This document shows, piece after piece, positions 1 through 64,000 of a DNA stretch of 64,000 bases. The translations under genes were made by a program, and so were the position numbers. The stretch is from the sequence record OP557969.1; one strand, written 5' to 3'. How positions within the stretch are numbered: the stretch's first letter is position 1; the number at the start of each line of letters is the position of its first letter. This stretch comes from Escherichia phage ph0011. Below the pieces are notes generated by a model. The model did no database searches. It saw only the letters and a list, made by a program, of their open reading frames with translations, and was not told where the DNA came from.

Positions 1-9506: not shown

Positions 9507-10193
9507 ATGGCTACAATGCTTGATCGATATGGCGTGCCGCTGGCGGGTGGTGGTCGTATCTCTATGAAACAACCGAAAGCAAAATATAAATTTCGTGTCA
9601 TTTTCTTTGGTTTCGGAACTAATGATGATGGTAATATGATTACACTAGACACTAATACAGTAGGGGCAGTATCTGTATCACATGAAAACGTTACTGTTCA
9701 TAGTTACAACAGTTCTGCACATTATAAAGGTAAGTACACATGGGATACCATTGAAATTGCTTTCCGTGATTCTGTTGGTAACGCATCAGCAAAAGCATTA
9801 TATAACCAAATGCGTAAAGAATTTAACTACTACAGCCAAGAATCCCGTATGACTGATTCACAATTTAAATTCGAAATGTGGATTCAGGAACTGGATGGTT
9901 CGAATAGTGAAAATACTTCTAACCTTTTTGAAGGTACGTTGAGTACTTGGGTATGCCAAGGTTGCTTTATTGAATCAAGCAACTTTGGTGATTGGGATTA
10001 TTCATCTAGTGATGCTCAAGTTATTTCAATGACAGTACAACCTGATGGCTGTGCTAAATTGGGTCCAAACGGTGAAGCATTTGGTGATGAAGTTAGTGGT
10101 TTCGGTAATCCTTCTACTGCTACATCTATTTCTGGTGCACAAACCAATATCAGTAGCACTACACTACCTGATAGTAATTTCTATGAAAAATAA
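9507..10193 (+). CDS. tail tube protein (gp19-like)
   Basis: 228 aa; AGGAGA RBS; N-terminal motif YGVPLAGG...QPKAKYKFRVI shared with the next gene; position after sheath. Confidence 0.65.
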   Translation: MATMLDRYGVPLAGGGRISMKQPKAKYKFRVIFFGFGTNDDGNMITLDTNTVGAVSVSHENVTVHSYNSSAHYKGKYTWDTIEIAFRDSVGNASAKALYNQMRKEFNYYSQESRMTDSQFKFEMWIQELDGSNSENTSNLFEGTLSTWVCQGCFIESSNFGDWDYSSSDAQVISMTVQPDGCAKLGPNGEAFGDEVSGFGNPSTATSISGAQTNISSTTLPDSNFYEK

Positions 10194-10213
10194 TTTCATT
10201 TAAACTTAATATA

Positions 10214-10240
10214 GCCTCGAATCATTTCGGGGCTTTTTTT
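10214..10240 (+). terminator. terminator-like hairpin
   Basis: GCCTCGAA-TCAT-TTCGGGGC followed by T7. Confidence 0.45.
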
Positions 10241-10285
10241 ATGCTAAATAAAGTATAATACCTTAAAAAATATAAAGAGGTTGCT

Positions 10286-11062
10286 ATGGCAAATAACATG
10301 ATTAATAAATATGGGGTTCCTTTACCATCAGGGCGTAATAGATCTATGCTTCAACCAAAAGCAAAATACAAGTTTCGTGTTATTGTATATAATTTTGGAA
10401 CTGAAATAAATGAACGAGATCACATCGCACTAGATGTTGATAAAATTGACAGACCTACTGTTACATTTAGCACACATAAACTATATCAATTTACAACCAA
10501 TACATCATATATTGGAAGTCATGATTGGGAGCCAATTACTTTATCTATACGTGATTCTGTTGGTAACGCATCAGCAAAAGCATTATCAAGACAATTACAA
10601 AAACAACTAGACTTTCAACGAAGAATAACTCAAAGAAGGAATCATGACTATGGTTCATATAAATTCGGATTAGTTATACAAATGCTTAGTGGTCGCAATG
10701 CTGATGATACCTTGGATAATTTAGGAAGAGATACTTTAGTTGATGCATCTACCGCTGCAACAAATAATTCTGGTCTTGTCAATGCAGTTGACCAATTTAT
10801 TGGTGGTTCATCATATAATAGTGCAGGTGTAATGGAATACTTTGTTTTAACTGGATGTGTTATTCAAAACATATCATACGATTCTCTGGATTATAGTTCA
10901 AGTTCACCAGTTGAAATGGTTGTAACTATAAAACCAGATAATTGTATACAATTTGATAACATTGAAGAAATGTATAGTACCAGAATAAATTCACTTTTAC
11001 CTGAAAATGTCAATCAAGGGTTAGATATCATTGATCGTGTTTTTGGTAATGTTGGATTTTAA
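10286..11062 (+). CDS. tail tube paralog
   Basis: 258 aa; N-terminus YGVPLPSGRNRSMLQPKAKYKFRVI near-identical in pattern to the preceding tube protein; AAGAGG RBS. Confidence 0.6.
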   Translation: MANNMINKYGVPLPSGRNRSMLQPKAKYKFRVIVYNFGTEINERDHIALDVDKIDRPTVTFSTHKLYQFTTNTSYIGSHDWEPITLSIRDSVGNASAKALSRQLQKQLDFQRRITQRRNHDYGSYKFGLVIQMLSGRNADDTLDNLGRDTLVDASTAATNNSGLVNAVDQFIGGSSYNSAGVMEYFVLTGCVIQNISYDSLDYSSSSPVEMVVTIKPDNCIQFDNIEEMYSTRINSLLPENVNQGLDIIDRVFGNVGF

Positions 11063-11073
11063 GGAGGTGATGG

Positions 11074-12168
11074 ATGAGTGATTTTTTTGATTCATTTGTT
11101 AGTACTGGAACTGGTATAGTAGATGGAGTTATTGATAATATAAACATAGTAAATGATCCAGCATTCAAGAACTATAATGCGGCCCAGCGTGTTTTTGGAA
11201 CAGCAGGTGAAATGGGGTTCTCATTTTATAACTTACCAAAATTTAAAAATAGTTTTATAATAGAATTTGTATTAACTCCTTTCGCAAAGAACTTTATTAA
11301 AACACAATTACCAGATACACATACTGGCTTTGATGTTAATAATGTATCGTGTTTTGTGAAAGATGTGACGTTACCAAGCTTTTCATTCAATATTGAAACA
11401 GTAAATCAATATAACAAAAAGCGATTAGTTACTGGGGATATAGTTTATAAACCAAGTACTGTGGTTTTTTATGATACTGTAGATGGGGCTGGATACTTAC
11501 TACTGGATGCATATAGAAAGTTTTATTATGGGGATTTTTTTGATAAAAATCCACAATCATACAGAAATGATGTATTAAGTACACCTGACAACTTTAATGG
11601 ACTAGGTGGTAACTGGGGTCGTTCTGTTATGAATAATGGTAATTATGATAATCAGTACTTTTTCAAATCCATTAATATATATGAGATTGATAATGAGACA
11701 TATACTGTACATAATATGATAAATGTATTCATTGAAGATGTACAATTGGAAACAAAATCCATGGAAAGTGAAGCAGAACCTTCTATGATTACATTAACCA
11801 TGAGATATGAAGCATGTAACAACTTTGGTCCTGATGGGTATTTGAGCATTAGTGTTCCGTCGATGGAGATTGCTCATTTGATTACGAACACAGAAGGACT
11901 TGGTGTTAGTGGGTTTTTTAAATTTTTTGGTGAGTTAGATGATAAAACTGCCGGAATCACAACTGTTGGTAAAATTATCCGAGCAGGTACGGCAACTAGT
12001 GATATAATAAGCAGTGTTGATGATATATTGCGTGGGGATACTACACCTGATACAATTCGAAACATAGGTGCTGCTGTAACTAGGGGTTCTGATGCGATTG
12101 GATTTGGTAGTGTTGTGTCGGATGCAAGTTCTAAATTTGGACTTGGTAATATACTAGGAGATTTCTAA
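11074..12168 (+). CDS. tube-fold protein (tube initiator or baseplate-tube junction candidate)
   Basis: 364 aa; AAGGAGG RBS; C-terminal motif EPSMITLTMRYEACNNF parallels the C-termini of both tube paralogs. Confidence 0.45.
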   Translation: MSDFFDSFVSTGTGIVDGVIDNINIVNDPAFKNYNAAQRVFGTAGEMGFSFYNLPKFKNSFIIEFVLTPFAKNFIKTQLPDTHTGFDVNNVSCFVKDVTLPSFSFNIETVNQYNKKRLVTGDIVYKPSTVVFYDTVDGAGYLLLDAYRKFYYGDFFDKNPQSYRNDVLSTPDNFNGLGGNWGRSVMNNGNYDNQYFFKSINIYEIDNETYTVHNMINVFIEDVQLETKSMESEAEPSMITLTMRYEACNNFGPDGYLSISVPSMEIAHLITNTEGLGVSGFFKFFGELDDKTAGITTVGKIIRAGTATSDIISSVDDILRGDTTPDTIRNIGAAVTRGSDAIGFGSVVSDASSKFGLGNILGDF

Positions 12169-12210
12169 TAGCAGGATACTGTAATGTTTAGAATTAAATA
12201 TTGTTAAATG

Positions 12211-12218
12211 TATAAATT
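12211..12218 (+). promoter_or_regulatory. T4 late-promoter-like box (TATAAATT)
   Basis: TATAAATT 15 nt upstream of ATG 12233. Confidence 0.25.
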
Positions 12219-12229
12219 AAAAGGCATAA

Positions 12230-13240
<1,011 letters not shown>

Positions 13241-13268
13241 CTAAAACGTCTATTAATGGAGTTATTAA

Positions 13269-13805
13269 ATGAACAAGCTACAAAAAATTCTAACAGAAAA
13301 TAAACCTGTGTATGAATATCGTGTCAAATTTGCATTTGAGCCGAGTGCTGAACAATTGAGTAAAGTTACACAACGACTAGTAGATCGATATGATGCATTT
13401 GAAGTAGGTGCGTTGAAGAAAACAATTTTTATGGAAAAACCACTAGATTTTTACGAACTCGATTGTGGTGAAATCTGGATGTTTGATTTTAAATGCAATC
13501 GTGGTGTTCAGTCTAATGTACTGATGTATGAAATTGGAAACCTTCTGTCTGTTACTGAAGCACTTATTCGTGTTCGTAATAAAGATGAGCCTCGTCAAAT
13601 CGAAATGACAGATTTGGAAGATGATATTGATTTTGATGTTATTGATGAACCTATTATCGGTGTTGATTTTGGTAAACCTGAAGATAGTACTGATTTGGCT
13701 GGACAACAACGTGCTGATACAGCAGTTTCTGATGCCATTAAAGCTGTTAAAAAAGAAAATAAATACTCTCAATATATGAGTGCTGGTTTTAGTAAAAAGG
13801 ATTAA
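13269..13805 (+). CDS. hypothetical protein
   Basis: 178 aa; ATG 28 nt after previous stop. Confidence 0.55.
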   Translation: MNKLQKILTENKPVYEYRVKFAFEPSAEQLSKVTQRLVDRYDAFEVGALKKTIFMEKPLDFYELDCGEIWMFDFKCNRGVQSNVLMYEIGNLLSVTEALIRVRNKDEPRQIEMTDLEDDIDFDVIDEPIIGVDFGKPEDSTDLAGQQRADTAVSDAIKAVKKENKYSQYMSAGFSKKD

Positions 13806-13808
13806 GAC

Positions 13809-14351
13809 ATGAGTATACTTAATGAAATGTTGGACTATGAAGATAATGAGTTAAATGAAGCTCGACCATATAGTCGTTCACAGAGTGCTATTGATAGTGC
13901 AAAAGGTAAAGTAAAAGGTTTTTTTGGTAGTGGGCAGATTGAACAAGGTGCACAAGAGGTTGGTGCTGAAGCGAACCGTTTGTGGGCAGAGTTTAAACGT
14001 TATGTTGGTCGAAAATATGGCAAAGCACAACCATCTGTTCCTTACGCTGATGTTGCACAGTTTTTTAAAGGGAACAATCTTGATATTAAATACTTGGGTA
14101 ATAATCCACGTCGTTCTTTTACACCAAAAGATGTAGGTACTGCTTTATTAAACGCTGCTCGTGATCTAATGAATGACTATCGTGACCAACAAGGCGAGGA
14201 AGAACGTTCTGAACCACAACAGTCACAGCGTACTGCACCTGAGCAACCAGCACAACAAGAACAACCAAAAGCACAAGGTTCCAGTATCCCTGATGCTCTA
14301 CAAAAATTAAGTCCAGAGCAACGCGACCAACTGTTACGTATGCTTTCTTAA
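13809..14351 (+). CDS. hypothetical protein (Q/E-rich C-terminus)
   Basis: 180 aa; ATG 3 nt after previous stop. Confidence 0.55.
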   Translation: MSILNEMLDYEDNELNEARPYSRSQSAIDSAKGKVKGFFGSGQIEQGAQEVGAEANRLWAEFKRYVGRKYGKAQPSVPYADVAQFFKGNNLDIKYLGNNPRRSFTPKDVGTALLNAARDLMNDYRDQQGEEERSEPQQSQRTAPEQPAQQEQPKAQGSSIPDALQKLSPEQRDQLLRMLS

Positions 14352-14364
14352 GGAGAACCATCAC

Positions 14365-15864
14365 ATGGATAATTTTTTCAGTACTGAAACTACCACCGTT
14401 CCTAATGGATATGTATATACGTCCCATACTGGTGCAAAATATGTATTTCTAGAAGGATTTTGGTTCAATGATAGTAATATGTTAATGGTAGACCCTAGAA
14501 AATACCCATCCATGTACGCAAGTGCTTGTCAGCAAATTGTCGAGCATAATCTGGCTTCAAATGAATATAAGATTGGTAAAAAATATATTATTGAAGGCAA
14601 AGAGTGTACATTTATTGGAGAAAACCGATTTGAATCAAAAGATGGTATTCTACTAACTGAAAGTGAAATCATCACTGAGTTAATGGCAGACGACCATCGC
14701 GTATATAATGTGTCTAAAGAAACACTCCAAAAAGAATGGAATGACTTAAAATTCTATATTCTTCCCCCATATGCTGATGATATTTCTATTCCAGCAGGTA
14801 TGGAAGTTGGTGGATTTAAATATGTTCCTAAAAAACATCGTTTTGTTGATATTAAATCGGGTCATCCGGTTGATCCAGTAATGACCCGTAAACTGTCAGA
14901 TGAAGGTATGCGTATTGCCCGTCAGTTAGCATCAAAAAATAAACTAATTCCAATCAAATCTACATTAGTTCAAGGTAATTCTCGATGTGAATGGAATGGT
15001 AAAGATTTTTGTGACAACGATGGTAATGTGGTAATCCCAGAGCAAAATGCACATACAATCATTAATGCGTATCAGAAATTTGTTAAAAACCACCCTGAAG
15101 ACTTCCCAACTCTAACTGGGGAACACGAACATAGTGAACAACGATTCGGTTCAGGTGAAAAACCAGAACAACGAGGTAAACCGACAGCTTTTGCAACAAA
15201 AGAATCAATCAATGAAGCTGATGAAGAAATTGAAGATTTTGAAAGCATTACGGTCCCTGATGGTTATCGAATGACTTCTTCTAAAGGAAAAACCTATACG
15301 AAGAAGAACAACATGTGGTATGATATTGAAACGAAAAAACGACTCAATACTAGTGCATCTAAAAGTGTTGAACTAGCAGCCCAGCGTGACATTTTCCGTC
15401 ATAACAATTCAGGGGCAATGAAAATCGGCACAAAAGTTAAATCCAAACAAGGAAAAGAATATTCTTATGTTGGTGGTGATAGATTTATTAGTGCCGATGG
15501 GAAGTTTATTCCAAAAGCAACCGCAGAGAAATTACTGGCTAAGTATGATGAAGAGAAAGCAGTTCAAGATGATGTGAAACCGGAAGATTCTAGTACTGAA
15601 CAACTTCATCAAAAAGAAGAACCAAAAACCAAACCAGAAAACATTTCTGAACCTGAGCCAGAAAAGGAATCTGAAACTGATAACATTGCTGGTGATGATG
15701 TACAATCATTGGCTTCTAAAATCAAAGAGTCTCCTTATGCTAAAAAAATCACAGTACTGTTAACTCGTGGTGATGAGGTTTCTCTACTTGCTGCTGACAT
15801 TTTACTTTCAGGTAAAAAGGATGAAACAGTGCAAATTTTAAAATCATTAAATAATAATGATTGA
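14365..15864 (+). CDS. hypothetical protein with internal duplicated motifs
   Basis: 499 aa; AGGAGAA RBS; duplicated segments (GKKYIIEGKECTFIGENRFESKDG / GKEYSYVGGDRFISADGKF); acidic C-terminal region. Confidence 0.6.
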   Translation: MDNFFSTETTTVPNGYVYTSHTGAKYVFLEGFWFNDSNMLMVDPRKYPSMYASACQQIVEHNLASNEYKIGKKYIIEGKECTFIGENRFESKDGILLTESEIITELMADDHRVYNVSKETLQKEWNDLKFYILPPYADDISIPAGMEVGGFKYVPKKHRFVDIKSGHPVDPVMTRKLSDEGMRIARQLASKNKLIPIKSTLVQGNSRCEWNGKDFCDNDGNVVIPEQNAHTIINAYQKFVKNHPEDFPTLTGEHEHSEQRFGSGEKPEQRGKPTAFATKESINEADEEIEDFESITVPDGYRMTSSKGKTYTKKNNMWYDIETKKRLNTSASKSVELAAQRDIFRHNNSGAMKIGTKVKSKQGKEYSYVGGDRFISADGKFIPKATAEKLLAKYDEEKAVQDDVKPEDSSTEQLHQKEEPKTKPENISEPEPEKESETDNIAGDDVQSLASKIKESPYAKKITVLLTRGDEVSLLAADILLSGKKDETVQILKSLNNND

Positions 15865-15886
15865 TAACTAAAAGGATTTATTTAAA

Positions 15887-16840
15887 ATGACAAAAAAAAT
15901 TAATGAAGCACAAGTTAAAATCGATATCGCAGGTTTAGAATCTGATGATTTGGAAACACTATCACGTATGCTGGCTCTTGCTGGGCAAGCAGAACACAAA
16001 GACCCAGTTGTTGCTCAAGTTCCTTCGATGGGGGCAATTTCACCATCAATTCCACCTATTGCACCACTAGACATTGATTCAATTGGAGCGGATGAAGAAA
16101 TCAGTGATATGGAAACTTCAATTGAAGATCCACTAGCATCGGCAGTTGATGAACTTTCCTCAGATGTTGCTGATTTTGGTGCTGAAGGTGATGAAGTTAG
16201 TATGGATGCTGAATTTTCAGAACCAGATGCTGAAGAAGATTTATCACTAGACTTGAGTGGTCAACCACAACTTGAATCCGTTGAAGATGACGATGAGGAA
16301 GAAGAAATTATTGAAGAAGAATTTGATTTTAGTCGTATGCTATCACTTGCTGGTATCAACGAAGAAGATGAGGATTTTTCAGTAGAGGACGAACCTTCTG
16401 ATAATAAAGAACAATTTCTTCCAGACCTAAGCATCGTTGAAGATGAGGAACCATCAAACAATACTGATTATGGTCCATATAGCTCAGAAGCTGATGCGGT
16501 ACGTGACGGCGAACTAAAAACTAATGGTGTTGAAGGTGATAATTTTGTTGTAATTGTGAAAGGAAACCAATTTTATTGGAGACGTGTTGTAGATGAAGAC
16601 ATTGACAATCGTCCAGAACCTGAGTATTATGACAATGAAGGAAATGAACATCGTGTTCACAAATTTGAACCAAAAGCACCAGGTACTGCACTAGGTGATA
16701 ACCCACTAAATGTTAATGAAAGTGAAGATGATGATTCACCAGAAGGTAACATTGATCTTGAAGATGATTCTGATGAAAAAGTAGAAGATATTTTTGAAAG
16801 TCTCCAAGAAAAATATAAGAAATTTTTAGGAGATATTTAA
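15887..16840 (+). CDS. highly acidic protein (scaffold, internal or DNA-mimic candidate)
   Basis: 317 aa; long D/E runs such as VEDDDEEEEIIEEEFDF. Confidence 0.6.
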   Translation: MTKKINEAQVKIDIAGLESDDLETLSRMLALAGQAEHKDPVVAQVPSMGAISPSIPPIAPLDIDSIGADEEISDMETSIEDPLASAVDELSSDVADFGAEGDEVSMDAEFSEPDAEEDLSLDLSGQPQLESVEDDDEEEEIIEEEFDFSRMLSLAGINEEDEDFSVEDEPSDNKEQFLPDLSIVEDEEPSNNTDYGPYSSEADAVRDGELKTNGVEGDNFVVIVKGNQFYWRRVVDEDIDNRPEPEYYDNEGNEHRVHKFEPKAPGTALGDNPLNVNESEDDDSPEGNIDLEDDSDEKVEDIFESLQEKYKKFLGDI

Positions 16841-16841
16841 T

Positions 16842-17237
16842 ATGACATACAATTATCGTGAACTTGTTGAAGCATTGGATGAAATTACAGGTCGAGATGA
16901 AGATGAAAGTTTTTCAGTTCAAGTCGAATCTGATGTAGTAGCAGTTGATATTCTTAAGGATATCACTAAATGCCTCATTGACGTTGTTGATAATATTAAA
17001 TCTGGTGAAGATCAAAAAGAAATTGTCGAAAAACTACAAAAAGCACGTGACATTTTGTCTGACATGAGATATGATGATGAAAGTACTGAAGTTGCTGATG
17101 AAGAAGTTCTGGAAGCAATTGCTGGTTGTTTTGGAACCGAAGGTATGGGTCCAACAATTGACCAAGATGGAGTCCAGCACTATAACGAACCAGGTGCACC
17201 AACATATGCAGCACGTCAAGGTTATGTTGGAGACTGA
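16842..17237 (+). CDS. acidic hypothetical protein
   Basis: 131 aa; ATG 1 nt after previous stop. Confidence 0.55.
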   Translation: MTYNYRELVEALDEITGRDEDESFSVQVESDVVAVDILKDITKCLIDVVDNIKSGEDQKEIVEKLQKARDILSDMRYDDESTEVADEEVLEAIAGCFGTEGMGPTIDQDGVQHYNEPGAPTYAARQGYVGD

Positions 17238-17240
17238 TAT

Positions 17241-17621
17241 ATGTTTCCTGAACCATCACATAACAGTACTGAATATCAAAATAGTGTACTTTCCAAAGTT
17301 AGGGAAGTACATGAATCTGATTCAGAAATAACCGACCGTATGCTTCTGATGTCAATTTTTGAAAATTTCAGAACTGGCGGTGGTTTGCGTCTTAGCAAGT
17401 TTGGGTATGGAATTTGTAAAGAAAATAATCTATACGAATTTACAAAAATCCCCTTGAAAAGAGAATTTAAAAGTTCTATAATGTTTACATCACTTGATAG
17501 AATATGTACTTCACCTTACTATGTAGAAGGGCCGTATATATATCTTTCTGATGCAATGATAATAGCTGAATTAACATTGTGTTGTGATGATTTTAAGCAA
17601 TTGTTTTCTATACATATGTAA
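17241..17621 (+). CDS. hypothetical protein
   Basis: 126 aa; ATG 3 nt after previous stop; last gene before the promoter-rich intergenic region. Confidence 0.5.
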   Translation: MFPEPSHNSTEYQNSVLSKVREVHESDSEITDRMLLMSIFENFRTGGGLRLSKFGYGICKENNLYEFTKIPLKREFKSSIMFTSLDRICTSPYYVEGPYIYLSDAMIIAELTLCCDDFKQLFSIHM

Positions 17622-17634
17622 TAAAAAATAATTG

Positions 17635-17663
17635 TTGACAAGTTGAAAATGATGTGATATAAT
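17635..17663 (+). promoter_or_regulatory. sigma70-type promoter P1 (TTGACA, 17-nt spacer, extended -10 TGaTATAAT)
   Basis: Consensus -35 TTGACA 17635-17640 and TATAAT 17658-17663 with TG at -15/-14; -10 lies inside inverted repeat TGTGAT...ATCACA. Confidence 0.6.
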
Positions 17664-17690
17664 AAACATCACAATGAAAGTTTTCAAGTT

Positions 17691-17703
17691 TCACATGATG
17701 TGA
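17691..17703. promoter_or_regulatory. palindrome TCACAT-G-ATGTGA (operator-like)
   Basis: Perfect 6-bp half-sites between P1 and P2; same half-site flanks both -10 elements. Confidence 0.35.
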
Positions 17704-17725
17704 GATTGAAAAAAAGAAAAAATAG

Positions 17726-17753
17726 TTGACGAGTTGAAATGATGTGATATAAT
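17726..17753 (+). promoter_or_regulatory. sigma70-type promoter P2 (TTGACG, 16-nt spacer, extended -10)
   Basis: Near-duplicate of P1 about 90 nt downstream (AGTTGAAATGATGTGATATAAT); -10 inside inverted repeat GATGTGA...TCACATC. Confidence 0.55.
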
Positions 17754-17818
17754 GTTCACATCAAGACAACAAAGAGATTTACCTTTTAAACACACGGATG
17801 ATTCATGAAGTAACAAAG

Positions 17819-17861
17819 GAACTGATAAGTTAAAATATTTTAACACAGTTCCTTTACTTTT
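17819..17861 (+). terminator. hairpin with palindromic loop and T-run (terminator or attenuator candidate)
   Basis: Stem GGAACTG/CAGTTCC around a loop holding the 16-nt perfect palindrome GTTAAAATATTTTAAC, followed by TTTACTTTT. Confidence 0.4.
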
Positions 17862-17922
17862 GCACACGGATTGGCTATAATAGAAACCTAAACGATTTTA
17901 TCCAACAAAAGGAAATATATAC

Positions 17923-19248
17923 ATGACTACTCAAAACGATATCCTGAACGTTAAACTGACTCCAAAGAAAGCTAAAGAAGCAATGGCACTAGCTGACATG
18001 ATTCAAGATAGCCTGATGATTTGGGGTAGCCCAGGTATCGGTAAGTCTGCAATCGCTCGTCAATATGCTGATGAAAATTATCCACTGCGTAAAGACAACG
18101 AAGCCAAAATTGAGTTAATGAAACAACAAATTGAAGCTGACCCAGAGAATGCTGAACAGCTACGTCGTGAACTAGCTGCATTTGAAGCAAAACTGATCGA
18201 CCAAGATACAAACTTTATCGATTTCCGTTTGTCTCAGATTGAACCAAGTGACCTTCGTGGTATTCCAGTTCCAGAGAAACTTTTCCGTAAAACTGATGGT
18301 TCTCTCCTAAAAGAATCTGAGCTTGCTGAAGCAAAAGATTATGTAGCTGAAACAGCAGTAGTATGGGCAGCACCTAAAGTACTGAAATTACCAGATGATT
18401 GGAAAGGTGTTATTCTGTTTGACGAAATTAACTCTGCAATGCCAATTGTTCAGGCAGCGTCTTATCAGCTAATTCTCGACCGTTGTGTTGGTGAGATGAA
18501 GCTACCGAAAACTGCCCTGATTCTTGCAGCAGGTAACCGTGAAACTGATGGCGGTGTGACGTTCTCACTGGCTACACCACTACGTGACCGTATGACACAC
18601 ATTGAGATGATTCCTTATCATCAAGATTGGATCAACGATTATGCAATTGGTAAACGTTTGAACCCAGCAACTGTTGCGTTCATCAACAACACAGGTTCTA
18701 AGTACTTTAACACTCTTAGCCCACAAGATCCTTCTCACAGCGGTGGTACATCTCCGCGTTCATGGGAAGCAGTAGCACGCTACGAAGATCTGAAGAAAAC
18801 TAAGACGATTGATAAAGAAGTATTCCGTGCAATGATTGCGGGTCGTGTAGGTGAAGGTGTTGCAACTGAATACATTGAGTACGTTGATAACGTTGCAAAA
18901 CTCCCAGATACCATGTCTATTCTGTCTGGTGAAATCAAAGATATCGATGCGTCTCTTGATATTTCTGCTAACTACTTTATCACACTGAACTTGGTTTATA
19001 AAATTATTGACCTGTACAATGAGAAGCAAGAACAACGTCTACCAGTGGAAGAATGGGGTAAATTGTGCAACAACTTCATCACCTTCCTAGACCATAACTT
19101 CTCTGCAACTCAAGCAGAATTGGCAGTGCTGGCAATCCGTACCATTACACTACATAAGGTTTTGATTTCCATTAAAGATGTACCAGCGTTTAAAGATTTT
19201 ATCGCTAAGTACTCTGAACTAGTTCGTAAAGCACGCTCTCTTGGGTAA
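17923..19248 (+). CDS. MoxR/CobS-like AAA+ ATPase
   Basis: 441 aa; Walker A GSPGIGKS, Walker B ILFDEIN, sensor/Arg motifs AAGNRE and RDR; about 110-aa insertion between Walker A and B. Confidence 0.8.
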   Translation: MTTQNDILNVKLTPKKAKEAMALADMIQDSLMIWGSPGIGKSAIARQYADENYPLRKDNEAKIELMKQQIEADPENAEQLRRELAAFEAKLIDQDTNFIDFRLSQIEPSDLRGIPVPEKLFRKTDGSLLKESELAEAKDYVAETAVVWAAPKVLKLPDDWKGVILFDEINSAMPIVQAASYQLILDRCVGEMKLPKTALILAAGNRETDGGVTFSLATPLRDRMTHIEMIPYHQDWINDYAIGKRLNPATVAFINNTGSKYFNTLSPQDPSHSGGTSPRSWEAVARYEDLKKTKTIDKEVFRAMIAGRVGEGVATEYIEYVDNVAKLPDTMSILSGEIKDIDASLDISANYFITLNLVYKIIDLYNEKQEQRLPVEEWGKLCNNFITFLDHNFSATQAELAVLAIRTITLHKVLISIKDVPAFKDFIAKYSELVRKARSLG

Positions 19249-19262
19249 TTAACAAAGAGTTG

Positions 19263-19298
19263 TTGACAAGAAGGATACCTAATGGTATCCTTCTTTTA
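19263..19298 (+). terminator. hairpin terminator overlapped by a TTGACA box
   Basis: TTGACA then GAAGGATACC-TAAT-GGTATCCTTC followed by TTTTAT; between ATPase stop and VWA start. Confidence 0.45.
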
Positions 19299-19322
19299 TC
19301 TTAACTAAACGAGGAAATATAC

Positions 19323-20747
19323 ATGTCCGATAACAAAACTACATCTGTGTTCAATGAAGTATCCCCAGAACTTCAGAAAGAATGTCAAGACCGTCTAGTT
19401 CTGGCTCGTACATCTTTGATGTTGACTGCACCATTCTTCGGTGTATTGGCTTCGCGTTTGCGTCCAGTTCCAAATAACACATGGTGTCGTACTTTGGCAG
19501 TTGATGGTAAACATTTATTTTACAATGTAGAATTTGTAATGGGTGTTCAAGATCCAGCAAAAAAGAAAGCATATGAAGAGGCTATTCGCGAAAAGCACCC
19601 AGAAGTTACTGAAGAACAATTAAAAGAAATGACTGAAGGTCTGACAGATGAAAACATTATTGCAGTAATTTGTCATGAAATCTTGCACTGTGCATACGAT
19701 CACTTCCTTCGTCGTGGTATGCGTGATCCACAGCGTTATAACCGTGCAGCAGATTATGCGATTAACCAAATCATCGTTCGTGAGAAAATTGGTAAAATCC
19801 AAAGCTCATGGTTGTATGATAAAAAATATGAAGGAATGACTGCTGAAGAGATTTATAATCTTCTTGAAGAAGAAGAGCAACAGCAAGATGGTGAAGGTGA
19901 AGGTACACCACAAAGTGGCAGCGGTGAAGGTGAAGGCAAAGATCGCGGGACATTTGGTGATATCAAGGATGGTAAGGGTAAACCAAAAGGTACTACAATT
20001 GACCAACATGACGTTCCACAAGAAGGTCAAGAAGGTGGTTCTAGTGAACAACAAAAACGTGATTATATGGATGATTTTAAAACAGCAATGATGAATGCTG
20101 CTCGTGCTGGTGGTACACCAGCAGAAATCGCTCGTATGATTAATAACTTCAAAGAACCAAAGATTGATTGGCGTTCTAAGCTTCAACGCACTCTTCGTAG
20201 TTGGTTGAAGTCTGATGCAACTTATCAAAATCCAGCACGTCGTTCATGGGGTGCAGGTTTTGGTTCTAATGGTTCATTTTATGGTAATCCAATTTATCCA
20301 GGGATGAAACCAGATGATGATATTGATATTGCGATTGCTCTGGATGCTTCTGGATCTATTTCCGAAGACATGCTTCGTGATTTCATTAGTGAAGTTCTTG
20401 GTATCACTAAACAATTTAAACAGTTTAAGATTCGTATCATGACATTTGATACTGAAGTTTATACTGTCAAGGATTACAAAACTGGTGAAGAACGTAAGAT
20501 TCTGGAATATCCAGTAAAAGGTGGTGGCGGTACTGATTTTGAAGCAGTGTGGGTTCACATGAAGAATGACAATTATAAGCCTAAACAGCTTGTCATGTTT
20601 ACTGATGGTGAGCCATGGCAGTCATGGGGTGATCCAAACTATTGCAAAACATTGTTTGTGATTCACAGTAATCCAAATAAAGTTGCACCATTTGGTGAAA
20701 CAGTACACTACGAGTATGAAGCAGACAAAAAACGTCAACGTAGTTAA
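19323..20747 (+). CDS. VWA-domain protein with N-terminal HExxH metallopeptidase-like domain (CobT/DUF2201-like partner of MoxR ATPases)
   Basis: 474 aa; HEILH zinc-binding-type motif; low-complexity linker (GEGEG); MIDAS motif DASGS and GGGGTDFE in C-terminal VWA-like domain. Confidence 0.8.
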   Translation: MSDNKTTSVFNEVSPELQKECQDRLVLARTSLMLTAPFFGVLASRLRPVPNNTWCRTLAVDGKHLFYNVEFVMGVQDPAKKKAYEEAIREKHPEVTEEQLKEMTEGLTDENIIAVICHEILHCAYDHFLRRGMRDPQRYNRAADYAINQIIVREKIGKIQSSWLYDKKYEGMTAEEIYNLLEEEEQQQDGEGEGTPQSGSGEGEGKDRGTFGDIKDGKGKPKGTTIDQHDVPQEGQEGGSSEQQKRDYMDDFKTAMMNAARAGGTPAEIARMINNFKEPKIDWRSKLQRTLRSWLKSDATYQNPARRSWGAGFGSNGSFYGNPIYPGMKPDDDIDIAIALDASGSISEDMLRDFISEVLGITKQFKQFKIRIMTFDTEVYTVKDYKTGEERKILEYPVKGGGGTDFEAVWVHMKNDNYKPKQLVMFTDGEPWQSWGDPNYCKTLFVIHSNPNKVAPFGETVHYEYEADKKRQRS

Positions 20748-20760
20748 GTACTAAATAATG

Positions 20761-20789
20761 AGAACGGAATTTTCCGTTCTCTTCTTTTT
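20761..20789 (+). terminator. intrinsic terminator
   Basis: AGAACGG-AATTTT-CCGTTCT followed by CTTCTTTTT, 14 nt after stop. Confidence 0.55.
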
Positions 20790-20814
20790 ATAAGTGGGAT
20801 GACTTATAAAAATA

Positions 20815-20823
20815 TGATATAAT
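20815..20823 (+). promoter_or_regulatory. extended -10 promoter element (TGaTATAAT)
   Basis: ATGATATAAT about 20 nt upstream of ATG 20843. Confidence 0.35.
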
Positions 20824-20842
20824 AGTTAATGTACAAATATAC

Positions 20843-21091
20843 ATGGAGAGTAATAAAATGGAACAAGAAAACAATCAAATTCAACTAACCCTTCTGGACC
20901 TAATTAACGCTGCAAAAATCATGGAAGCTGCTGTTGCACGAAACACGTTTAAAGTAGAAGAGCTAGTTGATGTATCTCCAGTTGTCTCTAAGTTTGTTTC
21001 TTTTGCAAACGTAGCACTTGAAGATATCAAAGCACAAGAAGATGCAGCTAAAGCACAAGAAAGCGAAACTCAAGAAAATAAAGGAGAGTAA
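20843..21091 (+). CDS. hypothetical protein
   Basis: 82 aa; alternative start at ATG 20858 has better RBS spacing (GGAGAG). Confidence 0.5.
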   Translation: MESNKMEQENNQIQLTLLDLINAAKIMEAAVARNTFKVEELVDVSPVVSKFVSFANVALEDIKAQEDAAKAQESETQENKGE

Positions 21092-21093
21092 TT

Positions 21094-21750
21094 ATGGCAG
21101 CTATTCGTCATGTTGGTGTAATGCGTAATACAGGTTCTCGTGTTTTTGTTGTTTGGCGTTCACTACCAGATGATCCTGAACACTGCCTTATTGTTTATCG
21201 CGATTCACTTCCTGAAGCATATGTTCATGCAGTGACTGATATTGTGATGGGGCATGGTCAATCAAATATTGATTTATGGGAAGTGATGCATAAAATCGGT
21301 TATCTAGATGGTCGTAAAATGTTAGATGTTTTACATAACATGCAATATCTACGCCGTGTACGTACTTGTGATATCGATATGCACACTGGTGGTAATAATA
21401 AAATCTCACTTGATGTGCTTAATAAAGCATTGGATGAAAATCAAGCTAAAATTCAAGAAGATGGTAAAGTAAAAGACTTTAACCCATTTGACCCACAGGA
21501 AGCTGACACTAAAGTTGAAGAAGCTACTATTGTTGAAAAACTCATTTCTGATGCACAAAAATATGAAAAACTAGCTCAAGAATATTATGAGCGTGCATAC
21601 AATCTAGAGCCATCATTGCGTCCACAAGCACAAGTGGTTGAGCATAAAAAAGATAGCAAAACACTTTATCTGGAAATCCCAGAAGGTATTTCACAAACCA
21701 AGGCTATTGAGAAAGTAAAACAACTGTTTGCAGCACGAAAAGCAAAATAA
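21094..21750 (+). CDS. hypothetical protein
   Basis: 218 aa; AAGGAGAG RBS; no motif recognised. Confidence 0.6.
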   Translation: MAAIRHVGVMRNTGSRVFVVWRSLPDDPEHCLIVYRDSLPEAYVHAVTDIVMGHGQSNIDLWEVMHKIGYLDGRKMLDVLHNMQYLRRVRTCDIDMHTGGNNKISLDVLNKALDENQAKIQEDGKVKDFNPFDPQEADTKVEEATIVEKLISDAQKYEKLAQEYYERAYNLEPSLRPQAQVVEHKKDSKTLYLEIPEGISQTKAIEKVKQLFAARKAK

Positions 21751-21753
21751 ATT

Positions 21754-22347
21754 ATGACAAAGATTGAATTAGATGAAGCGATTAAAGGTTTATCTAATGT
21801 GTGTTTTAGTGGCGGGGCAGCAGGTGCTGACCGCCTTTTTTCTATCTATGCAAAAGATAATGGATTTGAAGTTGTTAATTTTTCATTTAAAGGTCATGAG
21901 CATAGTGTAGATGAAAATACTATATTAGAAATACCATCCAATATTCTATCTGATATTTCTATATTAAAGCAACTAAACATTGCATGTTACTCGTTGCAGA
22001 GAAAAGTACCAAAGCCTGGTTCTTATGTTTATAACTTACTTGCAAGGAATAGTTATCAAATACTTAATACAGAAAGAATATATTGTATTGCAAATATTAC
22101 ATCACCAACTAAGGTGAGTGGTGGTACTGCATGGGCAGTGCAGATGTACATGGATTCAGTTGAAAATCCTGAAATTTATTGTTATGATATGAATTCACGT
22201 TCTGTATTTTATTTTGACACAGTACTGAAAGAGTTTACTGAAACATTCTCAATACCAGAACCACACGGTAACTGGACTGGGATTGGTTCACGTAATGCTA
22301 CACAAAAACACATGGAACATTTTATTACATTTTTCAAGGAAGTATAA
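21754..22347 (+). CDS. SLOG/Rossmann-like protein (DprA/LOG-like glycine motif)
   Basis: 197 aa; FSGGAAGADR and later SGGTAWAV glycine-rich motifs; stop overlaps td start (TAATG). Confidence 0.4.
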   Translation: MTKIELDEAIKGLSNVCFSGGAAGADRLFSIYAKDNGFEVVNFSFKGHEHSVDENTILEIPSNILSDISILKQLNIACYSLQRKVPKPGSYVYNLLARNSYQILNTERIYCIANITSPTKVSGGTAWAVQMYMDSVENPEIYCYDMNSRSVFYFDTVLKEFTETFSIPEPHGNWTGIGSRNATQKHMEHFITFFKEV

Positions 22348-23987
22348 TGAAACAACTACAAGAACTATATCAAAAAATTCTAGATGAAGGCGTGGAAAGT
22401 GTTGACCGTACTGGTGTTGGTACAACCAAACTTATCGGTCAACAAATGCGTTTCGACCTTAACGATGGTTTTCCAGCAGTGACGACAAAACGTCTAGCAT
22501 GGAAAACAATGGTTGCTGAACTTTTATTTTTTATTAAAGGTATTCCAGACCGTCGAGTGATGCAGGAATTTTTACATGGTGAATTTAATGAAGATAAGAA
22601 CGATATTTGGAAAGGTAATTGTGTTGATATGAAAAATAAAAATCCATTAAAATTTAATGGATACAATTTAGGTAATATGTACCCAGTTTACTGGAGACGA
22701 ATGTATAAACCTGTTCCTAAAACAGTTAAAGTTAAACGTAAAAAAGACTTTGATTTTGAATATATTGAAAAATATAAATCATTTTATGATGATGTAGAAA
22801 TTGAAAAACATCATAAATCGGGTCAAACATTCATTGATATTAGGGGAGATGAGTTAGAATATCTTGGATTCAATGGACAGTATGAAAATAAACGACATTA
22901 TTTGAAATATAAGAACACGGGAACTATAATCAAACTCAATACATCTGAAATTGATATTAAACATAATAAACTTAATAGTGGTGAAGATTATTATAAAAAA
23001 AATTCAGTCGGTGGATATTTGGGTGCACCACGTGAAGTTCTTTCAAATGATCCATTGAACTCAAAAGTACAGAGCCTATGGTATAATATGCTTTCTCGTG
23101 TAAACACCTCTCCCAACTATAATAATATTAGTGTTAGCCCAAGGTGGTATAATTATTATAACTTCCTAACTGACATTCGTACTATACCACTGTTTTTTGA
23201 ATGGTTGGATGATCCAACATATTATGAATTAGATAAAGATTATTTTGGTTCATCTGTTTATTCAAGAAATACATGTACATTTTTACCCAAACATATCAAT
23301 CAAAAATTAATAAGAAAACGCAATGACTGTGCATTGGAAGTTGATGGAATACTTTATTATTCATTTACATGTTTTTATAAATCAATTTATGGTGGGAAAA
23401 CACAACCAAAAGATCCATTTACTTTTTTAGAAAATAACGGTCATACTTATATTATTCACGAAGAGACAGATGAATATGTATACCGTCCACAATTGTTTAT
23501 TGATCAATTAGAAACTGTTATTGAAAATATTAAACATGTCACCTTGAATGAAAATCATCCGGCTGGACGTAGATTGATTATGGATTCTTGGAATCCATCA
23601 TGGGAGGACGATTCAGTTCTGGGAATATGTCACCCATTTGTTCAATTCTTTGTAGTGAATGGAAAGCTGTCATGTGAGTTTTATATGCGTTCATCTGACA
23701 CATTTCTTGGATTACCACTGAATATATCATCATATGCATTATTGACGCACATGATTGCACAAATTACAGGTCTAGAAGTAGGAGAGCTAATTTACACTGC
23801 TGGTGATTGTCACATTTATAAAAATCACATTGAACAAGTAAAAGAACAACTACAACGAAAACCACGTGCATTACCTGAATTATGGATTGATCCTACTATT
23901 ACTGATATTGAAGATTTCACAATGGATTCTTTTAAATTGATTAATTACGATCCAATGCCAACAATTAAAGCACCGATGGCTGTATAA
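22347..23987 (+). CDS. td: thymidylate synthase (T4 Td-like) with about 260-aa in-frame insertion
   Basis: N-terminus DRTGVGT...GFPAVTTKRLAWK and C-terminus with catalytic Cys (ICHPFVQFF), DTFLGLPLNISSYALLTHM and PTIKAPMAV are ThyA-like; residues ~121-379 have no ThyA counterpart. Confidence 0.8.
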   Translation: MKQLQELYQKILDEGVESVDRTGVGTTKLIGQQMRFDLNDGFPAVTTKRLAWKTMVAELLFFIKGIPDRRVMQEFLHGEFNEDKNDIWKGNCVDMKNKNPLKFNGYNLGNMYPVYWRRMYKPVPKTVKVKRKKDFDFEYIEKYKSFYDDVEIEKHHKSGQTFIDIRGDELEYLGFNGQYENKRHYLKYKNTGTIIKLNTSEIDIKHNKLNSGEDYYKKNSVGGYLGAPREVLSNDPLNSKVQSLWYNMLSRVNTSPNYNNISVSPRWYNYYNFLTDIRTIPLFFEWLDDPTYYELDKDYFGSSVYSRNTCTFLPKHINQKLIRKRNDCALEVDGILYYSFTCFYKSIYGGKTQPKDPFTFLENNGHTYIIHEETDEYVYRPQLFIDQLETVIENIKHVTLNENHPAGRRLIMDSWNPSWEDDSVLGICHPFVQFFVVNGKLSCEFYMRSSDTFLGLPLNISSYALLTHMIAQITGLEVGELIYTAGDCHIYKNHIEQVKEQLQRKPRALPELWIDPTITDIEDFTMDSFKLINYDPMPTIKAPMAV

Positions 23988-23994
23988 ACGAAAA

Positions 23995-24020
23995 GGGAGA
24001 ACATATGTTCTCCCTTTTTT
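23995..24020. terminator. bidirectional terminator between convergent genes
   Basis: Perfect palindrome GGGAGAACA-TA-TGTTCTCCC flanked by A-run and T-run; td stops at 23987, minus-strand fibre gene stops at 24022. Confidence 0.6.
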
Positions 24021-24021
24021 A

Positions 24022-26313
24022 TTATCTAATTGTTACCAATGTTCTTCCGTCGAAACGTACATCAGGAGTTGAAGGTATACTAAACACCACGTTAGTGCCG
24101 TTAAACGTCACGCTATCGACCTCAACACGAGTATATACACCAGGGCTAATCTGTTCCTGTATCTCTGCTGTAACGATGTTTGAGGCTGTTACTGTAAGGG
24201 TGTATGAATCACCACTTAATACCCATGATGAAATAGTAAATGCGTCTGTCCTAACTGAACCTGAACCAATAGGAACCCATTGCCCTTTTACCTTTTGCAT
24301 AGAGGTTCGTTCGGATGTAGAGTATGCAATCATACCATCGACACCCACTGAGTTATCAATGCTTGCTAGTACTGGCAACTGAATACCATATCTATTAAAA
24401 CGTGTACGGATAGTTCCATTATCATAGATACTTACATCAGCATAATTACCCATAGAAAGTTTCAAATCCGCTCCATCCAATGTCATTGAACTTTGATTTG
24501 TATTACTTTCTAGTGTGAGTACACCGTTAGCTAATAAATTGATATTTTTAAATTTATTACTATTTCCTTTAAAAGTTGTATTAGCATTAAAAGTACTTGC
24601 ACCGTTAACTACAATAGTATTTTCTGCTGTGTCGCCTAATATGGTATTACCATTCAAAGTGGTTTCACCATCTACTACAATATTGGATTCGAAAGTACTA
24701 TTACCATTTACTACAAGATTGGATTTAAAAGTTCCATCACCATCTACGTCTACAGTAGAATGGAAAGTACTCTTACCATTAACCACAATAGTATTTTCTG
24801 CGGTATCACCCAATATGGTATTACTATGAACAGTCAAATTACCACTGGTGGTAACATTACTAGCTAGTGTATCACCATTCAATGTACTTGTTCCATCTAC
24901 TACAATATTGGATTTGAAAGTACTTTTACCATTAACCACAATAGTATTTTCTGGGGTTTCACCCAATGTTGTATTACCATGAACATTCAAATTACCACTA
25001 GCAGTAATATTACTAGCTAATGTATCACCAACCAATGTACTAGTACCATCTACTACAATATTACCATGAAAAGCACTTTCACCATTTTTGAATTCAACTT
25101 GTTCTTTATTCATTGAACTAAATGAAATGATATTACTACTTGCACTTATTCCAACATTAGTATTAGTTGGATTATCGAATCTCAGAACTGGCGTTGACGC
25201 AGGTGATGATGTTGATTGATATAATGTCAATGTCGAATTGGTAATTCTAATACGTTCAGTTCCAGAAGTACTGAATCCAATAGCATCATCAGCAGGATGA
25301 AAAATACCAGTATTCGTGTCTGACCATTTTTCAGGGTCATTACCTGGGTTGCTTACTGGGTCGTATGGGCTATTGTTAAATGCAATTGCTGGTGCGGTAG
25401 CACTACCATAGGTCACACCAAATCTACCACCTCCTACTGTACCATCGTCGTACATGGAATCACCAGTCCTACGTAAGCATTCAATTACAACGTTGTCGAT
25501 TGATGTTTGAACGGTTCCTGCATTCGTTCTAAATGGACGATTATTTGCAATCATGATAGTATTATCATATAATACTGAAGCTGCTGAAATACTAGTTCTT
25601 GATTGACGAAGGCGAATGTTTTTATCTTCAGTGATAATGATCCAATCACCATCTGATAGTGCTGTTTGGTTCATTGGTACACCGGATGCAAACGGTTTAG
25701 TTAAATCTTCATCAGTTGCTAAGTTTACTAGCCCACTATGACCAGTACTGGGAATGGCGGTAGATACAATTCTCGCAAAAGCATATGTTACGAGTTTAGC
25801 ACCAGAAATATTTGGATTAGAATCAACATAATATAAAATTTCTACCCAATCACCCTGACCAGTTGGGTTAGTTGGAGTGAATGTCACTGTACTTGTTGTT
25901 GGTTTATTAGCTTCAAAGTGTGCTTGTGCTGCATCTATAATACCACGTACAACATAATAATCACCACTAAGTGATGCTGTAGGTGCAGGTAGTGGACTTT
26001 GTGCCAAAGGTGGGTCTATATCATCAGGGATTGGATTATACGTACCAACAAATTGTAAACCACTAGTTACTGAATCTGGTAACTGTGATGTAAGAAGTTT
26101 GCCGTTAGCATCTAAGTTTGCAAAACGTCTATATGCCATCGAGCCATCTTCAAAATCCAGAACACCCTCGAATGATTTCCATTCTTTATTGTATCTAATC
26201 ATCCCTGATCTTATTACGTCAGCGGTTTCTTTTGATGGTGCTTTTGGTAACTCTAAAAAAGATTTACTATCAATAATTACACCACCATCACCTCTAATTC
26301 GATTTATACTCAT
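24022..26313 (-). CDS. tail fibre / receptor-binding protein with beta-helix-like repeats
   Basis: 763 aa; GAGG RBS; C-terminal ~40-aa repeats (ENTIVVNGKSTF three times); S/T/N/G-rich. Confidence 0.7.
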   Translation of the reverse strand: MSINRIRGDGGVIIDSKSFLELPKAPSKETADVIRSGMIRYNKEWKSFEGVLDFEDGSMAYRRFANLDANGKLLTSQLPDSVTSGLQFVGTYNPIPDDIDPPLAQSPLPAPTASLSGDYYVVRGIIDAAQAHFEANKPTTSTVTFTPTNPTGQGDWVEILYYVDSNPNISGAKLVTYAFARIVSTAIPSTGHSGLVNLATDEDLTKPFASGVPMNQTALSDGDWIIITEDKNIRLRQSRTSISAASVLYDNTIMIANNRPFRTNAGTVQTSIDNVVIECLRRTGDSMYDDGTVGGGRFGVTYGSATAPAIAFNNSPYDPVSNPGNDPEKWSDTNTGIFHPADDAIGFSTSGTERIRITNSTLTLYQSTSSPASTPVLRFDNPTNTNVGISASSNIISFSSMNKEQVEFKNGESAFHGNIVVDGTSTLVGDTLASNITASGNLNVHGNTTLGETPENTIVVNGKSTFKSNIVVDGTSTLNGDTLASNVTTSGNLTVHSNTILGDTAENTIVVNGKSTFHSTVDVDGDGTFKSNLVVNGNSTFESNIVVDGETTLNGNTILGDTAENTIVVNGASTFNANTTFKGNSNKFKNINLLANGVLTLESNTNQSSMTLDGADLKLSMGNYADVSIYDNGTIRTRFNRYGIQLPVLASIDNSVGVDGMIAYSTSERTSMQKVKGQWVPIGSGSVRTDAFTISSWVLSGDSYTLTVTASNIVTAEIQEQISPGVYTRVEVDSVTFNGTNVVFSIPSTPDVRFDGRTLVTIR

Positions 26314-26361
26314 TTAAATATTTCCTCAGAATAGATTATATATGATGTATTTATTTTAGAT

Positions 26362-26392
26362 AAAAGAAAAGGCCAAGTATAGACCTGGCCTT
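26362..26392 (-). terminator. terminator-like hairpin (minus strand)
   Basis: GGCCAAG...CCTGGCC hairpin with T-run on the minus strand, downstream of gene 26400..27179. Confidence 0.4.
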
Positions 26393-26399
26393 TAAAAAA

Positions 26400-27179
26400 T
26401 TATTTATTACGTTCAGGTATCTGAATACCTTCATATACCCATTTAGCAGCTTGTTGTGCTTTATAAATTGCATCTGGGTCAGAATCATCAACTGCATCAA
26501 TCGCTGCACATTGCTCTTCACATTCAGAAAATAGTTTTTCTACCATTGCGGATACTTCAGTATATAGTTGTGTCATTTCTTCTGAGGTAAGTTTTACAAT
26601 AGCATCATCCAGTATGATAGTGACATTTTCAGCACCCGACACTACTTGTGTATAATAATTAAGTAGCATTTGACGACCTGCAAGATCGGTATTGTAGCGA
26701 TGACCTTTGAATTCATAACCTGAATTAACACGAAATGCTCTCTCAGATAATGTTCTTTCTTTTAAATCTGTTTTTACATCAGCAATGGGTACATCAACAA
26801 AATTATAAGTTTTAAGTACTGTTAATGCTTTATATTCATCAGTTGCATCTTCCAAAAATTCCACCACTGGTTGCTTTTCATCTTTCAAACGAACATATTC
26901 CAATTGTTGGCCTTTTGAATTCACATTACCGACATTTTTATATTCTAACCACCAAAAACCTTCTTCTTTTCTCACTACATCATTCGGCTCTACTGGTGAA
27001 CCATCAACACTGGAAATTCCGTACAGAGTTCTAATATCACTATAAAGATAACGATAAGTCTGAGTATCATCGGGAGTTGCACCTGGACGTTCTTTAAGAC
27101 CTTTAACACCAATTGGATTAGTAATAATATTACCCAATTCATAATTTTCTTTTGAATCACCTTTCACATATGTGAACAT
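26400..27179 (-). CDS. hypothetical protein (fibre-associated by position)
   Basis: 259 aa; GAGG RBS; lies between two fibre genes. Confidence 0.6.
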   Translation of the reverse strand: MFTYVKGDSKENYELGNIITNPIGVKGLKERPGATPDDTQTYRYLYSDIRTLYGISSVDGSPVEPNDVVRKEEGFWWLEYKNVGNVNSKGQQLEYVRLKDEKQPVVEFLEDATDEYKALTVLKTYNFVDVPIADVKTDLKERTLSERAFRVNSGYEFKGHRYNTDLAGRQMLLNYYTQVVSGAENVTIILDDAIVKLTSEEMTQLYTEVSAMVEKLFSECEEQCAAIDAVDDSDPDAIYKAQQAAKWVYEGIQIPERNK

Positions 27180-27241
27180 ATAACTACCTCATTTGTTATG
27201 ATGGTGTCACCAAGTATAGGTGACACCTTTTATTATAATTA

Positions 27242-30200
27242 TTAAGCGGTACGTTGAGCAATAAACATATCTGCTACTGAACTTACACCATCGTAAATTA
27301 CCTGATAGATAGTTACAGAGTTTGCAGTTTTATTTAGAGTCCCATCAACAACAGCATATGTACCATCAGTAGTAAAGTTTCTATTACCAGTTGCATCTTG
27401 TTTAACATAAATGTATACTGATGATGCTTTTCCACCACCGATTAGACCAGTGATTGGTGCTAGAGTAGTATCTTGATCAAGAGTGATGAAGTATACGTTG
27501 CTAGTACCGTCAGGGGTCCAAGTACCATTCGGTGCAATAACAGAGGAAGTTACTTTACTTGGAATAACATCATACTTTTTGGTAGTTACGGTTGTAGTGG
27601 CGAGTTCTGCGTTGGTTGTAGTTAACTTACCAGTAACAGTTACTTCTTTATCAAACACCGCATTTTCTTTGAAAGTTGGTGTTGAATTAACAGTTAGTGT
27701 GTCAGTATTAGTATTACCTAAAACCACACTACCACTTGCTGTCATCAAACCAGAAACAGTTAGTGTACCACCAATAGTTGCATTACCAGTTACTGATGCA
27801 CTAGCAAGTGTAGCTGCACCAGATGTAGTTATTGTTGTAACAGATGCTGCCTCTAGTGTGGTTGCACCAGTTGCGGTAAGTTTACCATCAACTACTAGAT
27901 CACCAGTTACGGATGCACCACCGGACATTGTTACTGCCCCACCGAATGAACCAGTTGTAATTACTTCAAGTGTGTTACCTTTTAGTAATTCAGTTGCTGT
28001 GATACTTGTACCAGCGGTAATGCTTGTACCCGCAGAAACAGTATTAGTTGCAGTTAAGGACTTCACAGCTACATCAGAGTTAGCTTGGTTAAGTTTAGCA
28101 TTTAGAGTACCTGTTACTGTGAAGTCACCGTTGTTAACAACATTACCATTGATAGTTAGATTGTTATTTTGTGAACCGACATCACCAATTGTTGCTGATT
28201 TAGAAATTAACTCAGCACCAGCGGTAATGTTGCCAGCAGCACTGATATTGTTTGCTGCAACAACTGCATAAGGTTCAATTGTTTGACCACTAACATCAAT
28301 ATCTGCGTTAATACCACCATCAACACGCAAAGAACCAGCAATATATGTATTAGGGAAAATCTGAACAGTTTCAGTGTGTTCACCGACCTGTGTACCAACA
28401 ATAACATTAGATCCAGTTTTCACTGCACCAGAAGTTGTTAGAGAACCTACTGTTGCTTTGCCAGTAACACCTAGTGTACCGCCAACAGTTGCATTATTAG
28501 TTACTGCCAATGCTGTTCCTTCACCATTCAGTGTAATTGATGGAGCAGTTGCTTTACCAGTTACATCTAGTGTACCACCAACAGTTGCATTACCATCTGA
28601 ATGTATTGTTGTTGCAACAGAAAGACTGTTTGCAATTACATCCGCACCAGTCAAATCCAATGCACCTGGTGTTAATGTACCAGTAATGTTAACATTATTA
28701 CCAAAGGTTGCTGCACCAGTTACATCTAGTGTAGTGCTAAATGTACCAGAAGTTGCAGAGATTGCACCAGATTCAAGTGAACCAACAGTGGTTTTTCCAG
28801 TTACACCCAGTGTACCACCAACTGTTCCATTTGTTGTAACTTCTAGTGTTCCAGTACTTAGATCTTTTGCTGTCACTTTACCAGATGCGTTAACAGTTGT
28901 TGTTGTAACACCACCACTTAGGGTGCTTGTCCCAGTAACACTGAGTGTTTTTGCTGCACTAACGCTGTTTACAGTAAGATCAGCACCTGATAGGTCTAAA
29001 CCACCTTCAGGAATAAAATTACCCTTAACTGTTAGTTGTTGAACAGTACTGTCACCAGTTACATCTAGTGTAGAAGCAGTCAAACCACCATTCATACTTG
29101 CTGCACCAGTAACATCTAGTGTAGTTGTTACAGTTGCACTGTTTAGTGTGGAGCTACCGGAAATATTAGCACTAGGTGCAGTAATAGATCCTTTTACAAC
29201 TTGTACATCACCCGCAACAACATCAATACCACCAGCATTAACTGTTAGTTTTTCAGCAGTATTCAACGTACTTGAAATTGTTGTTGCACCAGTTAAGGTT
29301 GTAGTTCCAGCTACACTTATGTTTCCAGAGATAGATGGATTACCTGTAATGTCACCAGTAGTGAGAACCAATTCAGTACCTACAGTAGTAGAACCAGTAC
29401 TTTCTAGTGTTACACCAACGATGTTTGCAGAACTTAGGTTAATAGTACCATCAACAGTTAAGTTACCGTGAACGGTCGCATCACCAAGTGAATTTAATGT
29501 TTTCACTGAAACATCAGTTTTACTAAGGTCAATTACACCCGCAGTAAGTGTTCCAGATACTGCCAAATTACCAGTTATTGCTGTATTTTTAGTAATAGAT
29601 ACTGTTTCTGATGCTGACGTAATGGAGCCAGCAGTAAGTGCCCCACCAATGGTTGCATTGTTAGTTACGGTTAACGCTGTTTCTTCACCAGATAGTGTTA
29701 AAGAAATACCATTCATTTCACCAGTAATATTTGCCGATGCCGCAGAAATATCACCAGCAACTACCGCATTTGTTGCGTTTAGGGTTGTTGTGGTAATTTC
29801 AGTACTTTTCACTTTAGGTAGTGCGTTGATACCATCTTTACTATTAACTGTAATAATACCAGAACTTGTTAGAGATTTAACAGAAACATCTGCACCACTT
29901 AAGTTAACTGTACCAGAAACAACTAGATCGCCACCAATATTAGCTCCTTCTGTTGTAGTGATTGATTTTGCATTAACTTCAGTGTTACTCAAATCAATTG
30001 CACCAGGTGATACAGTTCCAGAAACTGTGAGATTACCAGTAACTGTAGTATCATTAGAAATAGATACGCCATCATCATTGCTAATTGTTGGGGTTTCAAT
30101 TGTAACAGCTTTAACTTTACCAGAAGAAGTCATGTCAGCAACAGTAGATGCACCAGTGACCTTTAGATTAGTAATATTTGCAGTAGTTGAGCCAAGTGTA

Positions 30201-32746
30201 GTAATCGTACCATCAGTACTTTCTAGTTTAGGAAGAACACTAGCAATAGAAGATTCGTTACTAACAATTGCACCAGTACTAGTTAAAGATTTGACAGTAA
30301 CATCAGCCGTAGTAAGATCTACTGTACCATTAACAGTTAGGTTACCACCAATAGTTGCACCAGCAGTAGTAGTAATGGATTTAGCATTAACATCAGTTGT
30401 TGCTAGATCGATAGAACCTGGAATAACTGCACCAGTAACGGTTAGGTCACCAGTTACATTTGTATTATTGGAAATAGTGACACCACTTGCATTTGAAATG
30501 GTTGGGGTAACCAACGATGCAGTTGTAGTTTCACCAGTTACAGTTAAAGTTGACCCAACTAGAACAGATGAGCTTGAGTAAATTGTACCCAAATTAGCAG
30601 ATCCGGTAACAGTTATATCATCAGCATTAACAGTAGTTGTCGTTATGGTAGTACTATTAAGTACTGGAAGTACGTTAGCATTAACAAGATCATTACTTTT
30701 AACAATACCAGAAGTAGTTAATGATTTAACATTAAGGTTGGCTGCTGATAAATCAAAAGAGCCTTGAACTACTAAATCACCACCAATAGTTGCACCAGCA
30801 GTAGTAGTGATTGATTTAGCATTAATATCGGTAGTGCTCAAGTCTAGAGAACCAACAGTTAAGCTACCAGTAATATCAACATTTTCGGTGAAGTTAGTAT
30901 CACCACTAATAGTTGGTGCAGTAAGATTTGTTGCACTAATATTAGTACCGTTAATTGTTTGCCCACTTACAGTTCCACTCGCAGTGATAGTAGGAGCCGT
31001 TACTTCAGTAGATGCACTAATTGTTGGTGCAGATACAGAAGTTGTACCAGTAATAGTACCAGAACTTACTGAACCAGCGGATAATGCACCAGAAAGAGTT
31101 GCAGTTGTACCAGCAATATCACCAGTAACAGTTAGTTTAGCACCCACGGTAGTGTTACCAGTACTTTCAAGTGTTGCACCTTTAATATTTGCTGCCGCGA
31201 CAACAGAATTAGGTGTTAGATCTTGACCACTAACATCAACAGTTAGTCCAGTTACTGTTCCAGTAAATTCAACATCATTAAGAATTGCCTTACCACCAAC
31301 TGTAAGGTATGGTGTACTTGGGTCTTGAGTATCGTTACCAGTGATAGTTAGATAATCTAGTTTGTTTAGGCCGTTACCAGTAATACCATAAGAAGATAGT
31401 GATGCATTACCAAAGGTAGCAGTTTTAAGTACTTTCAATGTTGCTGGGGAAACCAACTCAGATTGAACTTCATTAGGTAAAATAACGGTTGGACGTTTAT
31501 CTTGTGCGGTATACGCAAAACCTAGTTTCACAGCAGAATCTTGTGAATTTTGACCTAAACTAATAGCTTTAAAAGAAGCAGTACCGTTTAAACCAGTAAT
31601 ATTAGATCCTAGTGTAACACCACCAACTAAAGAAGACGCACCCTTTATATTTAAAGTGTTTGCATCAATATCATCAAGTTGGAAATCACCACCAAATGTA
31701 CCGGAAACATTAATATTATTAAAATTAGCAGTACCAGTACTTTCAATATCTGGAATGGTTGCTGTTCCAGTAACCTCAAAATCAGCAACTTTAGTTTTAC
31801 CTTTTGTCACTTCTAGAAGTGGGGTGTCAGGTGATTGTGTATCGTTACCAGAAACGGTTAGATAATCTAGTTTGTTTAGACCATTACCAGTAATACCATA
31901 AGAAGACAATGATGCATTACCAAAAGTAGCAGAAGTTAAAACTGTCAATTTAGCAGGTGACATTAATTCAGATTGAATTTCATTTTGTAGAATTACTGTT
32001 GGACGTTTATCAGGAGCACTGTAAGGGAAGCTCAATCTGGAGGTTTGTGATTCAGAGTCGGTTCCGATACGGATATCTTTAAATGTAGCAGTGCTATTAA
32101 TACCAGTTACGTTAGCACCAAAAGTTACCGCACCTTTTTGATTAGATGCACCAGTAACATTCAATGTTTCAGCGTTTAAATCAGAAAGATTAAACTCGCC
32201 ACCTAGTGTACCACTAATATTCACATCTTGAAACTCAGCAGTGCCAGTACTAGTAATGTCAGTTGCGGTAATAGTTGTAATTTCTGCGGAATTGGAAGTA
32301 ATTTTATCAAAAGCAGCGGTTGTACCAACCTCAGCAGATAAGTCCCCTTTAAGTGTTGTTTCTCCCACAACTTCTAAGCTTTTTACTTTAGTTGATTGTA
32401 GTGTGGTTGAACCAGCAGTTTGTGAAAAATCACTACCCACCGACACAGTACCGTTAAACGTAGCACTTGAATTGATTGTTACTGTATCAGAACCACCATC
32501 TGCACTGCCGATTGTGGTATTTCCAGTAATATCAAGGCCACCACTTAATGTTGCTTTACCACCAACATCTAAAGTAGAGTTGATGATAGCTGTTTCAGTT
32601 TCAATAGCAGTAAATGTTGCGTTTGCAAAAGAGATACTACCATCTACTCTTAGGTTATTCTTGATTACTGCATTACCTTTGACTAATAGATCCTTACCAA
32701 CTGTTCCAGCACCAGTAATATCTAAGTCAGTTTTTATTGAGTACAT
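27242..32746 (-). CDS. long tail fibre protein
   Basis: 1834 aa; GGAGGG RBS; extreme T/S/G/N/V composition typical of beta-structured fibres; large internal tandem duplications. Confidence 0.75.
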   Translation of the reverse strand: MYSIKTDLDITGAGTVGKDLLVKGNAVIKNNLRVDGSISFANATFTAIETETAIINSTLDVGGKATLSGGLDITGNTTIGSADGGSDTVTINSSATFNGTVSVGSDFSQTAGSTTLQSTKVKSLEVVGETTLKGDLSAEVGTTAAFDKITSNSAEITTITATDITSTGTAEFQDVNISGTLGGEFNLSDLNAETLNVTGASNQKGAVTFGANVTGINSTATFKDIRIGTDSESQTSRLSFPYSAPDKRPTVILQNEIQSELMSPAKLTVLTSATFGNASLSSYGITGNGLNKLDYLTVSGNDTQSPDTPLLEVTKGKTKVADFEVTGTATIPDIESTGTANFNNINVSGTFGGDFQLDDIDANTLNIKGASSLVGGVTLGSNITGLNGTASFKAISLGQNSQDSAVKLGFAYTAQDKRPTVILPNEVQSELVSPATLKVLKTATFGNASLSSYGITGNGLNKLDYLTITGNDTQDPSTPYLTVGGKAILNDVEFTGTVTGLTVDVSGQDLTPNSVVAAANIKGATLESTGNTTVGAKLTVTGDIAGTTATLSGALSAGSVSSGTITGTTSVSAPTISASTEVTAPTITASGTVSGQTINGTNISATNLTAPTISGDTNFTENVDITGSLTVGSLDLSTTDINAKSITTTAGATIGGDLVVQGSFDLSAANLNVKSLTTSGIVKSNDLVNANVLPVLNSTTITTTTVNADDITVTGSANLGTIYSSSSVLVGSTLTVTGETTTASLVTPTISNASGVTISNNTNVTGDLTVTGAVIPGSIDLATTDVNAKSITTTAGATIGGNLTVNGTVDLTTADVTVKSLTSTGAIVSNESSIASVLPKLESTDGTITTLGSTTANITNLKVTGASTVADMTSSGKVKAVTIETPTISNDDGVSISNDTTVTGNLTVSGTVSPGAIDLSNTEVNAKSITTTEGANIGGDLVVSGTVNLSGADVSVKSLTSSGIITVNSKDGINALPKVKSTEITTTTLNATNAVVAGDISAASANITGEMNGISLTLSGEETALTVTNNATIGGALTAGSITSASETVSITKNTAITGNLAVSGTLTAGVIDLSKTDVSVKTLNSLGDATVHGNLTVDGTINLSSANIVGVTLESTGSTTVGTELVLTTGDITGNPSISGNISVAGTTTLTGATTISSTLNTAEKLTVNAGGIDVVAGDVQVVKGSITAPSANISGSSTLNSATVTTTLDVTGAASMNGGLTASTLDVTGDSTVQQLTVKGNFIPEGGLDLSGADLTVNSVSAAKTLSVTGTSTLSGGVTTTTVNASGKVTAKDLSTGTLEVTTNGTVGGTLGVTGKTTVGSLESGAISATSGTFSTTLDVTGAATFGNNVNITGTLTPGALDLTGADVIANSLSVATTIHSDGNATVGGTLDVTGKATAPSITLNGEGTALAVTNNATVGGTLGVTGKATVGSLTTSGAVKTGSNVIVGTQVGEHTETVQIFPNTYIAGSLRVDGGINADIDVSGQTIEPYAVVAANNISAAGNITAGAELISKSATIGDVGSQNNNLTINGNVVNNGDFTVTGTLNAKLNQANSDVAVKSLTATNTVSAGTSITAGTSITATELLKGNTLEVITTGSFGGAVTMSGGASVTGDLVVDGKLTATGATTLEAASVTTITTSGAATLASASVTGNATIGGTLTVSGLMTASGSVVLGNTNTDTLTVNSTPTFKENAVFDKEVTVTGKLTTTNAELATTTVTTKKYDVIPSKVTSSVIAPNGTWTPDGTSNVYFITLDQDTTLAPITGLIGGGKASSVYIYVKQDATGNRNFTTDGTYAVVDGTLNKTANSVTIYQVIYDGVSSVADMFIAQRTA
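29400..30900 (-). repeat. intragenic tandem repeat array, about 4 units of ~435 bp
   Basis: Protein units of ~145 aa each containing D(I/V)NAKSITTT.GA.IGG..V...V.L..A.V.VKSLT; matching DNA near 29930, 30370 and 30800; boundaries approximate. Confidence 0.5.
31250..32260 (-). repeat. intragenic tandem duplication, two units of ~510 bp
   Basis: Protein segments ~aa 162-330 and 331-500 highly similar (KRPTVIL.NE.QSEL.SPA.L.VL..ATFGNASLSSYGITGNGLNKLDYLT); DNA copies recognisable by eye; boundaries approximate. Confidence 0.55.
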
Positions 32747-32821
32747 TTATACCCTCCGTTGGAGCCTTGTTAATATGTATATATTTAGTTTAATTTAACT
32801 GATATCCAATATTTTATAAAA

Positions 32822-32853
32822 TAAAAAACCAGACTTATTTGAATAAGCCCGGT
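32822..32853 (-). terminator. terminator-like hairpin (minus strand)
   Basis: Imperfect hairpin followed by T-run on the minus strand, just downstream of stop at 32863. Confidence 0.35.
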
Positions 32854-32862
32854 TTAATTTTA

Positions 32863-33759
32863 TTACTTACCAGAGATAACAATCTTCCCACTGAATGCAA
32901 CATCAGAAGTAAAGATCACGTCACCAGTATTGCTAATTTGTGTATCAGTTATTACCAATTCAAATGGTGAGGATGCAACACTACCAGGTGTTTTATTTGC
33001 ATAAATCGAAACATACAAATTGTCTGGTGATTGTTTGTGTTCAGATGCTGAAATCGTGATGATGAACACATCGTTATTAGAAATCCAATCTGCTTGGTTT
33101 ACTAATTTACTATAAGGTACTGTCATTGTTGTTGCTCCTATAATGTTTACTTTAACATTTGCATAATCTGTAATTTTACCAATTACATCTATTGTGATAT
33201 CACCAGTGCCGCTTACTACTACAGAGGTTTGAAATACGGAATCCAATGTTATACTACCATGAGGATCACCCTGTAGTTGTACCATGATATCAGGACCACG
33301 CCCATGTACAGATGCTGGAAGGGTGTATGTGTAATGGTCGGTAGTATCTGAAACTAATGTAAATGAAGATACTGGTATAGTTTCAGTTGTTACATATGGA
33401 CTATCAGTTTCATGTGAACTACCTTTGAATGATTTCCAAATACCAAGATCTTTAATATAAATTTGAAGAACATTAGTTTCATCAACTAAAAAATACAAAT
33501 CACCATCTAACCCAATAGTTTCATCCGGTGCACTGGTTCCACGCAAAATACCAGAACTCCCACCACTATGTGCGTTTAGATATCCTAACGTAACCAGGTG
33601 TGTGTCAGCGGTCGGTTCACCTGCTGAAATTGGAAGAAGTTTTGTTCCTGAGTAGTTTTGTATTTGCACAACACTACCATTTGTGGTAATCTGTGCACCA
33701 TTCTTCCCAAGAATGAAGGACTTCTTCATGGTTCCTTCTAAATTAGAAAAAACTGCCAT
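32863..33759 (-). CDS. short tailspike/fibre protein with shared N-terminal anchor domain
   Basis: 298 aa; N-terminus MAVFSNLEGTMKKSFILGKNGAQI nearly identical to that of the upstream 713-aa tailspike; GGAG RBS. Confidence 0.65.
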   Translation of the reverse strand: MAVFSNLEGTMKKSFILGKNGAQITTNGSVVQIQNYSGTKLLPISAGEPTADTHLVTLGYLNAHSGGSSGILRGTSAPDETIGLDGDLYFLVDETNVLQIYIKDLGIWKSFKGSSHETDSPYVTTETIPVSSFTLVSDTTDHYTYTLPASVHGRGPDIMVQLQGDPHGSITLDSVFQTSVVVSGTGDITIDVIGKITDYANVKVNIIGATTMTVPYSKLVNQADWISNNDVFIITISASEHKQSPDNLYVSIYANKTPGSVASSPFELVITDTQISNTGDVIFTSDVAFSGKIVISGK

Positions 33760-33775
33760 TTTAATTTAATCTCCT

Positions 33776-35917
33776 TTATGGTAGGGTTATGTACGTTACT
33801 GGTTGGGCGGCTTTTAATGATGCACCAGCGGCAGTTGCTGTTATGATGGGATCTGCAATATCAATTCTATATACGTTATTAACAACATATACTGCACGAG
33901 TTATATACGTTTTCAAATCATCACCATTTTCTCCAGCACCAGATATGATGATCTCAGTTCCCGCCGCTTTTGCATATTGGTTATCACCCCATGACACACC
34001 CAATGCTTCTATGTACGTTTGTCCTACTACCGTTTGTCTAATTGTGTCATATTTTCCAAAAAATGAACCACCCACTGTTACAATATATTTTCCACCTGAT
34101 TTTTTATGTATAATCGTTCCTTCTGGGAAGTATCTTCCACCAGGGAAAGTATCATATGGAATATAATATTGTTCAACTACAGGTATTAGAACTGGGCCAC
34201 GATGACCAGTACCGTCAATAGCAGTTGTTACTTTAAAATTATTAGATGATTGGTCGATTCTATCTACGTACATTTTAGAAAAACTATATTTTGAAACATT
34301 ACAATCATCTTGAACAACACAGTTAGTCCAATTAGTATAAGTATATTTAGAGCGAGTATACATTCCCCCACCCTCACCTTCAGTGGAAAGGTGTTGTCCT
34401 ATTACATCTAATTCTTTTGTTCTGATATCACTAAACTTAGATGAAGATGGTAGACCACGCCAAAGAATTTTAGAACAAGTGATATTACTTAATTCTGTAC
34501 TATTCAGCCAATTATCAGAACCAGAAGTATAAACGAATACGGAAGACTCTGGTATATAGAGATTGGAAATTTTAAAGTTTCTAGGTGGTCCAGCAAATCG
34601 ACCAGCAGTTACCCCCCAGTTAATAGATACCATACGGTTTGTGATTGTAGGATCATTAAGTAAATGTCCGGTTAAACCATCAATTACAAACTCTTTTGAG
34701 CCATAAGTTATCACACCAGCAGTTGTTAATCCAGTACCAACTGAAATTAGAGATGATGGATACACTTCGTTATCAAGTATTTTAAAGTCCATTCCCAATT
34801 CAACATGGATACATTGTCTAACATTATAAATTCTATTGTTCTTAATAACAAAGTTTCTAACGTATTGGGTATCAGGTGCATCCAGACCATAAGGACCAGA
34901 ACCCGCAACACCAATACCGATACCCCAGTTTGAAAGTGGGATTGGTGCATCTGAACCATCAACGTTTTCAATGATATTACCTTCGATTACAAAACCATCA
35001 GGATAATGTGAGTTAATAACGTTTAATTCTATTGCATCACCATATATATCATGAATATGGTTGTAAGAATAACGCCCCACTTTCATTTTCTCACCAGTTC
35101 CTTGCTGAAGAACGCCATATTTACATTTGGTCATTTCATTAAAGCAAAAATCTATTGTTCCTGGTTGGGTCATACCTTGCATCAAAAACGCGGCAGTACT
35201 GGTAATGTTTACAAATTTATTAAAATAAAATTTACCATCCCCACCAAAGAATTTCAAATAACATCCAGTAAGTGTGGTGAATTGAATTTGTGAATTAATA
35301 ACGGATATCATAGTACCACCATTACCAGTAATAGTGCCACCAAACCAAGTTACATCTTCCAAATATACTGCTTTTTTGATACGATAATTACCACCTGCTT
35401 GAATTTGTATTTTATTTTCTTTGGCATAAGTTGCACACAAATTTACAGCTTCAGTGTCATCGGTTTCCCCATCTCCTTTCGCACCAAATTCTTCTGGTGT
35501 TATATAGAACTGTGCTTGTTGAACTGTGCCACCAGTAATAAGGCCAATGAAATCACCACCATTTTTACTTGATAGTACTTTTTTATTAATGTATAGTGAT
35601 TTAATCCATGTGCCATTTGTTTTTACGAAAATATCAACAATACCATCTTCATCAATTTGAAAATAAGTGTTATTGTTTTTTCCAATATCACCAGACGGTG
35701 GTTGAACGCCAAATAAGGCATTTGGATTATCTTCAAGGTATCTAACATTAACTGCTGAATCTTGGTCTGATGGTGTTCCTATCTTTAGTGGTAGAAACTT
35801 TTCACCGAGATAATCTTTTATCGATACGGAATCATTGACGAAATTTATCGAAGCACCATTTTTACCCAATATCATTTTTGGTTTCATGGTTCCTTCAAAA
35901 TTAGAAAATACTGCCAT
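33776..35917 (-). CDS. tailspike protein (beta-helix, depolymerase candidate) with shared N-terminal anchor domain
   Basis: 713 aa; N-terminus MAVFSNFEGTMKPKMILGKNGASI; central region with motifs like NNRIYNVRQCIHVE and repetitive G/N-rich turns suggestive of a right-handed beta-helix; GGGGG RBS. Confidence 0.65.
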   Translation of the reverse strand: MAVFSNFEGTMKPKMILGKNGASINFVNDSVSIKDYLGEKFLPLKIGTPSDQDSAVNVRYLEDNPNALFGVQPPSGDIGKNNNTYFQIDEDGIVDIFVKTNGTWIKSLYINKKVLSSKNGGDFIGLITGGTVQQAQFYITPEEFGAKGDGETDDTEAVNLCATYAKENKIQIQAGGNYRIKKAVYLEDVTWFGGTITGNGGTMISVINSQIQFTTLTGCYLKFFGGDGKFYFNKFVNITSTAAFLMQGMTQPGTIDFCFNEMTKCKYGVLQQGTGEKMKVGRYSYNHIHDIYGDAIELNVINSHYPDGFVIEGNIIENVDGSDAPIPLSNWGIGIGVAGSGPYGLDAPDTQYVRNFVIKNNRIYNVRQCIHVELGMDFKILDNEVYPSSLISVGTGLTTAGVITYGSKEFVIDGLTGHLLNDPTITNRMVSINWGVTAGRFAGPPRNFKISNLYIPESSVFVYTSGSDNWLNSTELSNITCSKILWRGLPSSSKFSDIRTKELDVIGQHLSTEGEGGGMYTRSKYTYTNWTNCVVQDDCNVSKYSFSKMYVDRIDQSSNNFKVTTAIDGTGHRGPVLIPVVEQYYIPYDTFPGGRYFPEGTIIHKKSGGKYIVTVGGSFFGKYDTIRQTVVGQTYIEALGVSWGDNQYAKAAGTEIIISGAGENGDDLKTYITRAVYVVNNVYRIDIADPIITATAAGASLKAAQPVTYITLP

Positions 35918-35929
35918 TGTGACACCCCC

Positions 35930-37057
35930 TTAAATATTATCTTGAATAGGTTGGACCGGAGCTTGCCACGAAAGAGTACAAATAATTTCCATTTTACCAT
36001 AAGGACTGTTATTAACTGAATCATTGAATACACATGAAATAATTTCATCTACATCTGAAACTTCATGATTTGTTTCATTGACGATAAAACGCATCTGGTT
36101 ATTAATATCAAAGTAGGTTGTTGGTGCAATTACGGTTCCACCAATATTCTCGTTTGCTTCACCACCAAATCGAACAAACATATCAGTTACTGGTTGTGAA
36201 TAAGGTTGTAAAACATTTACATCTATATTAGAAACTACATATCCAGAAGGACAAGTCCCAATAACTAATAGAGCATTAGTCCATGATCTATCAATAACGT
36301 TTCTAATTGTTACAGTATCTTTGCCTGGTGCACCCGGTTCACCTTGCTTACCTTGAATACCTTGTGGACCTTCTTTACCACGGAATAAAATACCACTACT
36401 CCATTCTTTTGATGGTGGGGTGGTAGTTGTTACTTCATCCACATAATAAAGCTTACCATCAGTGTTGTTATAGAAACAATAATCAATTGGGAGGTTTTCA
36501 ATACTTGGAAATTGATCACCACTATCGTCAATATGAAAACGACCACGTGGACCTTGCTCACCACGGAAAGGAATACCATCACTCCATGTAGCTGTTACTT
36601 TTTGATAAAAATATAGTTTACCATCTTGTGTATTGTAAAATGTATAGTTATCAAAAAGACCAGAACTTGGAAAAGTAGTTCCTGCACTATCGATATGAAA
36701 AGGCTTACCAGCTTCACCAGTATCACCTTTACCAAATTCAACACTAGTCCAAGTACTGGTTTCTTCTTGTGCATCATTTGATTTAAAATACAGAGTACTT
36801 GTGTTATTTGCCAAACTAAGATAGCACCAGCCAAGCGGTTCACCAACTTTAAATTTATCAGATGGAACTTCAAAACCAATCTCATTAGGATAAAAGTTTT
36901 TACCGTTCTGACCATTTTGTCCCACAACAAGACCGAGATCTTGAATTGTATTATCTGTATATGTTACAATTAAATGACCAGCATTATTAATAACTAGACT
37001 TTTGATGCCTGAGTTATTACATGAACCACTGGACCCATTGTTAAATGTAATTGTCAT
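35930..37057 (-). CDS. collagen-like repeat tail fibre protein
   Basis: 375 aa; G-x-y triplets (GPQGIQGKQGEPGAPGKD; RGEQGPRGR); AGGGAA RBS; heads the fibre operon. Confidence 0.7.
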   Translation of the reverse strand: MTITFNNGSSGSCNNSGIKSLVINNAGHLIVTYTDNTIQDLGLVVGQNGQNGKNFYPNEIGFEVPSDKFKVGEPLGWCYLSLANNTSTLYFKSNDAQEETSTWTSVEFGKGDTGEAGKPFHIDSAGTTFPSSGLFDNYTFYNTQDGKLYFYQKVTATWSDGIPFRGEQGPRGRFHIDDSGDQFPSIENLPIDYCFYNNTDGKLYYVDEVTTTTPPSKEWSSGILFRGKEGPQGIQGKQGEPGAPGKDTVTIRNVIDRSWTNALLVIGTCPSGYVVSNIDVNVLQPYSQPVTDMFVRFGGEANENIGGTVIAPTTYFDINNQMRFIVNETNHEVSDVDEIISCVFNDSVNNSPYGKMEIICTLSWQAPVQPIQDNI

Positions 37058-37166
37058 AATATTTCCCTTTTATGAGTGAATGTCATATACCAATATTTAT
37101 CAGTACGAAATACATTTCGTCACCATTAATAAATAAATGAAAGTTCACTACTAAAAGGGCTTAACA

Positions 37167-37664
37167 ATGGCATTAAGATCAAAAAACTTTCTTTTTAAAA
37201 GAAAAACAAAAGATGGTTCATGGCAAGATTTTCCTGAATCTGACAGTTGGTATCCAGCCCAATTGGATTATCAATGGAATGAACAAACATTACCACTACC
37301 AAGCGGTGGATATTATGGCAGCACTACAGGTTTGCATACCATTTCATTTACACTACGTAATTTCATTGGAAGAATTTATGTATTAGCAACATTAGCCAGC
37401 AATCCAACAGATGATGATTGGTTCCCAATTAAATTCACTGAAAGTTGTAAATATTATCTAGAATTTACGGATATGGTTATTTTAAATCCAAACGGTGGTG
37501 ATTTGATTAGACAACAAGGAACTACCGGAACATTTGCAGAAACATTAACAGGTAACTTTACATATCTTAAAGTTGGTATTGACCGAGATTATATCAGTAA
37601 GTACCCGTCTGATGTACAAAAAAGTTTAGCAGGTAAACTAGAACAAATTTTAATTAACTACTAA
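37167..37664 (+). CDS. hypothetical protein
   Basis: 165 aa; divergent from the fibre operon; no motif recognised. Confidence 0.55.
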   Translation: MALRSKNFLFKRKTKDGSWQDFPESDSWYPAQLDYQWNEQTLPLPSGGYYGSTTGLHTISFTLRNFIGRIYVLATLASNPTDDDWFPIKFTESCKYYLEFTDMVILNPNGGDLIRQQGTTGTFAETLTGNFTYLKVGIDRDYISKYPSDVQKSLAGKLEQILINY

Positions 37665-37673
37665 GGATTAGAA

Positions 37674-38282
37674 ATGAAATTAGAAGCAGAACAACCAAAA
37701 CTATTTGTTAAAGGTCATGTCCTAATTACTGACGTTACTGATCCATCAAATCAAAAAATCGTTTTAGATAAATCTAACGCTATTCACCCAGAAAATATGA
37801 GTACTGCAATTGCTAATGCGTTAGCATACAATCAAGATAGTACCAGTATTCCTATTGGTTCAATTAGCGAAATGCGTTTTGGTAATGGTGGTACTGTAGT
37901 GTTAAGTACTGGGCGAGTCACGTACAAAAAACCACGCGTGACTTCCTTTGGTGGATTGTATTCACAAACATATTTAAAAAAAATCAACCCAAGAATTTCT
38001 GCTGGTATTGATTCACAGTATAATAACATCACAACAGTTCATATCCCAGGACAATCATATACTGATATTGTATGTATTTGTACACTTGGTTTAGGTGAAC
38101 CATCAGACCAAGGTGTAAGTTCAGGTACAAGTATGGATGGTACATATGTATTTGATGAATTGGGGTTATATACTGATGGTGATAGTGGTATTCCATTGAC
38201 ACATATCATTTTTCACCCAGTTGAGAAAAGTGCTAACCGTGTGTTACAAATTAAATACACAGTTCGTGTACAACTACAATAA
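37674..38282 (+). CDS. hypothetical protein
   Basis: 202 aa; AAGGAT RBS; no motif recognised. Confidence 0.55.
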   Translation: MKLEAEQPKLFVKGHVLITDVTDPSNQKIVLDKSNAIHPENMSTAIANALAYNQDSTSIPIGSISEMRFGNGGTVVLSTGRVTYKKPRVTSFGGLYSQTYLKKINPRISAGIDSQYNNITTVHIPGQSYTDIVCICTLGLGEPSDQGVSSGTSMDGTYVFDELGLYTDGDSGIPLTHIIFHPVEKSANRVLQIKYTVRVQLQ

Positions 38283-38294
38283 TGGGGTCAAATT

Positions 38295-39395
38295 ATGAGT
38301 GTAAGTTATACAATTTATAGAAGCAATGGTAGTGTTTATGCTACCATTCCAAATAATGTCATATTGGGGCCAAACCAACCAGGAAGTAACCCAGTTCCGT
38401 TGAATTTCGTCGGAAGAAATAAAGTAAGTTATGGACAAGCATGGAATGAAAACTTTTTACATTTAGTTGAGAATTTTAGTTCGGCTTCAGCACCACGCGG
38501 TAATGTGAACGGTCAACTATGGTACAGAAATGCTGGCAGTACTGGTGAATTATTGATATCATTGGTTGACAATGCTAGACAACCATCAGATGTTGTGAGT
38601 GAAGCTGAGTGGGCGTCTATTCCAATGATTTCTGTGTTTAATACCGTACCAGATGGTGAAAATAGTGTTATGGGTCGTATGGTATTAACCAGTAATGGTG
38701 ACTCACTTCGTGTATTAATGAAAAATAAAGAATGGCGTGAAATTCAAACATCACGCCCTGAGAATAAAGAATATACATCATTATTGGATATTAACTATGA
38801 TAATGGTAAAAAATATATTGAGTTTACACAAAATAATAGTACCAAGCCACTAGCATATTTTAACTTAGGAGGAACGTCACAAGTCGATACTAACAACTGG
38901 ACAACAGTAACTAACGGAACTGGTGTTTTTGAATTTGGTAGTAACTATTTCTATGAATTAAAAATTATGATTAGAGAGGTAAGCGATTCAACAGGTGAAA
39001 TTGTATCAGTTCCACATAATTCAAAAACATTTTTAATCAAAGGTCAATTTTATGTAGATAACCAAGGTACGTTTGTCCCTGGTTCTGTGGGTGCAAGTCA
39101 AATGCCAGACCCCCGCAGGATTACACATCTAGAAACCATTAAAGATGTCATTACCAGTAGTCGCCCGAACTGGGATGTGAACATGGTTATCAATGATGTA
39201 GATCCATCACTACCTAATCCAAACGGCACATCTAAAGCAGATTATGAAAACTGGGTTATTAACTCATTGAACTCTAATAAAAACTTGGGATTTAGAGTTG
39301 ATGGTAGTATTAGCAATCTTGCACCAGGTGAATCTGTGAAATTACAAGCATCAGTGTTGTTAAACATTACAGGTATTCCAATTATTGGTGTATAA
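38295..39395 (+). CDS. hypothetical protein (structural candidate)
   Basis: 366 aa; N/S/T-rich; no motif recognised. Confidence 0.55.
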   Translation: MSVSYTIYRSNGSVYATIPNNVILGPNQPGSNPVPLNFVGRNKVSYGQAWNENFLHLVENFSSASAPRGNVNGQLWYRNAGSTGELLISLVDNARQPSDVVSEAEWASIPMISVFNTVPDGENSVMGRMVLTSNGDSLRVLMKNKEWREIQTSRPENKEYTSLLDINYDNGKKYIEFTQNNSTKPLAYFNLGGTSQVDTNNWTTVTNGTGVFEFGSNYFYELKIMIREVSDSTGEIVSVPHNSKTFLIKGQFYVDNQGTFVPGSVGASQMPDPRRITHLETIKDVITSSRPNWDVNMVINDVDPSLPNPNGTSKADYENWVINSLNSNKNLGFRVDGSISNLAPGESVKLQASVLLNITGIPIIGV

Positions 39396-39400
39396 AAAAA

Positions 39401-39422
39401 GGAGCCACATGGCTCCTTTTTT
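39401..39422. terminator. bidirectional terminator between convergent genes
   Basis: GGAGCC-ACAT-GGCTCC flanked by A7 and T6; plus gene stops at 39395, minus gene stops at 39421. Confidence 0.6.
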
Positions 39423-39885
39423 AATATCTATATGGTAAACTATTGACAAACTGTGTACCTTCACGTATACTTTCCCATAATGAGTAAAAATCTTTCATCA
39501 AGTTTGTGTTAAGCAATGTGTTTTTTGCACCAGGGTGTAATGGTTTAGGCCACGAGCCGATTTTAACCCATGCATATCCAGAGCTTTCATGATTTAATGT
39601 TGGTATAAACTCATTCTCAACTACGATAACAAATGAATAATATTTAAATTTACCATTTTTTGTACAAAATACATCAAATGGTATAATATCAATAATATTT
39701 GGTATTGAGTCACCTAACTCTTCTTTAATTTCTCTCATAAGACCTTGTATTGGTGTTTCGTCGCGTTCAAGCTTTCCACCAACAAATGCCCAATTGTTCG
39801 AATAGGTACTTCTTTCAGAACGTAAATTTAACATCATATGTCCGGTACTTTTTGATAAAAATATAGCACCAACAGCTTCATTCAT
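39421..39885 (-). CDS. Nudix hydrolase
   Basis: 154 aa; Nudix box GGKLERDETPIQGLMREIKEELG (G-x5-E-x7-REUxEExGU pattern); AGGAGG RBS. Confidence 0.75.
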   Translation of the reverse strand: MNEAVGAIFLSKSTGHMMLNLRSERSTYSNNWAFVGGKLERDETPIQGLMREIKEELGDSIPNIIDIIPFDVFCTKNGKFKYYSFVIVVENEFIPTLNHESSGYAWVKIGSWPKPLHPGAKNTLLNTNLMKDFYSLWESIREGTQFVNSLPYRY

Positions 39886-39897
39886 AACAACACCTCC

Positions 39898-41241
39898 TTA
39901 TTTGTCAGTGAAAGTTATTTTCCAATATCCTTGACGATAAACTGGCATAATACTTTTATGCCATTTAAATTTACCATTGTATCTATAATAACCATTATCT
40001 TCGTTGTTATAAATGTAATTACGCACAGTTGATGGGTCAATTAATTCAGCACCGTCGTTGGTAATTTTAAACAAATAATTCGAAGGAATTTCAGTTTCTT
40101 TGTAAATGATGTTATGCATACTGTTATTTACGTAATATTGTTCAGGTATTGCATCAAAAAGAACTGAGCTTTTTTGGACAAATCCATGAATAGTATAATC
40201 AACTGTATAGTTGCTACTATCAAGCTGAACGATAATTTTATTTGCATCTTCATCTTCACCATATGAAGAAATATAGCCTTTGAGTGGATTATCTTCTTCG
40301 ATTGATTGTTGAAATTTAATACCGACTTTTTTATCATCAAAATTGGGTTCCAAATATTTAAGATATTTTTCCCATGAGTATATACCACCATTAGGGGAAA
40401 CATCGGACAATGACTGACTAACTAAAGTTAGTTGATATGTATCTGGTAAATTATATAAAGAATTAGTTATCTCTTCAACTTTAATACATAAGTTTTTTGG
40501 TGTAAAGACATCAGTGATAATATCCGAATAGTCAGACATTTCAATGTCAAATTCATCACGAGCACCTTTTATATTAGTAGTGATCTGTTGAATCAATTTT
40601 GGTTTTTCAACAATAGCTGGTAAAGAAAACCATATTGTTGTTTCAAATGTCAATACCATAATGTCTAAATCTTGGTCAGTTCCTTGTGGAAATCCACGTG
40701 TAGAGAACTGACAATCAATCAACTCTACATCACTTAGTGATGTCCAATCCAACGGGTTTTCAGATAACTGAAGTTGAATACTCGGTGAAAATAAAGTTGA
40801 AATTTGCTCAAATAATTCCATCTTTGTTTGTATTTGAGTTACCCAGATATTCAAATCAAATGTAAATGTCCAAGGAACTGGGTTATGTCTTACGATTTTA
40901 TATTGTGAATCGAGTTCTTTTTTGTATTCATTAATGGCAGGTGATGTGTTTGTTCCCATAACTAATGTTTCATTCGCATTAGAACGTATACTTTTACGAT
41001 CCAGCTTTAGTTGATTAACACTGATTGTCATAATTGGTGCAGATGGAAGAACATTTTCACTATTACCATTGATAATTGCAGCAGCCATTCTTGATATATC
41101 CGCATAACGACATGGAACCTTTTTATATTTTGGGTTCCCATCAGCATCAACACCATTTTGTACTTGAAATTCACCAAAAACTCTGATAAGATGTTTCAGT
41201 ACTCTGCGAAATTGGCCGTCATAATAATAATCTATTTTCAT
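39898..41241 (-). CDS. tail completion / sheath stabiliser, T4 gp15-like (tentative)
   Basis: 447 aa; N-terminus YYYDGQFRRVLKHLIRVFGEFQV...VPCRYA resembles T4 gp15 N-terminus recalled from memory; start overlaps upstream stop (ATGA). Confidence 0.45.
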   Translation of the reverse strand: MKIDYYYDGQFRRVLKHLIRVFGEFQVQNGVDADGNPKYKKVPCRYADISRMAAAIINGNSENVLPSAPIMTISVNQLKLDRKSIRSNANETLVMGTNTSPAINEYKKELDSQYKIVRHNPVPWTFTFDLNIWVTQIQTKMELFEQISTLFSPSIQLQLSENPLDWTSLSDVELIDCQFSTRGFPQGTDQDLDIMVLTFETTIWFSLPAIVEKPKLIQQITTNIKGARDEFDIEMSDYSDIITDVFTPKNLCIKVEEITNSLYNLPDTYQLTLVSQSLSDVSPNGGIYSWEKYLKYLEPNFDDKKVGIKFQQSIEEDNPLKGYISSYGEDEDANKIIVQLDSSNYTVDYTIHGFVQKSSVLFDAIPEQYYVNNSMHNIIYKETEIPSNYLFKITNDGAELIDPSTVRNYIYNNEDNGYYRYNGKFKWHKSIMPVYRQGYWKITFTDK

Positions 41242-42731
41242 TCTGTGTCCTTATGTATACGATAAGCTGTATTTGGTTTAACTGCGTCATGTAATGGAAC
41301 TTTATTATCACTATTTACGAACTTAGTAAGTGCTAAATCTGCACCTTCCCACGGTTTTCTACCACCGTAATCAAAAATAACCCATGAATTCTTAGTTGCA
41401 TTGAATTCCCACAGTGTAACTGGTGTATAATCAGTACGGTAAAAGTAATCACCATCAACTGCATCAGTAGGGAACATGTTTCCTTCTGGAACTGTACCTC
41501 TTGCTGGTGGGATTTTAGGGCGATAATCCTGTTGTGCATCAATATTTCCATATACACAACTTGATGTGAATGGGTCATTGACGTAAGTTACTTTTGGTTC
41601 GCCCCATTTACCATCATTGTACTGAAAAATGTGTGGTTCTTTATAAAAAATACAAAAATCTTCAATATCTTTTGGTGGATTTTCACTGGTCGTGTATTCA
41701 ACATCACAATTTAACCATTTTTTAACACTTTTATCGTACTGGTATAGTGTATACCCAGTTACATCTACATCATTCTCTTTAAAGAAGAAATCACCATCCA
41801 TAGGTTTCTTAGGAAAAACGGTTCCACGCTTGACTTCCAGTGAAATCCATGTATCATTATCGTATTCTTTAAGTATTGGGTATGTTTTTTTCAAAAAATA
41901 CATACCACTTGCAGGTTCTTCGGGGAAATCATATCCATTAAGCATATACTTTGACAAATCAACAGTATCACGACGGTCATCATACAAATGCTCGTTGGTA
42001 TAATGAATATAAGGCACTTCATCATCAGCTTGCATAATGATACGATTCATAATATCCATTTCATTACTATAGTTACTGTTATCAGATGTACCATCATCAG
42101 TGTTACCATTACCATTATTTGGATCATTTGGGTTATCAGGGTAATTGTTGTTTCCTAGTAAGTCGGAGTACTCAGGAGAGTCAGTCAATGGCTTTACTCG
42201 AAGTTTATAAATGTGATGTTGCCAAGTAACAGAGTAACCTTCTGCTGTACGAAACGCATCTTGGACCACATAGAAGCGATTCAGACCAGAATCTTTACCA
42301 AGAACATCATAATCACGTAAATTTGGTAGTTCAATTACATCACCAGGCATGATTTTTCTACCCAATCGTTGCATCATGGTATTGTAGTGGATTGTAATGT
42401 CCATCGTGTTGAAATTAAAGAACAAACCTGGAATTTTCAAGTCAGGTGTTGCTTCTTGAACTTGATAGACACAACTTAGTGTGATTGCTTCAAGATTATA
42501 GTTTCTATTTGGGGTGTCTCCAAAAATTAAATCACCAATACTTGACACAACCGATCCAGAAGATGTATAATCACCGCCATATGATAAGTCTTTGTTATCT
42601 GCAACTTGTTTTGGGCCGACATAAGCGTAAAGCCACATGTCAACACCACCAATGTTGTATTGTTCAGCAATGGCAGAGTCAATGAACTTGTAATCATTGG
42701 TTCTACCTTTTTTCCACATTCTATATGTCAT
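41238..42731 (-). CDS. neck protein, T4 gp14-like (tentative)
   Basis: ATG at 42731 preceded by GGAGA (track ORF starts at TTG 42743); weak resemblance to gp14 in the region MPGDVIELPNL...YKLRVKP. Confidence 0.4.
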   Translation of the reverse strand: MTYRMWKKGRTNDYKFIDSAIAEQYNIGGVDMWLYAYVGPKQVADNKDLSYGGDYTSSGSVVSSIGDLIFGDTPNRNYNLEAITLSCVYQVQEATPDLKIPGLFFNFNTMDITIHYNTMMQRLGRKIMPGDVIELPNLRDYDVLGKDSGLNRFYVVQDAFRTAEGYSVTWQHHIYKLRVKPLTDSPEYSDLLGNNNYPDNPNDPNNGNGNTDDGTSDNSNYSNEMDIMNRIIMQADDEVPYIHYTNEHLYDDRRDTVDLSKYMLNGYDFPEEPASGMYFLKKTYPILKEYDNDTWISLEVKRGTVFPKKPMDGDFFFKENDVDVTGYTLYQYDKSVKKWLNCDVEYTTSENPPKDIEDFCIFYKEPHIFQYNDGKWGEPKVTYVNDPFTSSCVYGNIDAQQDYRPKIPPARGTVPEGNMFPTDAVDGDYFYRTDYTPVTLWEFNATKNSWVIFDYGGRKPWEGADLALTKFVNSDNKVPLHDAVKPNTAYRIHKDTE

Positions 42732-42773
42732 ATTTGTCTCCAAAATAATTCGGGTATATCTTTATTTACCATG

Positions 42774-42801
42774 TAGACAAACCATAAGAATGTGATATAA
42801 T
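42774..42801 (+). promoter_or_regulatory. sigma70-type promoter with extended -10 upstream of ClpA-like gene
   Basis: TAGACA, 16-nt spacer, TGTGATATAAT; lies in the divergent intergenic region. Confidence 0.45.
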
Positions 42802-42839
42802 GTTTGTTAATTAGAGTGACGTGAATCACAGGAGAATAC

Positions 42840-45128
42840 ATGAATCTTACTCAATTGTTCAAAAAAAGCGACGAACTAGCAACATCCCTAGGTCATACTT
42901 TCTTGACTATTGACCATGTGAGTGCTACAGTACTGACTATTGATAGTATCAAGGGCGTGTTCGAAGAAATGAACATCGATGCTGACAAATTGCATAGTCG
43001 ACTGATGAACTATCTTAAAAATACAACGGTTCCAAGTGCACCAAAAAGTACACTCGATGAAGATGCTAATCGCACTTCACTTCTGGTGAACCGTGTTGTA
43101 CATGAGCTTTCGAAAAAATCAGTCATTGAACAACTAAAAAGTGATGATTTTTCGATTGATGCATATTTTGTTCTATTTGAATGTTTATCATTCCCAAACA
43201 CTGCACTTGAAGCTGCTTTGAAAGAAGAAGGCGTTAGCTGTACCGAAGCTGCTCGTGCACTACAGAAACACGTTGAGGCACTGGAAAAGGGTATCAACCT
43301 TCAAAGTATCAATGACGAACCTACTGGAGATAAAAAAGTGGCTCAACCACAGCAATCATCTAAACAAAAAGGTTTAGCAGACTATACAACAAACCTAACG
43401 GCACTTGCAAAAGAAGGCAAACTAGACCCAATGATTGGTCGCCAAAAAGAGCTATCTGCATTGATTGAGACTCTTGCTCGCAAAACCAAAAAGAATGCCA
43501 TCCTGACTGGTGAAGCTGGTGTTGGTAAAACACAAATCATCGACGGTCTTGCACAAGCAATTGCTGATGGTAATGTACCAGAGCACTTAAAAGATGTTGA
43601 AATTCTTTCCCTAAATGTTGGTGCGTTGACTGCTGGGACTAAGTATCGTGGTGAATTTGAGGAACGTATCGATAATTTACTAAAAGAACTAAAGAAACGT
43701 GAAAACACAATTGTTTTCATTGATGAAATCCATATTATGGTCGGAGCAGGTTCTGCAAGCAACGGTTCAATGGACATGAGCAATATGCTTAAACCAGCAC
43801 TATCACGTGGTGAGATTCGTGTAATTGGTGCAACAACATACGAAGAATATCGTAAAAACATCGAGAAAGATAGTGCATTGACTCGTCGTTTTATGAAAAT
43901 TGATGTTGTTGAACCGTCAATCGATGAAACTCGTGAAATTGTGAACGGTCTTAAATCAACTTATGAAAAATTCCATAACGTTGAGTTTACAAAAGATGCA
44001 ATGGATGCAGTAATTTCTCTCAGTGAGAAGTTCTTGAAAAATAAACACTTCCCAGATAAAGCAATTGACCTAATGGATGCTGCTGCTGCGAAAGTGCGTT
44101 CACGTGATAATAATAGTAAACTAATTACAGAGAATTTGATTCAAGAAGTTGTTGCTGGTATTGCTAACTTGGATATCAACGTGGTTGCATGTACAGAAAG
44201 TGAACGTATGCGTAATCTACCAGATGCACTACGTTCACGTGTTTACGGACAAGAAGAAGCGATTCAAAAATTGGTTGATAATGTAATGGTTGCTCGTGCT
44301 GGTCTACGTGATAAGTCGAGTGTTCAGGGTGCTTTTATGTTTGTTGGTCCGTCAGGTACTGGTAAAACAGAAATTACAAAAGCATTAGCTGAAGCAACGG
44401 GTTCAGAGCTTGTTCGTTTTGATATGTCTGAGTTTTCTCAAGAACATACTGTTTCAAAACTAATTGGTTCCCCTCCAGGTTATGTTGGTCACGATTCTGG
44501 TAATGGTTTGCTATTGGATAAGATTGAGCAGTTTCCTAATGCCATTCTACTACTCGATGAAATCGAGAAAGCAGATCGTAAAGTACTACTAACCTTCCTA
44601 CAGGTTCTGGACGAAGGACGTTTGACTGGCTCACAAGGTAAAACTGTTTACTTCAATAACGTAACTGTTATTATGACAACCAACCTTGGTGCGGCTGATT
44701 CAACAAAGCGTAGTATTGGGATGAGTGGTAGTGAAAGTGCACAAGACAAGGCAATTAAAGCATTCTTACCACCAGAATTCATTAACCGTATTGACAGTAT
44801 TGTTACGTTTAATGAACTAAGTAGTGAAGCAATTGACAGTATCATTGATAAATTCATGGGAAGTTTGAATGAACAAGTTAAACATCGCAACGTAAAAGTT
44901 TCACTAACGAAAGCTGCACGTGGATGGCTTGCAAAAAATGGTGTTCAGGTAGGTATGGGTGCACGACCAATGAAACGTACAATTGAACAAAACATTCGCG
45001 TACCACTAGCGAAGGAAATGTTGTGTGGTTCACTGGTAAATGGTGGTAACATTACATTTGATGTTATCAATGACAAACTTGGTATTAAACCAAAACGTAC
45101 TAAAGCAGTTGAAAAAACACTAGCTTAA
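42840..45128 (+). CDS. clpA: ClpA-like AAA+ unfoldase (Clp_N domain, D1 and D2 ATPase modules)
   Basis: 762 aa; GGAGAA RBS; D1 Walker A GEAGVGKT and Walker B FIDEIH; D2 Walker A GPSGTGKTE and Walker B LLLDEIEKA; ClpP-docking-type loop SIGM; collinear with E. coli ClpA. Confidence 0.85.
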   Translation: MNLTQLFKKSDELATSLGHTFLTIDHVSATVLTIDSIKGVFEEMNIDADKLHSRLMNYLKNTTVPSAPKSTLDEDANRTSLLVNRVVHELSKKSVIEQLKSDDFSIDAYFVLFECLSFPNTALEAALKEEGVSCTEAARALQKHVEALEKGINLQSINDEPTGDKKVAQPQQSSKQKGLADYTTNLTALAKEGKLDPMIGRQKELSALIETLARKTKKNAILTGEAGVGKTQIIDGLAQAIADGNVPEHLKDVEILSLNVGALTAGTKYRGEFEERIDNLLKELKKRENTIVFIDEIHIMVGAGSASNGSMDMSNMLKPALSRGEIRVIGATTYEEYRKNIEKDSALTRRFMKIDVVEPSIDETREIVNGLKSTYEKFHNVEFTKDAMDAVISLSEKFLKNKHFPDKAIDLMDAAAAKVRSRDNNSKLITENLIQEVVAGIANLDINVVACTESERMRNLPDALRSRVYGQEEAIQKLVDNVMVARAGLRDKSSVQGAFMFVGPSGTGKTEITKALAEATGSELVRFDMSEFSQEHTVSKLIGSPPGYVGHDSGNGLLLDKIEQFPNAILLLDEIEKADRKVLLTFLQVLDEGRLTGSQGKTVYFNNVTVIMTTNLGAADSTKRSIGMSGSESAQDKAIKAFLPPEFINRIDSIVTFNELSSEAIDSIIDKFMGSLNEQVKHRNVKVSLTKAARGWLAKNGVQVGMGARPMKRTIEQNIRVPLAKEMLCGSLVNGGNITFDVINDKLGIKPKRTKAVEKTLA

Positions 45129-45137
45129 AAAACAAAA

Positions 45138-45162
45138 GGAGAGCATTTTGCTCTCCTTTTTT
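45138..45162. terminator. bidirectional terminator between convergent genes
   Basis: GGAGAGC-ATTTT-GCTCTCC flanked by A-run and T6; ClpA-like stop 45128, giant gene stop 45164. Confidence 0.6.
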
Positions 45163-45163
45163 A

Positions 45164-48100
45164 TTACTTAACTATTAATATTTTTTGAATATCATTACCA
45201 CGAACTCGTAGACTGTTAGTATACACAGAAAGGTCTATTGTATAACTATTTTGAGTATAACGTTTAAACTTATCATAACCGCCCAAATTAATTCCGTTGA
45301 AAGAATATGTAGTATCATGTTTGAAATCGTGTTCTGCACTGTACATTACTCCACGGAGTAAGTTGTTTGTATTTCTAACTTCAACTTTTTCATATCCAAT
45401 CGATATAATGTCACTCTTGTTAGCAGCGGAGCCTGATAACACATTATTTCTAACATTATAATGGCTTACGGAAAGAGGTTGTGCTACATAAGTTGTGTTT
45501 TCTTCACTAATGGTTGTTATGTTAGTGATGGTAGCGTCAGCCACATCAATATACATACTATCAACCATTGGATATTCATACACCCACACACCTTCATTAT
45601 TTTTTGTCGGTTTGATATCTTTCGCATCATATTCAATCACGTTAATTTCTAAACAATCCGGCATTTTAGTTCTTACTAATTCACTAAGAACACCTTCCCC
45701 TGTAATTGGTAGATTATAACCGTTGTCTATAGTAATACCATCATCATTAAATATTTCATTTGATACAACCCAAACATCAACATCATCAGGTGTTACTCCG
45801 TCATTATACTTACCACCATTTAAAGTAGTATCATAAAAAACGTCATAATTAATCACATCAATGGTGTAATTTCTGTTTTGCTCATATAATTTAATATCAC
45901 CCTTGGTAAATTCTGGGTCAGCAAATGTTCTAACACGAACAATGTTCAATGCAAGATGTTGTACTGGCTGATTCAGTTGTCCAAGTGTGATGTTATCATA
46001 TCGAAGAACATTACCAGAACTATCAACCAACTCAATCGTTTCTTTTCCTGTAGTTCTTACAGTGAATAGAATAGGAGTTGTATTATGTTTGATATTAGAC
46101 ACACGTAATATGGTTTCCCATGTACGATTTTGATATCGAATAAAATCTTCACCATCCGGTGTGAAAATCATCACCTTATCACCATCAGATAAGTCACTGT
46201 CAACGATTTCAGCCTCAGTTAAGCTATTAATAGAACGTACACGATAGAAATATTTTTCTTCAAACGGTGATGCCGTTTTATTAATATCATGTTCAATCTT
46301 AGCATATGAAGGAATACTAACAATTGCTTCTGTATGTTTATATGGGTTGATAATTGCCATACCCTCGGTTTTATATCTGCTATTATTACGCAATTGCACT
46401 AGTGATTCAGTATCAAATCCATAACCATCAACAGTGAATCTAATATGCCCAACTGCACGACTAGCTGGATTTATTTCAGATATATCGATAATATAAGGAT
46501 CAACTTCATCATCTTTAACTTCCCATTTGATAGCTGAAGTTTGTGATTCTAATGCAAGGTTGTCAAATGCATTCATATCATTGAAGAACTTAGCTTCAGC
46601 AATACTATCAATTATATATTGATAATCCGAATACATAGGGTTATTTTGATCTTGTGGTAAATCATCTAGATTTATTTCAGCAAGTTTAATCATTTCACCA
46701 TTAGTAATGAAATAATCTTCCATGAAATCATCAATACTTTTATCATCTGGTATACTTTGGTATTCACCATTGATATTTAAGTAGACATGTTTTCTTGGCA
46801 TCATAGTAATAGCATAGATATCAATAGGTGTTTTTGAAAGAATTTCTTCTGCTTTTTCATACATATCAGCAGAGTCTTTATCAAACAACCCTCTCATGGC
46901 TGCCAGTACATGGACCGCATCGGAATAGAAACGTGTATCACCACCAATTTCATCATAACGATAAACATATACACCGTATTCAACTTCAAGTTTCACTTTA
47001 ATATCATGTTCAGATGCATCTGGATATTTTTCTGTAATAAAAGAAATATATTTTTCATATAATTCTTTACTTATTTCAAAATATCCATAGTTATAATCAT
47101 TACTTGAAGAAAAACCTAATGGTAGTCTAGTACTTGGGTTATCATTATAAACCAAACCACTAAATCCACAGCCAACCTCATCATGAATCTTATCATCACT
47201 GATATCTTTATAAAGTTTCAAACGGTTTGCTAATGTATTGTACTGAACATAGTGTCGAAGGTCAGTAAACATTTCATTATGCGTTGATTCGTTATAAATG
47301 CGTTCAAGTGTAGCAGTAAATTCATCAGTTGCTTCTAAATCATCAGCATGTTCTTTATACCACTGGTTTACACCATTTGCAGTTCCTAGTGTTACATCTA
47401 ATTCTGGATAGTACGTTTGTAATAGATACGCATTAACCAAGTCAAATGATTGTTCATTATACACAGGGTAAGAATATATATAACGTTGTAATTCATAGGT
47501 ATTAACAGAATCTTTTTCATTTGATTGATACTTATTATTAACACTAATCAACTCATTAATGTTTGCCAAATCTTTATTCGGTTTACATTGAATATTATCA
47601 TAATGCATAATAATATCAATTTCTTGAAATCTTCTATTTGGTGCAATAAAATCACTAGGCAGAGAACCTACTTTCTCCCATTTTTTAGTGGTTTCATTAT
47701 ATTGAGCGTACTCATAATCCCAAATATCCTTTTCAGTTTTAACCCACGAACCATCAACAAAAATATACCCATTAGGATCTAAATCATTACAAAGACCTTT
47801 GATTAAGTCATCATCAGACGTTTTTTGTTCTATCTGTGAACGGATTTTTGTACGATATGGTTTCACCTCTTCAAAGTACTCAACAATTTGGTTAATCAAA
47901 TTATCATTTGAATAGTTTTGTACCAAAGATTGTTCCAAACCAACAATATAGATATAGGATGTTTTAAATACCCAATCAACAACACCCTGTTCTACGTGTA
48001 CATATTTGACCATATCAAAAACAATTTCACTTTGGTGTAAATCGAAAGAATTTTTTAGCAAAGCAAGTGCTTTTCTAATATTAATTTCACGATTACTAAG

Positions 48101-51100
48101 TGAACCGTCCTCATTATGAACATTATAATCTACATAAAACAAATCGTTAAGCTCAATAGTACTACGTTGTCGCCCAATAGCTTTCCAATAAATTGAATCA
48201 CGTGATTGAGATTTGATATATAAAGTCCAAATGTTTTCACTATCTGTGACTCTAATTATATCACCAACTTGATAGTTTTTAGCATTTGCTTCTTCTAAAC
48301 TTATCTCTTGGATGTAAGCAGTTTTGCTATCATACCCAACATCATACCAATCTGCATAAGACCAGTATTGAGTCATATCTAATGATGTTCCGAGTGATTC
48401 AACATAATCCGATTGCTTAATCATTTTATGTTGTCCTTCACCTTTATTTTCTAAAGTTATAGTAACAACACTACCTGCATTAGCTGGACTATTCATTAAC
48501 TGAATATATCCGTTTTCATCGAAGTGAATAAAATAAACAGCACTAGTTGATAATGGAGTCGGTAGATAACCGCTAGAACTTAAAATAACAGCGTCATTTT
48601 CTTTAAATTTATCCTTTTCAACTGCAATTACAAGTTCATTATTATAAGTTAATACACGGAACGAAACCTCATTAGGGTTAACTTCTGTAGTTTTAACATT
48701 AAACACATCTTCCATAACAACACTATTAGTAGTTATGTTTTGTGATCTATAATAATTATTTGCACTTTCTACAAAGTTTCTACGTGCCTCTATTATATTC
48801 TGGAACCAAGTTTTATTAGAGCCTAAACCAGTGTCAACTTCTGGATATAATAAATCTACAACCTTACCTGACTTCGTAGTTTCTTGACCAATTAGAGAGT
48901 TCCACATAGAGTCCCAAATTAGTGGGTTAAAGTTGTAACTTTCACCCTCTTTGCAAAGTTGATATTGGTCATGTTTAACAACTTCTGTATTGTCCATATA
49001 GTAAGAAATAGTCAAAACACTAGTATCATCATTAACTTCAAACTGCATATTACTAAGAATAAAAGAGTTTTCATTAATTGGTGCGAACCAAGGAATGTTC
49101 AACTGTGATGGATCTTTAATAATACGTGCAATGTCAGTACATGATTTTGTTCTGGTATGAATAGGTGGTACATAAATTGTATCACGTACCCAGAAATAGT
49201 ATTTTGTTACATAACTGTCAGTGGAGCTATCATATTCCAAAAATGTACTATAATTATCTTCAAGTGCTGTTCCACTTGGAAGATACATATTATTATTTTT
49301 GTTTTTCTTAGCAACATCTTTACAGTACTTATCCCAGTTATATGGTTCTACTGGTGAACAAACCCATTCCAACACATCAATAGTACTATGTGGCAACAAA
49401 CGACCCCAGTTGTAACGTTTATATTCATTGGTTGCGTCAATATCAACATTTCCATCTGCATCATAAATGGCACGAGTATAATCCAAATAAAAAGCGGTGC
49501 TAGTGTTCCACCATACTTGACCAACTTTTTCAGCACCCCACGCCTGAACCAATTCGCCATTGCTATTATATTGAGCAGGGTCGATTGGTGAAGTATATGT
49601 TACGTTTTGCATTGCTGCACCAGGAATAACACCATTAATTGGGTCATAAACATTTAGATATAATGCAGTAATGTTTGTACGTTCATCATATGTAGTTGGA
49701 CGTTCAAACAAAGTACTTTGTGGTGCTTTAAAACTATATTTTTTATCAATATATGCTTGACGCTCTTCAGTACTCACAAAACGCGAAACATAACGATACA
49801 AACGAGGGCGTGTATCTGGGTCAGTAAATTCGATATTAATTGAAGTATCAAATGGAACCACCATAACTTTGGAATCATCCCCAGCAGTATAATATTGACT
49901 TTCTACTGTTAAAGTATCTGGCATAAAGTTAGTTTCGTCCACAAAATAATAGTAATCACCATCTTCAAGAGGGATATCATCAGATAGAGTTACTTTACAG
50001 AATTTCTCAGCGTAAACATCTGTGGTTTCGATTGGTGTAATAGAAACCATTTTAACATTAGTGTCAATTAATTCAAAAATGTTCCATAACCCATTTCCAT
50101 CTTTGAACATCCATACTGATTCAGGATTTTCACCTTTACCATTGATATACAACATACGGTCATTGAATGCAGTACTGAAATCTTTCGTAGTATAAGATAC
50201 TTCATCTAATGTAACTGGACCAATATCAGGCAGTTGGATGTGTTCACTTCTACCACTACGCATTGGGAAAGAGAATTTACCATTTGGACGAGTAATCCAT
50301 TGTGGGTCTTTTCCTTGTTCACCAAAGAATACAATATTGTTTCCATTACCATTTGATGTTGCATTTTCATCAAAAGACATCATTTGTGGCTGCTGCTTAA
50401 ATTGGTCATTAATCAATTTAAATTGAAGGTTTTTCTTTCCATCGATGTTACCATATGTACCAACTTTAAACGCCCATTCTTGTAATGCTTTATATTCATC
50501 AGTATCATAGGATTTAGAAACACGAAGAACACGTTCTAAAACTTGGTTTGTACCTTTGTCATGAATAAATCCTTTATAGAAATCAACACGACTTACATCA
50601 CTACTAATCATACGTTGTAGATAATCACGAGATTGATAACCAATCAAATGGCTAGACAATTCTTGTAATTGTACATCGCTAACGGGATGTTCATTGTCAT
50701 AGTAATGTTGAAAATCTGTTACTAGAGTTTCAAATGATGGTATTGTACCAGATTCCAAAATAATAAAACCAGGTGCTTGTAATCTACCAGTCCATGAACC
50801 AGTAATGTACCCATACATTTTAATTAGTTCCTGGATAGAACCATAAGTTGGTTGATAGATATAATCACCAAAAATAGTCTTATCATCAAATATAACAGCA
50901 TGTTCATATGAACACAAACTTAAGCGGATTAATGCAATACGCTTATTAGAATCGGTTGTTCTAACAGTGAATATATTACCAATACGTGAAGTTTCGATTT
51001 CATATTGACGAATACCTTGGTTATTATCATCAAGCAATGACCACACACCACCATTATTTTGTGTAATAGACTGTACTGAACCAAAATCCGAACCAAACTT

Positions 51101-54100
51101 AGCATTTGCAGCACTTGGTGTACAAGAGATAAATTCGCCAGTTACCAGAGGACTCTGACTCCATATCACAAAATCTTTAGCAATAGTGTGCCAATCTTGC
51201 TGAATACCATCTTGATTAACATCTTCGAAAATCCAGCCATGTTCTTTAAGATACTCACCATATCCACAAATAAAAGTGTATACTTCTTGATAACTATTGA
51301 AAATAGTCCCATATTCAATAGAAGCCTCAGACTTCCATTCATTATAATGAACAATATTACGGTTTTCCAATTTAAGAGTTACTTTTCTTCCATTTTTTAC
51401 TGGAAGTTTATATTTAAATTTCGCACCAACCAAATCATATCCATCAATTTGATATGCACTACCATTCCATGTAATTTTGATGGCACTCATCTGTTCATCG
51501 CGAATGTTATTCGAACGCACCAGACCAATCGTTTGGTTTTCTTGTGAAATAAGACCAAATGATTTAGCGTTGAATGTTAATTGATCTGCTTTAGTAAAGC
51601 CACCAATTTTATGTCCCACATTTACGTAAGACGAACGTACAACATCTCCATATTTTGTAGTAATATTTTTATTTTGATACATCAAATAATCACTAACAAA
51701 CATTTGATATCCAATTGTTCTTGTGTTATCTTCACCATGAACAGTTGTGTTTTTATCAAAATTCACACGATTGCGGGTATCCCCGTACAGAAATTGTTCA
51801 CCAGTGGTGATAATTTCTTTCAAATTGTCATTACGGGTATCCCAATAATAGTTGGCAAATTGTGCAGGTTTAGCTTTATACAAAAGTAACATTTGGTCAT
51901 ATGCAAACAATGTGGTGTTCATATACGTAAATTCCATATCACCCATGTCGCCATACGCCCAAGGTTCTGCTCGGTGAACTAAAGATCCAGACACTAATCC
52001 TAAAACTTCAGGAGCAATATACTCAACCACACAAATATCTACACCGGATGATGTTTTATTTCCAGTTTTAGTAATTTTAAATGGTTGTACACCAAATCTT
52101 TTATATTTGTCATACTGACCACGGCGGTCGCCATATAAAATTGTCCCAGTACTACTATCGCCGATTGTATCATTTACATCCCAAAGTCCACTAGGAACCA
52201 AATCACCTTGTTCATCAGTTACAAGTGCCTCATATACATAAACTACATCACCATCACGTTCACCAACTTGGACAGCGGTTGGTTCATACTCTTGGTTCCA
52301 CCAAGTAGGACGTTGTGTAAACCCAAACATTTCCCATGGATGTGTAGCAGGGCGATATGTACCATATTGATCAGTATAGATTGCACGCCATGAACCACGA
52401 GCAGGAATTTCAGTACTTTTACCATCAACAACATAATAGGTTCCAGTATAGTTCCATGTTCTCCAGTTATTAGGATCATAATCATGTGTACTATTACTAA
52501 TACCATTAGATGCAGTGAAGTTAATATAACCACGTAATAGAAGTGTTTGTTTTTCTTCTGCACTATATTCAGTTTTTGTAAAATATGGTGTAGGGAAAAG
52601 ATCATCACTATTCAATACAGGGACATAATCAACATCTTTGAATTTATTGTCAATACTATTGAAAATTCTATTTTCAAGTTCATATACAACATCATCCATT
52701 TTATCAACACCATTGATAACACGGTATGCTTTAGAAATAATACCAGTATGGCTGATATTATAATAGCTAGGTTTACTACCAGCAGTTAGGAATGTTGCTT
52801 TCTCAGGAACGTATGCTTGTAGAATACCTAAAAACTGTGGAGTTGGTGGTATAAATGCACGAATAAGACCAGATGTACTACCCACATTGTCATAATAGAA
52901 TGGGAATGAACTATCACGACCCATATTAATAGTTGCCAAAATAGAATCAACGATGTTAGCTGCACTATTTTGTAAAAAGTTAGTTGGGTTTTCATTGTAC
53001 ATTCTAAGCATTTGTGTATTAAATTTATTAATGAATCTGAAATATTCAGATTGCATAAACATAGTTGCTTCAAATAAATCAATATCTTCATTTGCAGTAT
53101 GAGCCATCAATGGGAGCATAGAAGCTTCATTTTGAATAATTTTAGTTCCTACTCCATTATTCACTAATCCCTTAGCTAAACGTTCTTCATAATCGTTGAA
53201 GTCATCAGCATAACCACTAGTGATATTCTGTTGAATAATATCCTGAAAATGAAGAGTATAGTCTCCTTGATTAATATATATAATATTGGAGTTATATGGG
53301 TTATTTTGTAAGTTAATTGGAACTTCATATGCACCTAATTCTTTATCAGGTGTTACAGTACTGCTATAAGTTCTAATTTGAATAACAGAATCATCATCCA
53401 ATTCAACACTGTTATCGATTGTGATACTTTGCACTTGACCTTTTAATACATTCTTGGTATATTTGGAGATATTAACACCATCAACAACAACTTCAATAAT
53501 ATCAGAGTCATTGTCTAAAACTTTTTGTGCCAATTCAAAAGTATGGTCATATTTTAAAACCTGAATACCATCACCACTAATTTGATGCCAGTCCAAATAT
53601 GTTTCACGTTCAGCTTTATAGTACTGATATGTTTTATCAACTTCGATGACATATGCATACATACCCTCGACTGGTTCTTTAAACAGTTCCATATCATAAA
53701 CAGAACTAAAGACTCGATACATATCAGTACGTTTGACTTGAGGTGTCTGTTTTACAAATTGTTTAGAGAATTCTTTTGAACGCACCCAATCAGTTTGAAG
53801 ATTCATTTTATTATTTTCATCAATGATGTTATAATAATACAAACCACCGATTTCAACTTCAACACCAAGATGGTCATATGTATAACGTTGTGATTGTAAA
53901 AAGTTTTCATAAGTGTAATAGTTATAATCACCAAGTTCAATGTTATACCCATATACACTATCAGCCGCGTAGTTATAGTTGATTTTAAATCCAAATAATG
54001 GTGAACCTTTAAATGTACTGGATGGGTACGTGGTGCTGTTATCTAGTTTGATTCCATTACGATCATAAAGTTGGAATTGAGGAAAGACGTTAACACTTGG

Positions 54101-55165
54101 CTTCGCCTGTGCACGAACCCATAATGTTCCATTCCAATACATAGAATTATTGCCGTACTCATTTCCTTTTGTGACCAAAACTACGTCACCATTTTGTGGT
54201 TCACCACTTGGACGGGACTCAGTTTCTTCATTTGGATCTAGTGCTAAGCCATAAACGCGTGTACCATCTTGCATTTTTTTAACATACACTTTATAAATTC
54301 TATTGTTTTCACCATCATTACCAATACTGGTGAATAGAATACGCATACCATCTTGTGGAATAATACCATCAATGCGAATACCGCTATTGACATCTTTTTG
54401 AATAATATCTTCAGGTTTGATACTATCAGAAAAAAGTTCAACTGTTCCACGGAATTTTGTACCGTAGTTAATTAGCTCGATATTTTTATTATATTCGATA
54501 ATTGGTGCACGAGCACGAATAAAACGAGAATCTTGCATTAGCTCTTCAGTCAAGATAGAACCGTCTTCTAGTGTTTCACCTAAAGTATACCAAAAGTTTT
54601 GCAAAGACCATGTATTACCATTAAGTGCTCCACGTTCCATTACAATGTAATCAGGTGTAATGATATTATAAGAGTTTTTGGTATCCCAAAGATACGAACT
54701 AAAATTGTTCATTTTATTTGGGTTAATTGCAGGAGTCCATGCATAAAACTTACCGTTAAATAAACGACTTTCATTATCGGTTAGTGCTCCGTAATGACTC
54801 ATGTATCCAACAAGATCATCATAAAATTGAATTGAACGAATTGTTGAATCATCATTTTTAGAGACATAAGCAGTGGACAACTGATATAGTTGACGTGCAA
54901 CAGAACTTTCATGCAAGAAGATATTACCAGCGGCAGCCGGAGAACCCATGTCACCAATATAACCGTCAACCAATTCGTTTTCAGCCGGATTAAACCATTG
55001 TTGAATAACATCATCACTGACTTTTTGAATATCTTCTAAGCCTTGCATCCACTCAGGCAATCTTTTGATAAAAAGCTTTTTCTGTACTGCTTCAGCCATC
55101 TGTGTAGGTTGAAACTTAAAATTATTAGTCATTTTTTCTGGACTCCATATAATTCGTTCATTCAT
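45164..55165 (-). CDS. giant virion protein, 3333 aa (baseplate-associated by synteny; function unknown)
   Basis: Uninterrupted 10-kb frame in an AT-rich genome; ATG 55165; directly downstream of gp6-like gene in the baseplate operon; no motif recognised by eye. Confidence 0.8.
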   Translation of the reverse strand: MNERIIWSPEKMTNNFKFQPTQMAEAVQKKLFIKRLPEWMQGLEDIQKVSDDVIQQWFNPAENELVDGYIGDMGSPAAAGNIFLHESSVARQLYQLSTAYVSKNDDSTIRSIQFYDDLVGYMSHYGALTDNESRLFNGKFYAWTPAINPNKMNNFSSYLWDTKNSYNIITPDYIVMERGALNGNTWSLQNFWYTLGETLEDGSILTEELMQDSRFIRARAPIIEYNKNIELINYGTKFRGTVELFSDSIKPEDIIQKDVNSGIRIDGIIPQDGMRILFTSIGNDGENNRIYKVYVKKMQDGTRVYGLALDPNEETESRPSGEPQNGDVVLVTKGNEYGNNSMYWNGTLWVRAQAKPSVNVFPQFQLYDRNGIKLDNSTTYPSSTFKGSPLFGFKINYNYAADSVYGYNIELGDYNYYTYENFLQSQRYTYDHLGVEVEIGGLYYYNIIDENNKMNLQTDWVRSKEFSKQFVKQTPQVKRTDMYRVFSSVYDMELFKEPVEGMYAYVIEVDKTYQYYKAERETYLDWHQISGDGIQVLKYDHTFELAQKVLDNDSDIIEVVVDGVNISKYTKNVLKGQVQSITIDNSVELDDDSVIQIRTYSSTVTPDKELGAYEVPINLQNNPYNSNIIYINQGDYTLHFQDIIQQNITSGYADDFNDYEERLAKGLVNNGVGTKIIQNEASMLPLMAHTANEDIDLFEATMFMQSEYFRFINKFNTQMLRMYNENPTNFLQNSAANIVDSILATINMGRDSSFPFYYDNVGSTSGLIRAFIPPTPQFLGILQAYVPEKATFLTAGSKPSYYNISHTGIISKAYRVINGVDKMDDVVYELENRIFNSIDNKFKDVDYVPVLNSDDLFPTPYFTKTEYSAEEKQTLLLRGYINFTASNGISNSTHDYDPNNWRTWNYTGTYYVVDGKSTEIPARGSWRAIYTDQYGTYRPATHPWEMFGFTQRPTWWNQEYEPTAVQVGERDGDVVYVYEALVTDEQGDLVPSGLWDVNDTIGDSSTGTILYGDRRGQYDKYKRFGVQPFKITKTGNKTSSGVDICVVEYIAPEVLGLVSGSLVHRAEPWAYGDMGDMEFTYMNTTLFAYDQMLLLYKAKPAQFANYYWDTRNDNLKEIITTGEQFLYGDTRNRVNFDKNTTVHGEDNTRTIGYQMFVSDYLMYQNKNITTKYGDVVRSSYVNVGHKIGGFTKADQLTFNAKSFGLISQENQTIGLVRSNNIRDEQMSAIKITWNGSAYQIDGYDLVGAKFKYKLPVKNGRKVTLKLENRNIVHYNEWKSEASIEYGTIFNSYQEVYTFICGYGEYLKEHGWIFEDVNQDGIQQDWHTIAKDFVIWSQSPLVTGEFISCTPSAANAKFGSDFGSVQSITQNNGGVWSLLDDNNQGIRQYEIETSRIGNIFTVRTTDSNKRIALIRLSLCSYEHAVIFDDKTIFGDYIYQPTYGSIQELIKMYGYITGSWTGRLQAPGFIILESGTIPSFETLVTDFQHYYDNEHPVSDVQLQELSSHLIGYQSRDYLQRMISSDVSRVDFYKGFIHDKGTNQVLERVLRVSKSYDTDEYKALQEWAFKVGTYGNIDGKKNLQFKLINDQFKQQPQMMSFDENATSNGNGNNIVFFGEQGKDPQWITRPNGKFSFPMRSGRSEHIQLPDIGPVTLDEVSYTTKDFSTAFNDRMLYINGKGENPESVWMFKDGNGLWNIFELIDTNVKMVSITPIETTDVYAEKFCKVTLSDDIPLEDGDYYYFVDETNFMPDTLTVESQYYTAGDDSKVMVVPFDTSINIEFTDPDTRPRLYRYVSRFVSTEERQAYIDKKYSFKAPQSTLFERPTTYDERTNITALYLNVYDPINGVIPGAAMQNVTYTSPIDPAQYNSNGELVQAWGAEKVGQVWWNTSTAFYLDYTRAIYDADGNVDIDATNEYKRYNWGRLLPHSTIDVLEWVCSPVEPYNWDKYCKDVAKKNKNNNMYLPSGTALEDNYSTFLEYDSSTDSYVTKYYFWVRDTIYVPPIHTRTKSCTDIARIIKDPSQLNIPWFAPINENSFILSNMQFEVNDDTSVLTISYYMDNTEVVKHDQYQLCKEGESYNFNPLIWDSMWNSLIGQETTKSGKVVDLLYPEVDTGLGSNKTWFQNIIEARRNFVESANNYYRSQNITTNSVVMEDVFNVKTTEVNPNEVSFRVLTYNNELVIAVEKDKFKENDAVILSSSGYLPTPLSTSAVYFIHFDENGYIQLMNSPANAGSVVTITLENKGEGQHKMIKQSDYVESLGTSLDMTQYWSYADWYDVGYDSKTAYIQEISLEEANAKNYQVGDIIRVTDSENIWTLYIKSQSRDSIYWKAIGRQRSTIELNDLFYVDYNVHNEDGSLSNREINIRKALALLKNSFDLHQSEIVFDMVKYVHVEQGVVDWVFKTSYIYIVGLEQSLVQNYSNDNLINQIVEYFEEVKPYRTKIRSQIEQKTSDDDLIKGLCNDLDPNGYIFVDGSWVKTEKDIWDYEYAQYNETTKKWEKVGSLPSDFIAPNRRFQEIDIIMHYDNIQCKPNKDLANINELISVNNKYQSNEKDSVNTYELQRYIYSYPVYNEQSFDLVNAYLLQTYYPELDVTLGTANGVNQWYKEHADDLEATDEFTATLERIYNESTHNEMFTDLRHYVQYNTLANRLKLYKDISDDKIHDEVGCGFSGLVYNDNPSTRLPLGFSSSNDYNYGYFEISKELYEKYISFITEKYPDASEHDIKVKLEVEYGVYVYRYDEIGGDTRFYSDAVHVLAAMRGLFDKDSADMYEKAEEILSKTPIDIYAITMMPRKHVYLNINGEYQSIPDDKSIDDFMEDYFITNGEMIKLAEINLDDLPQDQNNPMYSDYQYIIDSIAEAKFFNDMNAFDNLALESQTSAIKWEVKDDEVDPYIIDISEINPASRAVGHIRFTVDGYGFDTESLVQLRNNSRYKTEGMAIINPYKHTEAIVSIPSYAKIEHDINKTASPFEEKYFYRVRSINSLTEAEIVDSDLSDGDKVMIFTPDGEDFIRYQNRTWETILRVSNIKHNTTPILFTVRTTGKETIELVDSSGNVLRYDNITLGQLNQPVQHLALNIVRVRTFADPEFTKGDIKLYEQNRNYTIDVINYDVFYDTTLNGGKYNDGVTPDDVDVWVVSNEIFNDDGITIDNGYNLPITGEGVLSELVRTKMPDCLEINVIEYDAKDIKPTKNNEGVWVYEYPMVDSMYIDVADATITNITTISEENTTYVAQPLSVSHYNVRNNVLSGSAANKSDIISIGYEKVEVRNTNNLLRGVMYSAEHDFKHDTTYSFNGINLGGYDKFKRYTQNSYTIDLSVYTNSLRVRGNDIQKILIVK

Positions 55166-55183
55166 TTGATTTATTTATTAGAT

Positions 55184-55207
55184 AAAAAAGGCGTTCCGAA
55201 GAACGCC
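55184..55207 (-). terminator. hairpin (minus-strand terminator or attenuator candidate)
   Basis: GGCGTTC-CGAA-GAACGCC with T6 on the minus strand, between gp6-like stop and giant gene start. Confidence 0.4.
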
Positions 55208-55214
55208 GATATTA

Positions 55215-58200
55215 TTAAGAACCGATATTAATATTACTTTTAGCTAATGAGTTAACTATTTGAACATTTTCAACCGATGCAGTACTCAAGAATATTTGGT
55301 CCGAGCGTGAAGGTATTTCAAACAAAGAACCAAATTTGGAATTCGGATTTTGTGCAACTATAACAATTGTACTAATATGTCTTCCTAGTTGGGAATGTAT
55401 ATAAGTACATAAATCGGTATAATAGAAACTTTCACCAAAATCCCAGTTATCAACATTAAAATATTCATTCGTTAATGCTATCACATTTTGACGAATTTCA
55501 TCATCACTCATCGTGCTATTTGGTAGCTTAACAACTTTAAAATCAGCTTTATAATCTTCCGCAGCACTGTTCCCAAATAATGGTAGATACTCTGCACTAT
55601 GCCAGATAATACTATCACTGATGACTATTTTTTGTTCGACATCTTTGAACATATTTTTCAATTCAACTGATGTTGGAGGCTTCGGCATACTTCCAACTGC
55701 ATTATTTTTTAACCACACATCAACTTCAGTTTTGTATGAGTTTGTTAGTACATACATATCAATTAGGTTTGTTCTACTAGGATCAATACGGTTATCATCA
55801 GGTGCATAATGTTTCCAATGGAAATCTATACTGGTACGAGCATTCGTCTTAACCGTATATTGCGATGTAACATCTTTATAACCATAATAATCCAACTTCT
55901 GATTCTCATCAGCATTAGTACCCATGTTATTAATTGAACGATAAAACGCAAGTTCAGGACTAATAGTTCCGGTATCATCGGAATATGTCAAATTACTGAT
56001 TAATTGCCCCAAACGATCATTGTTATTACCAACAGTTTGTTCAATAAAATAATATTTACCATCATATTTAAAACACACTAAGAATCCAGAGCCTTTACTA
56101 TACAATCCACTCAATGTGTTAGAACGAATTGCATTATTTCGTACAAATTCGGTTCTTTTATATGTATTAGGTTCAGCTAATGCTTGTTCCATCGTATAAG
56201 ACCATGACGTATCCAGTAGTGAGAATGTATCATTTGGTAATGACAGTACTGAAATTGTAAAATCATTATTTTCCTTGAATATCAATATACCACCGTATTT
56301 TAATGCATCAGAACCTGACCATTCTGGAACAATATCTTTAAATTGATTCGGTTCCAATGGTATACCATTACTATCTACTTTTCTAGAGGTGACAATAATA
56401 CGAGAACCATCCAGATATCCATTTTCTTGCTGTATTGTGTCATAAATTTGAAAATCTATATTACTTGTTAGACCTGAGTTACTTGTGCTTGTTGTGTTGG
56501 ATGATAAAATTTCAATTTTATCACTTTGAACTGTACCAGAACTAATATCAGTTATTTTTTTGGATGAAACGAAATAGAATTTGACTTTATTACCACCAAC
56601 AAATATATATTCAATACCATTTGCATCAAATTCCCAGGTTTCTGCTGTATATTTAACGTTTATTACAACTAAAACTTCGTGACCATTGTAAACAATAGTA
56701 TCATCATTTGTACTAATTTCTACTGGAACCCATGAAGTTGTTTCTTTATCATGAACAATAACAAAATCAGTTTTTTTATCAAGCATTGCAGAAATAGACT
56801 GAACCTCAACCGAATCAAATCTTGTTCTATATGGTAATATATAATCAATTGCTTGCATTTTACTAGAAACTGGCGTACTTAATACATAAAACCCATTATC
56901 TAAAACACTAATAACACTTGCCCATATAGTTGTTGTAGAGTTGGAGAACTTAATTAAAGTGCCAACCTGATACGAATTATATACTGTCCCAGATGATCCC
57001 ATGATTCTTCCATATGTATTGGTAGTATAATTCGAATTATAAACAGGTGTCCATGATTGTTGAAGTTCAATTCCAATAGTATTTGGTGGATATGCTTGAT
57101 AACGTTGTATCACAGCATTTTCACCAATTAGTGGTTGAATATTGTCAATTACGATACTGGCATTTGTTTTTGTAGTTGGTAGTAATAAAGATTTATTAAA
57201 TTTAGTATTTTCTTTATATAATGCACCATCATCACTAAAAACATCAGTATTTTGATATTTTCCAGTAGGGTCATTAATATCAATGAATCGAGACTGTCCA
57301 CTATAAATTCTATTAATAGCTTTTGACTTAAGTACAGTGTTACCTAAACTGAGTGGAGCAATATTATAATCTTCACCATTAACAAAACGGTTTTGTGTGT
57401 AATACATTTGTGGTGCTCGTGCTTTAATTTGCTCAATAGTCTCAGCACTTTGTGCACGATCTGATTCGTATTGTAATGAAAAGCGTACATCTAGTGTGCT
57501 TGATTCATAACTGGATTGTGTTTTAGTACGATACGTATATTTTACACTTTTATTTTGAATTTCTGACGTTTTGATGTTATATGTTTTACCATTACTAACA
57601 CGATACCACACACGGAATGTACCACGCGGAACAACACCACTTCTGGAATCTGGATATTTAATTGTTATTTGATCTTTATCACGAGTTGTAACTGCAAAAA
57701 TTGTTTTAAGCTGGCGATTGACCGTGTTGTATGCAATACTTTCCATGGATGGAACTTTTGTCCATTTGGTACGAACAATACCATCTTCATTGATTTCTTG
57801 TACCCAAACATCAGTTTCATTTATGTTATCAACGTTTACCTCTTGTATTCTATTTTCTTCACGAATATTATATTGGTAATCTTGATATGTCAATGTTCCT
57901 TGGATAAAATACACAAAAAAACCAGTATTTGGTGAACTGAATCCATTACCATCATTTTGGTACACAATATATTTTTGCTCTTGTGGTTCTGGATGTCTCT
58001 CTTCAACACCAACAGATGTAATGTCAGGGTTAACCACTTCAAATGTCATTGATTCACCATTAACAGTTGCAACAAATGGTATACTTGGAGCACTCATAGG
58101 AATAGTATTCATTCGATAAAGCTGACGTGACACCCCATTGACATCAATACGTTTAACTGGATTACCGAACTGATTAGTACTAACAAATGAACTATTCATA

Positions 58201-58676
58201 ACAAGAATAAAGTTTTCATACCAATTCGCATCCATTGGGTCGTTCCAACGAATAATTTTATCTTTTAATGATTCATTAAAACTATTACGAACATCTTGGT
58301 TTGTTTTAATTTCTGTTAATTTTGCTACTGCACGACCTGGATATGAGCGACGTGGTGTATACGAAATCATTTTGGCTAATTTTAGAACCGATGCACGGCG
58401 TGTAGCAGTATCTAAGAAGTTTTCACGCGTGTTCAAATCCATACGAAATGCCAAGTTCTGACCCAGCATTGAAATGGTATCAAGAATAAAAATAAACTGA
58501 TCGTTTTCAATCCAGTCATTAAATGAATCAGGATACGTTTGACGCAAATAATCAATCATACTCTGGCGAATAGTATCAAAGTCAAATGCCGTGAGATTGA
58601 TTTTATAAAAACTTTCATATACTTGTGTCCAATCTTCACCACTATATAAATTTGATTGCCTTTTTTGTTGTGACAT
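55215..58676 (-). CDS. baseplate wedge protein, gp6 / Baseplate-J-like (enlarged)
   Basis: 1153 aa; N-terminal region (FDFDTIRQSMIDYL...ILDTISMLGQNLAF) resembles the gp6/gpJ N-terminus; follows gp25-like gene as in P2/T4 wedge modules. Confidence 0.6.
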   Translation of the reverse strand: MSQQKRQSNLYSGEDWTQVYESFYKINLTAFDFDTIRQSMIDYLRQTYPDSFNDWIENDQFIFILDTISMLGQNLAFRMDLNTRENFLDTATRRASVLKLAKMISYTPRRSYPGRAVAKLTEIKTNQDVRNSFNESLKDKIIRWNDPMDANWYENFILVMNSSFVSTNQFGNPVKRIDVNGVSRQLYRMNTIPMSAPSIPFVATVNGESMTFEVVNPDITSVGVEERHPEPQEQKYIVYQNDGNGFSSPNTGFFVYFIQGTLTYQDYQYNIREENRIQEVNVDNINETDVWVQEINEDGIVRTKWTKVPSMESIAYNTVNRQLKTIFAVTTRDKDQITIKYPDSRSGVVPRGTFRVWYRVSNGKTYNIKTSEIQNKSVKYTYRTKTQSSYESSTLDVRFSLQYESDRAQSAETIEQIKARAPQMYYTQNRFVNGEDYNIAPLSLGNTVLKSKAINRIYSGQSRFIDINDPTGKYQNTDVFSDDGALYKENTKFNKSLLLPTTKTNASIVIDNIQPLIGENAVIQRYQAYPPNTIGIELQQSWTPVYNSNYTTNTYGRIMGSSGTVYNSYQVGTLIKFSNSTTTIWASVISVLDNGFYVLSTPVSSKMQAIDYILPYRTRFDSVEVQSISAMLDKKTDFVIVHDKETTSWVPVEISTNDDTIVYNGHEVLVVINVKYTAETWEFDANGIEYIFVGGNKVKFYFVSSKKITDISSGTVQSDKIEILSSNTTSTSNSGLTSNIDFQIYDTIQQENGYLDGSRIIVTSRKVDSNGIPLEPNQFKDIVPEWSGSDALKYGGILIFKENNDFTISVLSLPNDTFSLLDTSWSYTMEQALAEPNTYKRTEFVRNNAIRSNTLSGLYSKGSGFLVCFKYDGKYYFIEQTVGNNNDRLGQLISNLTYSDDTGTISPELAFYRSINNMGTNADENQKLDYYGYKDVTSQYTVKTNARTSIDFHWKHYAPDDNRIDPSRTNLIDMYVLTNSYKTEVDVWLKNNAVGSMPKPPTSVELKNMFKDVEQKIVISDSIIWHSAEYLPLFGNSAAEDYKADFKVVKLPNSTMSDDEIRQNVIALTNEYFNVDNWDFGESFYYTDLCTYIHSQLGRHISTIVIVAQNPNSKFGSLFEIPSRSDQIFLSTASVENVQIVNSLAKSNINIGS

Positions 58677-58744
58677 AATTTATTCCTTTAAATCAGTAAA
58701 GTACTAGTTCAGTACTGGGAATTATATAGAAATATTTATTCAAA

Positions 58745-58773
58745 AAGAAAAGCACCCCGAAGAGTGCTTTTTT
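58745..58773 (-). terminator. terminator-like hairpin after gp25-like gene
   Basis: AAGCAC...GTGCTT hairpin with flanking A/T runs, downstream of stop at 58779. Confidence 0.35.
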
Positions 58774-58778
58774 AATAT

Positions 58779-64000: not shown

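Follow-up and report, generated by a model that had tools for sequence, protein, structure and literature searches.

The tail fibre gene of Escherichia phage ph0011 appears to contain several copies of its own segments, which raises the questions of whether these copies are genuine duplications, whether their number can be trusted and whether they allow the fibre to change length. The gene (27242..32746, minus strand) is an open reading frame encoding 1834 aa, and lies in a stretch of 64,000 nucleotides from sequence record OP557969.1, hereafter the window. The original prediction, made from the letters alone, placed large tandem duplications at 29400-32260 and proposed that they could both drive length variation and confound assembly. 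The duplications proved to be real, with self-BLAST and dot-plot signals far above those of shuffled controls. Taken jointly, it is very likely that the gene encodes the largest of the fibre proteins in an Asteriusvirus-like jumbo myophage, and that ancient, in-frame tandem-duplicated modules with occasional unequal recombination change its length. No published description of these repeats in Asteriusvirus fibres was found in our literature searches.

Gene identity and genomic setting

The window comes from a relative of the Asteriusvirus phages (121Q/PBECO4), with ~86% nucleotide identity. The fibre gene is itself ~86% identical to that of 121Q and others over 100% of its length, and is the orthologue of 121Q gene 571 and phAPEC6 gp256. 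Its product matched PHROG 4549 (tail fibre, E = 8.7e-216), and the neighbouring genes of 121Q are also matched in the window, with a DUF4376 protein downstream and a 298-aa structural protein and a colanic-acid-degrading protein upstream. Homology and gene neighbourhood thus both place the gene in the PHROG 4549/Asteriusvirus gene 571 orthologue group. The downstream DUF4376 protein (259 aa) is a candidate fibre partner by its position only. The fibre protein had no match in NCBIfam; PF26209 and PF26208 are precomputed on homologues, and were not recovered by scanning the same homologues with a Pfam library that may lack both.

The first 154 residues (32285..32746, minus strand) precede the repeats and are presumed to be the attachment end; in nearly all family members the A module described below starts at about aa 155-180. 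At the other end, aa 1648-1831 (27254..27805, minus strand) form a C-terminal domain, delimited by its phmmer alignment to residues 616-792 of 9CUY_g, the 793-aa fibre of phage phiTE (domain E = 5e-11), and presumed to be the distal or receptor end.

Three module types in tandem

Between these ends, the gene contains three types of module in tandem copies: two A, four B and two C, all encoded on the minus strand. Self-BLAST of the DNA aligned 31835-32011 with 31325-31501 at an offset of 510 nt (82.5% over 177 nt, E = 2e-47) and 30272-30835 with 29858-30400 at an offset of 435 nt (65.6% over 575 nt, E = 2e-28), with further offsets of 849 (435 + 414) and 465 nt. The protein dot-plot, in which diagonals were scored in 40-aa windows with BLOSUM62, gave scores of 183 at an offset of 170 aa, 147 at 145 and 138, and 108 at 155, against a maximum of 64 across 10 composition-preserving shuffles. 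The off-diagonal signal that the original prediction had proposed as a check was therefore well above background. Tandem Repeats Finder reported no long-period array in the gene because the units are too diverged, and self-blastp of the protein returned the identity match only; the dot-plot and pairwise local alignments were used instead. The units (510, 435/414/465 and 336 nt) abut head-to-tail and in frame. The A and B arrays together span 29234-32284, close to the range originally given, and a search of the window found no A or B units elsewhere in it.

The two A units, A1 (31775..32284, aa 155-324) and A2 (31265..31774, aa 325-494), were delimited by local alignment with each other and are each 510 nt long; the HMM match to A1 scored 334 bits. 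They share 62% amino acid identity in local alignment and 63% nucleotide identity in register. The two ~510-bp units originally described are thus present, but their supposed high identity is limited to a 177-nt core (31835..32011 in A1, encoding ...TATFGNASLSSYGITGNGLNKLDYLT...; 31325..31501 in A2). Within this core the same codon was used with a frequency of 63%, compared to 49% expected from codon usage, which indicates that its conservation is mainly due to constraint at the protein level. Gene conversion was considered as the main cause of the 82% core identity and rejected, given that the same-codon frequency is only slightly above expectation.

Orthologous A units group together, with A1 of the window 86% identical in nucleotide sequence to A1 of 121Q and 63% identical to its own neighbour A2, and the A-A pair also occurs in homologues with just ~30% identity. 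These comparisons, and the synonymous sites of the core, which are near what codon usage predicts, show that the A1/A2 duplication is old and its units diverged, rather than recent and of high identity. A profile of the A module (168 positions) matched the window protein twice, each time over the full module, with scores of 189 and 186 bits. Across the family, 29 smaller fibres (mostly 480-1174 aa) have one copy of the module, 29 fibres have two and four have three.

A linker (30932..31264, aa 495-605) with 11- and 16-residue periodicities by autocorrelation separates the two arrays, and aligns to the shaft of the phiTE fibre. It is followed by B1 (30497..30931, aa 606-750), B2 (30083..30496, aa 751-888), B3 (29618..30082, aa 889-1043) and B4 (29234..29617, aa 1044-1171), the last being the most degenerate copy (HMM match of 140 bits). 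Neighbouring units share 47% (B1/B2), 52% (B2/B3) and 38% (B3/B4) amino acid identity. This agrees with the expectation of about four units of ~435 bp and lower identity, the measured sizes being about 414-465 nt. Proteins of the family carry two to four B units.

A further pair, of type C, occupies 28421..29140 (aa 1203-1329 and 1333-1442; about 336-390 nt each, with 45% amino acid identity). It was absent from the original prediction, as it sits just beyond the range then given.

Genuine repeats and a reliable copy number

The apparent repeats might instead be a by-product of a protein rich in T, G, S, V and A (Thr 18.6%, Gly 11.6%, Ser 10.7%) with a short beta-helix periodicity. Many 20-58-nt 'families' with 60-70% identity are indeed scattered across the gene, and there is a weak Pfam match to Bactofilin, a beta-helix family, made up of nine sub-threshold stretches. 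However, shuffled proteins of the same composition never scored above 64, whereas in-register alignments of 170 aa and the self-BLAST matches reached the identities and E values given above, and in every orthologue the A and B unit HMMs match separate, complete units whose positions are fixed. The shuffle controls and the conservation of unit boundaries across orthologues refute this reading, which we regard as extremely improbable. An assembly artefact, with repeats collapsed or expanded in the window, is nearly as hard to credit. Short-read assemblies can collapse tandem copies of 400-500 nt that are near-identical, and relatives with three A units do exist, but here A1 and A2 differ at more than a third of their positions and the reading frame is intact. 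Exact repeats in the gene reach at most 30 nt, in a stretch shared by B1 and B2, and no 31-mer occurs twice. Moreover, two A units are present in at least 17 other, independent phage genome records, and the close orthologues that were compared in full, 121Q, UB and P0001 (a metagenomic sequence, 88% identical, on a 344-kb contig), have the same 2A+4B layout as the window. The earlier doubt over assembly and copy number can be set aside; the repeats are safe for assembly.

Length variation among relatives

The remaining expectation, that recombination between units varies the length of the fibre, was borne out by comparison among isolates. Close relatives have orthologues of 1827, 1834, 1841, 1959 and 2129 aa, and the differences correspond to whole units: a third A unit adds 170 aa in CRJP21 and JP4, and an extra C unit adds 112 aa in UB and CRJP21. 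Two A units are found in the window, 121Q and UB, among others, and three in CRJP21 (3A+4B), JP4, JNE01, Turkey5 and P0002, as well as in the distant P0010 and P0013. The additional C copy in UB and CRJP21 is 336 nt long and appears in alignment as a 112-aa gap at about aa 1309 of the window protein. The tandem C copies of UB share 90% identity over 410 nt, and the single C unit of 121Q is chimeric, its 5' part resembling UB copy 1 and its 3' part UB copy 2.

The additional A unit of CRJP21, the middle one of three, is also a clean chimera. Its nt 1-345 are of A2 type (94.5% identical to UB A2) and nt 346-510 of A1 type (~90%), with the switch at about nt 345 of the unit, inside the conserved core. 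An A2-type/A1-type chimera is the product expected from unequal crossing-over, which supports length variation by recombination. The middle A unit of JNE01 has a different breakpoint and therefore represents an independent event. The hybrid junction units in CRJP21, JNE01 and 121Q, together with copy-number polymorphism, are what unequal crossover produces. Recombination also acts on the fibre gene more widely, because a ~950-nt tract over the linker, B1 and B2 (30350..31300, minus strand) is 96-99% identical to 121Q in sliding nucleotide and amino acid comparisons, against 73-91% in the rest of the gene. This tract is a recent recombination patch.

The same mosaicism could be taken to mean that isolates differ in length through horizontal import of cassettes from other phages or a paralogous fibre gene, and not through unequal crossover between neighbouring units. 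Some relatives do carry a second, adjacent, paralogous giant fibre gene (1628 aa in JNE01, 1049 aa in vB_Ec-M-J), and in JNE01 the middle A unit begins with 60 nt whose best match (91.7%) is A2 of the paralogue. In CRJP21, the two halves of the chimera match the units that flank it at 90-95% rather than 100% identity. Yet an out-of-register A2-type/A1-type junction arises even with a foreign donor, and is unequal recombination by definition, whatever the donor. CRJP21, with three A units altogether, has no paralogue, and the diversity of the 121Q/PBECO4 group encompasses both halves of its chimera. We consider cassette import a rather improbable explanation.

Under the preferred explanation of duplicated modules and unequal recombination, an ancient intragenic tandem duplication would have built a shaft of in-frame modules, two A (170 aa), four B (about 138-155 aa) and two C (~110-127 aa), whose copies then diverged to 38-62% amino acid identity. 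Such divergence would make the units unambiguous in assembly and mostly stable. The conserved cores would still permit occasional unequal homologous recombination within a genome, between co-infecting relatives or between paralogous fibre genes. Because all unit lengths are multiples of three, each event would gain or lose one whole module in frame, and close relatives would come to have fibres of differing length. Perfect identity between units is limited to 23-30 nt, so exchange of the RecA or UvsX type should be rare; the same products could equally well have come from template switching in replication. Extant units show only ~90-95% identity to the parental copies of the CRJP21 chimera, and the event was therefore not recent or involved a different co-infecting strain.

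Virion evidence and fibre length

The orthologue phAPEC6 gp256 was identified as a virion protein by mass spectrometry, with 15 peptides (PMC7247149), and 10 peptides of the orthologue CBB_226 were detected from virions. The protein is probably a homotrimeric, beta-rich fibre in which each module may form one structural segment of the shaft. With the 512 Å predicted for the 793-aa phiTE fibre as reference, one A module would add ~11 nm and one C module ~7 nm.

It is tempting to equate the giant fibre with the 'hair' or 'whisker' of ~120 nm that phAPEC6 and CBB bear on tail and capsid, instead of counting it among the six short fibres of the baseplate, and to see the module count as an evolvable ruler of reach. 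Scaling from phiTE (~51 nm) gives ~118 nm for 1834 aa, and CBB hairs measure 119 ± 10 nm, compared to 28.6 nm for its baseplate fibres. Both of these hairy phages have the fibre gene; it is reported to be absent in RaK2, and there was no match to RaK2/K64-1 among our tblastn results. The identification is speculative and, in our view, doubtful. If true, the numbers of A, B and C modules would set the reach of the whisker through capsule or O-antigen.

The family offers a junction-level example of a jumbo-phage fibre that grows and shrinks by whole modules, with one to three A units across its members. 121Q, UB and CRJP21/JP4 are natural length variants with which the relation of fibre or whisker length to adsorption and host range can be probed, in a group of phages under consideration as therapy for infections with O157 and APEC strains.

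Comparison with known systems

One A unit (42-row alignment) and B2-B3 (26-row alignment) were modelled as monomers with AlphaFold2; both models had pLDDT of ~75 and pTM of ~0.4, with essentially no secondary structure by DSSP. Foldseek found no PDB match for either model; against BFVD, the B model matched an unnamed 172-residue protein (E = 7e-5), along with weak matches. A monomeric bactofilin-like solenoid, as the Pfam match might imply, was rejected. Bactofilin (PF04519) scored 37.6 bits for the whole protein (cut-off 27.9), accumulated over the B/C region; none of the nine stretches passed alone at E = 0.01, no discrete domain of ~100 residues was found, and P0001, the closest relative, scored just 12.9 bits. 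The score suggests a beta-helix-like sequence periodicity. Bactofilin is a cytoskeletal domain of ~100 residues, whereas the window encodes an 1834-aa fibre with orthologues in virions.

Several GenBank records name orthologues after T4 gp34, the proximal subunit of the long tail fibre. Like the window fibre, T4 gp34 is very large and contains internal domain repeats, and fragments of it are present in the PDB. However, the window fibre has no detectable sequence similarity to it: a PDB-wide phmmer search (E ≤ 1) returned only 9CUY_g from phiTE, as did the A and B unit profiles, and Pfam, PHROG and NCBIfam provided no link. The gp34 annotation thus reflects analogy only, and is misleading for a protein without detectable gp34 homology.

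The 793-aa 'putative tail fiber protein' of phiTE (PDB 9CUY chain g/9MJN) is the only relative by sequence with a solved structure (E = 1e-26). It contains one A module (residues 177-322, profile E = 4e-23), and the window protein shares both this module and the C-terminal domain with the phiTE-like fibre family, as well as a beta-rich shaft. It differs in its single A module, also seen in the phiTE-like P0038, in its length of 793 rather than 1834 aa and in its dissimilar N-terminal ~170 residues; BLASTP of aa 1-172 of the window protein against P0038 matched nothing significantly, the best hit (E = 0.06) being off-register. The experimental model of 9CUY covers residues 14-171, with the A module and shaft outside it. 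Chain g is probably the long tail fibre (LTF), for which a trimeric state and a long predicted beta-helix have been described (PMC11972413); on that assumption, this relative supports the trimeric, beta-rich build proposed for the window fibre.

For viral fibres, the gain and loss of whole modules is nothing unusual as a source of length change. The adenovirus fibre shaft is trimeric and consists of pseudo-repeats of ~15 residues (the triple beta-spiral), whose number, and with it the fibre length, differs between adenovirus types. As in the window fibre, length varies by in-frame gain and loss of repeats, but the modules here are 112-170 residues long, of three kinds and have no sequence relationship to those of adenovirus. 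Among phages, Tetart and colleagues reportedly described in 1998 a motif-mediated recombination in the distal fibre genes gp37/gp38 of T-even phages. There too, conserved islands act as crossover points at which fibre segments are reshuffled. The outcome differs, in that T-even phages swap adhesin specificity with one another, whereas in the family of the window fibre whole shaft modules are gained or lost.

Modular organisation of the fibre gene

The fibre protein is encoded by a single ORF of 1834 aa (27242..32746, minus strand); Thr, Gly, Ser, Val and Ala are abundant and Cys is absent. Orthologues in Asteriusvirus, jumbo coliphage relatives with genomes of 320-386 kb (121Q, PBECO4, phAPEC6, UE-S1 and others), share ~86% nucleotide identity over the whole gene and are labelled ‘tail fiber protein’, ‘long tail fiber proximal subunit’ or ‘hypothetical protein’ in their records. 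Gene order around the locus is syntenic with 121Q genes 569-574: the gene is flanked downstream by a DUF4376 structural protein and upstream by a 298-aa structural protein and a tailspike-like protein that degrades colanic acid; a tail sheath, baseplate wedge, hub/lysozyme and 3333-aa virion protein are encoded elsewhere in the window. The phAPEC6 orthologue, gp256, has been found in purified virions (180 kDa, 15 peptides; PMC7247149), and CBB_226 of phage CBB was also detected in virions (PMC5259590).

Two 510-nt units (A) and four further units (B) are present in the gene, as originally predicted. DNA self-BLAST of the gene aligned 31835-32011 with 31325-31501 at an offset of 510 nt (82.5% over 177 nt, E 2e-47) and returned a 435-nt offset (65.6% over 575 nt, E 2e-28) as well as offsets of 849 and 465 nt. 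Diagonal scores in a BLOSUM62 self dot-plot were 183, 147, 147 and 108 (offsets of 170, 145, 138 and 155 aa), against a maximum of 64 in ten composition-preserving shuffles. Unit boundaries were set by local alignments and unit HMMs, placing A1 at aa 155-324 and A2 at 325-494 (62% amino acid identity; 63% nucleotide identity in register), followed by B1 (606-750, 47% amino acid identity to B2), B2 (751-888, 52% to B3), B3 (889-1043, 38% to B4) and B4 (1044-1171). Together the two arrays occupy 29234-32284, essentially the predicted 29400-32260. The ‘high identity’ ascribed to the ~510-bp units holds for the 177-nt core but not for the remainder, and a third module type, C, was missed; it lies outside the predicted range (aa 1203-1329 and 1333-1442, 45% amino acid identity; 28421-29140, minus strand). 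Tandem Repeats Finder reported no long-period units in the gene, as the copies are too diverged.

This divergence also bears on the concern that such arrays may confound assembly and leave the copy number in doubt. Exact repeats in the gene reach at most 30 nt (B1/B2), and at most 23 nt between A1 and A2; no 31-mer occurs twice, so the repeats should not confound assembly. The fibre ORF is intact. Two A and four B units make up the arrays in the window, its closest relative (P0001, a metagenomic orthologue on a 344-kb contig), 121Q and UB alike, and two A units occur in at least 17 other phage records; the copy number therefore gives no cause for doubt.

Several other features of the locus were observed. 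Long ORFs antisense to the fibre gene (139-319 aa; 27483-28271, 28374-29042, 29622-30581 and 30807-31226, plus strand) are probably spurious, since a repetitive codon usage rich in ACN, GGN and GTN yields few stop codons on the opposite strand. A 763-aa ORF (24022-26313, minus strand; PHROG 14293) has a shorter 121Q counterpart at the same position (gene 569, 654 aa); its family-profile match is good only over the first ~469 residues, which may mean that the C-terminal region was exchanged. The thymidylate synthase ORF (22347-23987, plus strand) is 546 aa long, versus 309 aa in 121Q. An insert of ~240 aa (roughly aa 140-385) separates its two halves in frame; the insert contains an HNH-endonuclease-like domain (PHROG 2081, aa 178-337) and could be an intein or other mobile endonuclease insertion. 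Where these two ORFs converge, weak, sub-threshold Rfam matches on both strands (23931-24046; sraA, 36.5 bits versus a gathering threshold of 56, and MicX) most likely reflect a bidirectional terminator hairpin or chance.

Copy number among relatives

Comparison among isolates revealed gain and loss of whole A and C units, with orthologues of 1827 (P0001), 1834 (window), 1841 (121Q), 1959 (UB), 1988 (vB_Ec-M-J) and 2129 aa (CRJP21). Aligning the window protein with those of 121Q, UB and CRJP21 mapped the differences to four sites: a 170-aa block in the A array, a 112-aa block in the C array and two indels of 6-7 aa. By unit HMMs, CRJP21 has three A units in direct succession (155-324, 325-494 and 495-664) and the other three proteins two. 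UB and CRJP21 also have one C unit more, a tandem duplicate of 336 nt that matches its neighbour at 90% across 410 nt. Because each unit length is divisible by three, every such event keeps the reading frame.

Searching 50,697 phage records by tblastn with one A unit gave two per genome in the 121Q group (at least 17 records), three in CRJP21 and JP4, four in nine phages with a second paralogous fibre gene (e.g., vB_Ec-M-J, 1988 + 1049 aa; L004 9716-9973 onward in that relative's numbering) and five in JNE01 and Turkey5. The adjoining JNE01 genes (L005 3494-8380 and 8519-14881) encode 1628 aa with two A units and 2120 aa with three. Such a second giant fibre gene (1628 or 1049 aa) stands beside the orthologue in some Asteriusvirus relatives; none was found in the window. 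The A module is rare: only 49 carriers were found when 1.84 billion representative proteins were searched with its profile. Among 76 family proteins collected, 29 have one copy, 29 two and four three, and 14 lack a full-length unit. Single-A proteins are mostly fibres of 480-1174 aa, phiTE-like ones included, nearly all with the module at about aa 160-320. B copy number ranges from 2 to 4 in the family.

Origin of the copy-number differences

The proposal that the arrays drive fibre-length variation by recombination is supported by these whole-unit differences and by chimeric junctions. The middle A unit of CRJP21 is A2-type over nt 1-345 (94.5% to UB A2; stretches within the first ~90 nt are 100% identical to the third unit of CRJP21 itself) and A1-type from nt 346 to nt 510 (about 90%), with the switch inside the conserved core. 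Such a unit would arise if A2 of one molecule paired out of register with A1 of another. The JNE01 middle unit switches after about 30-60 nt and is patchy, and thus arose independently; over the first 60 nt it is nearest to A2 of the adjoining paralogue. The single C unit of 121Q follows UB copy 1 on its 5' side and UB copy 2 on its 3' side, consistent with deletion by the reciprocal process. Furthermore, a ~950-nt tract (~30350-31300, minus strand) is 96-99% identical to 121Q, versus 73-91% for the rest of the gene, showing that the gene has recently undergone homologous exchange between related phages.

The module duplications themselves are ancient, as sequence comparison shows. The A units pair by orthology (window A1 to 121Q A1, 86% nucleotide identity; any A1 to any A2, ~63%), and the A-A pair recurs in homologues only ~30% identical, from phages of Salmonella, Cronobacter, Erwinia, Serratia, Pectobacterium and Xanthomonas. 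Codon usage argues against recent gene conversion as the main keeper of the A core: the same codon is used at 63% of amino-acid-identical core positions, versus 49% expected, pointing to maintenance mainly by protein-level selection.

Predicted structure and possible role

By sequence, one relative alone has a solved structure: chain g of PDB 9CUY (E 1e-26), a ‘putative tail fiber protein’ of 793 aa from phage phiTE. It shares with the window protein one A module (residues 177-322), shaft segments and the C-terminal domain. The phiTE long tail fibre, presumed to be chain g, is described as trimeric, 512 Å long by prediction and with a long beta-helix, likewise predicted; only residues 14-171 were modelled (PMC11972413). 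Over its first 172 residues the window protein showed no similarity to the phiTE-like fibre. AlphaFold2 monomers of an A unit and of B2-B3 (pLDDT ~75, pTM ~0.4) had essentially no intrachain secondary structure; neither matched a PDB structure, and B2-B3 gave one clear match only among predicted viral structures, an unnamed 172-residue protein. Such weak models are expected of chains needing trimer partners and prove nothing. A Pfam Bactofilin match was rejected as membership, being the sum of nine stretches each below threshold, and may be read as beta-helix-like periodicity. PF26209 and PF26208 are precomputed for homologues among P0001-P0029; scanning P0001, P0005 and P0026 gave no match to either, with a Pfam library that may lack both. 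Similarity to T4 gp34 was not detectable in PDB phmmer, Pfam or NCBIfam searches, and orthologues are called ‘long tail fiber proximal subunit’ purely by analogy.

Extrapolating from phiTE, we infer only that 1834 aa would span ~118 nm, each A ~11 nm and each C ~7 nm. Phages CBB and phAPEC6 are reported to bear hairs of ~119 nm on tail and capsid and baseplate fibres of only ~29 nm (PMC5259590; PMC7247149). Both carry the fibre gene; RaK2 is reported to lack it (PMC5259590) and was not among the A-unit tblastn matches. As trimeric fibres of this size (1560-1834 aa) would reach about 100-120 nm by this scaling, and given this distribution, it is conceivable, if rather unlikely, that the protein forms whiskers whose length is set by module number.

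Comparison with known fibres

Viral fibre shafts that are built of repeats, and whose length follows repeat number, are well known. Adenovirus fibres vary in length with the number of shaft repeats, and T-even fibres contain internal repeats, with recombination of gp37/gp38 at conserved motifs. Our literature search found no description of such repeats in Asteriusvirus fibres. Specific to the present case are the three kinds of large modules (112-170 aa), the series of one, two and three A modules across a rare family, and the clean chimeric junctions in sequenced isolates.

What the first reader, a model, noticed from the sequence alone, without database searches (positions are those of the whole stretch)
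32863..35917. Two adjacent tailspike genes share a near-identical N-terminal anchor module
Both proteins begin MAVFSN(L/F)EGTMK...ILGKNGA(Q/S)I and then diverge completely. This pattern indicates a common attachment domain with swapped receptor-binding bodies, a hallmark of modular host-range evolution.
Basis: seen in the sequence. Interest (0 to 1): 0.5.

Follow-up and report, generated by a model that had tools for sequence, protein, structure and literature searches.

The report
Shared anchor on two phage tail proteins
Two neighbouring virion genes of a jumbo E. coli phage start with the same ~105-residue module, joined to a capsule-degrading enzyme in one and a small non-enzymatic body in the other; this is a real but ordinary case of phages reusing an N-terminal module on different tail proteins.

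Summary
The two minus-strand ORFs (713 aa "gpA", 298 aa "gpB") share 18 of their first 23 residues. Homology continues to about residue 105 at 41% identity (E = 5e-21), then stops.

The window is an Asteriusvirus-like (121Q/PBECO4/UE-S1) jumbo coliphage. gpA is a chimera. Residues 1-105 are the module. Residues ~106-713 are a phi92 gp150-type colanidase (PDB 6E0V, E = 4e-237), a body also found in unrelated phage lineages.

gpB is not a tailspike. It is a conserved virion protein (its CBB ortholog was detected by mass spectrometry) with a beta-sandwich body, present as a single copy in all Rak2-like jumbo phages. The colanidase gene is an extra gene found only in the Escherichia-type members of this group.

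The module has two parts. N1 (~65 aa) is always at the extreme N-terminus and heads at least four other body types in uncultured phages. N2 (~40 aa) is one copy of a widespread repeat whose best structural match is a collagen trimerization domain.

The two copies are old paralogs (saturated dS, no gene conversion). Unusually, gpA's anchor has diverged more than its enzyme body. Docking to the virion is inferred, not shown. Verdict: a new member of a known kind, of modest interest.

The parts
33776..35917 (-). gpA: 713-aa chimeric colanidase tailspike (ortholog of 121Q gp573 and the PBECO4 colanic-acid-degrading protein)
   Evidence: ORF; phrog_6117 'colanic acid degradation' E = 4e-260 over aa 93-711 only; PDB 6E0V phi92 gp150 E = 4e-237 over aa 101-712; synteny with 121Q
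35723..35917 (-). gpA sub-module N1 (aa 1-65): N-terminal peptide MAVFSNFEGTMK, three-stranded beta-meander, and the P..D.DSAVN.RYLEDN motif with a short helix
   Evidence: Profile positions 1-65 match only the extreme N-termini of diverse proteins; N1 HMM E = 6e-29; AF2 model strands 14-17, 22-27, 30-35 and helix 58-63, pLDDT 84-92
35603..35722 (-). gpA sub-module N2 (aa 66-105): single copy of a widespread ~38-aa fibre repeat (G..P....G...Y......(I)...K..G.W)
   Evidence: Profile positions ~66-112 match up to 17 repeats per protein in hundreds of proteins; broad N2 HMM E = 2.7e-9 at aa 72-109 of the stop-to-stop frame, which carries 4 extra N-terminal residues, so about protein aa 68-105; four beta-strands 67-106
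33776..35602 (-). gpA body (aa ~106-713): phi92 gp150 / WcaM-like colanidase
   Evidence: 57% identity to the Justusliebigvirus colanidase from gpA aa ~96-108 to the C-terminus; 6E0V; WcaM hits
32863..33759 (-). gpB: 298-aa conserved virion structural protein (ortholog of 121Q gp572, GAP32_221, CBB_227)
   Evidence: ORF; phrog_10468 E = 1.9e-84; 68 homologs, 66 of them 284-309 aa at 100% coverage; CBB_227 detected in virions by MS/MS (PMC5259590)
33565..33759 (-). gpB sub-module N1 (aa 1-65)
   Evidence: N1 HMM E = 8e-34; the most conserved segment of gpB (dN 0.014 vs 121Q)
33430..33564 (-). gpB sub-module N2 (aa 66-110), preceded by a Gly-rich linker that gpA lacks
   Evidence: Alignment A4; broad N2 HMM E = 5e-10 at aa 73-111 of the stop-to-stop frame, which carries 2 extra N-terminal residues, so about protein aa 71-109
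32863..33429 (-). gpB body (aa ~111-298): beta-strand (beta-sandwich) body, no enzymatic signature
32826..32855 (-). Terminator-like hairpin (13-bp stem followed by a T-run) immediately after the gpB stop codon
35930..37057 (-). Upstream 375-aa 'tail protein' gene (12 nt before gpA), apparently co-transcribed; always directly upstream of the module-bearing gene in the six Rak2-like relatives whose loci were read
   Evidence: (phrog_13565); orthologs abundant in virions (phAPEC6 gp253 65.6% coverage; CBB_228)

Best explanation
The two genes encode two different virion proteins that carry paralogous copies of one N-terminal attachment-and-trimerization module.

The module has two parts. N1 (~65 aa) comprises an almost invariant N-terminal peptide MA(V/I)FSN.(E/D)GTM., a small beta-meander and an EP....(H/D)(A/L)V...Y motif. 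It most likely plugs the protein into a conserved site on the tail or baseplate. N2 (~40 aa) is a four-stranded unit resembling a collagen trimerization domain. It most likely nucleates the trimer and forms the neck to the body.

gpB (module plus a beta-sandwich body) is the ancestral, vertically inherited holder of the module in all Rak2-like jumbo phages.

gpA is an extra gene found only in the Escherichia-type members of the group, inserted between the 375-aa tail-protein gene and gpB. Its anchor is an old, diverged paralog of the module, fused at about residue 105 to a phi92 gp150-type colanidase body that is shared horizontally with unrelated coliphages. This mounts a colanic-acid-capsule-degrading enzyme on the virion without any new adaptor gene at this locus.

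Shown here: the homology, boundaries, chimeric junction, distribution, age of the paralogs, purifying selection, and virion presence of the gpB ortholog. Inferred: that N1 docks to the virion, that N2 trimerizes, and where the proteins sit.
For: Homology and boundaries: BLASTP 41% over ~105 aa, E = 5e-21. The junction with phi92-type colanidase lies at gpA aa ~96-108, and that protein has an unrelated ~190-aa N-terminus. The body matches PDB 6E0V at E = 4e-237.

Distribution: two copies per Escherichia-type genome (Asteriusvirus and close relatives), one per genome in Klebsiella, Cronobacter, Erwinia, Yersinia, Serratia, Pectobacterium, Xanthomonas and Munch-type Salmonella relatives, in the same syntenic slot in every relative whose locus was read. 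The colanidase body occurs in Justusliebigvirus, Phapecoctavirus and ~42-kb podoviruses.

Two sub-modules: the exhaustive profile search shows N1 only at N-termini, on colanidase, pectate-lyase/S74, beta-helix and BNR/sialidase-like bodies of 276-1366 aa, and N2 as a repeat in hundreds of proteins, often alternating with collagen triplets. Stand-alone N1+N2 proteins exist (RaK2 ORF061 115 aa; P0072, P0074).

Evolution: gpB-type N1 is 59-71% identical to GAP32 and RaK2, gpA-type only 35-50% to any gpB-type. Paralog dS is saturated, and all segments show dN/dS 0.04-0.34.

Virion presence: CBB_227 was detected by MS/MS (PMC5259590).

Precedent: conserved N-terminal anchors or peptides on co-encoded RBPs (PMC6872550; PMC10253068; bioRxiv 10.64898/2026.05.12.724579).
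Confidence: 0.65

Rival explanations
1. The shared N-terminus is only a folding or trimerization nucleus (a registration domain for trimeric fibres), not a virion anchor. Attachment would be mediated by other parts or other proteins.
For: The best structural match is a collagen trimerization domain. N2 is a generic repeat found in non-phage collagen-like surface adhesins, for example P0079 with an LPXTG anchor. Elements resembling the end of N1 plus N2 recur weakly inside the long fibre P0099, at domain E = 0.03 and 0.01.
Against: Full N1 matches are always at the extreme N-terminus, and the first 12 residues are almost invariant across very distant phages and unrelated bodies. That fits a binding peptide better than a folding nucleus. 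Stand-alone N1+N2 proteins such as RaK2 ORF061 would have nothing to trimerize.
Confidence: 0.2
2. gpA and gpB dock to each other. gpB would be an adaptor that carries the colanidase, and the similar N-termini would form a hetero-oligomeric joint rather than binding a common virion site.
For: The genes are adjacent, 16 nt apart, and apparently co-transcribed, with a terminator directly after gpB. In gpA-carrying genomes gpB is always the next gene in the loci read.
Against: gpB is conserved and virion-associated in genera that lack gpA entirely, so its primary role does not depend on gpA. JP4 keeps an intact gpB although its gpA has lost most of its body. The two anchors have diverged to 41% identity with different linkers, which argues against mixed trimers.
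Confidence: 0.1
3. The similarity is a recent tandem duplication or gene conversion of the 5' end, a transient genomic accident with no functional meaning.
For: The first ~36 nt of the two coding sequences are nearly identical, while the rest of the module DNA is only ~55-60% identical.
Against: Synonymous divergence between the paralogs is saturated, even in codons 1-23 (dS about 1.2; 2.1 for the rest). The same N-terminal peptide is conserved at the protein level in RaK2, GAP32 and metagenomic phages. Both copies are under purifying selection and are present in the Escherichia-type genomes of the group.
Confidence: 0.03

Closest known systems
Phage phi92 gp150 colanidase tailspike (PDB 6E0V/6E0W) and its Justusliebigvirus orthologs
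   Same: The gpA body (aa ~106-713) is homologous end to end: E = 4e-237 to 6E0V and 57% identity to phage PaulScherrer bas60_0035. It is related to bacterial WcaM. The PBECO4 ortholog is the subject of an experimental study of colanic-acid degradation (Kim et al. 2015 AEM 81:900, known to me only through reference 35 of PMC10059673).
   Different: The N-terminal ~190 aa of the phi92-type protein are replaced in gpA by the unrelated 105-aa N1+N2 module of Rak2-like jumbo phages.
Anchor / 'conserved peptide' architecture of multi-RBP phages (Latka et al. 2019 for KP32-, Menlow- and PhiK64-1-group Klebsiella phages; CBA120 TSP1-4; K1-5/SP6)
   Same: Co-encoded tail proteins share a conserved N-terminal segment followed by unrelated bodies. 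Truncated holders of the anchor occur: JP4 gpA at 201 aa and RaK2 ORF061 at 115 aa, compared with the 'truncated RBP' of Latka et al..
   Different: No T4 gp10-like branching domain was identified in the neighbouring genes. The module is a different sequence family, with no Pfam or NCBIfam family reported for gpA or gpB. One of the two holders (gpB) is a conserved non-enzymatic protein, not an RBP cassette. The anchor of gpA is less conserved than its body.
RaK2 / PhiK64-1 branched long tail fibres (gp526-gp534, anchor on gp528)
   Same: Same phage supergroup, and the same principle of N-terminal domains assembling depolymerases onto the baseplate (PMC10253068).
   Different: Different locus and a different anchor: the paper reports the gp528 anchor as having no homologs outside alcyoneusviruses. 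RaK2's homolog of the present module is the unstudied 115-aa ORF061.
Collagen XV/XVIII (multiplexin) trimerization domain (PDB 3N3F, 9BNB)

Membership tests
phi92 gp150-type colanidase tailspike | Sequence homology across the whole catalytic body to the solved gp150 structure | tested here: met
   phmmer E = 4.1e-237, gpA 101-712 vs 6E0V chain 16-623; 57% identity to a full-length Justusliebigvirus ortholog
phi92 gp150-type colanidase tailspike | Colanic-acid-degrading activity | not testable with these tools
   Only indirect: the PBECO4 ortholog (84.5% identical over the first 110 aa) is described in PMC10059673 as likely involved in polysaccharide degradation, citing Kim et al. 2015, which could not be read
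phi92 gp150-type colanidase tailspike | Same N-terminal particle-binding region as phi92 gp150 | tested here: not met
   No similarity between gpA aa 1-95 and aa 1-188 of the phi92-type protein
Tailspike (trimeric beta-helix depolymerase), applied to gpB | Central parallel beta-helix or other enzymatic domain | tested here: not met
phrog_10468 virion structural protein (gpB family) | Full-length profile match and conserved length | tested here: met
   E = 1.9e-84 over aa 1-298; 66 homologs of 284-309 aa at 100% coverage; CBB_227 detected in virions
Anchor/conserved-peptide multi-RBP system (Latka et al. 2019) | Co-encoded tail proteins share an N-terminal segment and differ completely downstream | tested here: met
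Anchor/conserved-peptide multi-RBP system (Latka et al. 2019) | A partner RBP carries a T4 gp10-like branching/docking domain | tested here: inconclusive
   Pfam and PHROG scans of gpA, gpB, the 375-aa protein, the giant fibre and the three divergent neighbours gave no such hit. HHpred-type or structural searches of those proteins were not run.
Anchor/conserved-peptide multi-RBP system (Latka et al. 2019) | Physical docking of the N-terminus to the virion or to the primary RBP | not testable with these tools
   Needs cryo-EM, pull-downs or multimer modelling
Pfam PF27114 Phage_tail_beta | Profile hit on the protein | tested here: not met
   Precomputed hits list PF27114 on P0096 and its 780-aa neighbour, but not on the gpA-type P0071 (only PF27800 WcaM) or the adjacent 300-aa gpB-type. 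The local Pfam copy did not report this family for any protein scanned.

The most novel reading that the evidence does not exclude
N1 is an uncharacterised, widely distributed 'plug' domain. It lets jumbo and other large uncultured phages mount very different bodies (colanidase, pectate-lyase/S74, beta-helix, BNR-sialidase-like fibres, Ig-like stubs, or nothing at all) on one conserved socket. In the Escherichia-type phages the two co-resident anchors have been driven apart, with gpA's anchor diverging faster than its enzyme, so that the two trimers neither mix nor compete. In other words, they would be orthogonal plug-socket pairs produced by paralog insulation.
Probability: 0.2. Interest if true: 0.5.

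Novelty: new member of a known kind. Interest (0 to 1): 0.3.

Why it matters
It defines, to within a few residues, the boundary at which a colanidase has been joined naturally to a jumbo-phage N-terminal module. That boundary is a practical guide for engineering new depolymerases onto Asteriusvirus or Rak2-like virions. It corrects the view that both genes are tailspikes. It also flags an N-terminal domain (N1) and a ~38-aa repeat (N2) for which I found no applicable Pfam or NCBIfam family and no solved structure. The underlying principle, reuse of N-terminal anchors by modular receptor-binding proteins, is already well established.

Tried and rejected
1. The word-index protein search with the 110-aa module found nothing. 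The exhaustive profile search was needed instead.
2. Further copies in the window: tblastn, N1/N2 HMMs and a broadened N2 profile (710 repeat instances) all find only gpA and gpB. The 375-aa neighbour, despite its DGKLY/collagen-like repeats, is not detected.
3. Further copies elsewhere in related genomes: three different N1 queries give at most two places per genome at E <= 0.01.
4. Gene conversion or recent duplication: rejected by saturated dS.
5. Positive selection on gpA's anchor: rejected, dN/dS 0.06-0.12 where dS could be estimated.
6. PF27114 as the name of the module: not listed for the gpA or gpB types.
8. RaK2 ORF060 as a split-off gpB body: no similarity.
9. The phAPEC6 proteome as evidence on virion presence: unusable, because its GenBank record lacks both CDSs.
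10. Kim et al. 2015 could not be read.
11. The sigma-70 promoter scan was uninformative: fewer hits than in shuffled sequence.
12. L005 and L007 share no gene with the window other than N1.
Full report
OBSERVATION. The window region 32863-35917 holds two co-directional minus-strand ORFs separated by 16 nt. I call them gpA (33776..35917, 713 aa) and gpB (32863..33759, 298 aa). Their N-termini read MAVFSNFEGTMKPKMILGKNGASI and MAVFSNLEGTMKKSFILGKNGAQI, which is 18/23 identical. BLASTP aligns gpA 1-104 with gpB 1-108 at 44/108 identities (41%), E = 5e-21, with nothing significant downstream. However, the module is about 105 residues long rather than ~24, and it is only moderately conserved after the first 23 residues. 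At DNA level only the first ~36 coding nucleotides are nearly identical. tblastn, N1/N2 profile HMMs and a broadened repeat profile find no third copy anywhere in the 64-kb window.

IDENTITY OF THE GENOME AND GENES. The region is 92.6% identical at DNA level to Escherichia phage UE-S1 and ~87% identical to 121Q, PBECO4, phAPEC6 and other Asteriusvirus jumbo coliphages. gpA corresponds to 121Q gp573 ('colanic acid degradation') and gpB to gp572 ('virion structural protein'). PHROGs matches gpA only from residue 93 onward (phrog_6117, E = 4e-260) and gpB over its full length (phrog_10468, E = 1.9e-84). gpA residues 101-712 match the crystallised phage phi92 gp150 colanidase (PDB 6E0V) at E = 4e-237 and are distantly related to bacterial WcaM. 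The PBECO4 ortholog is the colanic-acid-degrading enzyme of Kim et al. 2015. I know that paper only through reference 35 of PMC10059673, because the paper itself is not held.

gpA IS A CHIMERA WITH A SHARP JUNCTION. Against a full-length phi92-type colanidase (phage PaulScherrer, 804 aa), homology runs from gpA ~96-108 (phi92-type ~189-200) to the C-terminus at 57% identity. The phi92-type protein has an unrelated ~190-aa N-terminus. The gpA/gpB homology ends at gpA W104. The two homology blocks therefore abut within a few residues. The colanidase body also occurs in Justusliebigvirus, Phapecoctavirus, ~42-kb podoviruses and other phages, so it is a horizontally shared cassette.

DISTRIBUTION AND SYNTENY. 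A tblastn search of 50,697 phage records with the module finds 71 records, all Rak2-like jumbo phages. The listed Escherichia-type genomes (Asteriusvirus and close relatives, including the SD-series Salmonella phages) hold two copies. The exception is Escherichia phage EJP2, which holds one. Klebsiella (RaK2, K64-1), Cronobacter GAP32, Pectobacterium CBB, Serratia BF, and the Erwinia, Yersinia, Xanthomonas and Munch-type Salmonella phages hold one. In every relative whose locus I read, the module gene lies directly downstream of a conserved ~375-aa 'tail protein' gene, within the block ClpA / structural protein / gp15-like sheath completion / NUDIX / three divergent structural genes. In most of them (not RaK2) a giant fibre gene follows. 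Apart from the RaK2 differences just noted, the only change in the Escherichia-type phages is the extra colanidase gene inserted between the 375-aa gene and gpB. A strong terminator-like hairpin lies directly after gpB (32855..32826). The 375-aa gene, gpA and gpB, with 12-nt and 16-nt gaps, therefore look like one transcription unit.

THE MODULE HAS TWO PARTS. An exhaustive profile search of 1.84 billion representative proteins gave 297 hits at E <= 1e-3.

- Profile positions 1-65 (N1) match only at the extreme N-terminus of proteins of 276-1366 aa. The bodies behind N1 include the colanidase (P0071), a pectate-lyase-like spike with an endosialidase-chaperone domain (P0092), a beta-helix spike (P0096), BNR/sialidase-like fibres of 1200-1366 aa with CBM5/12 (P0099, P0112, P0119, P0166, P0176, P0190), and small unannotated proteins. 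N1+N2 also exists as a stand-alone protein: RaK2 ORF061 (115 aa), P0072 and P0074. RaK2's next gene is unrelated to the gpB body.
- Positions ~66-112 (N2) match a repeat present up to 17 times per protein in hundreds of proteins, often alternating with collagen Gly-X-Y tracts, including LPXTG-anchored collagen-like adhesins. The consensus from 710 instances is TILSGTGAPANSLGKDGDFYLDTDTGDVYPKANGAWVK.

One uncultured 120-kb contig carries two N1-headed spikes in one locus, which is an independent instance of the same pattern. These contigs share nothing else with the window. Among deposited phage genomes, N1 is restricted to the same Rak2-like records.

EVOLUTION. gpB-type modules are 56-69% identical to the single-copy modules of GAP32 and RaK2. 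gpA-type modules are only 34-48% identical to any gpB-type or single-copy module, and are no closer to the gpB in the same genome. In a neighbour-joining tree of N1 (~65 positions, no support values), gpB-type and single-copy sequences form one clade that roughly follows the genera. gpA-type anchors form a separate clade next to other spike-type N1 domains. Synonymous divergence between the two paralogs is saturated (dS 1.2 for codons 1-23, 2.1 beyond), which excludes recent duplication or gene conversion. All segments are under purifying selection (dN/dS 0.04-0.34). The near-identity of the first 12 residues is therefore protein-level constraint. The same peptide is conserved in RaK2, GAP32 and metagenomic phages.

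One unexpected detail concerns relative conservation. In gpB the module is more conserved than the body (93% vs 81% to 121Q; 68% vs 41% to GAP32). In gpA the anchor is less conserved than the colanidase body (84% vs 95% to 121Q; 65% vs 87% to Turkey5). This is the opposite of the textbook 'conserved anchor, variable body' pattern.

MECHANISM (INFERRED). Several observations point the same way: N1's strict N-terminal position, its invariant leading peptide, its occurrence on unrelated bodies, the stand-alone and truncated forms, the fixed position of the gene within a tail/baseplate gene block, and the virion presence of the gpB ortholog. The most likely reading is that N1 plugs the protein into a conserved virion socket and that N2 nucleates the trimer and forms the neck. 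gpA thereby mounts a colanic-acid-degrading enzyme on the virion without any new adaptor gene at this locus. Whether gpA and gpB share one type of site or use separate sites is unknown. Rivals are trimerization only, gpA-gpB heteromeric docking, and recent duplication; they are weighed in the rival section. The last is essentially excluded.

COMPARISON WITH KNOWN SYSTEMS AND NOVELTY. The principle is well established, through anchor domains and 'conserved peptides' of multi-RBP Klebsiella phages, CBA120 TSPs and RaK2 gp528 (PMC6872550, PMC10253068, bioRxiv 10.64898/2026.05.12.724579). I found no description of this particular module or of this gene pair in the Asteriusvirus and RaK2 papers I read. 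RaK2 ORF061 is not mentioned in the RaK2 adsorption-complex study. This is therefore a new member of a known kind. The modest added points are the bipartite N1/N2 anatomy, the breadth of N1 in uncultured phages, and the anchor diverging faster than the enzyme.

Noticed in passing
L009 5001-5606 (Escherichia phage JP4, PQ330092.1): JP4's gpA-type gene is only 201 aa. An in-frame internal deletion joins ...GAKGDGE to NGGDLRTYITRAV..., removing roughly residues 152-661 of the colanidase while keeping the N1+N2 anchor and the last ~50 residues. It is still annotated 'colanic acid degradation'.
   Followed up: partly
L002 9001-9348 (RaK2 ORF061) and 9513-11045 (ORF060): RaK2's homolog of the module gene is a stand-alone 115-aa N1+N2 protein, and the next gene is unrelated to the gpB body. 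RaK2 also lacks the giant CBB_226-type fibre (stated in PMC5259590). The gpB body and the giant fibre may therefore have been lost together, hinting that the gpB body interacts with that fibre.
   Followed up: partly
L004 6747-9954 (phAPEC6, MK817115.1): The phAPEC6 GenBank record has no CDS annotated for the gpA and gpB orthologs (gp254 and gp255 are skipped between gp253 and gp256), although the DNA is ~87% identical to the window. Their absence from the published virion proteome table therefore cannot be interpreted.
   Followed up: partly
L005 1-10118 (uncultured 120-kb contig, SRR18476386_53): Two N1-headed spikes lie in one locus: a 780-aa protein with Peptidase_S74 and a 705-aa protein with a beta-helix. 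They are separated by two paralogous phrog_3573 proteins (902 and 919 aa) and a 199-aa gene. Both spikes carry precomputed PF27114 'Phage_tail_beta' hits that the gpA and gpB types lack.
   Followed up: partly
window 27242-32746 (-): The 1834-aa giant fibre gene (phrog_4549, eight matched stretches; Pfam Bactofilin-like hit E = 2.8e-9) contains an internal near-duplicate block of ~130 aa (FNLSDLNAETLNVTGASNQKG...LDYLTVSGNDTQ vs FQLDDIDANTLNIKGASSLVG...LDYLTITGNDTQ) and many shorter repeats.
   Followed up: no
window 35930-37057 (-): The upstream 375-aa 'tail protein' has two F(Y/H)N..DGKLY...W...GI.FRG.(E/Q)GP.G units followed by a short collagen-like Gly-X-Y tract (weak Pfam Collagen hit, E = 0.0045). 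It superficially resembles N2, but neither N2 profile detects it.
   Followed up: partly
records under hits H1, H8, H12, H14, H22: Annotation of the gpA ortholog is inconsistent across GenBank records: 'colanic acid biosynthesis protein' in UE-S1, slurp01, Sharanji and fEgEco12, and 'hypothetical protein' elsewhere. For vB_EcoM_CRJP21 the features listed under the match include 'MutT/NUDIX hydrolase' and 'Clp protease' names. The enzyme is a degrading colanidase, not a biosynthetic protein.
   Followed up: no
window 35603-35722 and 33430-33564 (N2): The N2 profile has sub-significant sequence resemblance to PQQ-like beta-propeller blade motifs in designed 'Bagel' proteins (E = 0.45). In the multi-repeat protein P0079 an NCBIfam 'MiiA motif' (NF053582) hit appears at E = 4e-4, below its cut-off. 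The repeat has no applicable named family in the libraries searched.
   Followed up: partly
window ~24000: GC skew and AT skew change sign at about 24 kb (positive before, mostly negative after), coinciding with a switch of coding strand into the minus-strand tail-fibre genes.
   Followed up: no

Follow-up and report, generated by a model that had tools for sequence, protein, structure and literature searches.

The window, a 64,000-nucleotide stretch of DNA from Escherichia phage ph0011 (OP557969.1), carries on its minus strand an open reading frame that spans positions 35930-37057 exactly (375 codons and a stop) and encodes a protein of 375 amino acids with a computed mass of 41.2 kDa and a pI of 4.5. 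The phrog_13565 profile (“tail protein”) aligns with the whole protein (E 8e-217, residues 1-375 to profile positions 1-375). At the DNA level the region is 93.8% identical to Escherichia phage UE-S1, against about 87% for 121Q, PBECO4, phAPEC6 and further Asteriusvirus jumbo phages; the source of the stretch is an Asteriusvirus-like (RaK2/121Q-type) jumbo coliphage. Homologues with 44-95% identity are present in 71 phage records, from RaK2-like jumbo phages of Escherichia, Klebsiella (RaK2, K64-1), Salmonella, Cronobacter (GAP32) and Pectobacterium (CBB), and further ones infecting Erwinia, Yersinia, Serratia and Xanthomonas. The counterparts include 121Q gp574, phAPEC6 gp253, CBB_228 and RaK2 gp062 (ORF062w). 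Among the matches listed, the existing labels for the gene are hypothetical, structural or tail, with “tail fiber protein” in one record, and the records so labelled include 121Q, PBECO4 and phAPEC6 as well as the therapy-relevant Klebsiella phages RaK2 and K64-1.

An earlier sequence-only reading had taken this to be the first gene of a fibre operon, which agrees with the layout observed here: genes for proteins of 375, 713 and 298 amino acids follow one another with gaps of 12 bp (375- to 713-amino-acid gene) and 16 bp (713- to 298-amino-acid gene), and a terminator-like hairpin closes the unit. The features of the unit, and the domains of the first protein, are as follows.

37058..37166, no strand: divergent intergenic region of 109 bp, towards the gene for a 165-amino-acid structural protein
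35930..37057, minus strand: collagen-like fibre gene (open reading frame, phrog_13565)
36923..37057, minus strand: N-terminal beta domain, residues 1-45, MTITFNNGSSGSCNNSGIKSLVINNAGHLIVTYTDNTIQDLGLVV (alignment, AF2, natural chimera)
36896..36922, minus strand: first (GXY)3 run, residues 46-54 (exact count, alignment)
36728..36895, minus strand: beta module 1, residues 55-110, a divergent copy of the repeat cassette
36701..36727, minus strand: second (GXY)3 run, residues 111-119 (exact count, alignment)
36563..36700, minus strand: WW-like beta module 2, residues 120-165, FHIDSAGTTFPSSGLFDNYTFYNTQDGKLYFYQKVTATWSDGIPFR
36536..36562, minus strand: third (GXY)3 run, residues 166-174 (exact count, alignment)
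36380..36535, minus strand: WW-like beta module 3, residues 175-226
36317..36379, minus strand: (GXY)7 collagen-like run, residues 227-247, GKEGPQGIQGKQGEPGAPGKD (exact count)
35933..36316, minus strand: C-terminal jelly-roll head, residues 248-375
33776..35917, minus strand: 713-amino-acid beta-helix tailspike, second gene, phrog_6117 (“colanic acid degradation”)
35606-35917, minus strand: anchor domain of the 713-amino-acid tailspike, residues 1-104, starting MAVFSN
32863..33759, minus strand: 298-amino-acid virion protein, third gene, phrog_10468
33421-33759, minus strand: anchor domain of the 298-amino-acid protein, residues 1-113, starting MAVFSN
32826..32855, minus strand: terminator-like hairpin closing the three-gene unit, 13 pairs and a T-run

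A ribosome-binding site, AAAGGGA, lies 8 nt before the ATG of the fibre gene. The T4-type late promoter TATAAATA was not found upstream of it, the one match in the window lying elsewhere, and sigma-70-like sites in the intergenic region were not commoner than in shuffled sequence and gave no convincing promoter consensus. Beyond the hairpin follows a gene for a long tail fibre of 1834 amino acids. On the other side, the divergent upstream genes encode structural proteins of 165, 202 and 366 amino acids; past the last of these come a NUDIX gene, a T4 gp15-like tail terminator (PF16724) and a 501-amino-acid virion protein, and farther out a ClpA-like ATPase and a virion protein of 3333 amino acids. 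The core of this neighbourhood is conserved in the relatives, with the 165-, 202- and 366-amino-acid genes divergent upstream and a MAVFSN gene and the long fibre downstream.

The same reading had proposed collagen-like G-x-y repeats within 35930-37057, with about six contiguous triplets as its lower limit, and counting substantiates the proposal. By exact count the longest run comprises seven contiguous Gly-X-Y triplets at residues 227-247 and contains the peptide quoted previously (GPQGIQGKQGEPGAPGKD, residues 230-247), and there are three further runs of three triplets each, GQNGQNGKN (46-54), GDTGEAGKP (111-119) and GEQGPRGRF (166-174). When the protein was shuffled 20,000 times with its composition preserved, the longest run came to six triplets in 5 cases and never to seven, and the 64-kb window, read in all six frames, has no further run of at least four triplets. 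Across an alignment of 32 homologues, glycine makes up 72-100% of each glycine column in the four runs, with 13 of the 16 columns at 91% or above; the weaker ones in the seven-triplet run are those of the fourth (78%) and seventh (72%) triplets. At the X and Y positions the commonest residue mostly accounts for only 28-66% of the sequences. Conserved glycines combined with variable X and Y positions indicate the constraint expected for a collagen-type repeat. The long run comprises 5-7 triplets in relatives, some of which have it split 3+3 by a one-residue deletion, a typical collagen “interruption”, and the differences in run length among homologues are either whole triplets or single interruptions of this type. 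The most distant homologue, P0058 (31% identity), agrees with the window protein in both terminal domains and in gene neighbourhood, while its middle part is replaced by 62 uninterrupted perfect triplets and carries the Pfam Collagen family (PF01391). On the window protein PF01391 scores 17.2 bits (E 0.0045), below its gathering cut-off of 27.2 bits, and we therefore term the protein collagen-like rather than a member of the Pfam family. A sequence search of the PDB with the protein returned a collagen peptide as its sole match, at E 0.87.

An AF2 model of the monomer (33-row alignment) has a mean pLDDT of 74 and shows confident beta structure except in the four Gly-X-Y runs, all of which fall below pLDDT 50, and in the first 14 residues. 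A construct in which 60-residue non-Gly linkers connected three copies of residues 160-375, modelled from 15-row concatenated alignments, gave a mean pLDDT of 55.6 and a pTM of 0.40, with the Gly-X-Y segments again below 50, and speaks neither for a trimer nor against one. The N-terminal 45 residues are the best-conserved part of the protein (mean pairwise identity 0.68), and a natural chimera keeps residues 1-112 only, everything after residue 112 being replaced. The conservation of the N-terminus and its retention in the chimera fit the usual polarity of fibres, N-proximal and C-distal, and residues 1-45 are presumed to be the virion-attachment end.

Residues 46-226 consist of three tandem cassettes, each made up of a (GXY)3 run, a motif F-x-I-D-x-x-G-x-x-(F/L)-P and a three-stranded unit of about 35 residues, whose core in modules 2 and 3 reads L-x3-[Y]-x4-T-x2-G-x-L-Y-Y-x-D-x(n)-W-x-x-P. 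The strands of the meander fall at residues 138-142, 147-152 and 157-158 in the AF2 model, and the aromatic signature residues of the modules are about 20 apart, as in the WW domain. A profile built from 28 copies of cassettes 2 and 3 matched WW-domain chains in about 48 of its 58 PDB hits, the best being SMURF2 (E 1.2e-5), with PRP40, TCERG1 and YAP1 among the others; hhalign gave a probability of 94.2% (E 1e-7, 33 columns) against a set of 13 WW sequences. An exhaustive search of 1.84 billion representatives with the module profile recovered a genuine ten-WW protein at E 5e-15, and a word-index search with the same profile returned nothing at E <= 0.001. The Pfam WW family (PF00397) stays below its cut-off on the 28 module copies, of which three match, the best at E 0.014. 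Given this sub-threshold result and the Tyr in place of the first signature Trp, we call the modules WW-like. They differ from the WW domain also in a longer loop before the last strand and in their setting between collagen triplets in a presumably trimeric rod. The W-x-x-P motif is present in module 2 of most homologues, where the window protein instead has W-S-D-G-I-P.

The C-terminal 128 residues form a jelly-roll beta sandwich placed directly C-terminal to the collagen-like run. Its best fold matches are trimeric phage cement or decoration proteins, namely those of Ralstonia phage GP4 (8h89_J), Helicobacter phage KHP40 (gp16, 7dou_4) and cyanophage Pam1 (7eel_H), and it also resembles TNF/C1q heads; Pfam C1q, TNF and BclA_C were absent from the window protein at E <= 1. 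The three cement proteins are, however, stand-alone capsid proteins of 124-155 amino acids, with 8-14% identity and no fibre part, whereas the gene context here is that of tail fibres. We presume the jelly-roll head to be a trimerisation and nucleation domain.

Proteins in which a collagen stalk is combined with a jelly-roll head include BclA of Bacillus anthracis, C1q/cerebellin and the PRD1 spike P5, and C1q-type C-terminal domains nucleate the adjacent triple helix. A triple helix of 21 residues without hydroxyproline would be marginally stable when alone. The closest parallel in architecture is seen in EPclA and EPclB, encoded by a prophage of E. coli O157:H7, which like the protein described here join an N-terminal fibre domain, a Gly-X-Y stalk and a C-terminal trimerisation domain (Ghosh et al. 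2012, PMC3368898). The C-terminal PfC domain of EPclA was shown experimentally to nucleate refolding of the triple helix, and EPclB has two collagen domains parted by another repeat, analogous to the interleaved modules of the window protein (PMC3368898). Differences are nonetheless evident: the EPcl stalk is about 111 residues long as opposed to 21+9+9+9 here, and none of the flanking domains PfN, PCoil, PfC and Pf2 was found by Pfam in the window protein, which also has no coiled coil. As the design is known and the family, sequenced many times, already has a catalogue entry as a tail protein, the present analysis adds annotation rather than a discovery.

Homologues of the protein are abundant in virions. 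Mass spectrometry of virions detected phAPEC6 gp253 (40.99 kDa) with 14 peptides and 65.6% coverage (PMC7247149) and CBB_228 with 13 peptides and 44% coverage (PMC5259590). RaK2 gp062 was missed by virion mass spectrometry and its structural role was doubted by the authors (PMC3622015), and a paper on the RaK2 adsorption complex does not treat it (PMC10253068).

We consider it probable, with some reserve, that the product of the gene is a structural fibre belonging to the tail-fibre/baseplate module of an Asteriusvirus-type (RaK2-like) jumbo myophage, and we hold with nearly the same modest confidence to the generic statement that it is a trimeric, collagen-like fibre of the virion and part of the tail-fibre apparatus. 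In such a fibre, three chains would join through their C-terminal jelly-roll heads, which would set the register, and the adjacent Gly-X-Y run could then zip into a collagen-type triple helix of about 6 nm, as in C1q, BclA and EPcl. The shorter runs, likewise triple-helical, would link the trimeric knobs that the WW-like modules build, the outcome being a beaded rod of perhaps 20-25 nm that the N-terminal 45 residues would fasten to the virion. The fibre would be translated from the same transcript as the two MAVFSN-anchor proteins, and most likely assembles with them, and possibly with the 165-amino-acid neighbour, into a sub-complex at the baseplate periphery near the long tail fibre; the contact with the MAVFSN proteins could be direct, the fibre acting as an adapter, or could run through a shared socket. 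Of the two suggestions of the sequence-only reading, the short stalk in the form of a collagen triple helix is well supported by inference from the seven triplets, the glycine periodicity, the P0058 homologue and the C-terminal jelly-roll. The long run, however, measures only 21 residues (~6 nm), and Gly-X-Y runs alternate with WW-like modules along a segmented fibre.

The MAVFSN anchor (about 105-113 residues) is present in 71 phage records, the same number as the fibre; a MAVFSN gene lies immediately downstream of the fibre gene in every record inspected, and nine metagenomic loci have the same gene order. Most genera have a single copy of the anchor, in a protein of 281-300 amino acids, while in the Asteriusviruses the tailspike carries a further copy, with 40% identity between the two anchors, and RaK2 has an anchor-only stub of 115 amino acids. 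The 298-amino-acid protein is the ancestral partner, present in all relatives. No stretch in the whole set is more conserved than the first 22 residues of the anchor (mean distance 0.18), and the anchor had no match in a profile search of the PDB or in Pfam. In one natural deletion, the distal part of the fibre, both anchor genes and the long fibre have been lost together.

To compare evolutionary rates we used mirror-tree analysis, with partial Mantel tests of rate covariation in which the three genes transcribed divergently upstream served as controls. In a set of 13 taxa, the first 45 residues of the fibre covaried with the anchor at a partial Mantel r of 0.84, seemingly specifically. The addition of 8 metagenomic loci raised the number of taxa to 21, and the fibre then covaried with the anchor at 0.55 for the N-terminal domain, 0.48-0.61 for module 3 and 0.45-0.50 for the head (summary range for these three parts 0.39-0.61), and at 0.14-0.35 for modules 1 and 2. 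The C-terminal part of the MAVFSN protein showed no covariation signal in the 21 taxa (r -0.26 to 0.10), and the 165-amino-acid neighbour covaried with the anchor at 0.34-0.52. Given that the apparent specificity disappeared after the taxa had been added, we dropped the claim of a contact between the N-terminus and the anchor. The covariation is moderate and not domain-specific, and it is compatible with a co-evolving sub-complex and equally with linkage of adjacent genes.

Several readings of the role of the fibre have to be weighed. The collagen-like fibre could be an adapter that carries both the 713-amino-acid depolymerase tailspike and the 298-amino-acid protein, with the near-invariant first ~22 residues of the anchor docking onto it, such that a new tailspike may be added by mere copying of the anchor domain. 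We regard this as a tentative possibility. It would fit with the three-gene unit and its terminator, with the co-occurrence of fibre and anchor in 71 of 71 records as adjacent genes and likewise in the nine metagenomic loci, and with the joint loss of distal fibre, both anchor genes and long fibre in the natural deletion. The first 22 residues of the anchor are moreover kept in the extra tailspike specific to the Asteriusviruses despite an overall anchor identity of 40%, the moderate covariation concerns the anchor domain only and none of the rest of the MAVFSN protein, and the conservation of the fibre, including its head, across very different hosts suits a scaffold better than a receptor binder. 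However, the 71 genomes are from a single lineage, where the core tail genes co-occur throughout; the covariation lacks domain specificity and extends to the 165-amino-acid neighbour; and the 115-amino-acid stub of RaK2 fits a baseplate plug as well as it fits a fibre ligand. The gene arrangement and the covariation agree equally with two separate fibres on one baseplate site or with simple linkage. Branched tailspike systems are known, among them the small adapter of SP6/K1-5. In those of CBA120 TSP4, G7C gp66 and RaK2 gp528 (PMC10253068), as here, receptor-binding proteins are encoded side by side and have a common conserved N-terminal module, and an enzyme can be added by copying that module. 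Those systems nevertheless branch through T4 gp10-like/XD domains of the primary tailspike, and Pfam, fold and PDB profile searches found no such domain in either the 375-amino-acid protein or the MAVFSN anchor, nor did Pfam and fold searches find any other known branching domain in support of an adapter. The hyperbranched fibres of phiKp24 were also considered for comparison and set aside, this being an unrelated phage. The alternative that the protein is an independent short fibre, making no contact with the MAVFSN proteins and using its head as a secondary receptor binder for a host surface glycan, finds models in the PRD1 P5 spike and the T4 gp12-type short fibre, but seems to us rather doubtful: between phages infecting E. 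coli, Klebsiella, Cronobacter, Erwinia, Yersinia and Xanthomonas the head retains a mean pairwise identity of 0.59, unusually high conservation for a receptor-binding tip, and Pfam returned no lectin family.

The remaining readings concern other places on the virion or the nature of the repeats themselves. The setting of the gene, a few genes from the gp15-like tail terminator (PF16724) and with a gp34-like long fibre following the two MAVFSN genes downstream, loosely recalls the T4 gene order gp12-wac-gp13-gp14-gp15, and both this protein and fibritin would be thin trimeric rods with a C-terminal folding nucleus. A fibritin-like accessory fibre near the neck (collar or whisker), aiding the attachment or retraction of the long tail fibres, is nevertheless quite improbable, given that neither sequence nor fold shows similarity to fibritin and that RaK2 keeps the gene though its long fibres are encoded elsewhere and differently built (PMC10253068). 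Only slightly different in standing, and to be considered very unlikely, is a decoration (“hair”) or cement protein of the capsid or sheath, as in the hairy appendages of phAPEC6 and CBB. The fold matches of the head to capsid cement proteins, the very high coverage in mass spectrometry and the trimeric hairs on phAPEC6 capsids (PMC7247149) would speak for it, but the gene lies within a tail-fibre cluster and the family is found also in GAP32 and RaK2, where hairs are unreported. The hairs of CBB are about 119 nm long (PMC5259590), far beyond the reach of 375 amino acids; as the 119-nm hairs of CBB and phAPEC6 themselves, the protein was ruled out by this length together with its phyletic distribution. 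Hardly credible, finally, is the reading of the Gly-X-Y runs as flexible Gly-rich linkers without a triple helix, in a protein that is not trimeric. Their unstructured appearance in AF2, the sub-threshold Pfam Collagen score and the 3+3 break of the long run in some homologues agree with it, and are opposed by the strict period of three over 32 sequences with free X and Y positions, by length changes in whole triplets or single collagen-type interruptions, and by the 62 perfect triplets of one homologue.

For the preferred reading, a trimeric fibre of the tail-fibre/baseplate module, the domain map points structural biologists to the density beside the tailspike and the long fibre. The MAVFSN anchor looks portable, so that an added depolymerase would ride on an existing attachment site, which, if confirmed, would be relevant to host-range engineering. 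Were the rod the docking partner of the anchor, the Asteriusviruses could have gained a colanic-acid depolymerase by duplicating an anchor of ~105 residues, and docking between rod and anchor would be a branching principle unlike the T4 gp10-like/XD system. If confirmed, both this portable anchor and the presence of WW-like modules in many unannotated phage fibres could matter more than the collagen-like fibre itself. The combined proposition that the cassette is a widespread building block of phage fibres truly homologous to WW, and that the rod docks the MAVFSN anchor, we consider unlikely.

As a side observation, supported at the level of profile comparison, the WW-like nature of the modules and their probable wide spread among phage fibres appear to be undescribed, as we found no description of such modules in phage fibres in the searchable literature. 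The exhaustive search placed the cassette in at least about 170 clusters at 50% identity, most of them apparently without a Pfam family; two that were examined lacked any Pfam family, and some are fibre-like, combining the cassette with a tail Collar domain or with BclA_C and Collagen.

The MAVFSN anchor, the N-terminal domain shared by the 713-aa tailspike and the 298-aa virion protein encoded downstream of the fibre gene, occurs in two copies per genome in the Asteriusviruses proper, and in a single copy in every other genus and in EJP2. The anchor of the tailspike (window 35606-35917) and that of the 298-aa protein (33421-33759) share 40% identity, and the 713-aa tailspike looks like an insertion that re-used this diverged copy of the 298-aa protein's anchor. 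The tailspike itself, of the 'colanic acid degradation' type, is confined to the Asteriusviruses proper. In RaK2 and K64-1 the MAVFSN protein is cut down to a 115-aa anchor-only stub (MAIFSNLEGTMKK...; RaK2 ORF061w, 10129-10476 of locus L001), annotated as a virion structural protein, and these phages lack a long fibre at the position after the stub, where other genera have one.

The GenBank record of phAPEC6 (MK817115; L003 7909-11116) leaves gp254/gp255, the counterparts of the 713-aa tailspike and the 298-aa protein, without an annotated CDS, which may be why both are absent from the published phAPEC6 virion proteome table. In 121Q gp574 (L002 8962-10077), as in the closest 121Q relatives, the fibre homologue has four residues fewer near its N-terminus (MTISFNGSCNN vs MTITFNNGSSGSCNN), so that tblastn alignments of 121Q-type records begin only at residue 18.

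In the 375-aa fibre protein, the beta modules that alternate with GXY runs (residues 120-226; window 36380-36700) show profile-level similarity to WW domains (PDB E 1.2e-5; hhalign 94%). A cassette of two to three GXY triplets plus one module, seen also in P0067, P0069, P0079 and P0122, was found in approximately 170 protein clusters, fibre-like proteins among them; two of the examined cassette-bearing proteins lack a Pfam family. Given that weak copies of the modules' motif 'G-x-x-P ... GD-x-Y ... L-Y ... W' are present twice in the 501-aa virion protein (window 41238-42743) as well as in both MAVFSN anchors (GDLYFLVDETNVLQIYIKDLGIWK; residues 70-110 of the protein encoded at 32863-33759), the WW-like unit may be a general brick of tail proteins in this phage.

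A natural chimera was seen in the metagenome contig SRR30543657_465, where P0057 (L013 7001-7813) has residues 1-112 of a fibre homologue, at 75% identity, followed by a C-terminal DUF4376 part. This locus has neither the distal portion of the fibre gene nor the two genes for MAVFSN proteins nor that for the long tail fibre; it is therefore an apparent variant with a deletion of approximately 10 kb, without the entire fibre set.

Two genes adjoin one another elsewhere in the window:

42840-45128, ClpA/ClpB-like ATPase gene
45164-55165, minus strand, 3333-aa ORF, homologous to phAPEC6 gp245, a virion protein of ~382 kDa, and to RaK2 ORF070w

In one metagenomic relative (L020 2945-3922), an additional 325-aa DUF723 gene, which looks like a mobile insertion, separates the structural genes for the 165-aa and 202-aa proteins.

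Follow-up and report, generated by a model that had tools for sequence, protein, structure and literature searches.

ClpA of Escherichia coli is the ATPase of the ClpAP(S) protease, and on its own it is also able to remodel RepA. Clp proteins are encoded by phages as well: PA5oct carries clpS-clpP-dnaJ-clpA, and Atu_ph07 encodes ClpX, ClpA, ClpB, ClpP, and ClpS. ClpA has been described as conserved in most Rak2-like phages (Attai et al., 2018), and a translocase or assembly-chaperone role has been suggested by Iyer et al. Our literature searches found no experimental work on phage ClpA, ClpP, or ClpS, and the fEgEco12 paper makes no mention of Clp.

We analyzed a 64,000-nucleotide stretch (hereafter, the window) of a Rak2/121Q-like jumbo coliphage whose DNA is 87–89% identical to that of the nearest deposited genomes. 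The plus-strand open reading frame at 42840–45128 (stop codon included) runs from an ATG to a TAA and encodes 762 aa. Its top NCBIfam model is TIGR02639 ClpA (754.5 bits), and the product is collinear with E. coli ClpA (1ksf) and 95% identical to gp581 of phage 121Q (“ClpA-like protein”). Because it misses the NCBIfam equivalog cutoffs (754.5 vs. 993.15 bits for TIGR02639, 646.4 vs. 1350 for NF008263), we do not treat it as a bacterial ClpA equivalog and assign it instead to a divergent phage ClpA-like subfamily. The gene itself is not novel, since it is annotated in 121Q, PBECO4, RaK2, GAP32, and many newer genomes, bears a “ClpA-like” or clpA label in more than 30 deposited genomes of relatives, and has already come up in two papers. 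An Rfam search of the whole window gave no match, and no tRNAs were found in it.

A preliminary description of this DNA, made from the sequence alone, had read the product as a full-length ClpA-type unfoldase, and sequence comparison confirms it as a real, intact protein of that type. HMMER aligns residues 17–744 with residues 20–737 of E. coli ClpA in a single stretch (E = 2e-178), and BLASTP gives 43% identity over 732 columns; overall identity to E. coli ClpA is 40–43%. The Clp N-domain that had also been proposed (aa 1–150, 42840–43289; this and all protein features below are on the plus strand) was recovered. Pfam Clp_N detects one repeat (residues 11–59, E = 6.7e-5, 23.4 bits vs. a cutoff of 20.7), the AlphaFold model has eight helices arranged 4 + 4 (mean pLDDT 83), and the top matches of a Foldseek search were Clp/Hsp100 N-domains only, with TM-scores of 0.69–0.72 to those of ClpA. 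The protein has the N-terminal double Clp-repeat domain of a ClpA-type class I Clp/Hsp100 unfoldase. The N-domain is 15–20% identical to those of bacterial ClpAs and is conserved inside the phage clade, where it carries the clade motif FVLFECLSFP (aa 110–119, 43167–43196). The linker to D1 (aa about 151–178, 43290–43373), which aligns to the ClpA linker, is among the most variable segments in the phage clade, with a mean entropy of 2.05 for residues 141–160 and 2.27 for residues 161–180.

Two AAA+ modules with intact Walker motifs follow, as previously described. D1 (aa about 179–440, 43374–44159; Pfam AAA and AAA_lid_9) contains Walker A GEAGVGKT (aa 224–231, 43509–43532), a KYR pore loop (aa 268–270, 43641–43649), Walker B IVFIDE (aa 291–296, 43710–43727), and an intact RR finger region (43881–43892). 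D2 (aa about 441–745, 44160–45074; Pfam AAA_2 and ClpB_D2-small), which includes the C-terminal D2-small domain, contains Walker A GPSGTGKT (aa 503–510, 44346–44369), a GYVG pore loop (aa 547–550, 44478–44489), Walker B ILLLDE (aa 569–574, 44544–44561), and an intact GAR sensor-2 (44958–44969). These ATPase motifs are near-invariant over the phage clade and bacterial ClpAs. The ClpB middle (M) domain, whose absence had been anticipated, is indeed missing: residues 10–420 align to ClpB 15–402 and residues 429–747 to ClpB 531–853, so that ClpB residues 403–530 are without a counterpart and an 8-residue junction stands in their place. ClpA aligns as a single stretch, whereas ClpB and ClpC each align in two. 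We rejected identity as a ClpB/Hsp104 disaggregase because the protein lacks the M-domain and carries an IG-type loop.

That loop lies in D2, and its tip is the tripeptide IGM (aa 626–628, 44715–44723). SIGM (625–628) matches S616-I617-G618-L619 of E. coli ClpA column for column, with IGM aligned to I617-G618-L619; the earlier placement of IGM at the ClpP-docking position therefore stands, and the IGM-tipped loop is the predicted ClpP-docking site. The fourth contact of E. coli ClpA, I620, is a Ser in the phage protein, and the phage loop is 2 aa shorter. IGM has the pattern hydrophobic-Gly-hydrophobic, but with Met in third position it narrowly misses the published (L/I/V)-G-(F/L) consensus. 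Within D2 (residues 441–660) the docking tripeptide is the most variable stretch, with 25 different tripeptides among 111 clade representatives, and phages of Escherichia, Klebsiella, and Salmonella have IGM, LGL, IGV, IGA, and MNM among them. The loop is kept in every clade member, usually as hydrophobic-Gly-hydrophobic; the central Gly is missing in about 16% of the representatives (MSM, MNM, and similar), which could reflect relaxed constraint on docking.

The preliminary description gave the gene its own extended −10 promoter, and comparison with relatives bears this out. A promoter scan identified a −35-like hexamer, TAGACA (42774–42779, plus strand), and an extended −10, TGaTATAAT (42793–42801, plus strand), with a spacer of 16 nt and an 11/12 match for the promoter as a whole. 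The −35-like hexamer is weakly conserved among relatives, as extended −10 promoters would predict. The core TGTG[A/C]TATAA is conserved in seven of eight aligned relatives, in which synonymous sites are saturated; carriers include 121Q, A4, Munch, SE_PL, GAP32, and Kaldavass, while RaK2 differs in having TTGACA-N17-gaTATAAT without the TG. The sole intergenic TGNTATAAT upstream of any gene in the window is that of the clpA-like gene, which is also the only gene there with an intergenic extended −10 sigma-70 promoter. Promoter-like matches in the region are not above chance overall (6 observed vs. 8.8 expected). We nevertheless count this promoter because its core is conserved and because the terminator stem keeps its pairing through compensatory changes. 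A ribosome-binding site, AGGAGA (42830–42835, plus strand), lies 4 nt upstream of the ATG, and a purine-rich AGGAG/AAGGA element is kept there in relatives.

The bidirectional terminator that had been noted was likewise recovered, by scans of both strands, as an intrinsic hairpin at 45134–45160 with a 12-bp stem, a 3-nt loop, an A-run upstream, and a T-run downstream. It serves both the clpA-like gene and a convergent gene for a 3333-aa protein, and it is conserved in relatives through the compensatory stem changes just mentioned; the annotation of phage Munch has an equivalent terminator. The genes on either side lie on the minus strand, and mass spectrometry of phage phAPEC6 places their homologues among the virion proteins, in agreement with the description of the gene as wedged between two minus-strand structural operons. 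In the phages of Escherichia, Klebsiella, Salmonella, Cronobacter, and Erwinia examined, the gene likewise sits between a gp580-like structural gene and that for the giant virion protein. On the minus strand, GTAAATA (42763–42769) is a near match, by pattern only, to ATAAATA, the late-promoter motif reported for Rak2-like phages (PMC5259590). It is positioned to drive the divergent structural operon (41238–42743), and the exact ATAAATA occurs at the aligned position in Munch, SE_PL, GAP32, and Kaldavass. The promoter class of the clpA-like gene differs from that of its structural neighbors. In phAPEC6, the ClpA homologue (gp246c) is missing from the virion mass-spectrometry list, on which the products of the flanking genes (gp245 and gp248) are present. 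A role in virion assembly, one of two functions raised in the preliminary description, is not favored on these two grounds.

Searching the rest of the genome for a phage clpP or adaptor had also been suggested. In the 64-kb window, tblastn searches with E. coli and 121Q queries found neither clpP nor clpS; in relatives, both a ClpP and a ClpS-like adaptor are encoded at distant loci. From these relatives, at 87–89% DNA identity, we infer that the source phage carries clpP and clpS-like genes outside the window. In 121Q the ClpP homologue is gp464, which shares 35.6% identity with E. coli ClpP across 90% of its length and is detected by Pfam CLP_protease at 4e-41. All eight phage ClpPs examined retain the Ser-His-Asp triad. 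We rejected the RefSeq label “head maturation protease” for this protein because a separate T4 gp21-like prohead protease is present in phAPEC6 (gp227c) and PA5oct (gp152). A ClpS-domain protein (121Q gp48, GAP32_314) was found in 71 Rak2-like records with the GAP32 ClpS-like protein as query; the E. coli ClpS query missed the 121Q-group adaptor. Published mass spectrometry of virions lists ClpP for PA5oct and, with a single peptide, for CBB, which hints at a role for ClpP independent of ClpA. Two further 121Q proteins were dropped as partners, gp473 (“ClpP-like”) for a weak Pfam CLP_protease match (E = 0.007) and gp475 (“ClpYQ-like”) for lack of any Pfam match. By eye, the N-terminus of gp473 has a hydrophobic, signal-peptide-like stretch.

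The genus distributions of the three components are nearly identical. Phages of Escherichia, Klebsiella, Salmonella, and Erwinia account for 32, 11, 10, and 8 ClpA records, respectively, compared to 33, 10, 8, and 8 for ClpP and the same four numbers for the ClpS-like protein. Any match to ClpX was found in only 10 Escherichia phage records, vs. 32 with ClpA, so ClpA is probably the sole Clp ATPase in most 121Q-type phages. The three genes are dispersed in 121Q (at about 34, 214, and 298 kb), with no operon-level linkage.

Both partner interfaces have diverged from those of the host. In the phage ClpP docking pocket, Y60 is replaced by T, V, or S, L114 by G, T, or S, and F49 by W or Y, and F82 is variable; Rak2-like ClpPs also have a C-terminal extension of ~20 aa directly after the pocket-forming C-terminal strand. 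Across eight paired genomes, the ClpA tripeptide and the pocket of its cognate ClpP show no simple pattern of covariation, and 121Q (IGM) and A4 (LGL) have identical pockets. At the adaptor interface, the ClpS K84–ClpA E23 salt bridge is gone on both sides (K84 to F, Y, or L; E23 to T), while the ClpS E79 contact and the ClpA partners D25 and S80 are kept. Overall, the ClpS-binding residues E23, E28, T81, and R86 of E. coli ClpA correspond to T20, D25, S80, and R85: one is lost, two are conservative changes, and one is identical. The phage ClpS-like protein departs from E. coli ClpS at every one of the N-degron contacts N34, D36, and H66 and at the gatekeeper M40.

On balance, we consider it fairly probable that the clpA-like product serves as the ATPase in a ClpS-like/ClpA/ClpP protease of the phage’s own. 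Intact motifs, purifying selection, the matching distribution of clpP and clpS-like genes, the diverged interfaces, the absence from the phAPEC6 virion list, and the separate promoter class speak for this assignment; the lack of clpP and clpS-like genes in the window, gene dispersal, the variable tripeptide, the lack of covariation, ClpP in the virions of PA5oct and CBB, and the missed equivalog cutoffs count against it. Under this proposal, unmodified host sigma-70 RNA polymerase would read the gene from its own extended −10 promoter, so that expression would probably begin early, or span the whole infection, rather than coincide with that of the late structural genes. The product would act as a hexameric, double-ring AAA+ unfoldase and would not be incorporated into the virion. 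Homology suggests that the KYR and GYVG pore loops grip substrate polypeptides, which are unfolded at the expense of ATP and threaded through the D2 ring. The IGM-tipped loops would most likely dock onto the phage’s own ClpP, catalytically intact and with a pocket unlike the host’s, and the phage-specific N-domain would set substrate choice, probably together with the phage ClpS-domain adaptor. The three proteins would pair physically.

There is next to no chance that it is a recent host-derived passenger or a decaying pseudogene without a phage role, an idea that has a general resemblance to bacterial ClpA in its favor and nothing more. Identity to E. coli ClpA is only 40–43%; GC3 is 0.26 vs. 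0.575 for E. coli clpA, and base composition fits the phage; the gene belongs to a separate, monophyletic phage clade with a long stem; dN/dS is 0.045 against 121Q, 0.10 against A4, and 0.13 against RaK2; all catalytic motifs are intact; and its position, promoter, and terminator hold across genera. Low dN/dS, phage-like GC3, and the separate clade identify an old, constrained phage gene, and recent host origin was rejected on composition, phylogeny, and selection. It is unlikely that the protein is a ClpP-independent unfoldase or chaperone, which, alone or with phage J-domain/KTSC proteins and without proteolysis, would remodel or hold very large virion proteins (e.g., the 3333-aa product of the neighboring gene) or take apart host complexes. 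Such activity has a precedent in the remodeling of RepA by E. coli ClpA alone, and it would suit the conserved position beside the giant virion gene, the variability of the tripeptide and its loss of Gly in some members, the adjacency of clpA and dnaJ in PA5oct and Atu_ph07, and the role proposed by Iyer et al. However, the docking loop is retained in every member, usually as hydrophobic-Gly-hydrophobic, ClpA is distributed like an intact ClpP and a ClpS-like adaptor, and the promoter is not of the structural class. The protein was also undetected in the phAPEC6 virion, though an assembly chaperone need not be packaged.

The preliminary description proposed that a phage ClpA could redirect host ClpP. 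In this reading, IGM loops would dock onto the host tetradecamer and direct it to phage-chosen substrates; this we regard as rather unlikely, although it is compatible with a phage-owned protease and the two are not mutually exclusive. A hydrophobic-Gly-hydrophobic tripeptide at the docking position, in which Met is conservative for Leu, would permit it, and host ClpP is abundant as infection starts, when a sigma-70 promoter is usable immediately. Nevertheless, hijacking is unnecessary because the lineage always encodes its own intact ClpP, relatives carry a ClpS-like adaptor as well, and the shorter loop with Ser in place of I620 departs from the host arrangement. Because the hosts Escherichia, Klebsiella, and Salmonella should have near-identical ClpPs, fitting to host ClpP would not account for a tripeptide that varies from IGM to MNM across their phages. 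A more specific form of the phage-owned protease is a tentative possibility, short of an even chance, namely that in Rak2-like phages the ClpS-like protein, ClpA, and ClpP form an orthogonal three-part protease. Both interfaces would have drifted from the host’s, such that subunits are neither shared with the host Clp machinery nor titrated by it. The remodeled adaptor pocket and the phage-specific ClpA N-domain would confer a substrate range of its own that departs from the classical Phe/Leu/Trp/Tyr N-degrons, e.g., proteins of host defense or regulation or early phage proteins that have served their purpose. This idea rests on divergence from the host and not on covariation, because no tripeptide/pocket pattern was found.

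The gene call alone adds nothing new, but the view of the whole system may matter. An entire lineage of ~350-kb phages keeps an adaptor/unfoldase/peptidase set under strong purifying selection, with both interfaces unlike those of the host. If that set is insulated from host machinery, it would be a natural case in which a virus supplies regulated proteolysis of its own; it would also offer synthetic biology orthogonal degradation parts and open a route to the host or phage proteins that a jumbo phage must destroy.

Among known systems, the closest are the orthologues in 121Q (gp581, 95% identity), phAPEC6 (gp246c, 95%), RaK2 (ORF069, 75%), and GAP32 (GAP32_229, 61%), which share the same neighbors, promoter type, and terminator and show ordinary sequence divergence only. 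Like ClpB/Hsp104 and ClpC, the phage protein is of class I Clp/Hsp100, with an N-domain and two AAA+ rings, and search scores to them are strong. It is without the M-domain of ClpB, which for its part lacks an IG-type tripeptide in the loop, and ClpC aligns with lower scores than ClpA as well as in two separate stretches. With E. coli ClpA (758 vs. 762 aa; PDB 1KSF, 6W1Z) it shares the domain order of N-domain, linker, D1, and D2 with docking loop, the lack of an M-domain, and conserved Walker A and B motifs, KYR and GYVG pore loops, Arg fingers, and sensor-2. It differs in its loop, shorter by 2 aa and reading IGM then Ser instead of IGL then Ile, and in its N-domain, of low identity, with a conserved motif of its own and the E23 contact to ClpS lost. 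Unlike the E. coli clpS-clpA operon, the virus-encoded gene stands alone. As in PA5oct and Atu_ph07, ClpA, ClpP, and ClpS are all phage-encoded in the Rak2-like relatives. However, the ClpA of PA5oct, 42% identical, groups with bacterial ClpAs in the tree and has a canonical IGF loop, and its ClpP, 48% identical to that of E. coli, has a pocket closer to the host’s and lacks the C-terminal extension. The Clp genes of PA5oct lie within about 20 kb, compared to a spread of about 260 kb in 121Q.

The clpA-like gene lies at 42840–45128 (+), exactly where the preliminary description had placed it, and encodes a 762-aa product with an ATG start and a TAA stop. The top NCBIfam model is TIGR02639 ClpA (residues 3–740), which outscores ClpB, ClpV, ClpK, and ClpG. 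E. coli ClpA is the best PDB match, aligned in a single collinear stretch (query 17–744 vs. 20–737, E = 2e-178), while ClpC, ClpB, and Hsp104 align in two stretches with lower scores. Identity to E. coli K-12 ClpA is 43% across 732 columns (BLASTP), and the full-length ClpA-type identity proposed for the protein therefore stands. Pfam detects AAA (D1), AAA_lid_9, AAA_2 (D2), and ClpB_D2-small, and both AAA+ modules carry the intact Walker A/B pairs described previously; the KYR and GYVG pore loops, the RR fingers, and the GAR sensor-2 of the protein are likewise intact. Direct alignment to E. coli ClpB falls into two blocks (query 10–420 with ClpB 15–402, and query 429–747 with ClpB 531–853), leaving the ~128-residue M-domain without a counterpart and confirming that the ClpB middle domain is absent. 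The Clp N-domain is likewise present: one Clp_N repeat only is detected by Pfam, the AlphaFold model of residues 1–150 (mean pLDDT 83) contains eight helices (4+4), and a Foldseek search with this model returned Clp/Hsp100 N-domains exclusively, the ClpA N-domain being best (TM 0.69–0.72; identity 20–21%, also the highest). This N-domain shares just 15–20% identity with bacterial ClpA N-domains and contains a motif, VIEQLK...FVLFECLSFPnTALEAAL, that is conserved throughout the phage clade.

The window shares 87–89% DNA identity with jumbo coliphages of the Asteriusvirus type (among them UE-S1, 121Q, PBECO4, and phAPEC6), and its ClpA is 95% identical to 121Q gp581, 75% to RaK2 ORF069, and 61% to GAP32_229. 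The gene itself is already known: Attai et al. (2018) noted the conservation of ClpA in most Rak2-like phages, and ClpA is listed among jumbo-phage AAA+ chaperones (Iyer et al., 2021; PMC7824862); a literature search for experimental work on phage ClpA, ClpP, or ClpS found none. Among 5.8 billion proteins searched, ~110 cluster representatives have at least 52% identity, many of them from contigs of 330–380 kb. After these representatives there is a steep drop in score, 806 to 596 bits, and the matches that follow are bacterial ClpAs with 40–47% identity. In a neighbor-joining tree (D1+D2), the Rak2-like proteins form one clade with a long stem, apart from bacterial ClpAs including that of E. 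coli. The dN/dS of clpA is 0.045 vs. 121Q, 0.10 vs. A4, and 0.13 vs. RaK2, and its GC3 of 0.26 is close to that of the adjacent giant gene (0.22) and far from that of E. coli clpA (0.575). The placement between structural genes noted for the window is constant among the phages compared, which are those of Escherichia, Klebsiella, Salmonella, Cronobacter, and Erwinia: the neighbors are a gp580-like structural gene (divergent) and the gene for a ~3,300-aa virion protein (convergent). Clade, dN/dS, GC3, and conserved position together refute a recent host-derived insertion.

The ClpA-like protein does not appear to be a virion component; the phAPEC6 orthologue gp246c is missing from the virion mass-spectrometry list, on which the flanking gp245 (382 kDa) and gp248 appear (PMC7247149). 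The giant ORF convergent with clpA (45164–55165, −; 3333 aa) matches none of the Pfam domains with E ≤ 0.001, and its homologue gp245 is a virion protein detected through 17 peptides.

Elsewhere in the window, a thymidylate synthase ORF (22347–23987, +) encodes 546 aa vs. 309 aa in 121Q gp568, with Pfam Thymidylat_synt in two stretches, a ~240-aa in-frame mid-protein insertion, and mosaic, diverged flanks; no intein termini are obvious in the insertion, and Rfam gives no match to a group I intron. Between the neck protein and dNMP kinase genes, where 121Q has just the 89-aa gene gp549, the window has an ORF (3369–5363, +) whose 664-aa product contains a DUF7487 domain. The ORF at 24022–26313 (−) encodes 763 aa vs. 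654 aa in 121Q gp569 (annotated as structural), and the alignment of the window to 121Q is broken within it (~24651–24959). At ~58691–58719 the alignment skips 121Q gp584 (39590–40354 of 121Q locus L001, 765 bp), a “protein associated with group I intron” encoded between baseplate wedge and baseplate genes and missing in the window.

Both regulatory elements first ascribed to clpA, its own extended −10 promoter and a bidirectional terminator, are upheld. The promoter (42774–42801, +) comprises TAGACA, 16 nt, and TGaTATAAT (an 11/12 match plus the TG extension), and the RBS AGGAGA lies 4 nt ahead of the ATG. As a class, promoter-like matches in the clpA region are not above chance (6 observed vs. 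8.8 expected); the clpA promoter is credible because it is conserved in relatives, not because of the scan count. TGTG[A/C]TATAA is kept upstream of the clpA orthologue in 121Q, A4, Munch, SE_PL, GAP32, and Kaldavass, across ClpA identities down to ~60% and saturated synonymous sites, and RaK2 has TTGACA-N17-gaTATAAT, without TG. The terminator (45134–45160) is a 12-bp hairpin, with an A-run upstream and a T-run downstream, that scores on both strands, with stem pairing preserved among relatives via compensatory changes.

The sole intergenic TGNTATAAT upstream of any gene within the 64-kb window is that of clpA. Eight other window genes, mostly annotated or MS-detected as structural and including both large genes downstream of clpA, are preceded at 13–63 nt by the T4-late-like motif ATAAATA, described as the late promoter of Rak2-like phages (PMC5259590). 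By pattern match, 8 of the 13 ATAAATA occurrences fall in intergenic DNA (e.g., 6395, 9465, 26354, 37100, 37129, 55178, 58739, and 59699), which makes up 2,970 bases or 4.6% of the window. The clpA promoter, with its TGNTATAAT, is thus of another class than the promoters of the neighboring genes, and clpA expression would probably differ from theirs in timing as well.

The earlier suggestion to look for a phage clpP or adaptor was taken up: neither clpP nor a clpS-like gene was found within the 64-kb window, and both are present in relatives. With E. coli ClpP as query, 121Q gp464 matches at 35.6% identity over 90% of the length (Pfam CLP_protease, 4e-41), and the Ser-His-Asp triad is intact in 8/8 phage ClpPs extracted. 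The RefSeq label of head-maturation protease was rejected for this protein; phAPEC6 and PA5oct each own a separate T4 gp21-like prohead protease. E. coli ClpS as query did not recover the 121Q-group adaptor. The GAP32 ClpS-domain protein (Pfam ClpS, 9e-11) yielded a homologue in 71 records. Among the matches is 121Q gp48 (Pfam ClpS, 2e-5), which carries the annotation “protease adapter protein ClpS.” Records per genus are nearly equal for ClpA (Escherichia 32, Klebsiella 11, Salmonella 10, Erwinia 8), ClpP (33, 10, 8, and 8, respectively), and the ClpS-like protein (again 33, 10, 8, and 8, with Yersinia 4 and two each in Cronobacter, Pectobacterium, Xanthomonas, and Serratia). Of the Escherichia phage records, just 10 have any ClpX match, and ClpA is probably the sole Clp ATPase of 121Q-type phages. 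The three Clp genes of 121Q are scattered (~34.5, 214.4, and 298.3 kb).

In 5/5 phages examined (loci L022–L026), the gene directly 5′ of the clpS-like gene encodes a full-length homologue of translation initiation factor IF3. In 121Q (L023, 33273–36203), Pfam IF3_N and IF3_C confirm the IF3 homologue, and the gene that follows the clpS-like gene, annotated “DnaJ-like,” is actually a KTSC domain match. Two other 121Q genes lie within a few kb of its true clpP: gp473 (13421–14029 of locus L004), a second, very weak ClpP-like protein with a hydrophobic N-terminus resembling a signal peptide, and gp475 (14357–14953), annotated “ClpYQ-like” and without a Pfam match. The phage ClpP, though it is not the prohead protease, is flagged as detected by virion ESI-MS/MS in PA5oct (gp212, locus L016), and one ClpP peptide (CBB_104) is reported from CBB virions.

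On balance, we think the gene product is probably the ATPase in a ClpS-like/ClpA/ClpP protease that the phage itself owns; a host sigma-70 promoter would drive clpA, making its expression independent of that of the late structural genes. Redirection of host ClpP, the mechanism first put forward, is accordingly amended to a complete phage-owned set, as relatives own both ClpP and adaptor. Hijacking of host ClpP by the phage ClpA is compatible with such a protease and is unlikely; it is unnecessary because the lineage has its own ClpP, and it fits poorly with the variation of the docking tripeptide between phages whose hosts (Escherichia, Klebsiella, and Salmonella) have near-identical ClpPs.

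The IG-type tripeptide does occupy the ClpP-docking loop position, as originally claimed: SIGM (residues 625–628) pairs column for column with E. coli ClpA S616-I617-G618-L619. It takes 25 forms among 111 clade representatives (including IGM, MGM, IGV, IGA, LGM, LGL, MSM, IGG, and MNM), lacks Gly in ~16% of them, and is the most variable stretch of D2 across residues 441–660 in the phage clade; the nearest bacterial ClpAs (n = 8) all have IGF or MGF. This variable loop, like the conserved position of clpA beside the giant virion gene, suggests a ClpP-independent chaperone role, which we nevertheless regard as quite unlikely. Of greater interest than the gene itself would be a possible insulation of the three phage proteins from the host Clp machinery, and the choice of proteins that they degrade.

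In ClpAP cryo-EM structures, the ClpA docking loop enters a hydrophobic pocket of ClpP (10.1101/820209). The loop of the window protein (KRSIGMSGS vs. RKSIGLIHQ in E. coli ClpA) is 2 aa shorter, with Met for L619 and Ser for the fourth hydrophobic contact, I620, and its IGM is slightly outside the published consensus (L/I/V)-G-(F/L) (PMC8745299). The phage ClpP pocket has clade-consistent changes relative to E. coli ClpP (Y60 to T/V/S, L114 to G/T/S, and F49 to W/Y; F82 is variable), and Rak2-like ClpPs carry a conserved ~20-aa C-terminal extension right behind the pocket-forming C-terminal strand; a search for simple covariation of ClpA loop and ClpP pocket found none. E. coli ClpS and ClpA make the contacts K84–E23, E82–R86, and E79–E28/T81 (PMC12493166). 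The phage pair retains ClpS E79 with its partners, for which the window ClpA has the conservative residues D25 and S80, and has lost the K84–E23 salt bridge on both sides (K84 to F/Y/L, E23 to T). The phage adaptor is longer by ~70 residues at the N-terminus and ~35 at the C-terminus, and it has D, P/N/K, and N in place of N34, D36, and H66, which contact the N-degron, and A in place of the gatekeeper M40. Judged by these residues, both partner interfaces of the phage ClpA, with ClpP and with ClpS, are unlike those of the host.

Follow-up and report, generated by a model that had tools for sequence, protein, structure and literature searches.

The stretch of DNA analysed here (the window) comprises 64,000 nucleotides from Escherichia phage ph0011, a relative of the jumbo phages 121Q, PBECO4 and phAPEC6. 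Its minus strand carries an uninterrupted open reading frame of 3333 codons (45164..55165), a length that far exceeds chance expectation. The original prediction had described a single 10-kb frame of 3333 residues on this strand, and the frame is indeed intact: neither frameshifts nor stops were found, dN/dS over the full length was 0.07 against JP4, and at least 34 phage records carry the gene unbroken. It is thus a genuine gene under constraint. The figure of 3333 residues describes the open reading frame and not the protein, which probably starts at Met12 (ATG at 55132). This start was chosen because a GGAG, 10 nt upstream, is conserved and the ATG itself is invariant in all relatives; Met12 is invariant in 49 sequences, and annotated orthologues begin at its equivalent. 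The eleven in-frame codons from the first ATG (55133..55165, minus strand) are missing or unconserved in relatives, and are probably an untranslated leader overlapping the ribosome-binding site. Defined by the reading frame, the start signals, dN/dS and its match to PHROG 10938, the gene (45164..55132, minus strand) would encode an acidic protein of 3322 residues and 382 kDa, hereafter the giant, in which no transmembrane-like segment was found.

Upstream of the giant (55170..55207, minus strand), the sequence and a four-phage alignment revealed a hairpin followed by a conserved box. The GC hairpin, GGCGTTC-TTCG-GAACGCC with a T6 run, occupies 55184-55207, and the conserved ATAAATAAA box lies at 55170-55178, between the hairpin and the start of the giant. 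The box has just two copies in the window, each 30-40 nt ahead of a start codon, and the arrangement may represent a terminator plus a late promoter. At the opposite end, a bidirectional terminator-like hairpin (45134..45160) with a 12-bp stem and T-runs on both strands is common to the giant and a convergent ClpB-like gene; two such hairpins were found against 0.2 expected.

The giant matched PHROG 10938 collinearly over its full length (E = 0, 5595 bits, residues 12-3330 against profile positions 1-3324), and on this match is assigned to the Rak2-like giant virion structural protein family, for which the PHROG category is ‘head and packaging’. Identity to full-length clusters ranged from 91% down to 44%. 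The family is conserved in at least 351 viral contigs, and every one of the approximately 190 homologues detected is itself a giant of 2200–5700 residues; it is the largest gene in Rak2-like jumbo phage genomes, annotated merely as ‘virion structural protein’. Searches of Pfam, NCBIfam, PDB sequences and PDB profiles returned nothing for the giant or for its family profiles. Matches to GCN5 (E about 0.15) were noise, and the label ‘D-alanyl-D-alanine carboxypeptidase’ on the EJP2 orthologue was treated as an annotation artefact because Pfam gives it no backing. Orthologues are present in purified virions, where the original prediction had proposed to look for the protein: phAPEC6 gp245 (381.88 kDa) was detected by mass spectrometry with 17 unique peptides and CBB_236 with 21 peptides, and PA5oct EST35_0128 is flagged as a virion protein by ESI-MS/MS. 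The orthologues are virion proteins, and these data speak to presence in the virion, not to place within it.

Preceding the giant on the minus strand is a gp6-like inner wedge gene (55215..58676; 1153 aa; phrog_10646 and phrog_219, the latter at E 3e-21), whose product aligned to residues 26-113 of T4 gp6 in hhalign (E 4.8e-5) and has been seen in phAPEC6 and CBB by mass spectrometry. Farther upstream, the minus strand also carries a gp25-like sheath-initiator gene (58779..59174; 131 aa; Pfam GPW_gp25, PF04965, 5.6e-9), a separate lysozyme gene (59188..59676; 162 aa) and a gp5/VgrG-like hub spike with a C-terminal lysozyme (59713..62376; 887 aa; Pfam Phage_base_V, DUF2345 and Phage_lysozyme). 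Of 79 viral-contig loci from divergent lineages, about 70 keep this order of hub, gp25-like, gp6-like and giant genes, with the stop and start codons of the last two abutting or overlapping. RaK2, PA5oct, Vibrio phage 2.275.O and Xoo-sp13 share it.

Two plus-strand genes elsewhere in the window correspond to genes that lie downstream of the giant in relatives. The first encodes a conserved partner protein of 202 residues (37674..38282), which shows 35-52% identity (E down to 1e-62) to the gene directly after the giant in 12 loci of distant relatives, relative to which it is displaced and inverted in ph0011. One of these homologues, PA5oct EST35_0126, has been detected by mass spectrometry; the partner itself had no match in Pfam, PDB or T4. 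The second encodes a virion protein of 366 residues (38295..39395), of which the N-terminal ~60-75 residues match, by BLAST, the gene two places after the giant in relatives. The PA5oct gene in that position, EST35_0125, contains Pfam Gp10_C (1e-23), and the 366-residue frame would correspond to it by position. Ancestrally, the giant was succeeded by a gene of about 200 residues and a gp10-like gene, in parallel with T4 genes 6, 7, 8/9 and 10. Since the giant comes straight after the gp6-like gene and ancestrally preceded the other two, it stands in the place of T4 gp7.

The protein is modular and comprises a scaffold, plug-in sites, a junction domain and a detachable tail. At its N-terminus is a helix-turn-helix (54992..55108, minus strand; ORF residues ~20-58), a candidate core-bundle element with an invariant Leu-Pro motif (L36 and P37); its helices fall at model residues 9-18, 21-30 and 33-47 with pLDDT values of 54-75. 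The modelled part of the scaffold, residues 12-1211 (51533..55132, minus strand), was predicted with confidence as a compact multidomain monomer (pTM 0.81), and comparison of this model with solved structures gave no match. At the level of single domains, the only fold matches outside the family were to N-terminal domains of fibres and tailspikes, spanning only about 90-190 residues, with weaker ones to gp6-type proteins and to peripheral baseplate proteins of phiKZ. No internal repeats were found in the giant.

The conserved scaffold as a whole (48092..55132, minus strand; residues 12-2358, ~2350 aa) is common to all relatives down to about 22% identity, its limits being set by a coverage map, by alignments A2 and A3 and by the end of the scaffold gene at query residue 2358 in one lineage (L029). 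Variable sites lie near residues 150, 750, 1250, 1450, 1750 and 2200, and the modules that relatives carry at such sites include FG-GAP_2, CBM_5_12, a T7 tail-fibre N-terminal domain and a lactonase-like propeller. The major internal plug-in site (49841..49993, minus strand; residues ~1725-1775) is short in ph0011 and reaches 430-1080 residues in relatives on the insertion map, where its inserts contain FG-GAP_2 and CBM_5_12. The scaffold is followed by a junction domain of ~90 residues (47807..48085, minus strand; residues 2361-2453) that holds the most conserved run of the giant, VKPYRTKIRSQIE, invariant in alignment A6. In L029 this segment forms residues 4-91 of a separate, fibre-like 938-residue protein, the C-terminal module being encoded there as its own gene. 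In ph0011 that module (45167..47806, minus strand; residues 2454-3333, 880 aa) is lineage-specific: it is absent from distant relatives on the coverage map, shows 44-51% identity to RaK2 against 60-77% for the core, and evolves about twice as fast (dN/dS 0.115 against 0.054). It contains no known domain, with no match in Pfam, PDB or T4.

Taken with the gene order, these data point to the giant being the outer (peripheral) wedge protein of the Rak2-like/Asteriusvirus jumbo myovirus baseplate, in the gp7/TssG/gpI position, an assignment to which we give a probability of about 60%. The giant gene stands immediately after a gp6/J/TssF-type gene, in the order gp25, gp6, gp7, and from this we infer its location in the baseplate; membership of the gp7 family is unproven. 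Neither sequence profiles nor folds revealed any similarity between the giant and T4 gp7 or any TssG- or gpI-type protein. Three family segments compared by hhalign with T4 gp5-gp12 and gp53 were negative (probabilities of 1% or less for gp8-gp12), while the positive control, the gp6-like N-terminus against T4 gp6, was recovered. Likewise, no Gp10_C or similar Pfam domain was found in the giant. A linker-fused co-fold of two gp6-like N-termini with that of the giant, based on a genome-paired alignment of 30 sequences, gave pLDDT 41 and pTM 0.21, values too low to speak for or against a core bundle. The giant most likely forms the outer baseplate; it resembles no solved protein.

Proteins of the gp7 type are known to escape sequence detection, and P1 gp16 was identified as one by position and structure alone; like P1 gp16, the giant goes unseen in HHsearch-type comparison with T4 gp7. 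The weak similarity to the N-terminus of the gp6 partner that is seen in XM1 and P1 was not found for the giant, hhalign having detected no profile similarity between the two N-termini. Residues 1-48 of XM1 gp17 have the same helix-turn-helix architecture as that predicted for the N-terminus of the giant (PMC10457771). Unlike the minimal gp7-type proteins of 170-370 residues (XM1 gp17 with 242, P1 gp16, P2 gpI and T6SS TssG), the giant has about 3300 residues beyond this element. Another parallel is T4 gp7 (1032 aa, in the (gp6)2-gp7 heterotrimer), with which the giant shares its place between a gp6-type gene and genes of the gp8/9 and gp10 types, as well as its large, multidomain nature, an expected peripheral location and expected binding of gp10-type and fibre-connecting proteins. 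The giant family differs from T4 gp7 in being three to five times larger, with no detected profile or fold similarity, and in having plug-in sites and a detachable C-terminal module on its scaffold; its core-bundle role is a prediction. The gp7-like part of Alg12/Pvc12/Afp12, from extracellular contractile injection systems, has been described as the evolutionary hotspot of the wedge, open to re-engineering, exposed laterally and able to bind different fibres (PMC8894135). The variable plug-in sites and tails of the giant resemble this part, although the gp6-like protein and the giant are encoded by separate genes and not as one fused chain. Branching-fibre adaptors are also close, namely the N-terminal domains of CBA120 TSP4, the T7 gp17 N-terminus and the RaK2 gp528 anchor. 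The phiKZ proteins PHIKZ087 and PHIKZ027 (PDB 9xqs and 9xqd) belong to another phage clade and have about 900-960 residues, and their weak similarity to the giant is insufficient for homology.

The gp7 slot could instead be filled by another protein, with the giant docked outside the wedge as an additional component of the peripheral baseplate or fibre network. The 202-residue partner has the size of the minimal gp7-type proteins and could in principle provide the third wedge chain. We regard this as unlikely: the partner is beta-rich, no helix-turn-helix is visible in the sequence of its N-terminus, and its gene holds the gp8/gp9 place, ahead of the gp10-like gene. Moreover, the gp7-type gene comes directly after the gp6-type gene in T4, P1 and XM1, as it also does in P2, Mu and the T6SS, and in the loci studied here that slot is always taken by the giant. 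That the giant literally fuses homologues of T4 gp7, gp8, gp9 and further peripheral proteins, as the original prediction had entertained, is largely refuted and now very improbable. The operon position does equal that of T4 genes 7-9, and one lineage encodes the C-terminal third separately, which shows that fusion or fission happens; the idea is nevertheless unsupported because no region of the giant resembles T4 gp5-gp12 by profile or fold. What that prediction had said of the position, after gp25-like and gp6-like wedge genes where T4 has gp7, agrees with some 70 divergent lineages. Its suggestion of an expanded periphery, and the related idea of a scaffold that bears exposed or fibre-related modules, find indirect backing in the plug-in sites, which hold CBM, FG-GAP and T7-fibre modules in relatives, in the L029 fission and in the fold matches to fibre N-termini; fibre docking itself is a prediction.

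The same fold matches, and the fibre-like fission product, would also fit a very long adhesin on the baseplate or tail (a fibre, whisker or receptor-binding protein) in place of a wedge scaffold, but we judge this quite improbable. The matches are short, residues 12-1211 are predicted to form a compact monomer and not a fibrous repeat, internal repeats are absent, and no receptor-binding domain was recognised in the ph0011 giant. The family is present in PA5oct, and the portion of that phage's description at hand makes no mention of tail hairs. Furthermore, the strict coupling to the gp6-like gene points to a structural wedge role. This coupling, invariant across the clade, also argues against an internal or ejected virion protein, comparable to the 3500-residue N4 virion RNA polymerase, that lies beside baseplate genes by chance. 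Such a protein would satisfy the mass spectrometry, which reports virion presence only, and the ‘head and packaging’ category; however, no polymerase or enzymatic domain emerged from Pfam, NCBIfam and PDB searches at permissive thresholds, and relatives bear extracellular-type modules (CBM, FG-GAP and fibre domains), leaving this explanation scarcely credible.

The baseplate governs host recognition and sets off tail contraction. If the giant is the outer wedge protein, one copy per wedge would give six per virion, with the N-terminal helix-turn-helix joining a core bundle with two gp6-like chains. The ~2350-residue scaffold would then build an enlarged baseplate periphery as one chain, a task that T4 divides among several proteins. 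Exposed, lineage-specific modules, including carbohydrate-binding and propeller modules in environmental relatives, would be displayed at fixed scaffold sites and at the C-terminus; in the enterobacterial lineage, the uncharacterised 880-residue tail would be attached via the conserved ~90-residue junction domain. Scaffold and tail together probably position the fibre network and the 202-residue and gp10-type proteins, and on attachment probably transmit a signal from the periphery to gp6, gp25 and the sheath. A bolder proposal, which we hold tentatively and consider somewhat doubtful, is that essentially the entire periphery throughout the jumbo-phage supergroup consists of six copies of one chain of 250-650 kDa with folds that have no solved counterpart. 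This plug-in chassis, with glycan-binding or fibre-like modules set into fixed sites or attached via a conserved junction domain, would carry host recognition inside the wedge protein, and would be a solution independent of T4 gp7-gp12 rather than a divergent gp7.

Some Rak2-like jumbo phages are candidates for therapy of infections with E. coli, Klebsiella, Salmonella and Pseudomonas. In the literature we found no high-resolution structure of a Rak2-like baseplate, nor an identified baseplate partner for the elaborate fibre networks of these phages. The assignment to the gp7 slot, the mapped anatomy and a confident model of 1200 residues with no solved homologue make the giant directly testable; together they provide a basis for fitting cryo-EM maps, for engineering host range at the plug-in sites and for exploring the limits to which a conserved component of the wedge can grow.

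Two further reading frames in the window deserve mention. A long td ORF was considered as an intein or group I intron and rejected, Rfam having found no intron and canonical intein ends not being visible by eye. An ORF of 514 residues (62387..63931) looks truncated simply because it runs off the window edge.

The giant reading frame (45164..55165, minus strand) runs for 3333 codons without interruption in a window of about 34% G+C, which derives from a phage related to the jumbo coliphages 121Q, PBECO4 and phAPEC6 (Asteriusvirus). The gene is present in at least 34 phage records (coverage of at least 80%), with phage UE-S1 the closest in nucleotide identity at 89.5%. Beyond the stop codon of the gp6-like gene, a GC hairpin with a T-run is followed by an invariant ATAAATAAA box, a GGAG and, 10 nt on, an ATG at 55132 that corresponds to Met12 of the frame. 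Since this GGAG-preceded Met12 is invariant in 49 of 49 aligned relatives and annotated orthologues begin at its equivalent, the protein most likely comprises 3322 aa (382 kDa). It is acidic, with no transmembrane-like segment and no internal repeats.

Comparison with the JP4 orthologue gave a dN/dS of 0.07 (dS 0.66), with 0.054 for the core and 0.115 for the C-terminal quarter. Orthologues have been detected in published virion proteomes: phAPEC6 gp245 (381.88 kDa, 17 unique peptides), listed straight after the 131-kDa ‘baseplate wedge’ gp244 (PMC7247149), and CBB_236 (21 peptides), which adjoins the ‘baseplate wedge’ CBB_237 (PMC5259590); PA5oct EST35_0128 carries an ESI-MS/MS flag. The uninterrupted, constrained frame and the mass spectrometry therefore contradict both outcomes named against the original prediction, namely frameshifts or stops in the frame and absence of the protein from virions. 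In phAPEC6 the giant yielded 17 peptides vs 21 for the gp6-like protein, a third of its size, and such counts fit, only qualitatively, a copy number below that of the gp6-like protein. The orthologous region of Salmonella phages SD-1_S14, SD-2_S15 and SD-6_S16 (OR699181–OR699183) carries annotations for three or four individual hypothetical proteins, and in two of the three records the alignment to the giant breaks into three pieces. Faulty assembly or sequencing of so long a gene (10 kb) is the probable cause, real disruption being the alternative.

The family is already known in databases (PHROG 10938) and is virion-associated; a literature search found no published role or anatomy for it. 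Homologues fall into ∼190 clusters in the protein collection, with at least 351 confirmed viral-contig matches, and all those found are giants. The best 120 matches are 3131–5756 aa long and a few lineages have 2200–2450 aa; the search picked up no short version even at the detection limit, where the Xoo-sp13 protein still has 3245 aa. Cultured members occur in Asteriusvirus, RaK2/K64-1 (ORF070w in RaK2), GAP32, CBB, their Erwinia, Yersinia and Serratia relatives, a Vibrio phage, PA5oct, Atu_ph07, Phosso, SCTP-2, and Xanthomonas and Stenotrophomonas jumbo phages, and are never annotated as more than ‘virion structural protein’.

That gp25-like and gp6-like wedge genes precede the giant, as originally predicted, was borne out by Pfam, PHROG and hhalign matches. 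Upstream on the minus strand lie an 887-aa gp5/VgrG-type hub with lysozyme, a 162-aa lysozyme, a gp25-like protein (Pfam GPW_gp25, 5.6e-9) and a gp6-like protein of 1153 aa (phrog_219, E 3e-21; T4 gp6 residues 26–113 by hhalign, E 4.8e-5). The order hub, gp25-like, gp6-like (∼1150 aa), giant recurs in about 70 of the 79 loci retrieved, where the giant's start mostly abuts or overlaps the gp6-like stop. In JP4 an HNH endonuclease gene sits between the gp25-like and gp6-like genes (compare 7721..8485 in the related locus L001), and the corresponding gap in 121Q is of similar width; the spacer in the window (58677..58778) is just 100 nt. A mobile endonuclease gene is therefore present or absent at this baseplate-operon site across genomes.

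In distant relatives, the giant is followed by a conserved ∼200-aa gene and then another gene. Because this second gene bears Pfam Gp10_C in PA5oct (1e-23), and the gene directly after the scaffold gene in a further related locus, L029 (IMGVR_UViG_3300045988_163091), matches Pfam T4_baseplate, the ancestral order parallels T4 genes 6, 7, 8/9 and 10. In the window, the homologue of the ∼200-aa gene (37674..38282, plus strand; 202 aa) lies in a small operon between a 165-aa gene (37167..37664, plus) and a 366-aa gene (38295..39395, plus), the latter displaced together with it; relative to distant phages, both are inverted and ∼7 kb from the giant. The 202-aa protein shares 35–52% identity with its relatives (E down to 1e-62), whose gene comes next after the giant in 12 distant loci. 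It has an FGNGG motif, and its conservation exceeds that of the giant. It matched nothing known and is a candidate gp8/gp9-position baseplate protein. The 9-mer ATAAATAAA occurs at 55170..55178 (minus) and 37129..37137 (plus), 30–40 nt 5′ of the start codons of the giant gene and of this operon, respectively, and the copy upstream of the giant is kept in JP4, RaK2 and GAP32. It may be a late-promoter element common to both halves of a split baseplate module. These two copies are its only ones in the 64 kb, a count not above chance (2 found vs 4.5 expected).

Local alignments of the giant mapped onto its relatives outlined its anatomy. A predicted helix-turn-helix with an invariant Leu-Pro (residues ∼20–58) opens a scaffold that ends near residue 2358 and remains conserved in relatives with as little as ∼22% identity. 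Insertions occur at fixed scaffold positions, around residues ∼150–175 (+214 aa in most relatives), ∼750, ∼1250, ∼1450, ∼1725–1775 (+430 to 1080 aa) and ∼2175–2225. A junction domain (2361–2453) holds the most conserved run of the protein, and the tail (2454–3333), common only to relatives of at least 44% identity, diverges about twice as much as the core (44–51% vs 60–77% identity to RaK2). The variable sites and tails of distant relatives carry FG-GAP repeats, CBM_5_12, a T7 tail-fibre N-terminal domain and a lactonase-like propeller, with YHYH, TIG, Laminin_G_3, GDSL lipase and RCC1 among precomputed domain matches in relatives; these modules are exposed, surface-binding types. In L029 the gene is naturally split (5930..8743 and 9977..17347): the scaffold gene, of 2457 aa, stops at the position matching residue 2358, and a separate gene upstream encodes a 938-aa protein, whose residues 4–91 are the junction domain (E 2e-7). 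The last third of the giant thus appears to be a detachable unit, organised like a fibre anchored at its N-terminus. The shorter members in loci L028 (2219 aa) and L025 (2319 aa) both end near residue 2100–2150, another module boundary.

An AlphaFold2 model of residues 12–1211, based on 58 aligned sequences trimmed through DNA references, was confident (mean pLDDT 84.5, pTM 0.81), and it superposes with the independent BFVD models for distant members (Atu_ph07, 22% identity, TM 0.76; a 34%-identity relative, TM 0.84). Its fold matches included N-terminal attachment domains of tailspikes and fibres, namely CBA120 TSP4 (1–250), T7 gp17 and several podovirus fibres, and the significant BFVD matches outside the family were likewise tail-fibre proteins. 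No segment gave a profile match to PDB sequences or to T4 gp5–gp12.

The giant lies right after the gp6-like gene, clearly the position of a gp7-type protein. Phage P1 gp16 is comparable, having been identified as the gp7 equivalent by its place after a gp6 homologue and its structure alone, with no HHsearch/HHpred match. Outside its conserved portion, a gp7-type protein attaches spikes or fibres, and this part is an evolutionary hotspot (XM1, PMC10457771; AlgoCIS, PMC8894135). Similarity of the giant to gp7, and of its N-terminus to that of the partner gp6-like protein, was tested and not found, and a bundle co-fold of a linker-fused, genome-paired construct gave an uninformative pLDDT of 41. 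Since position and predicted helix-turn-helix fit while the similarity searches do not, we favour, with a probability of about 0.6, a protein that functions like an outer wedge protein of the gp7 type and stands in its place, but we stop short of assigning it to the gp7 family. The main rival, rather unlikely, is that the wedge trimer is completed by another protein and the giant adds a further layer at the periphery; the evident candidate to complete the trimer is the 202-aa partner, but its sequence is beta-rich and it occupies the gp8/9 position. The giant is best seen as an extreme case among occupants of the outer wedge position: modular, and an orphan in both sequence and fold.

On this reading, the giant would be present in six copies per baseplate, each anchored through its N-terminal helices to a gp6-like dimer beneath gp25 and forming, as a single chain, the rim that T4 builds from several proteins. 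The plug-in-site modules and the tail would point outward or downward. Such a rim could hold or position the fibre network, which in RaK2 attaches to a baseplate partner via the 105-aa gp528 anchor (PMC10253068). The 202-aa and gp10-type proteins would be held there as well, and the rim would pass the attachment signal on to gp6, gp25 and the sheath trigger.

Convergent with the giant gene, and sharing a bidirectional terminator with it (45134..45160), is a gene for a 762-aa ClpB/ClpA-like double AAA+ protein (42840..45128, plus). This arrangement is found in JP4, phAPEC6, 121Q, RaK2, GAP32 and CBB and is absent in distant relatives; that it acts as a chaperone, helping very large structural proteins to fold or assemble, is speculation. 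The thymidylate synthase frame (22347..23987, plus) has 546 aa vs 309 aa in RaK2, its Pfam match being split by an in-frame insert of ∼265 aa (roughly residues 119–381) that matches homing-endonuclease PHROGs (‘HNH endonuclease’, E 2e-16); no group I intron (Rfam) or canonical intein ends (by eye) were seen. A further 1834-aa frame (27242..32746, minus), with a bactofilin-like beta-helical stretch at residues 653–746 (Pfam Bactofilin, 2.8e-9), is probably a long fibre protein belonging to the fibre cluster next to it.
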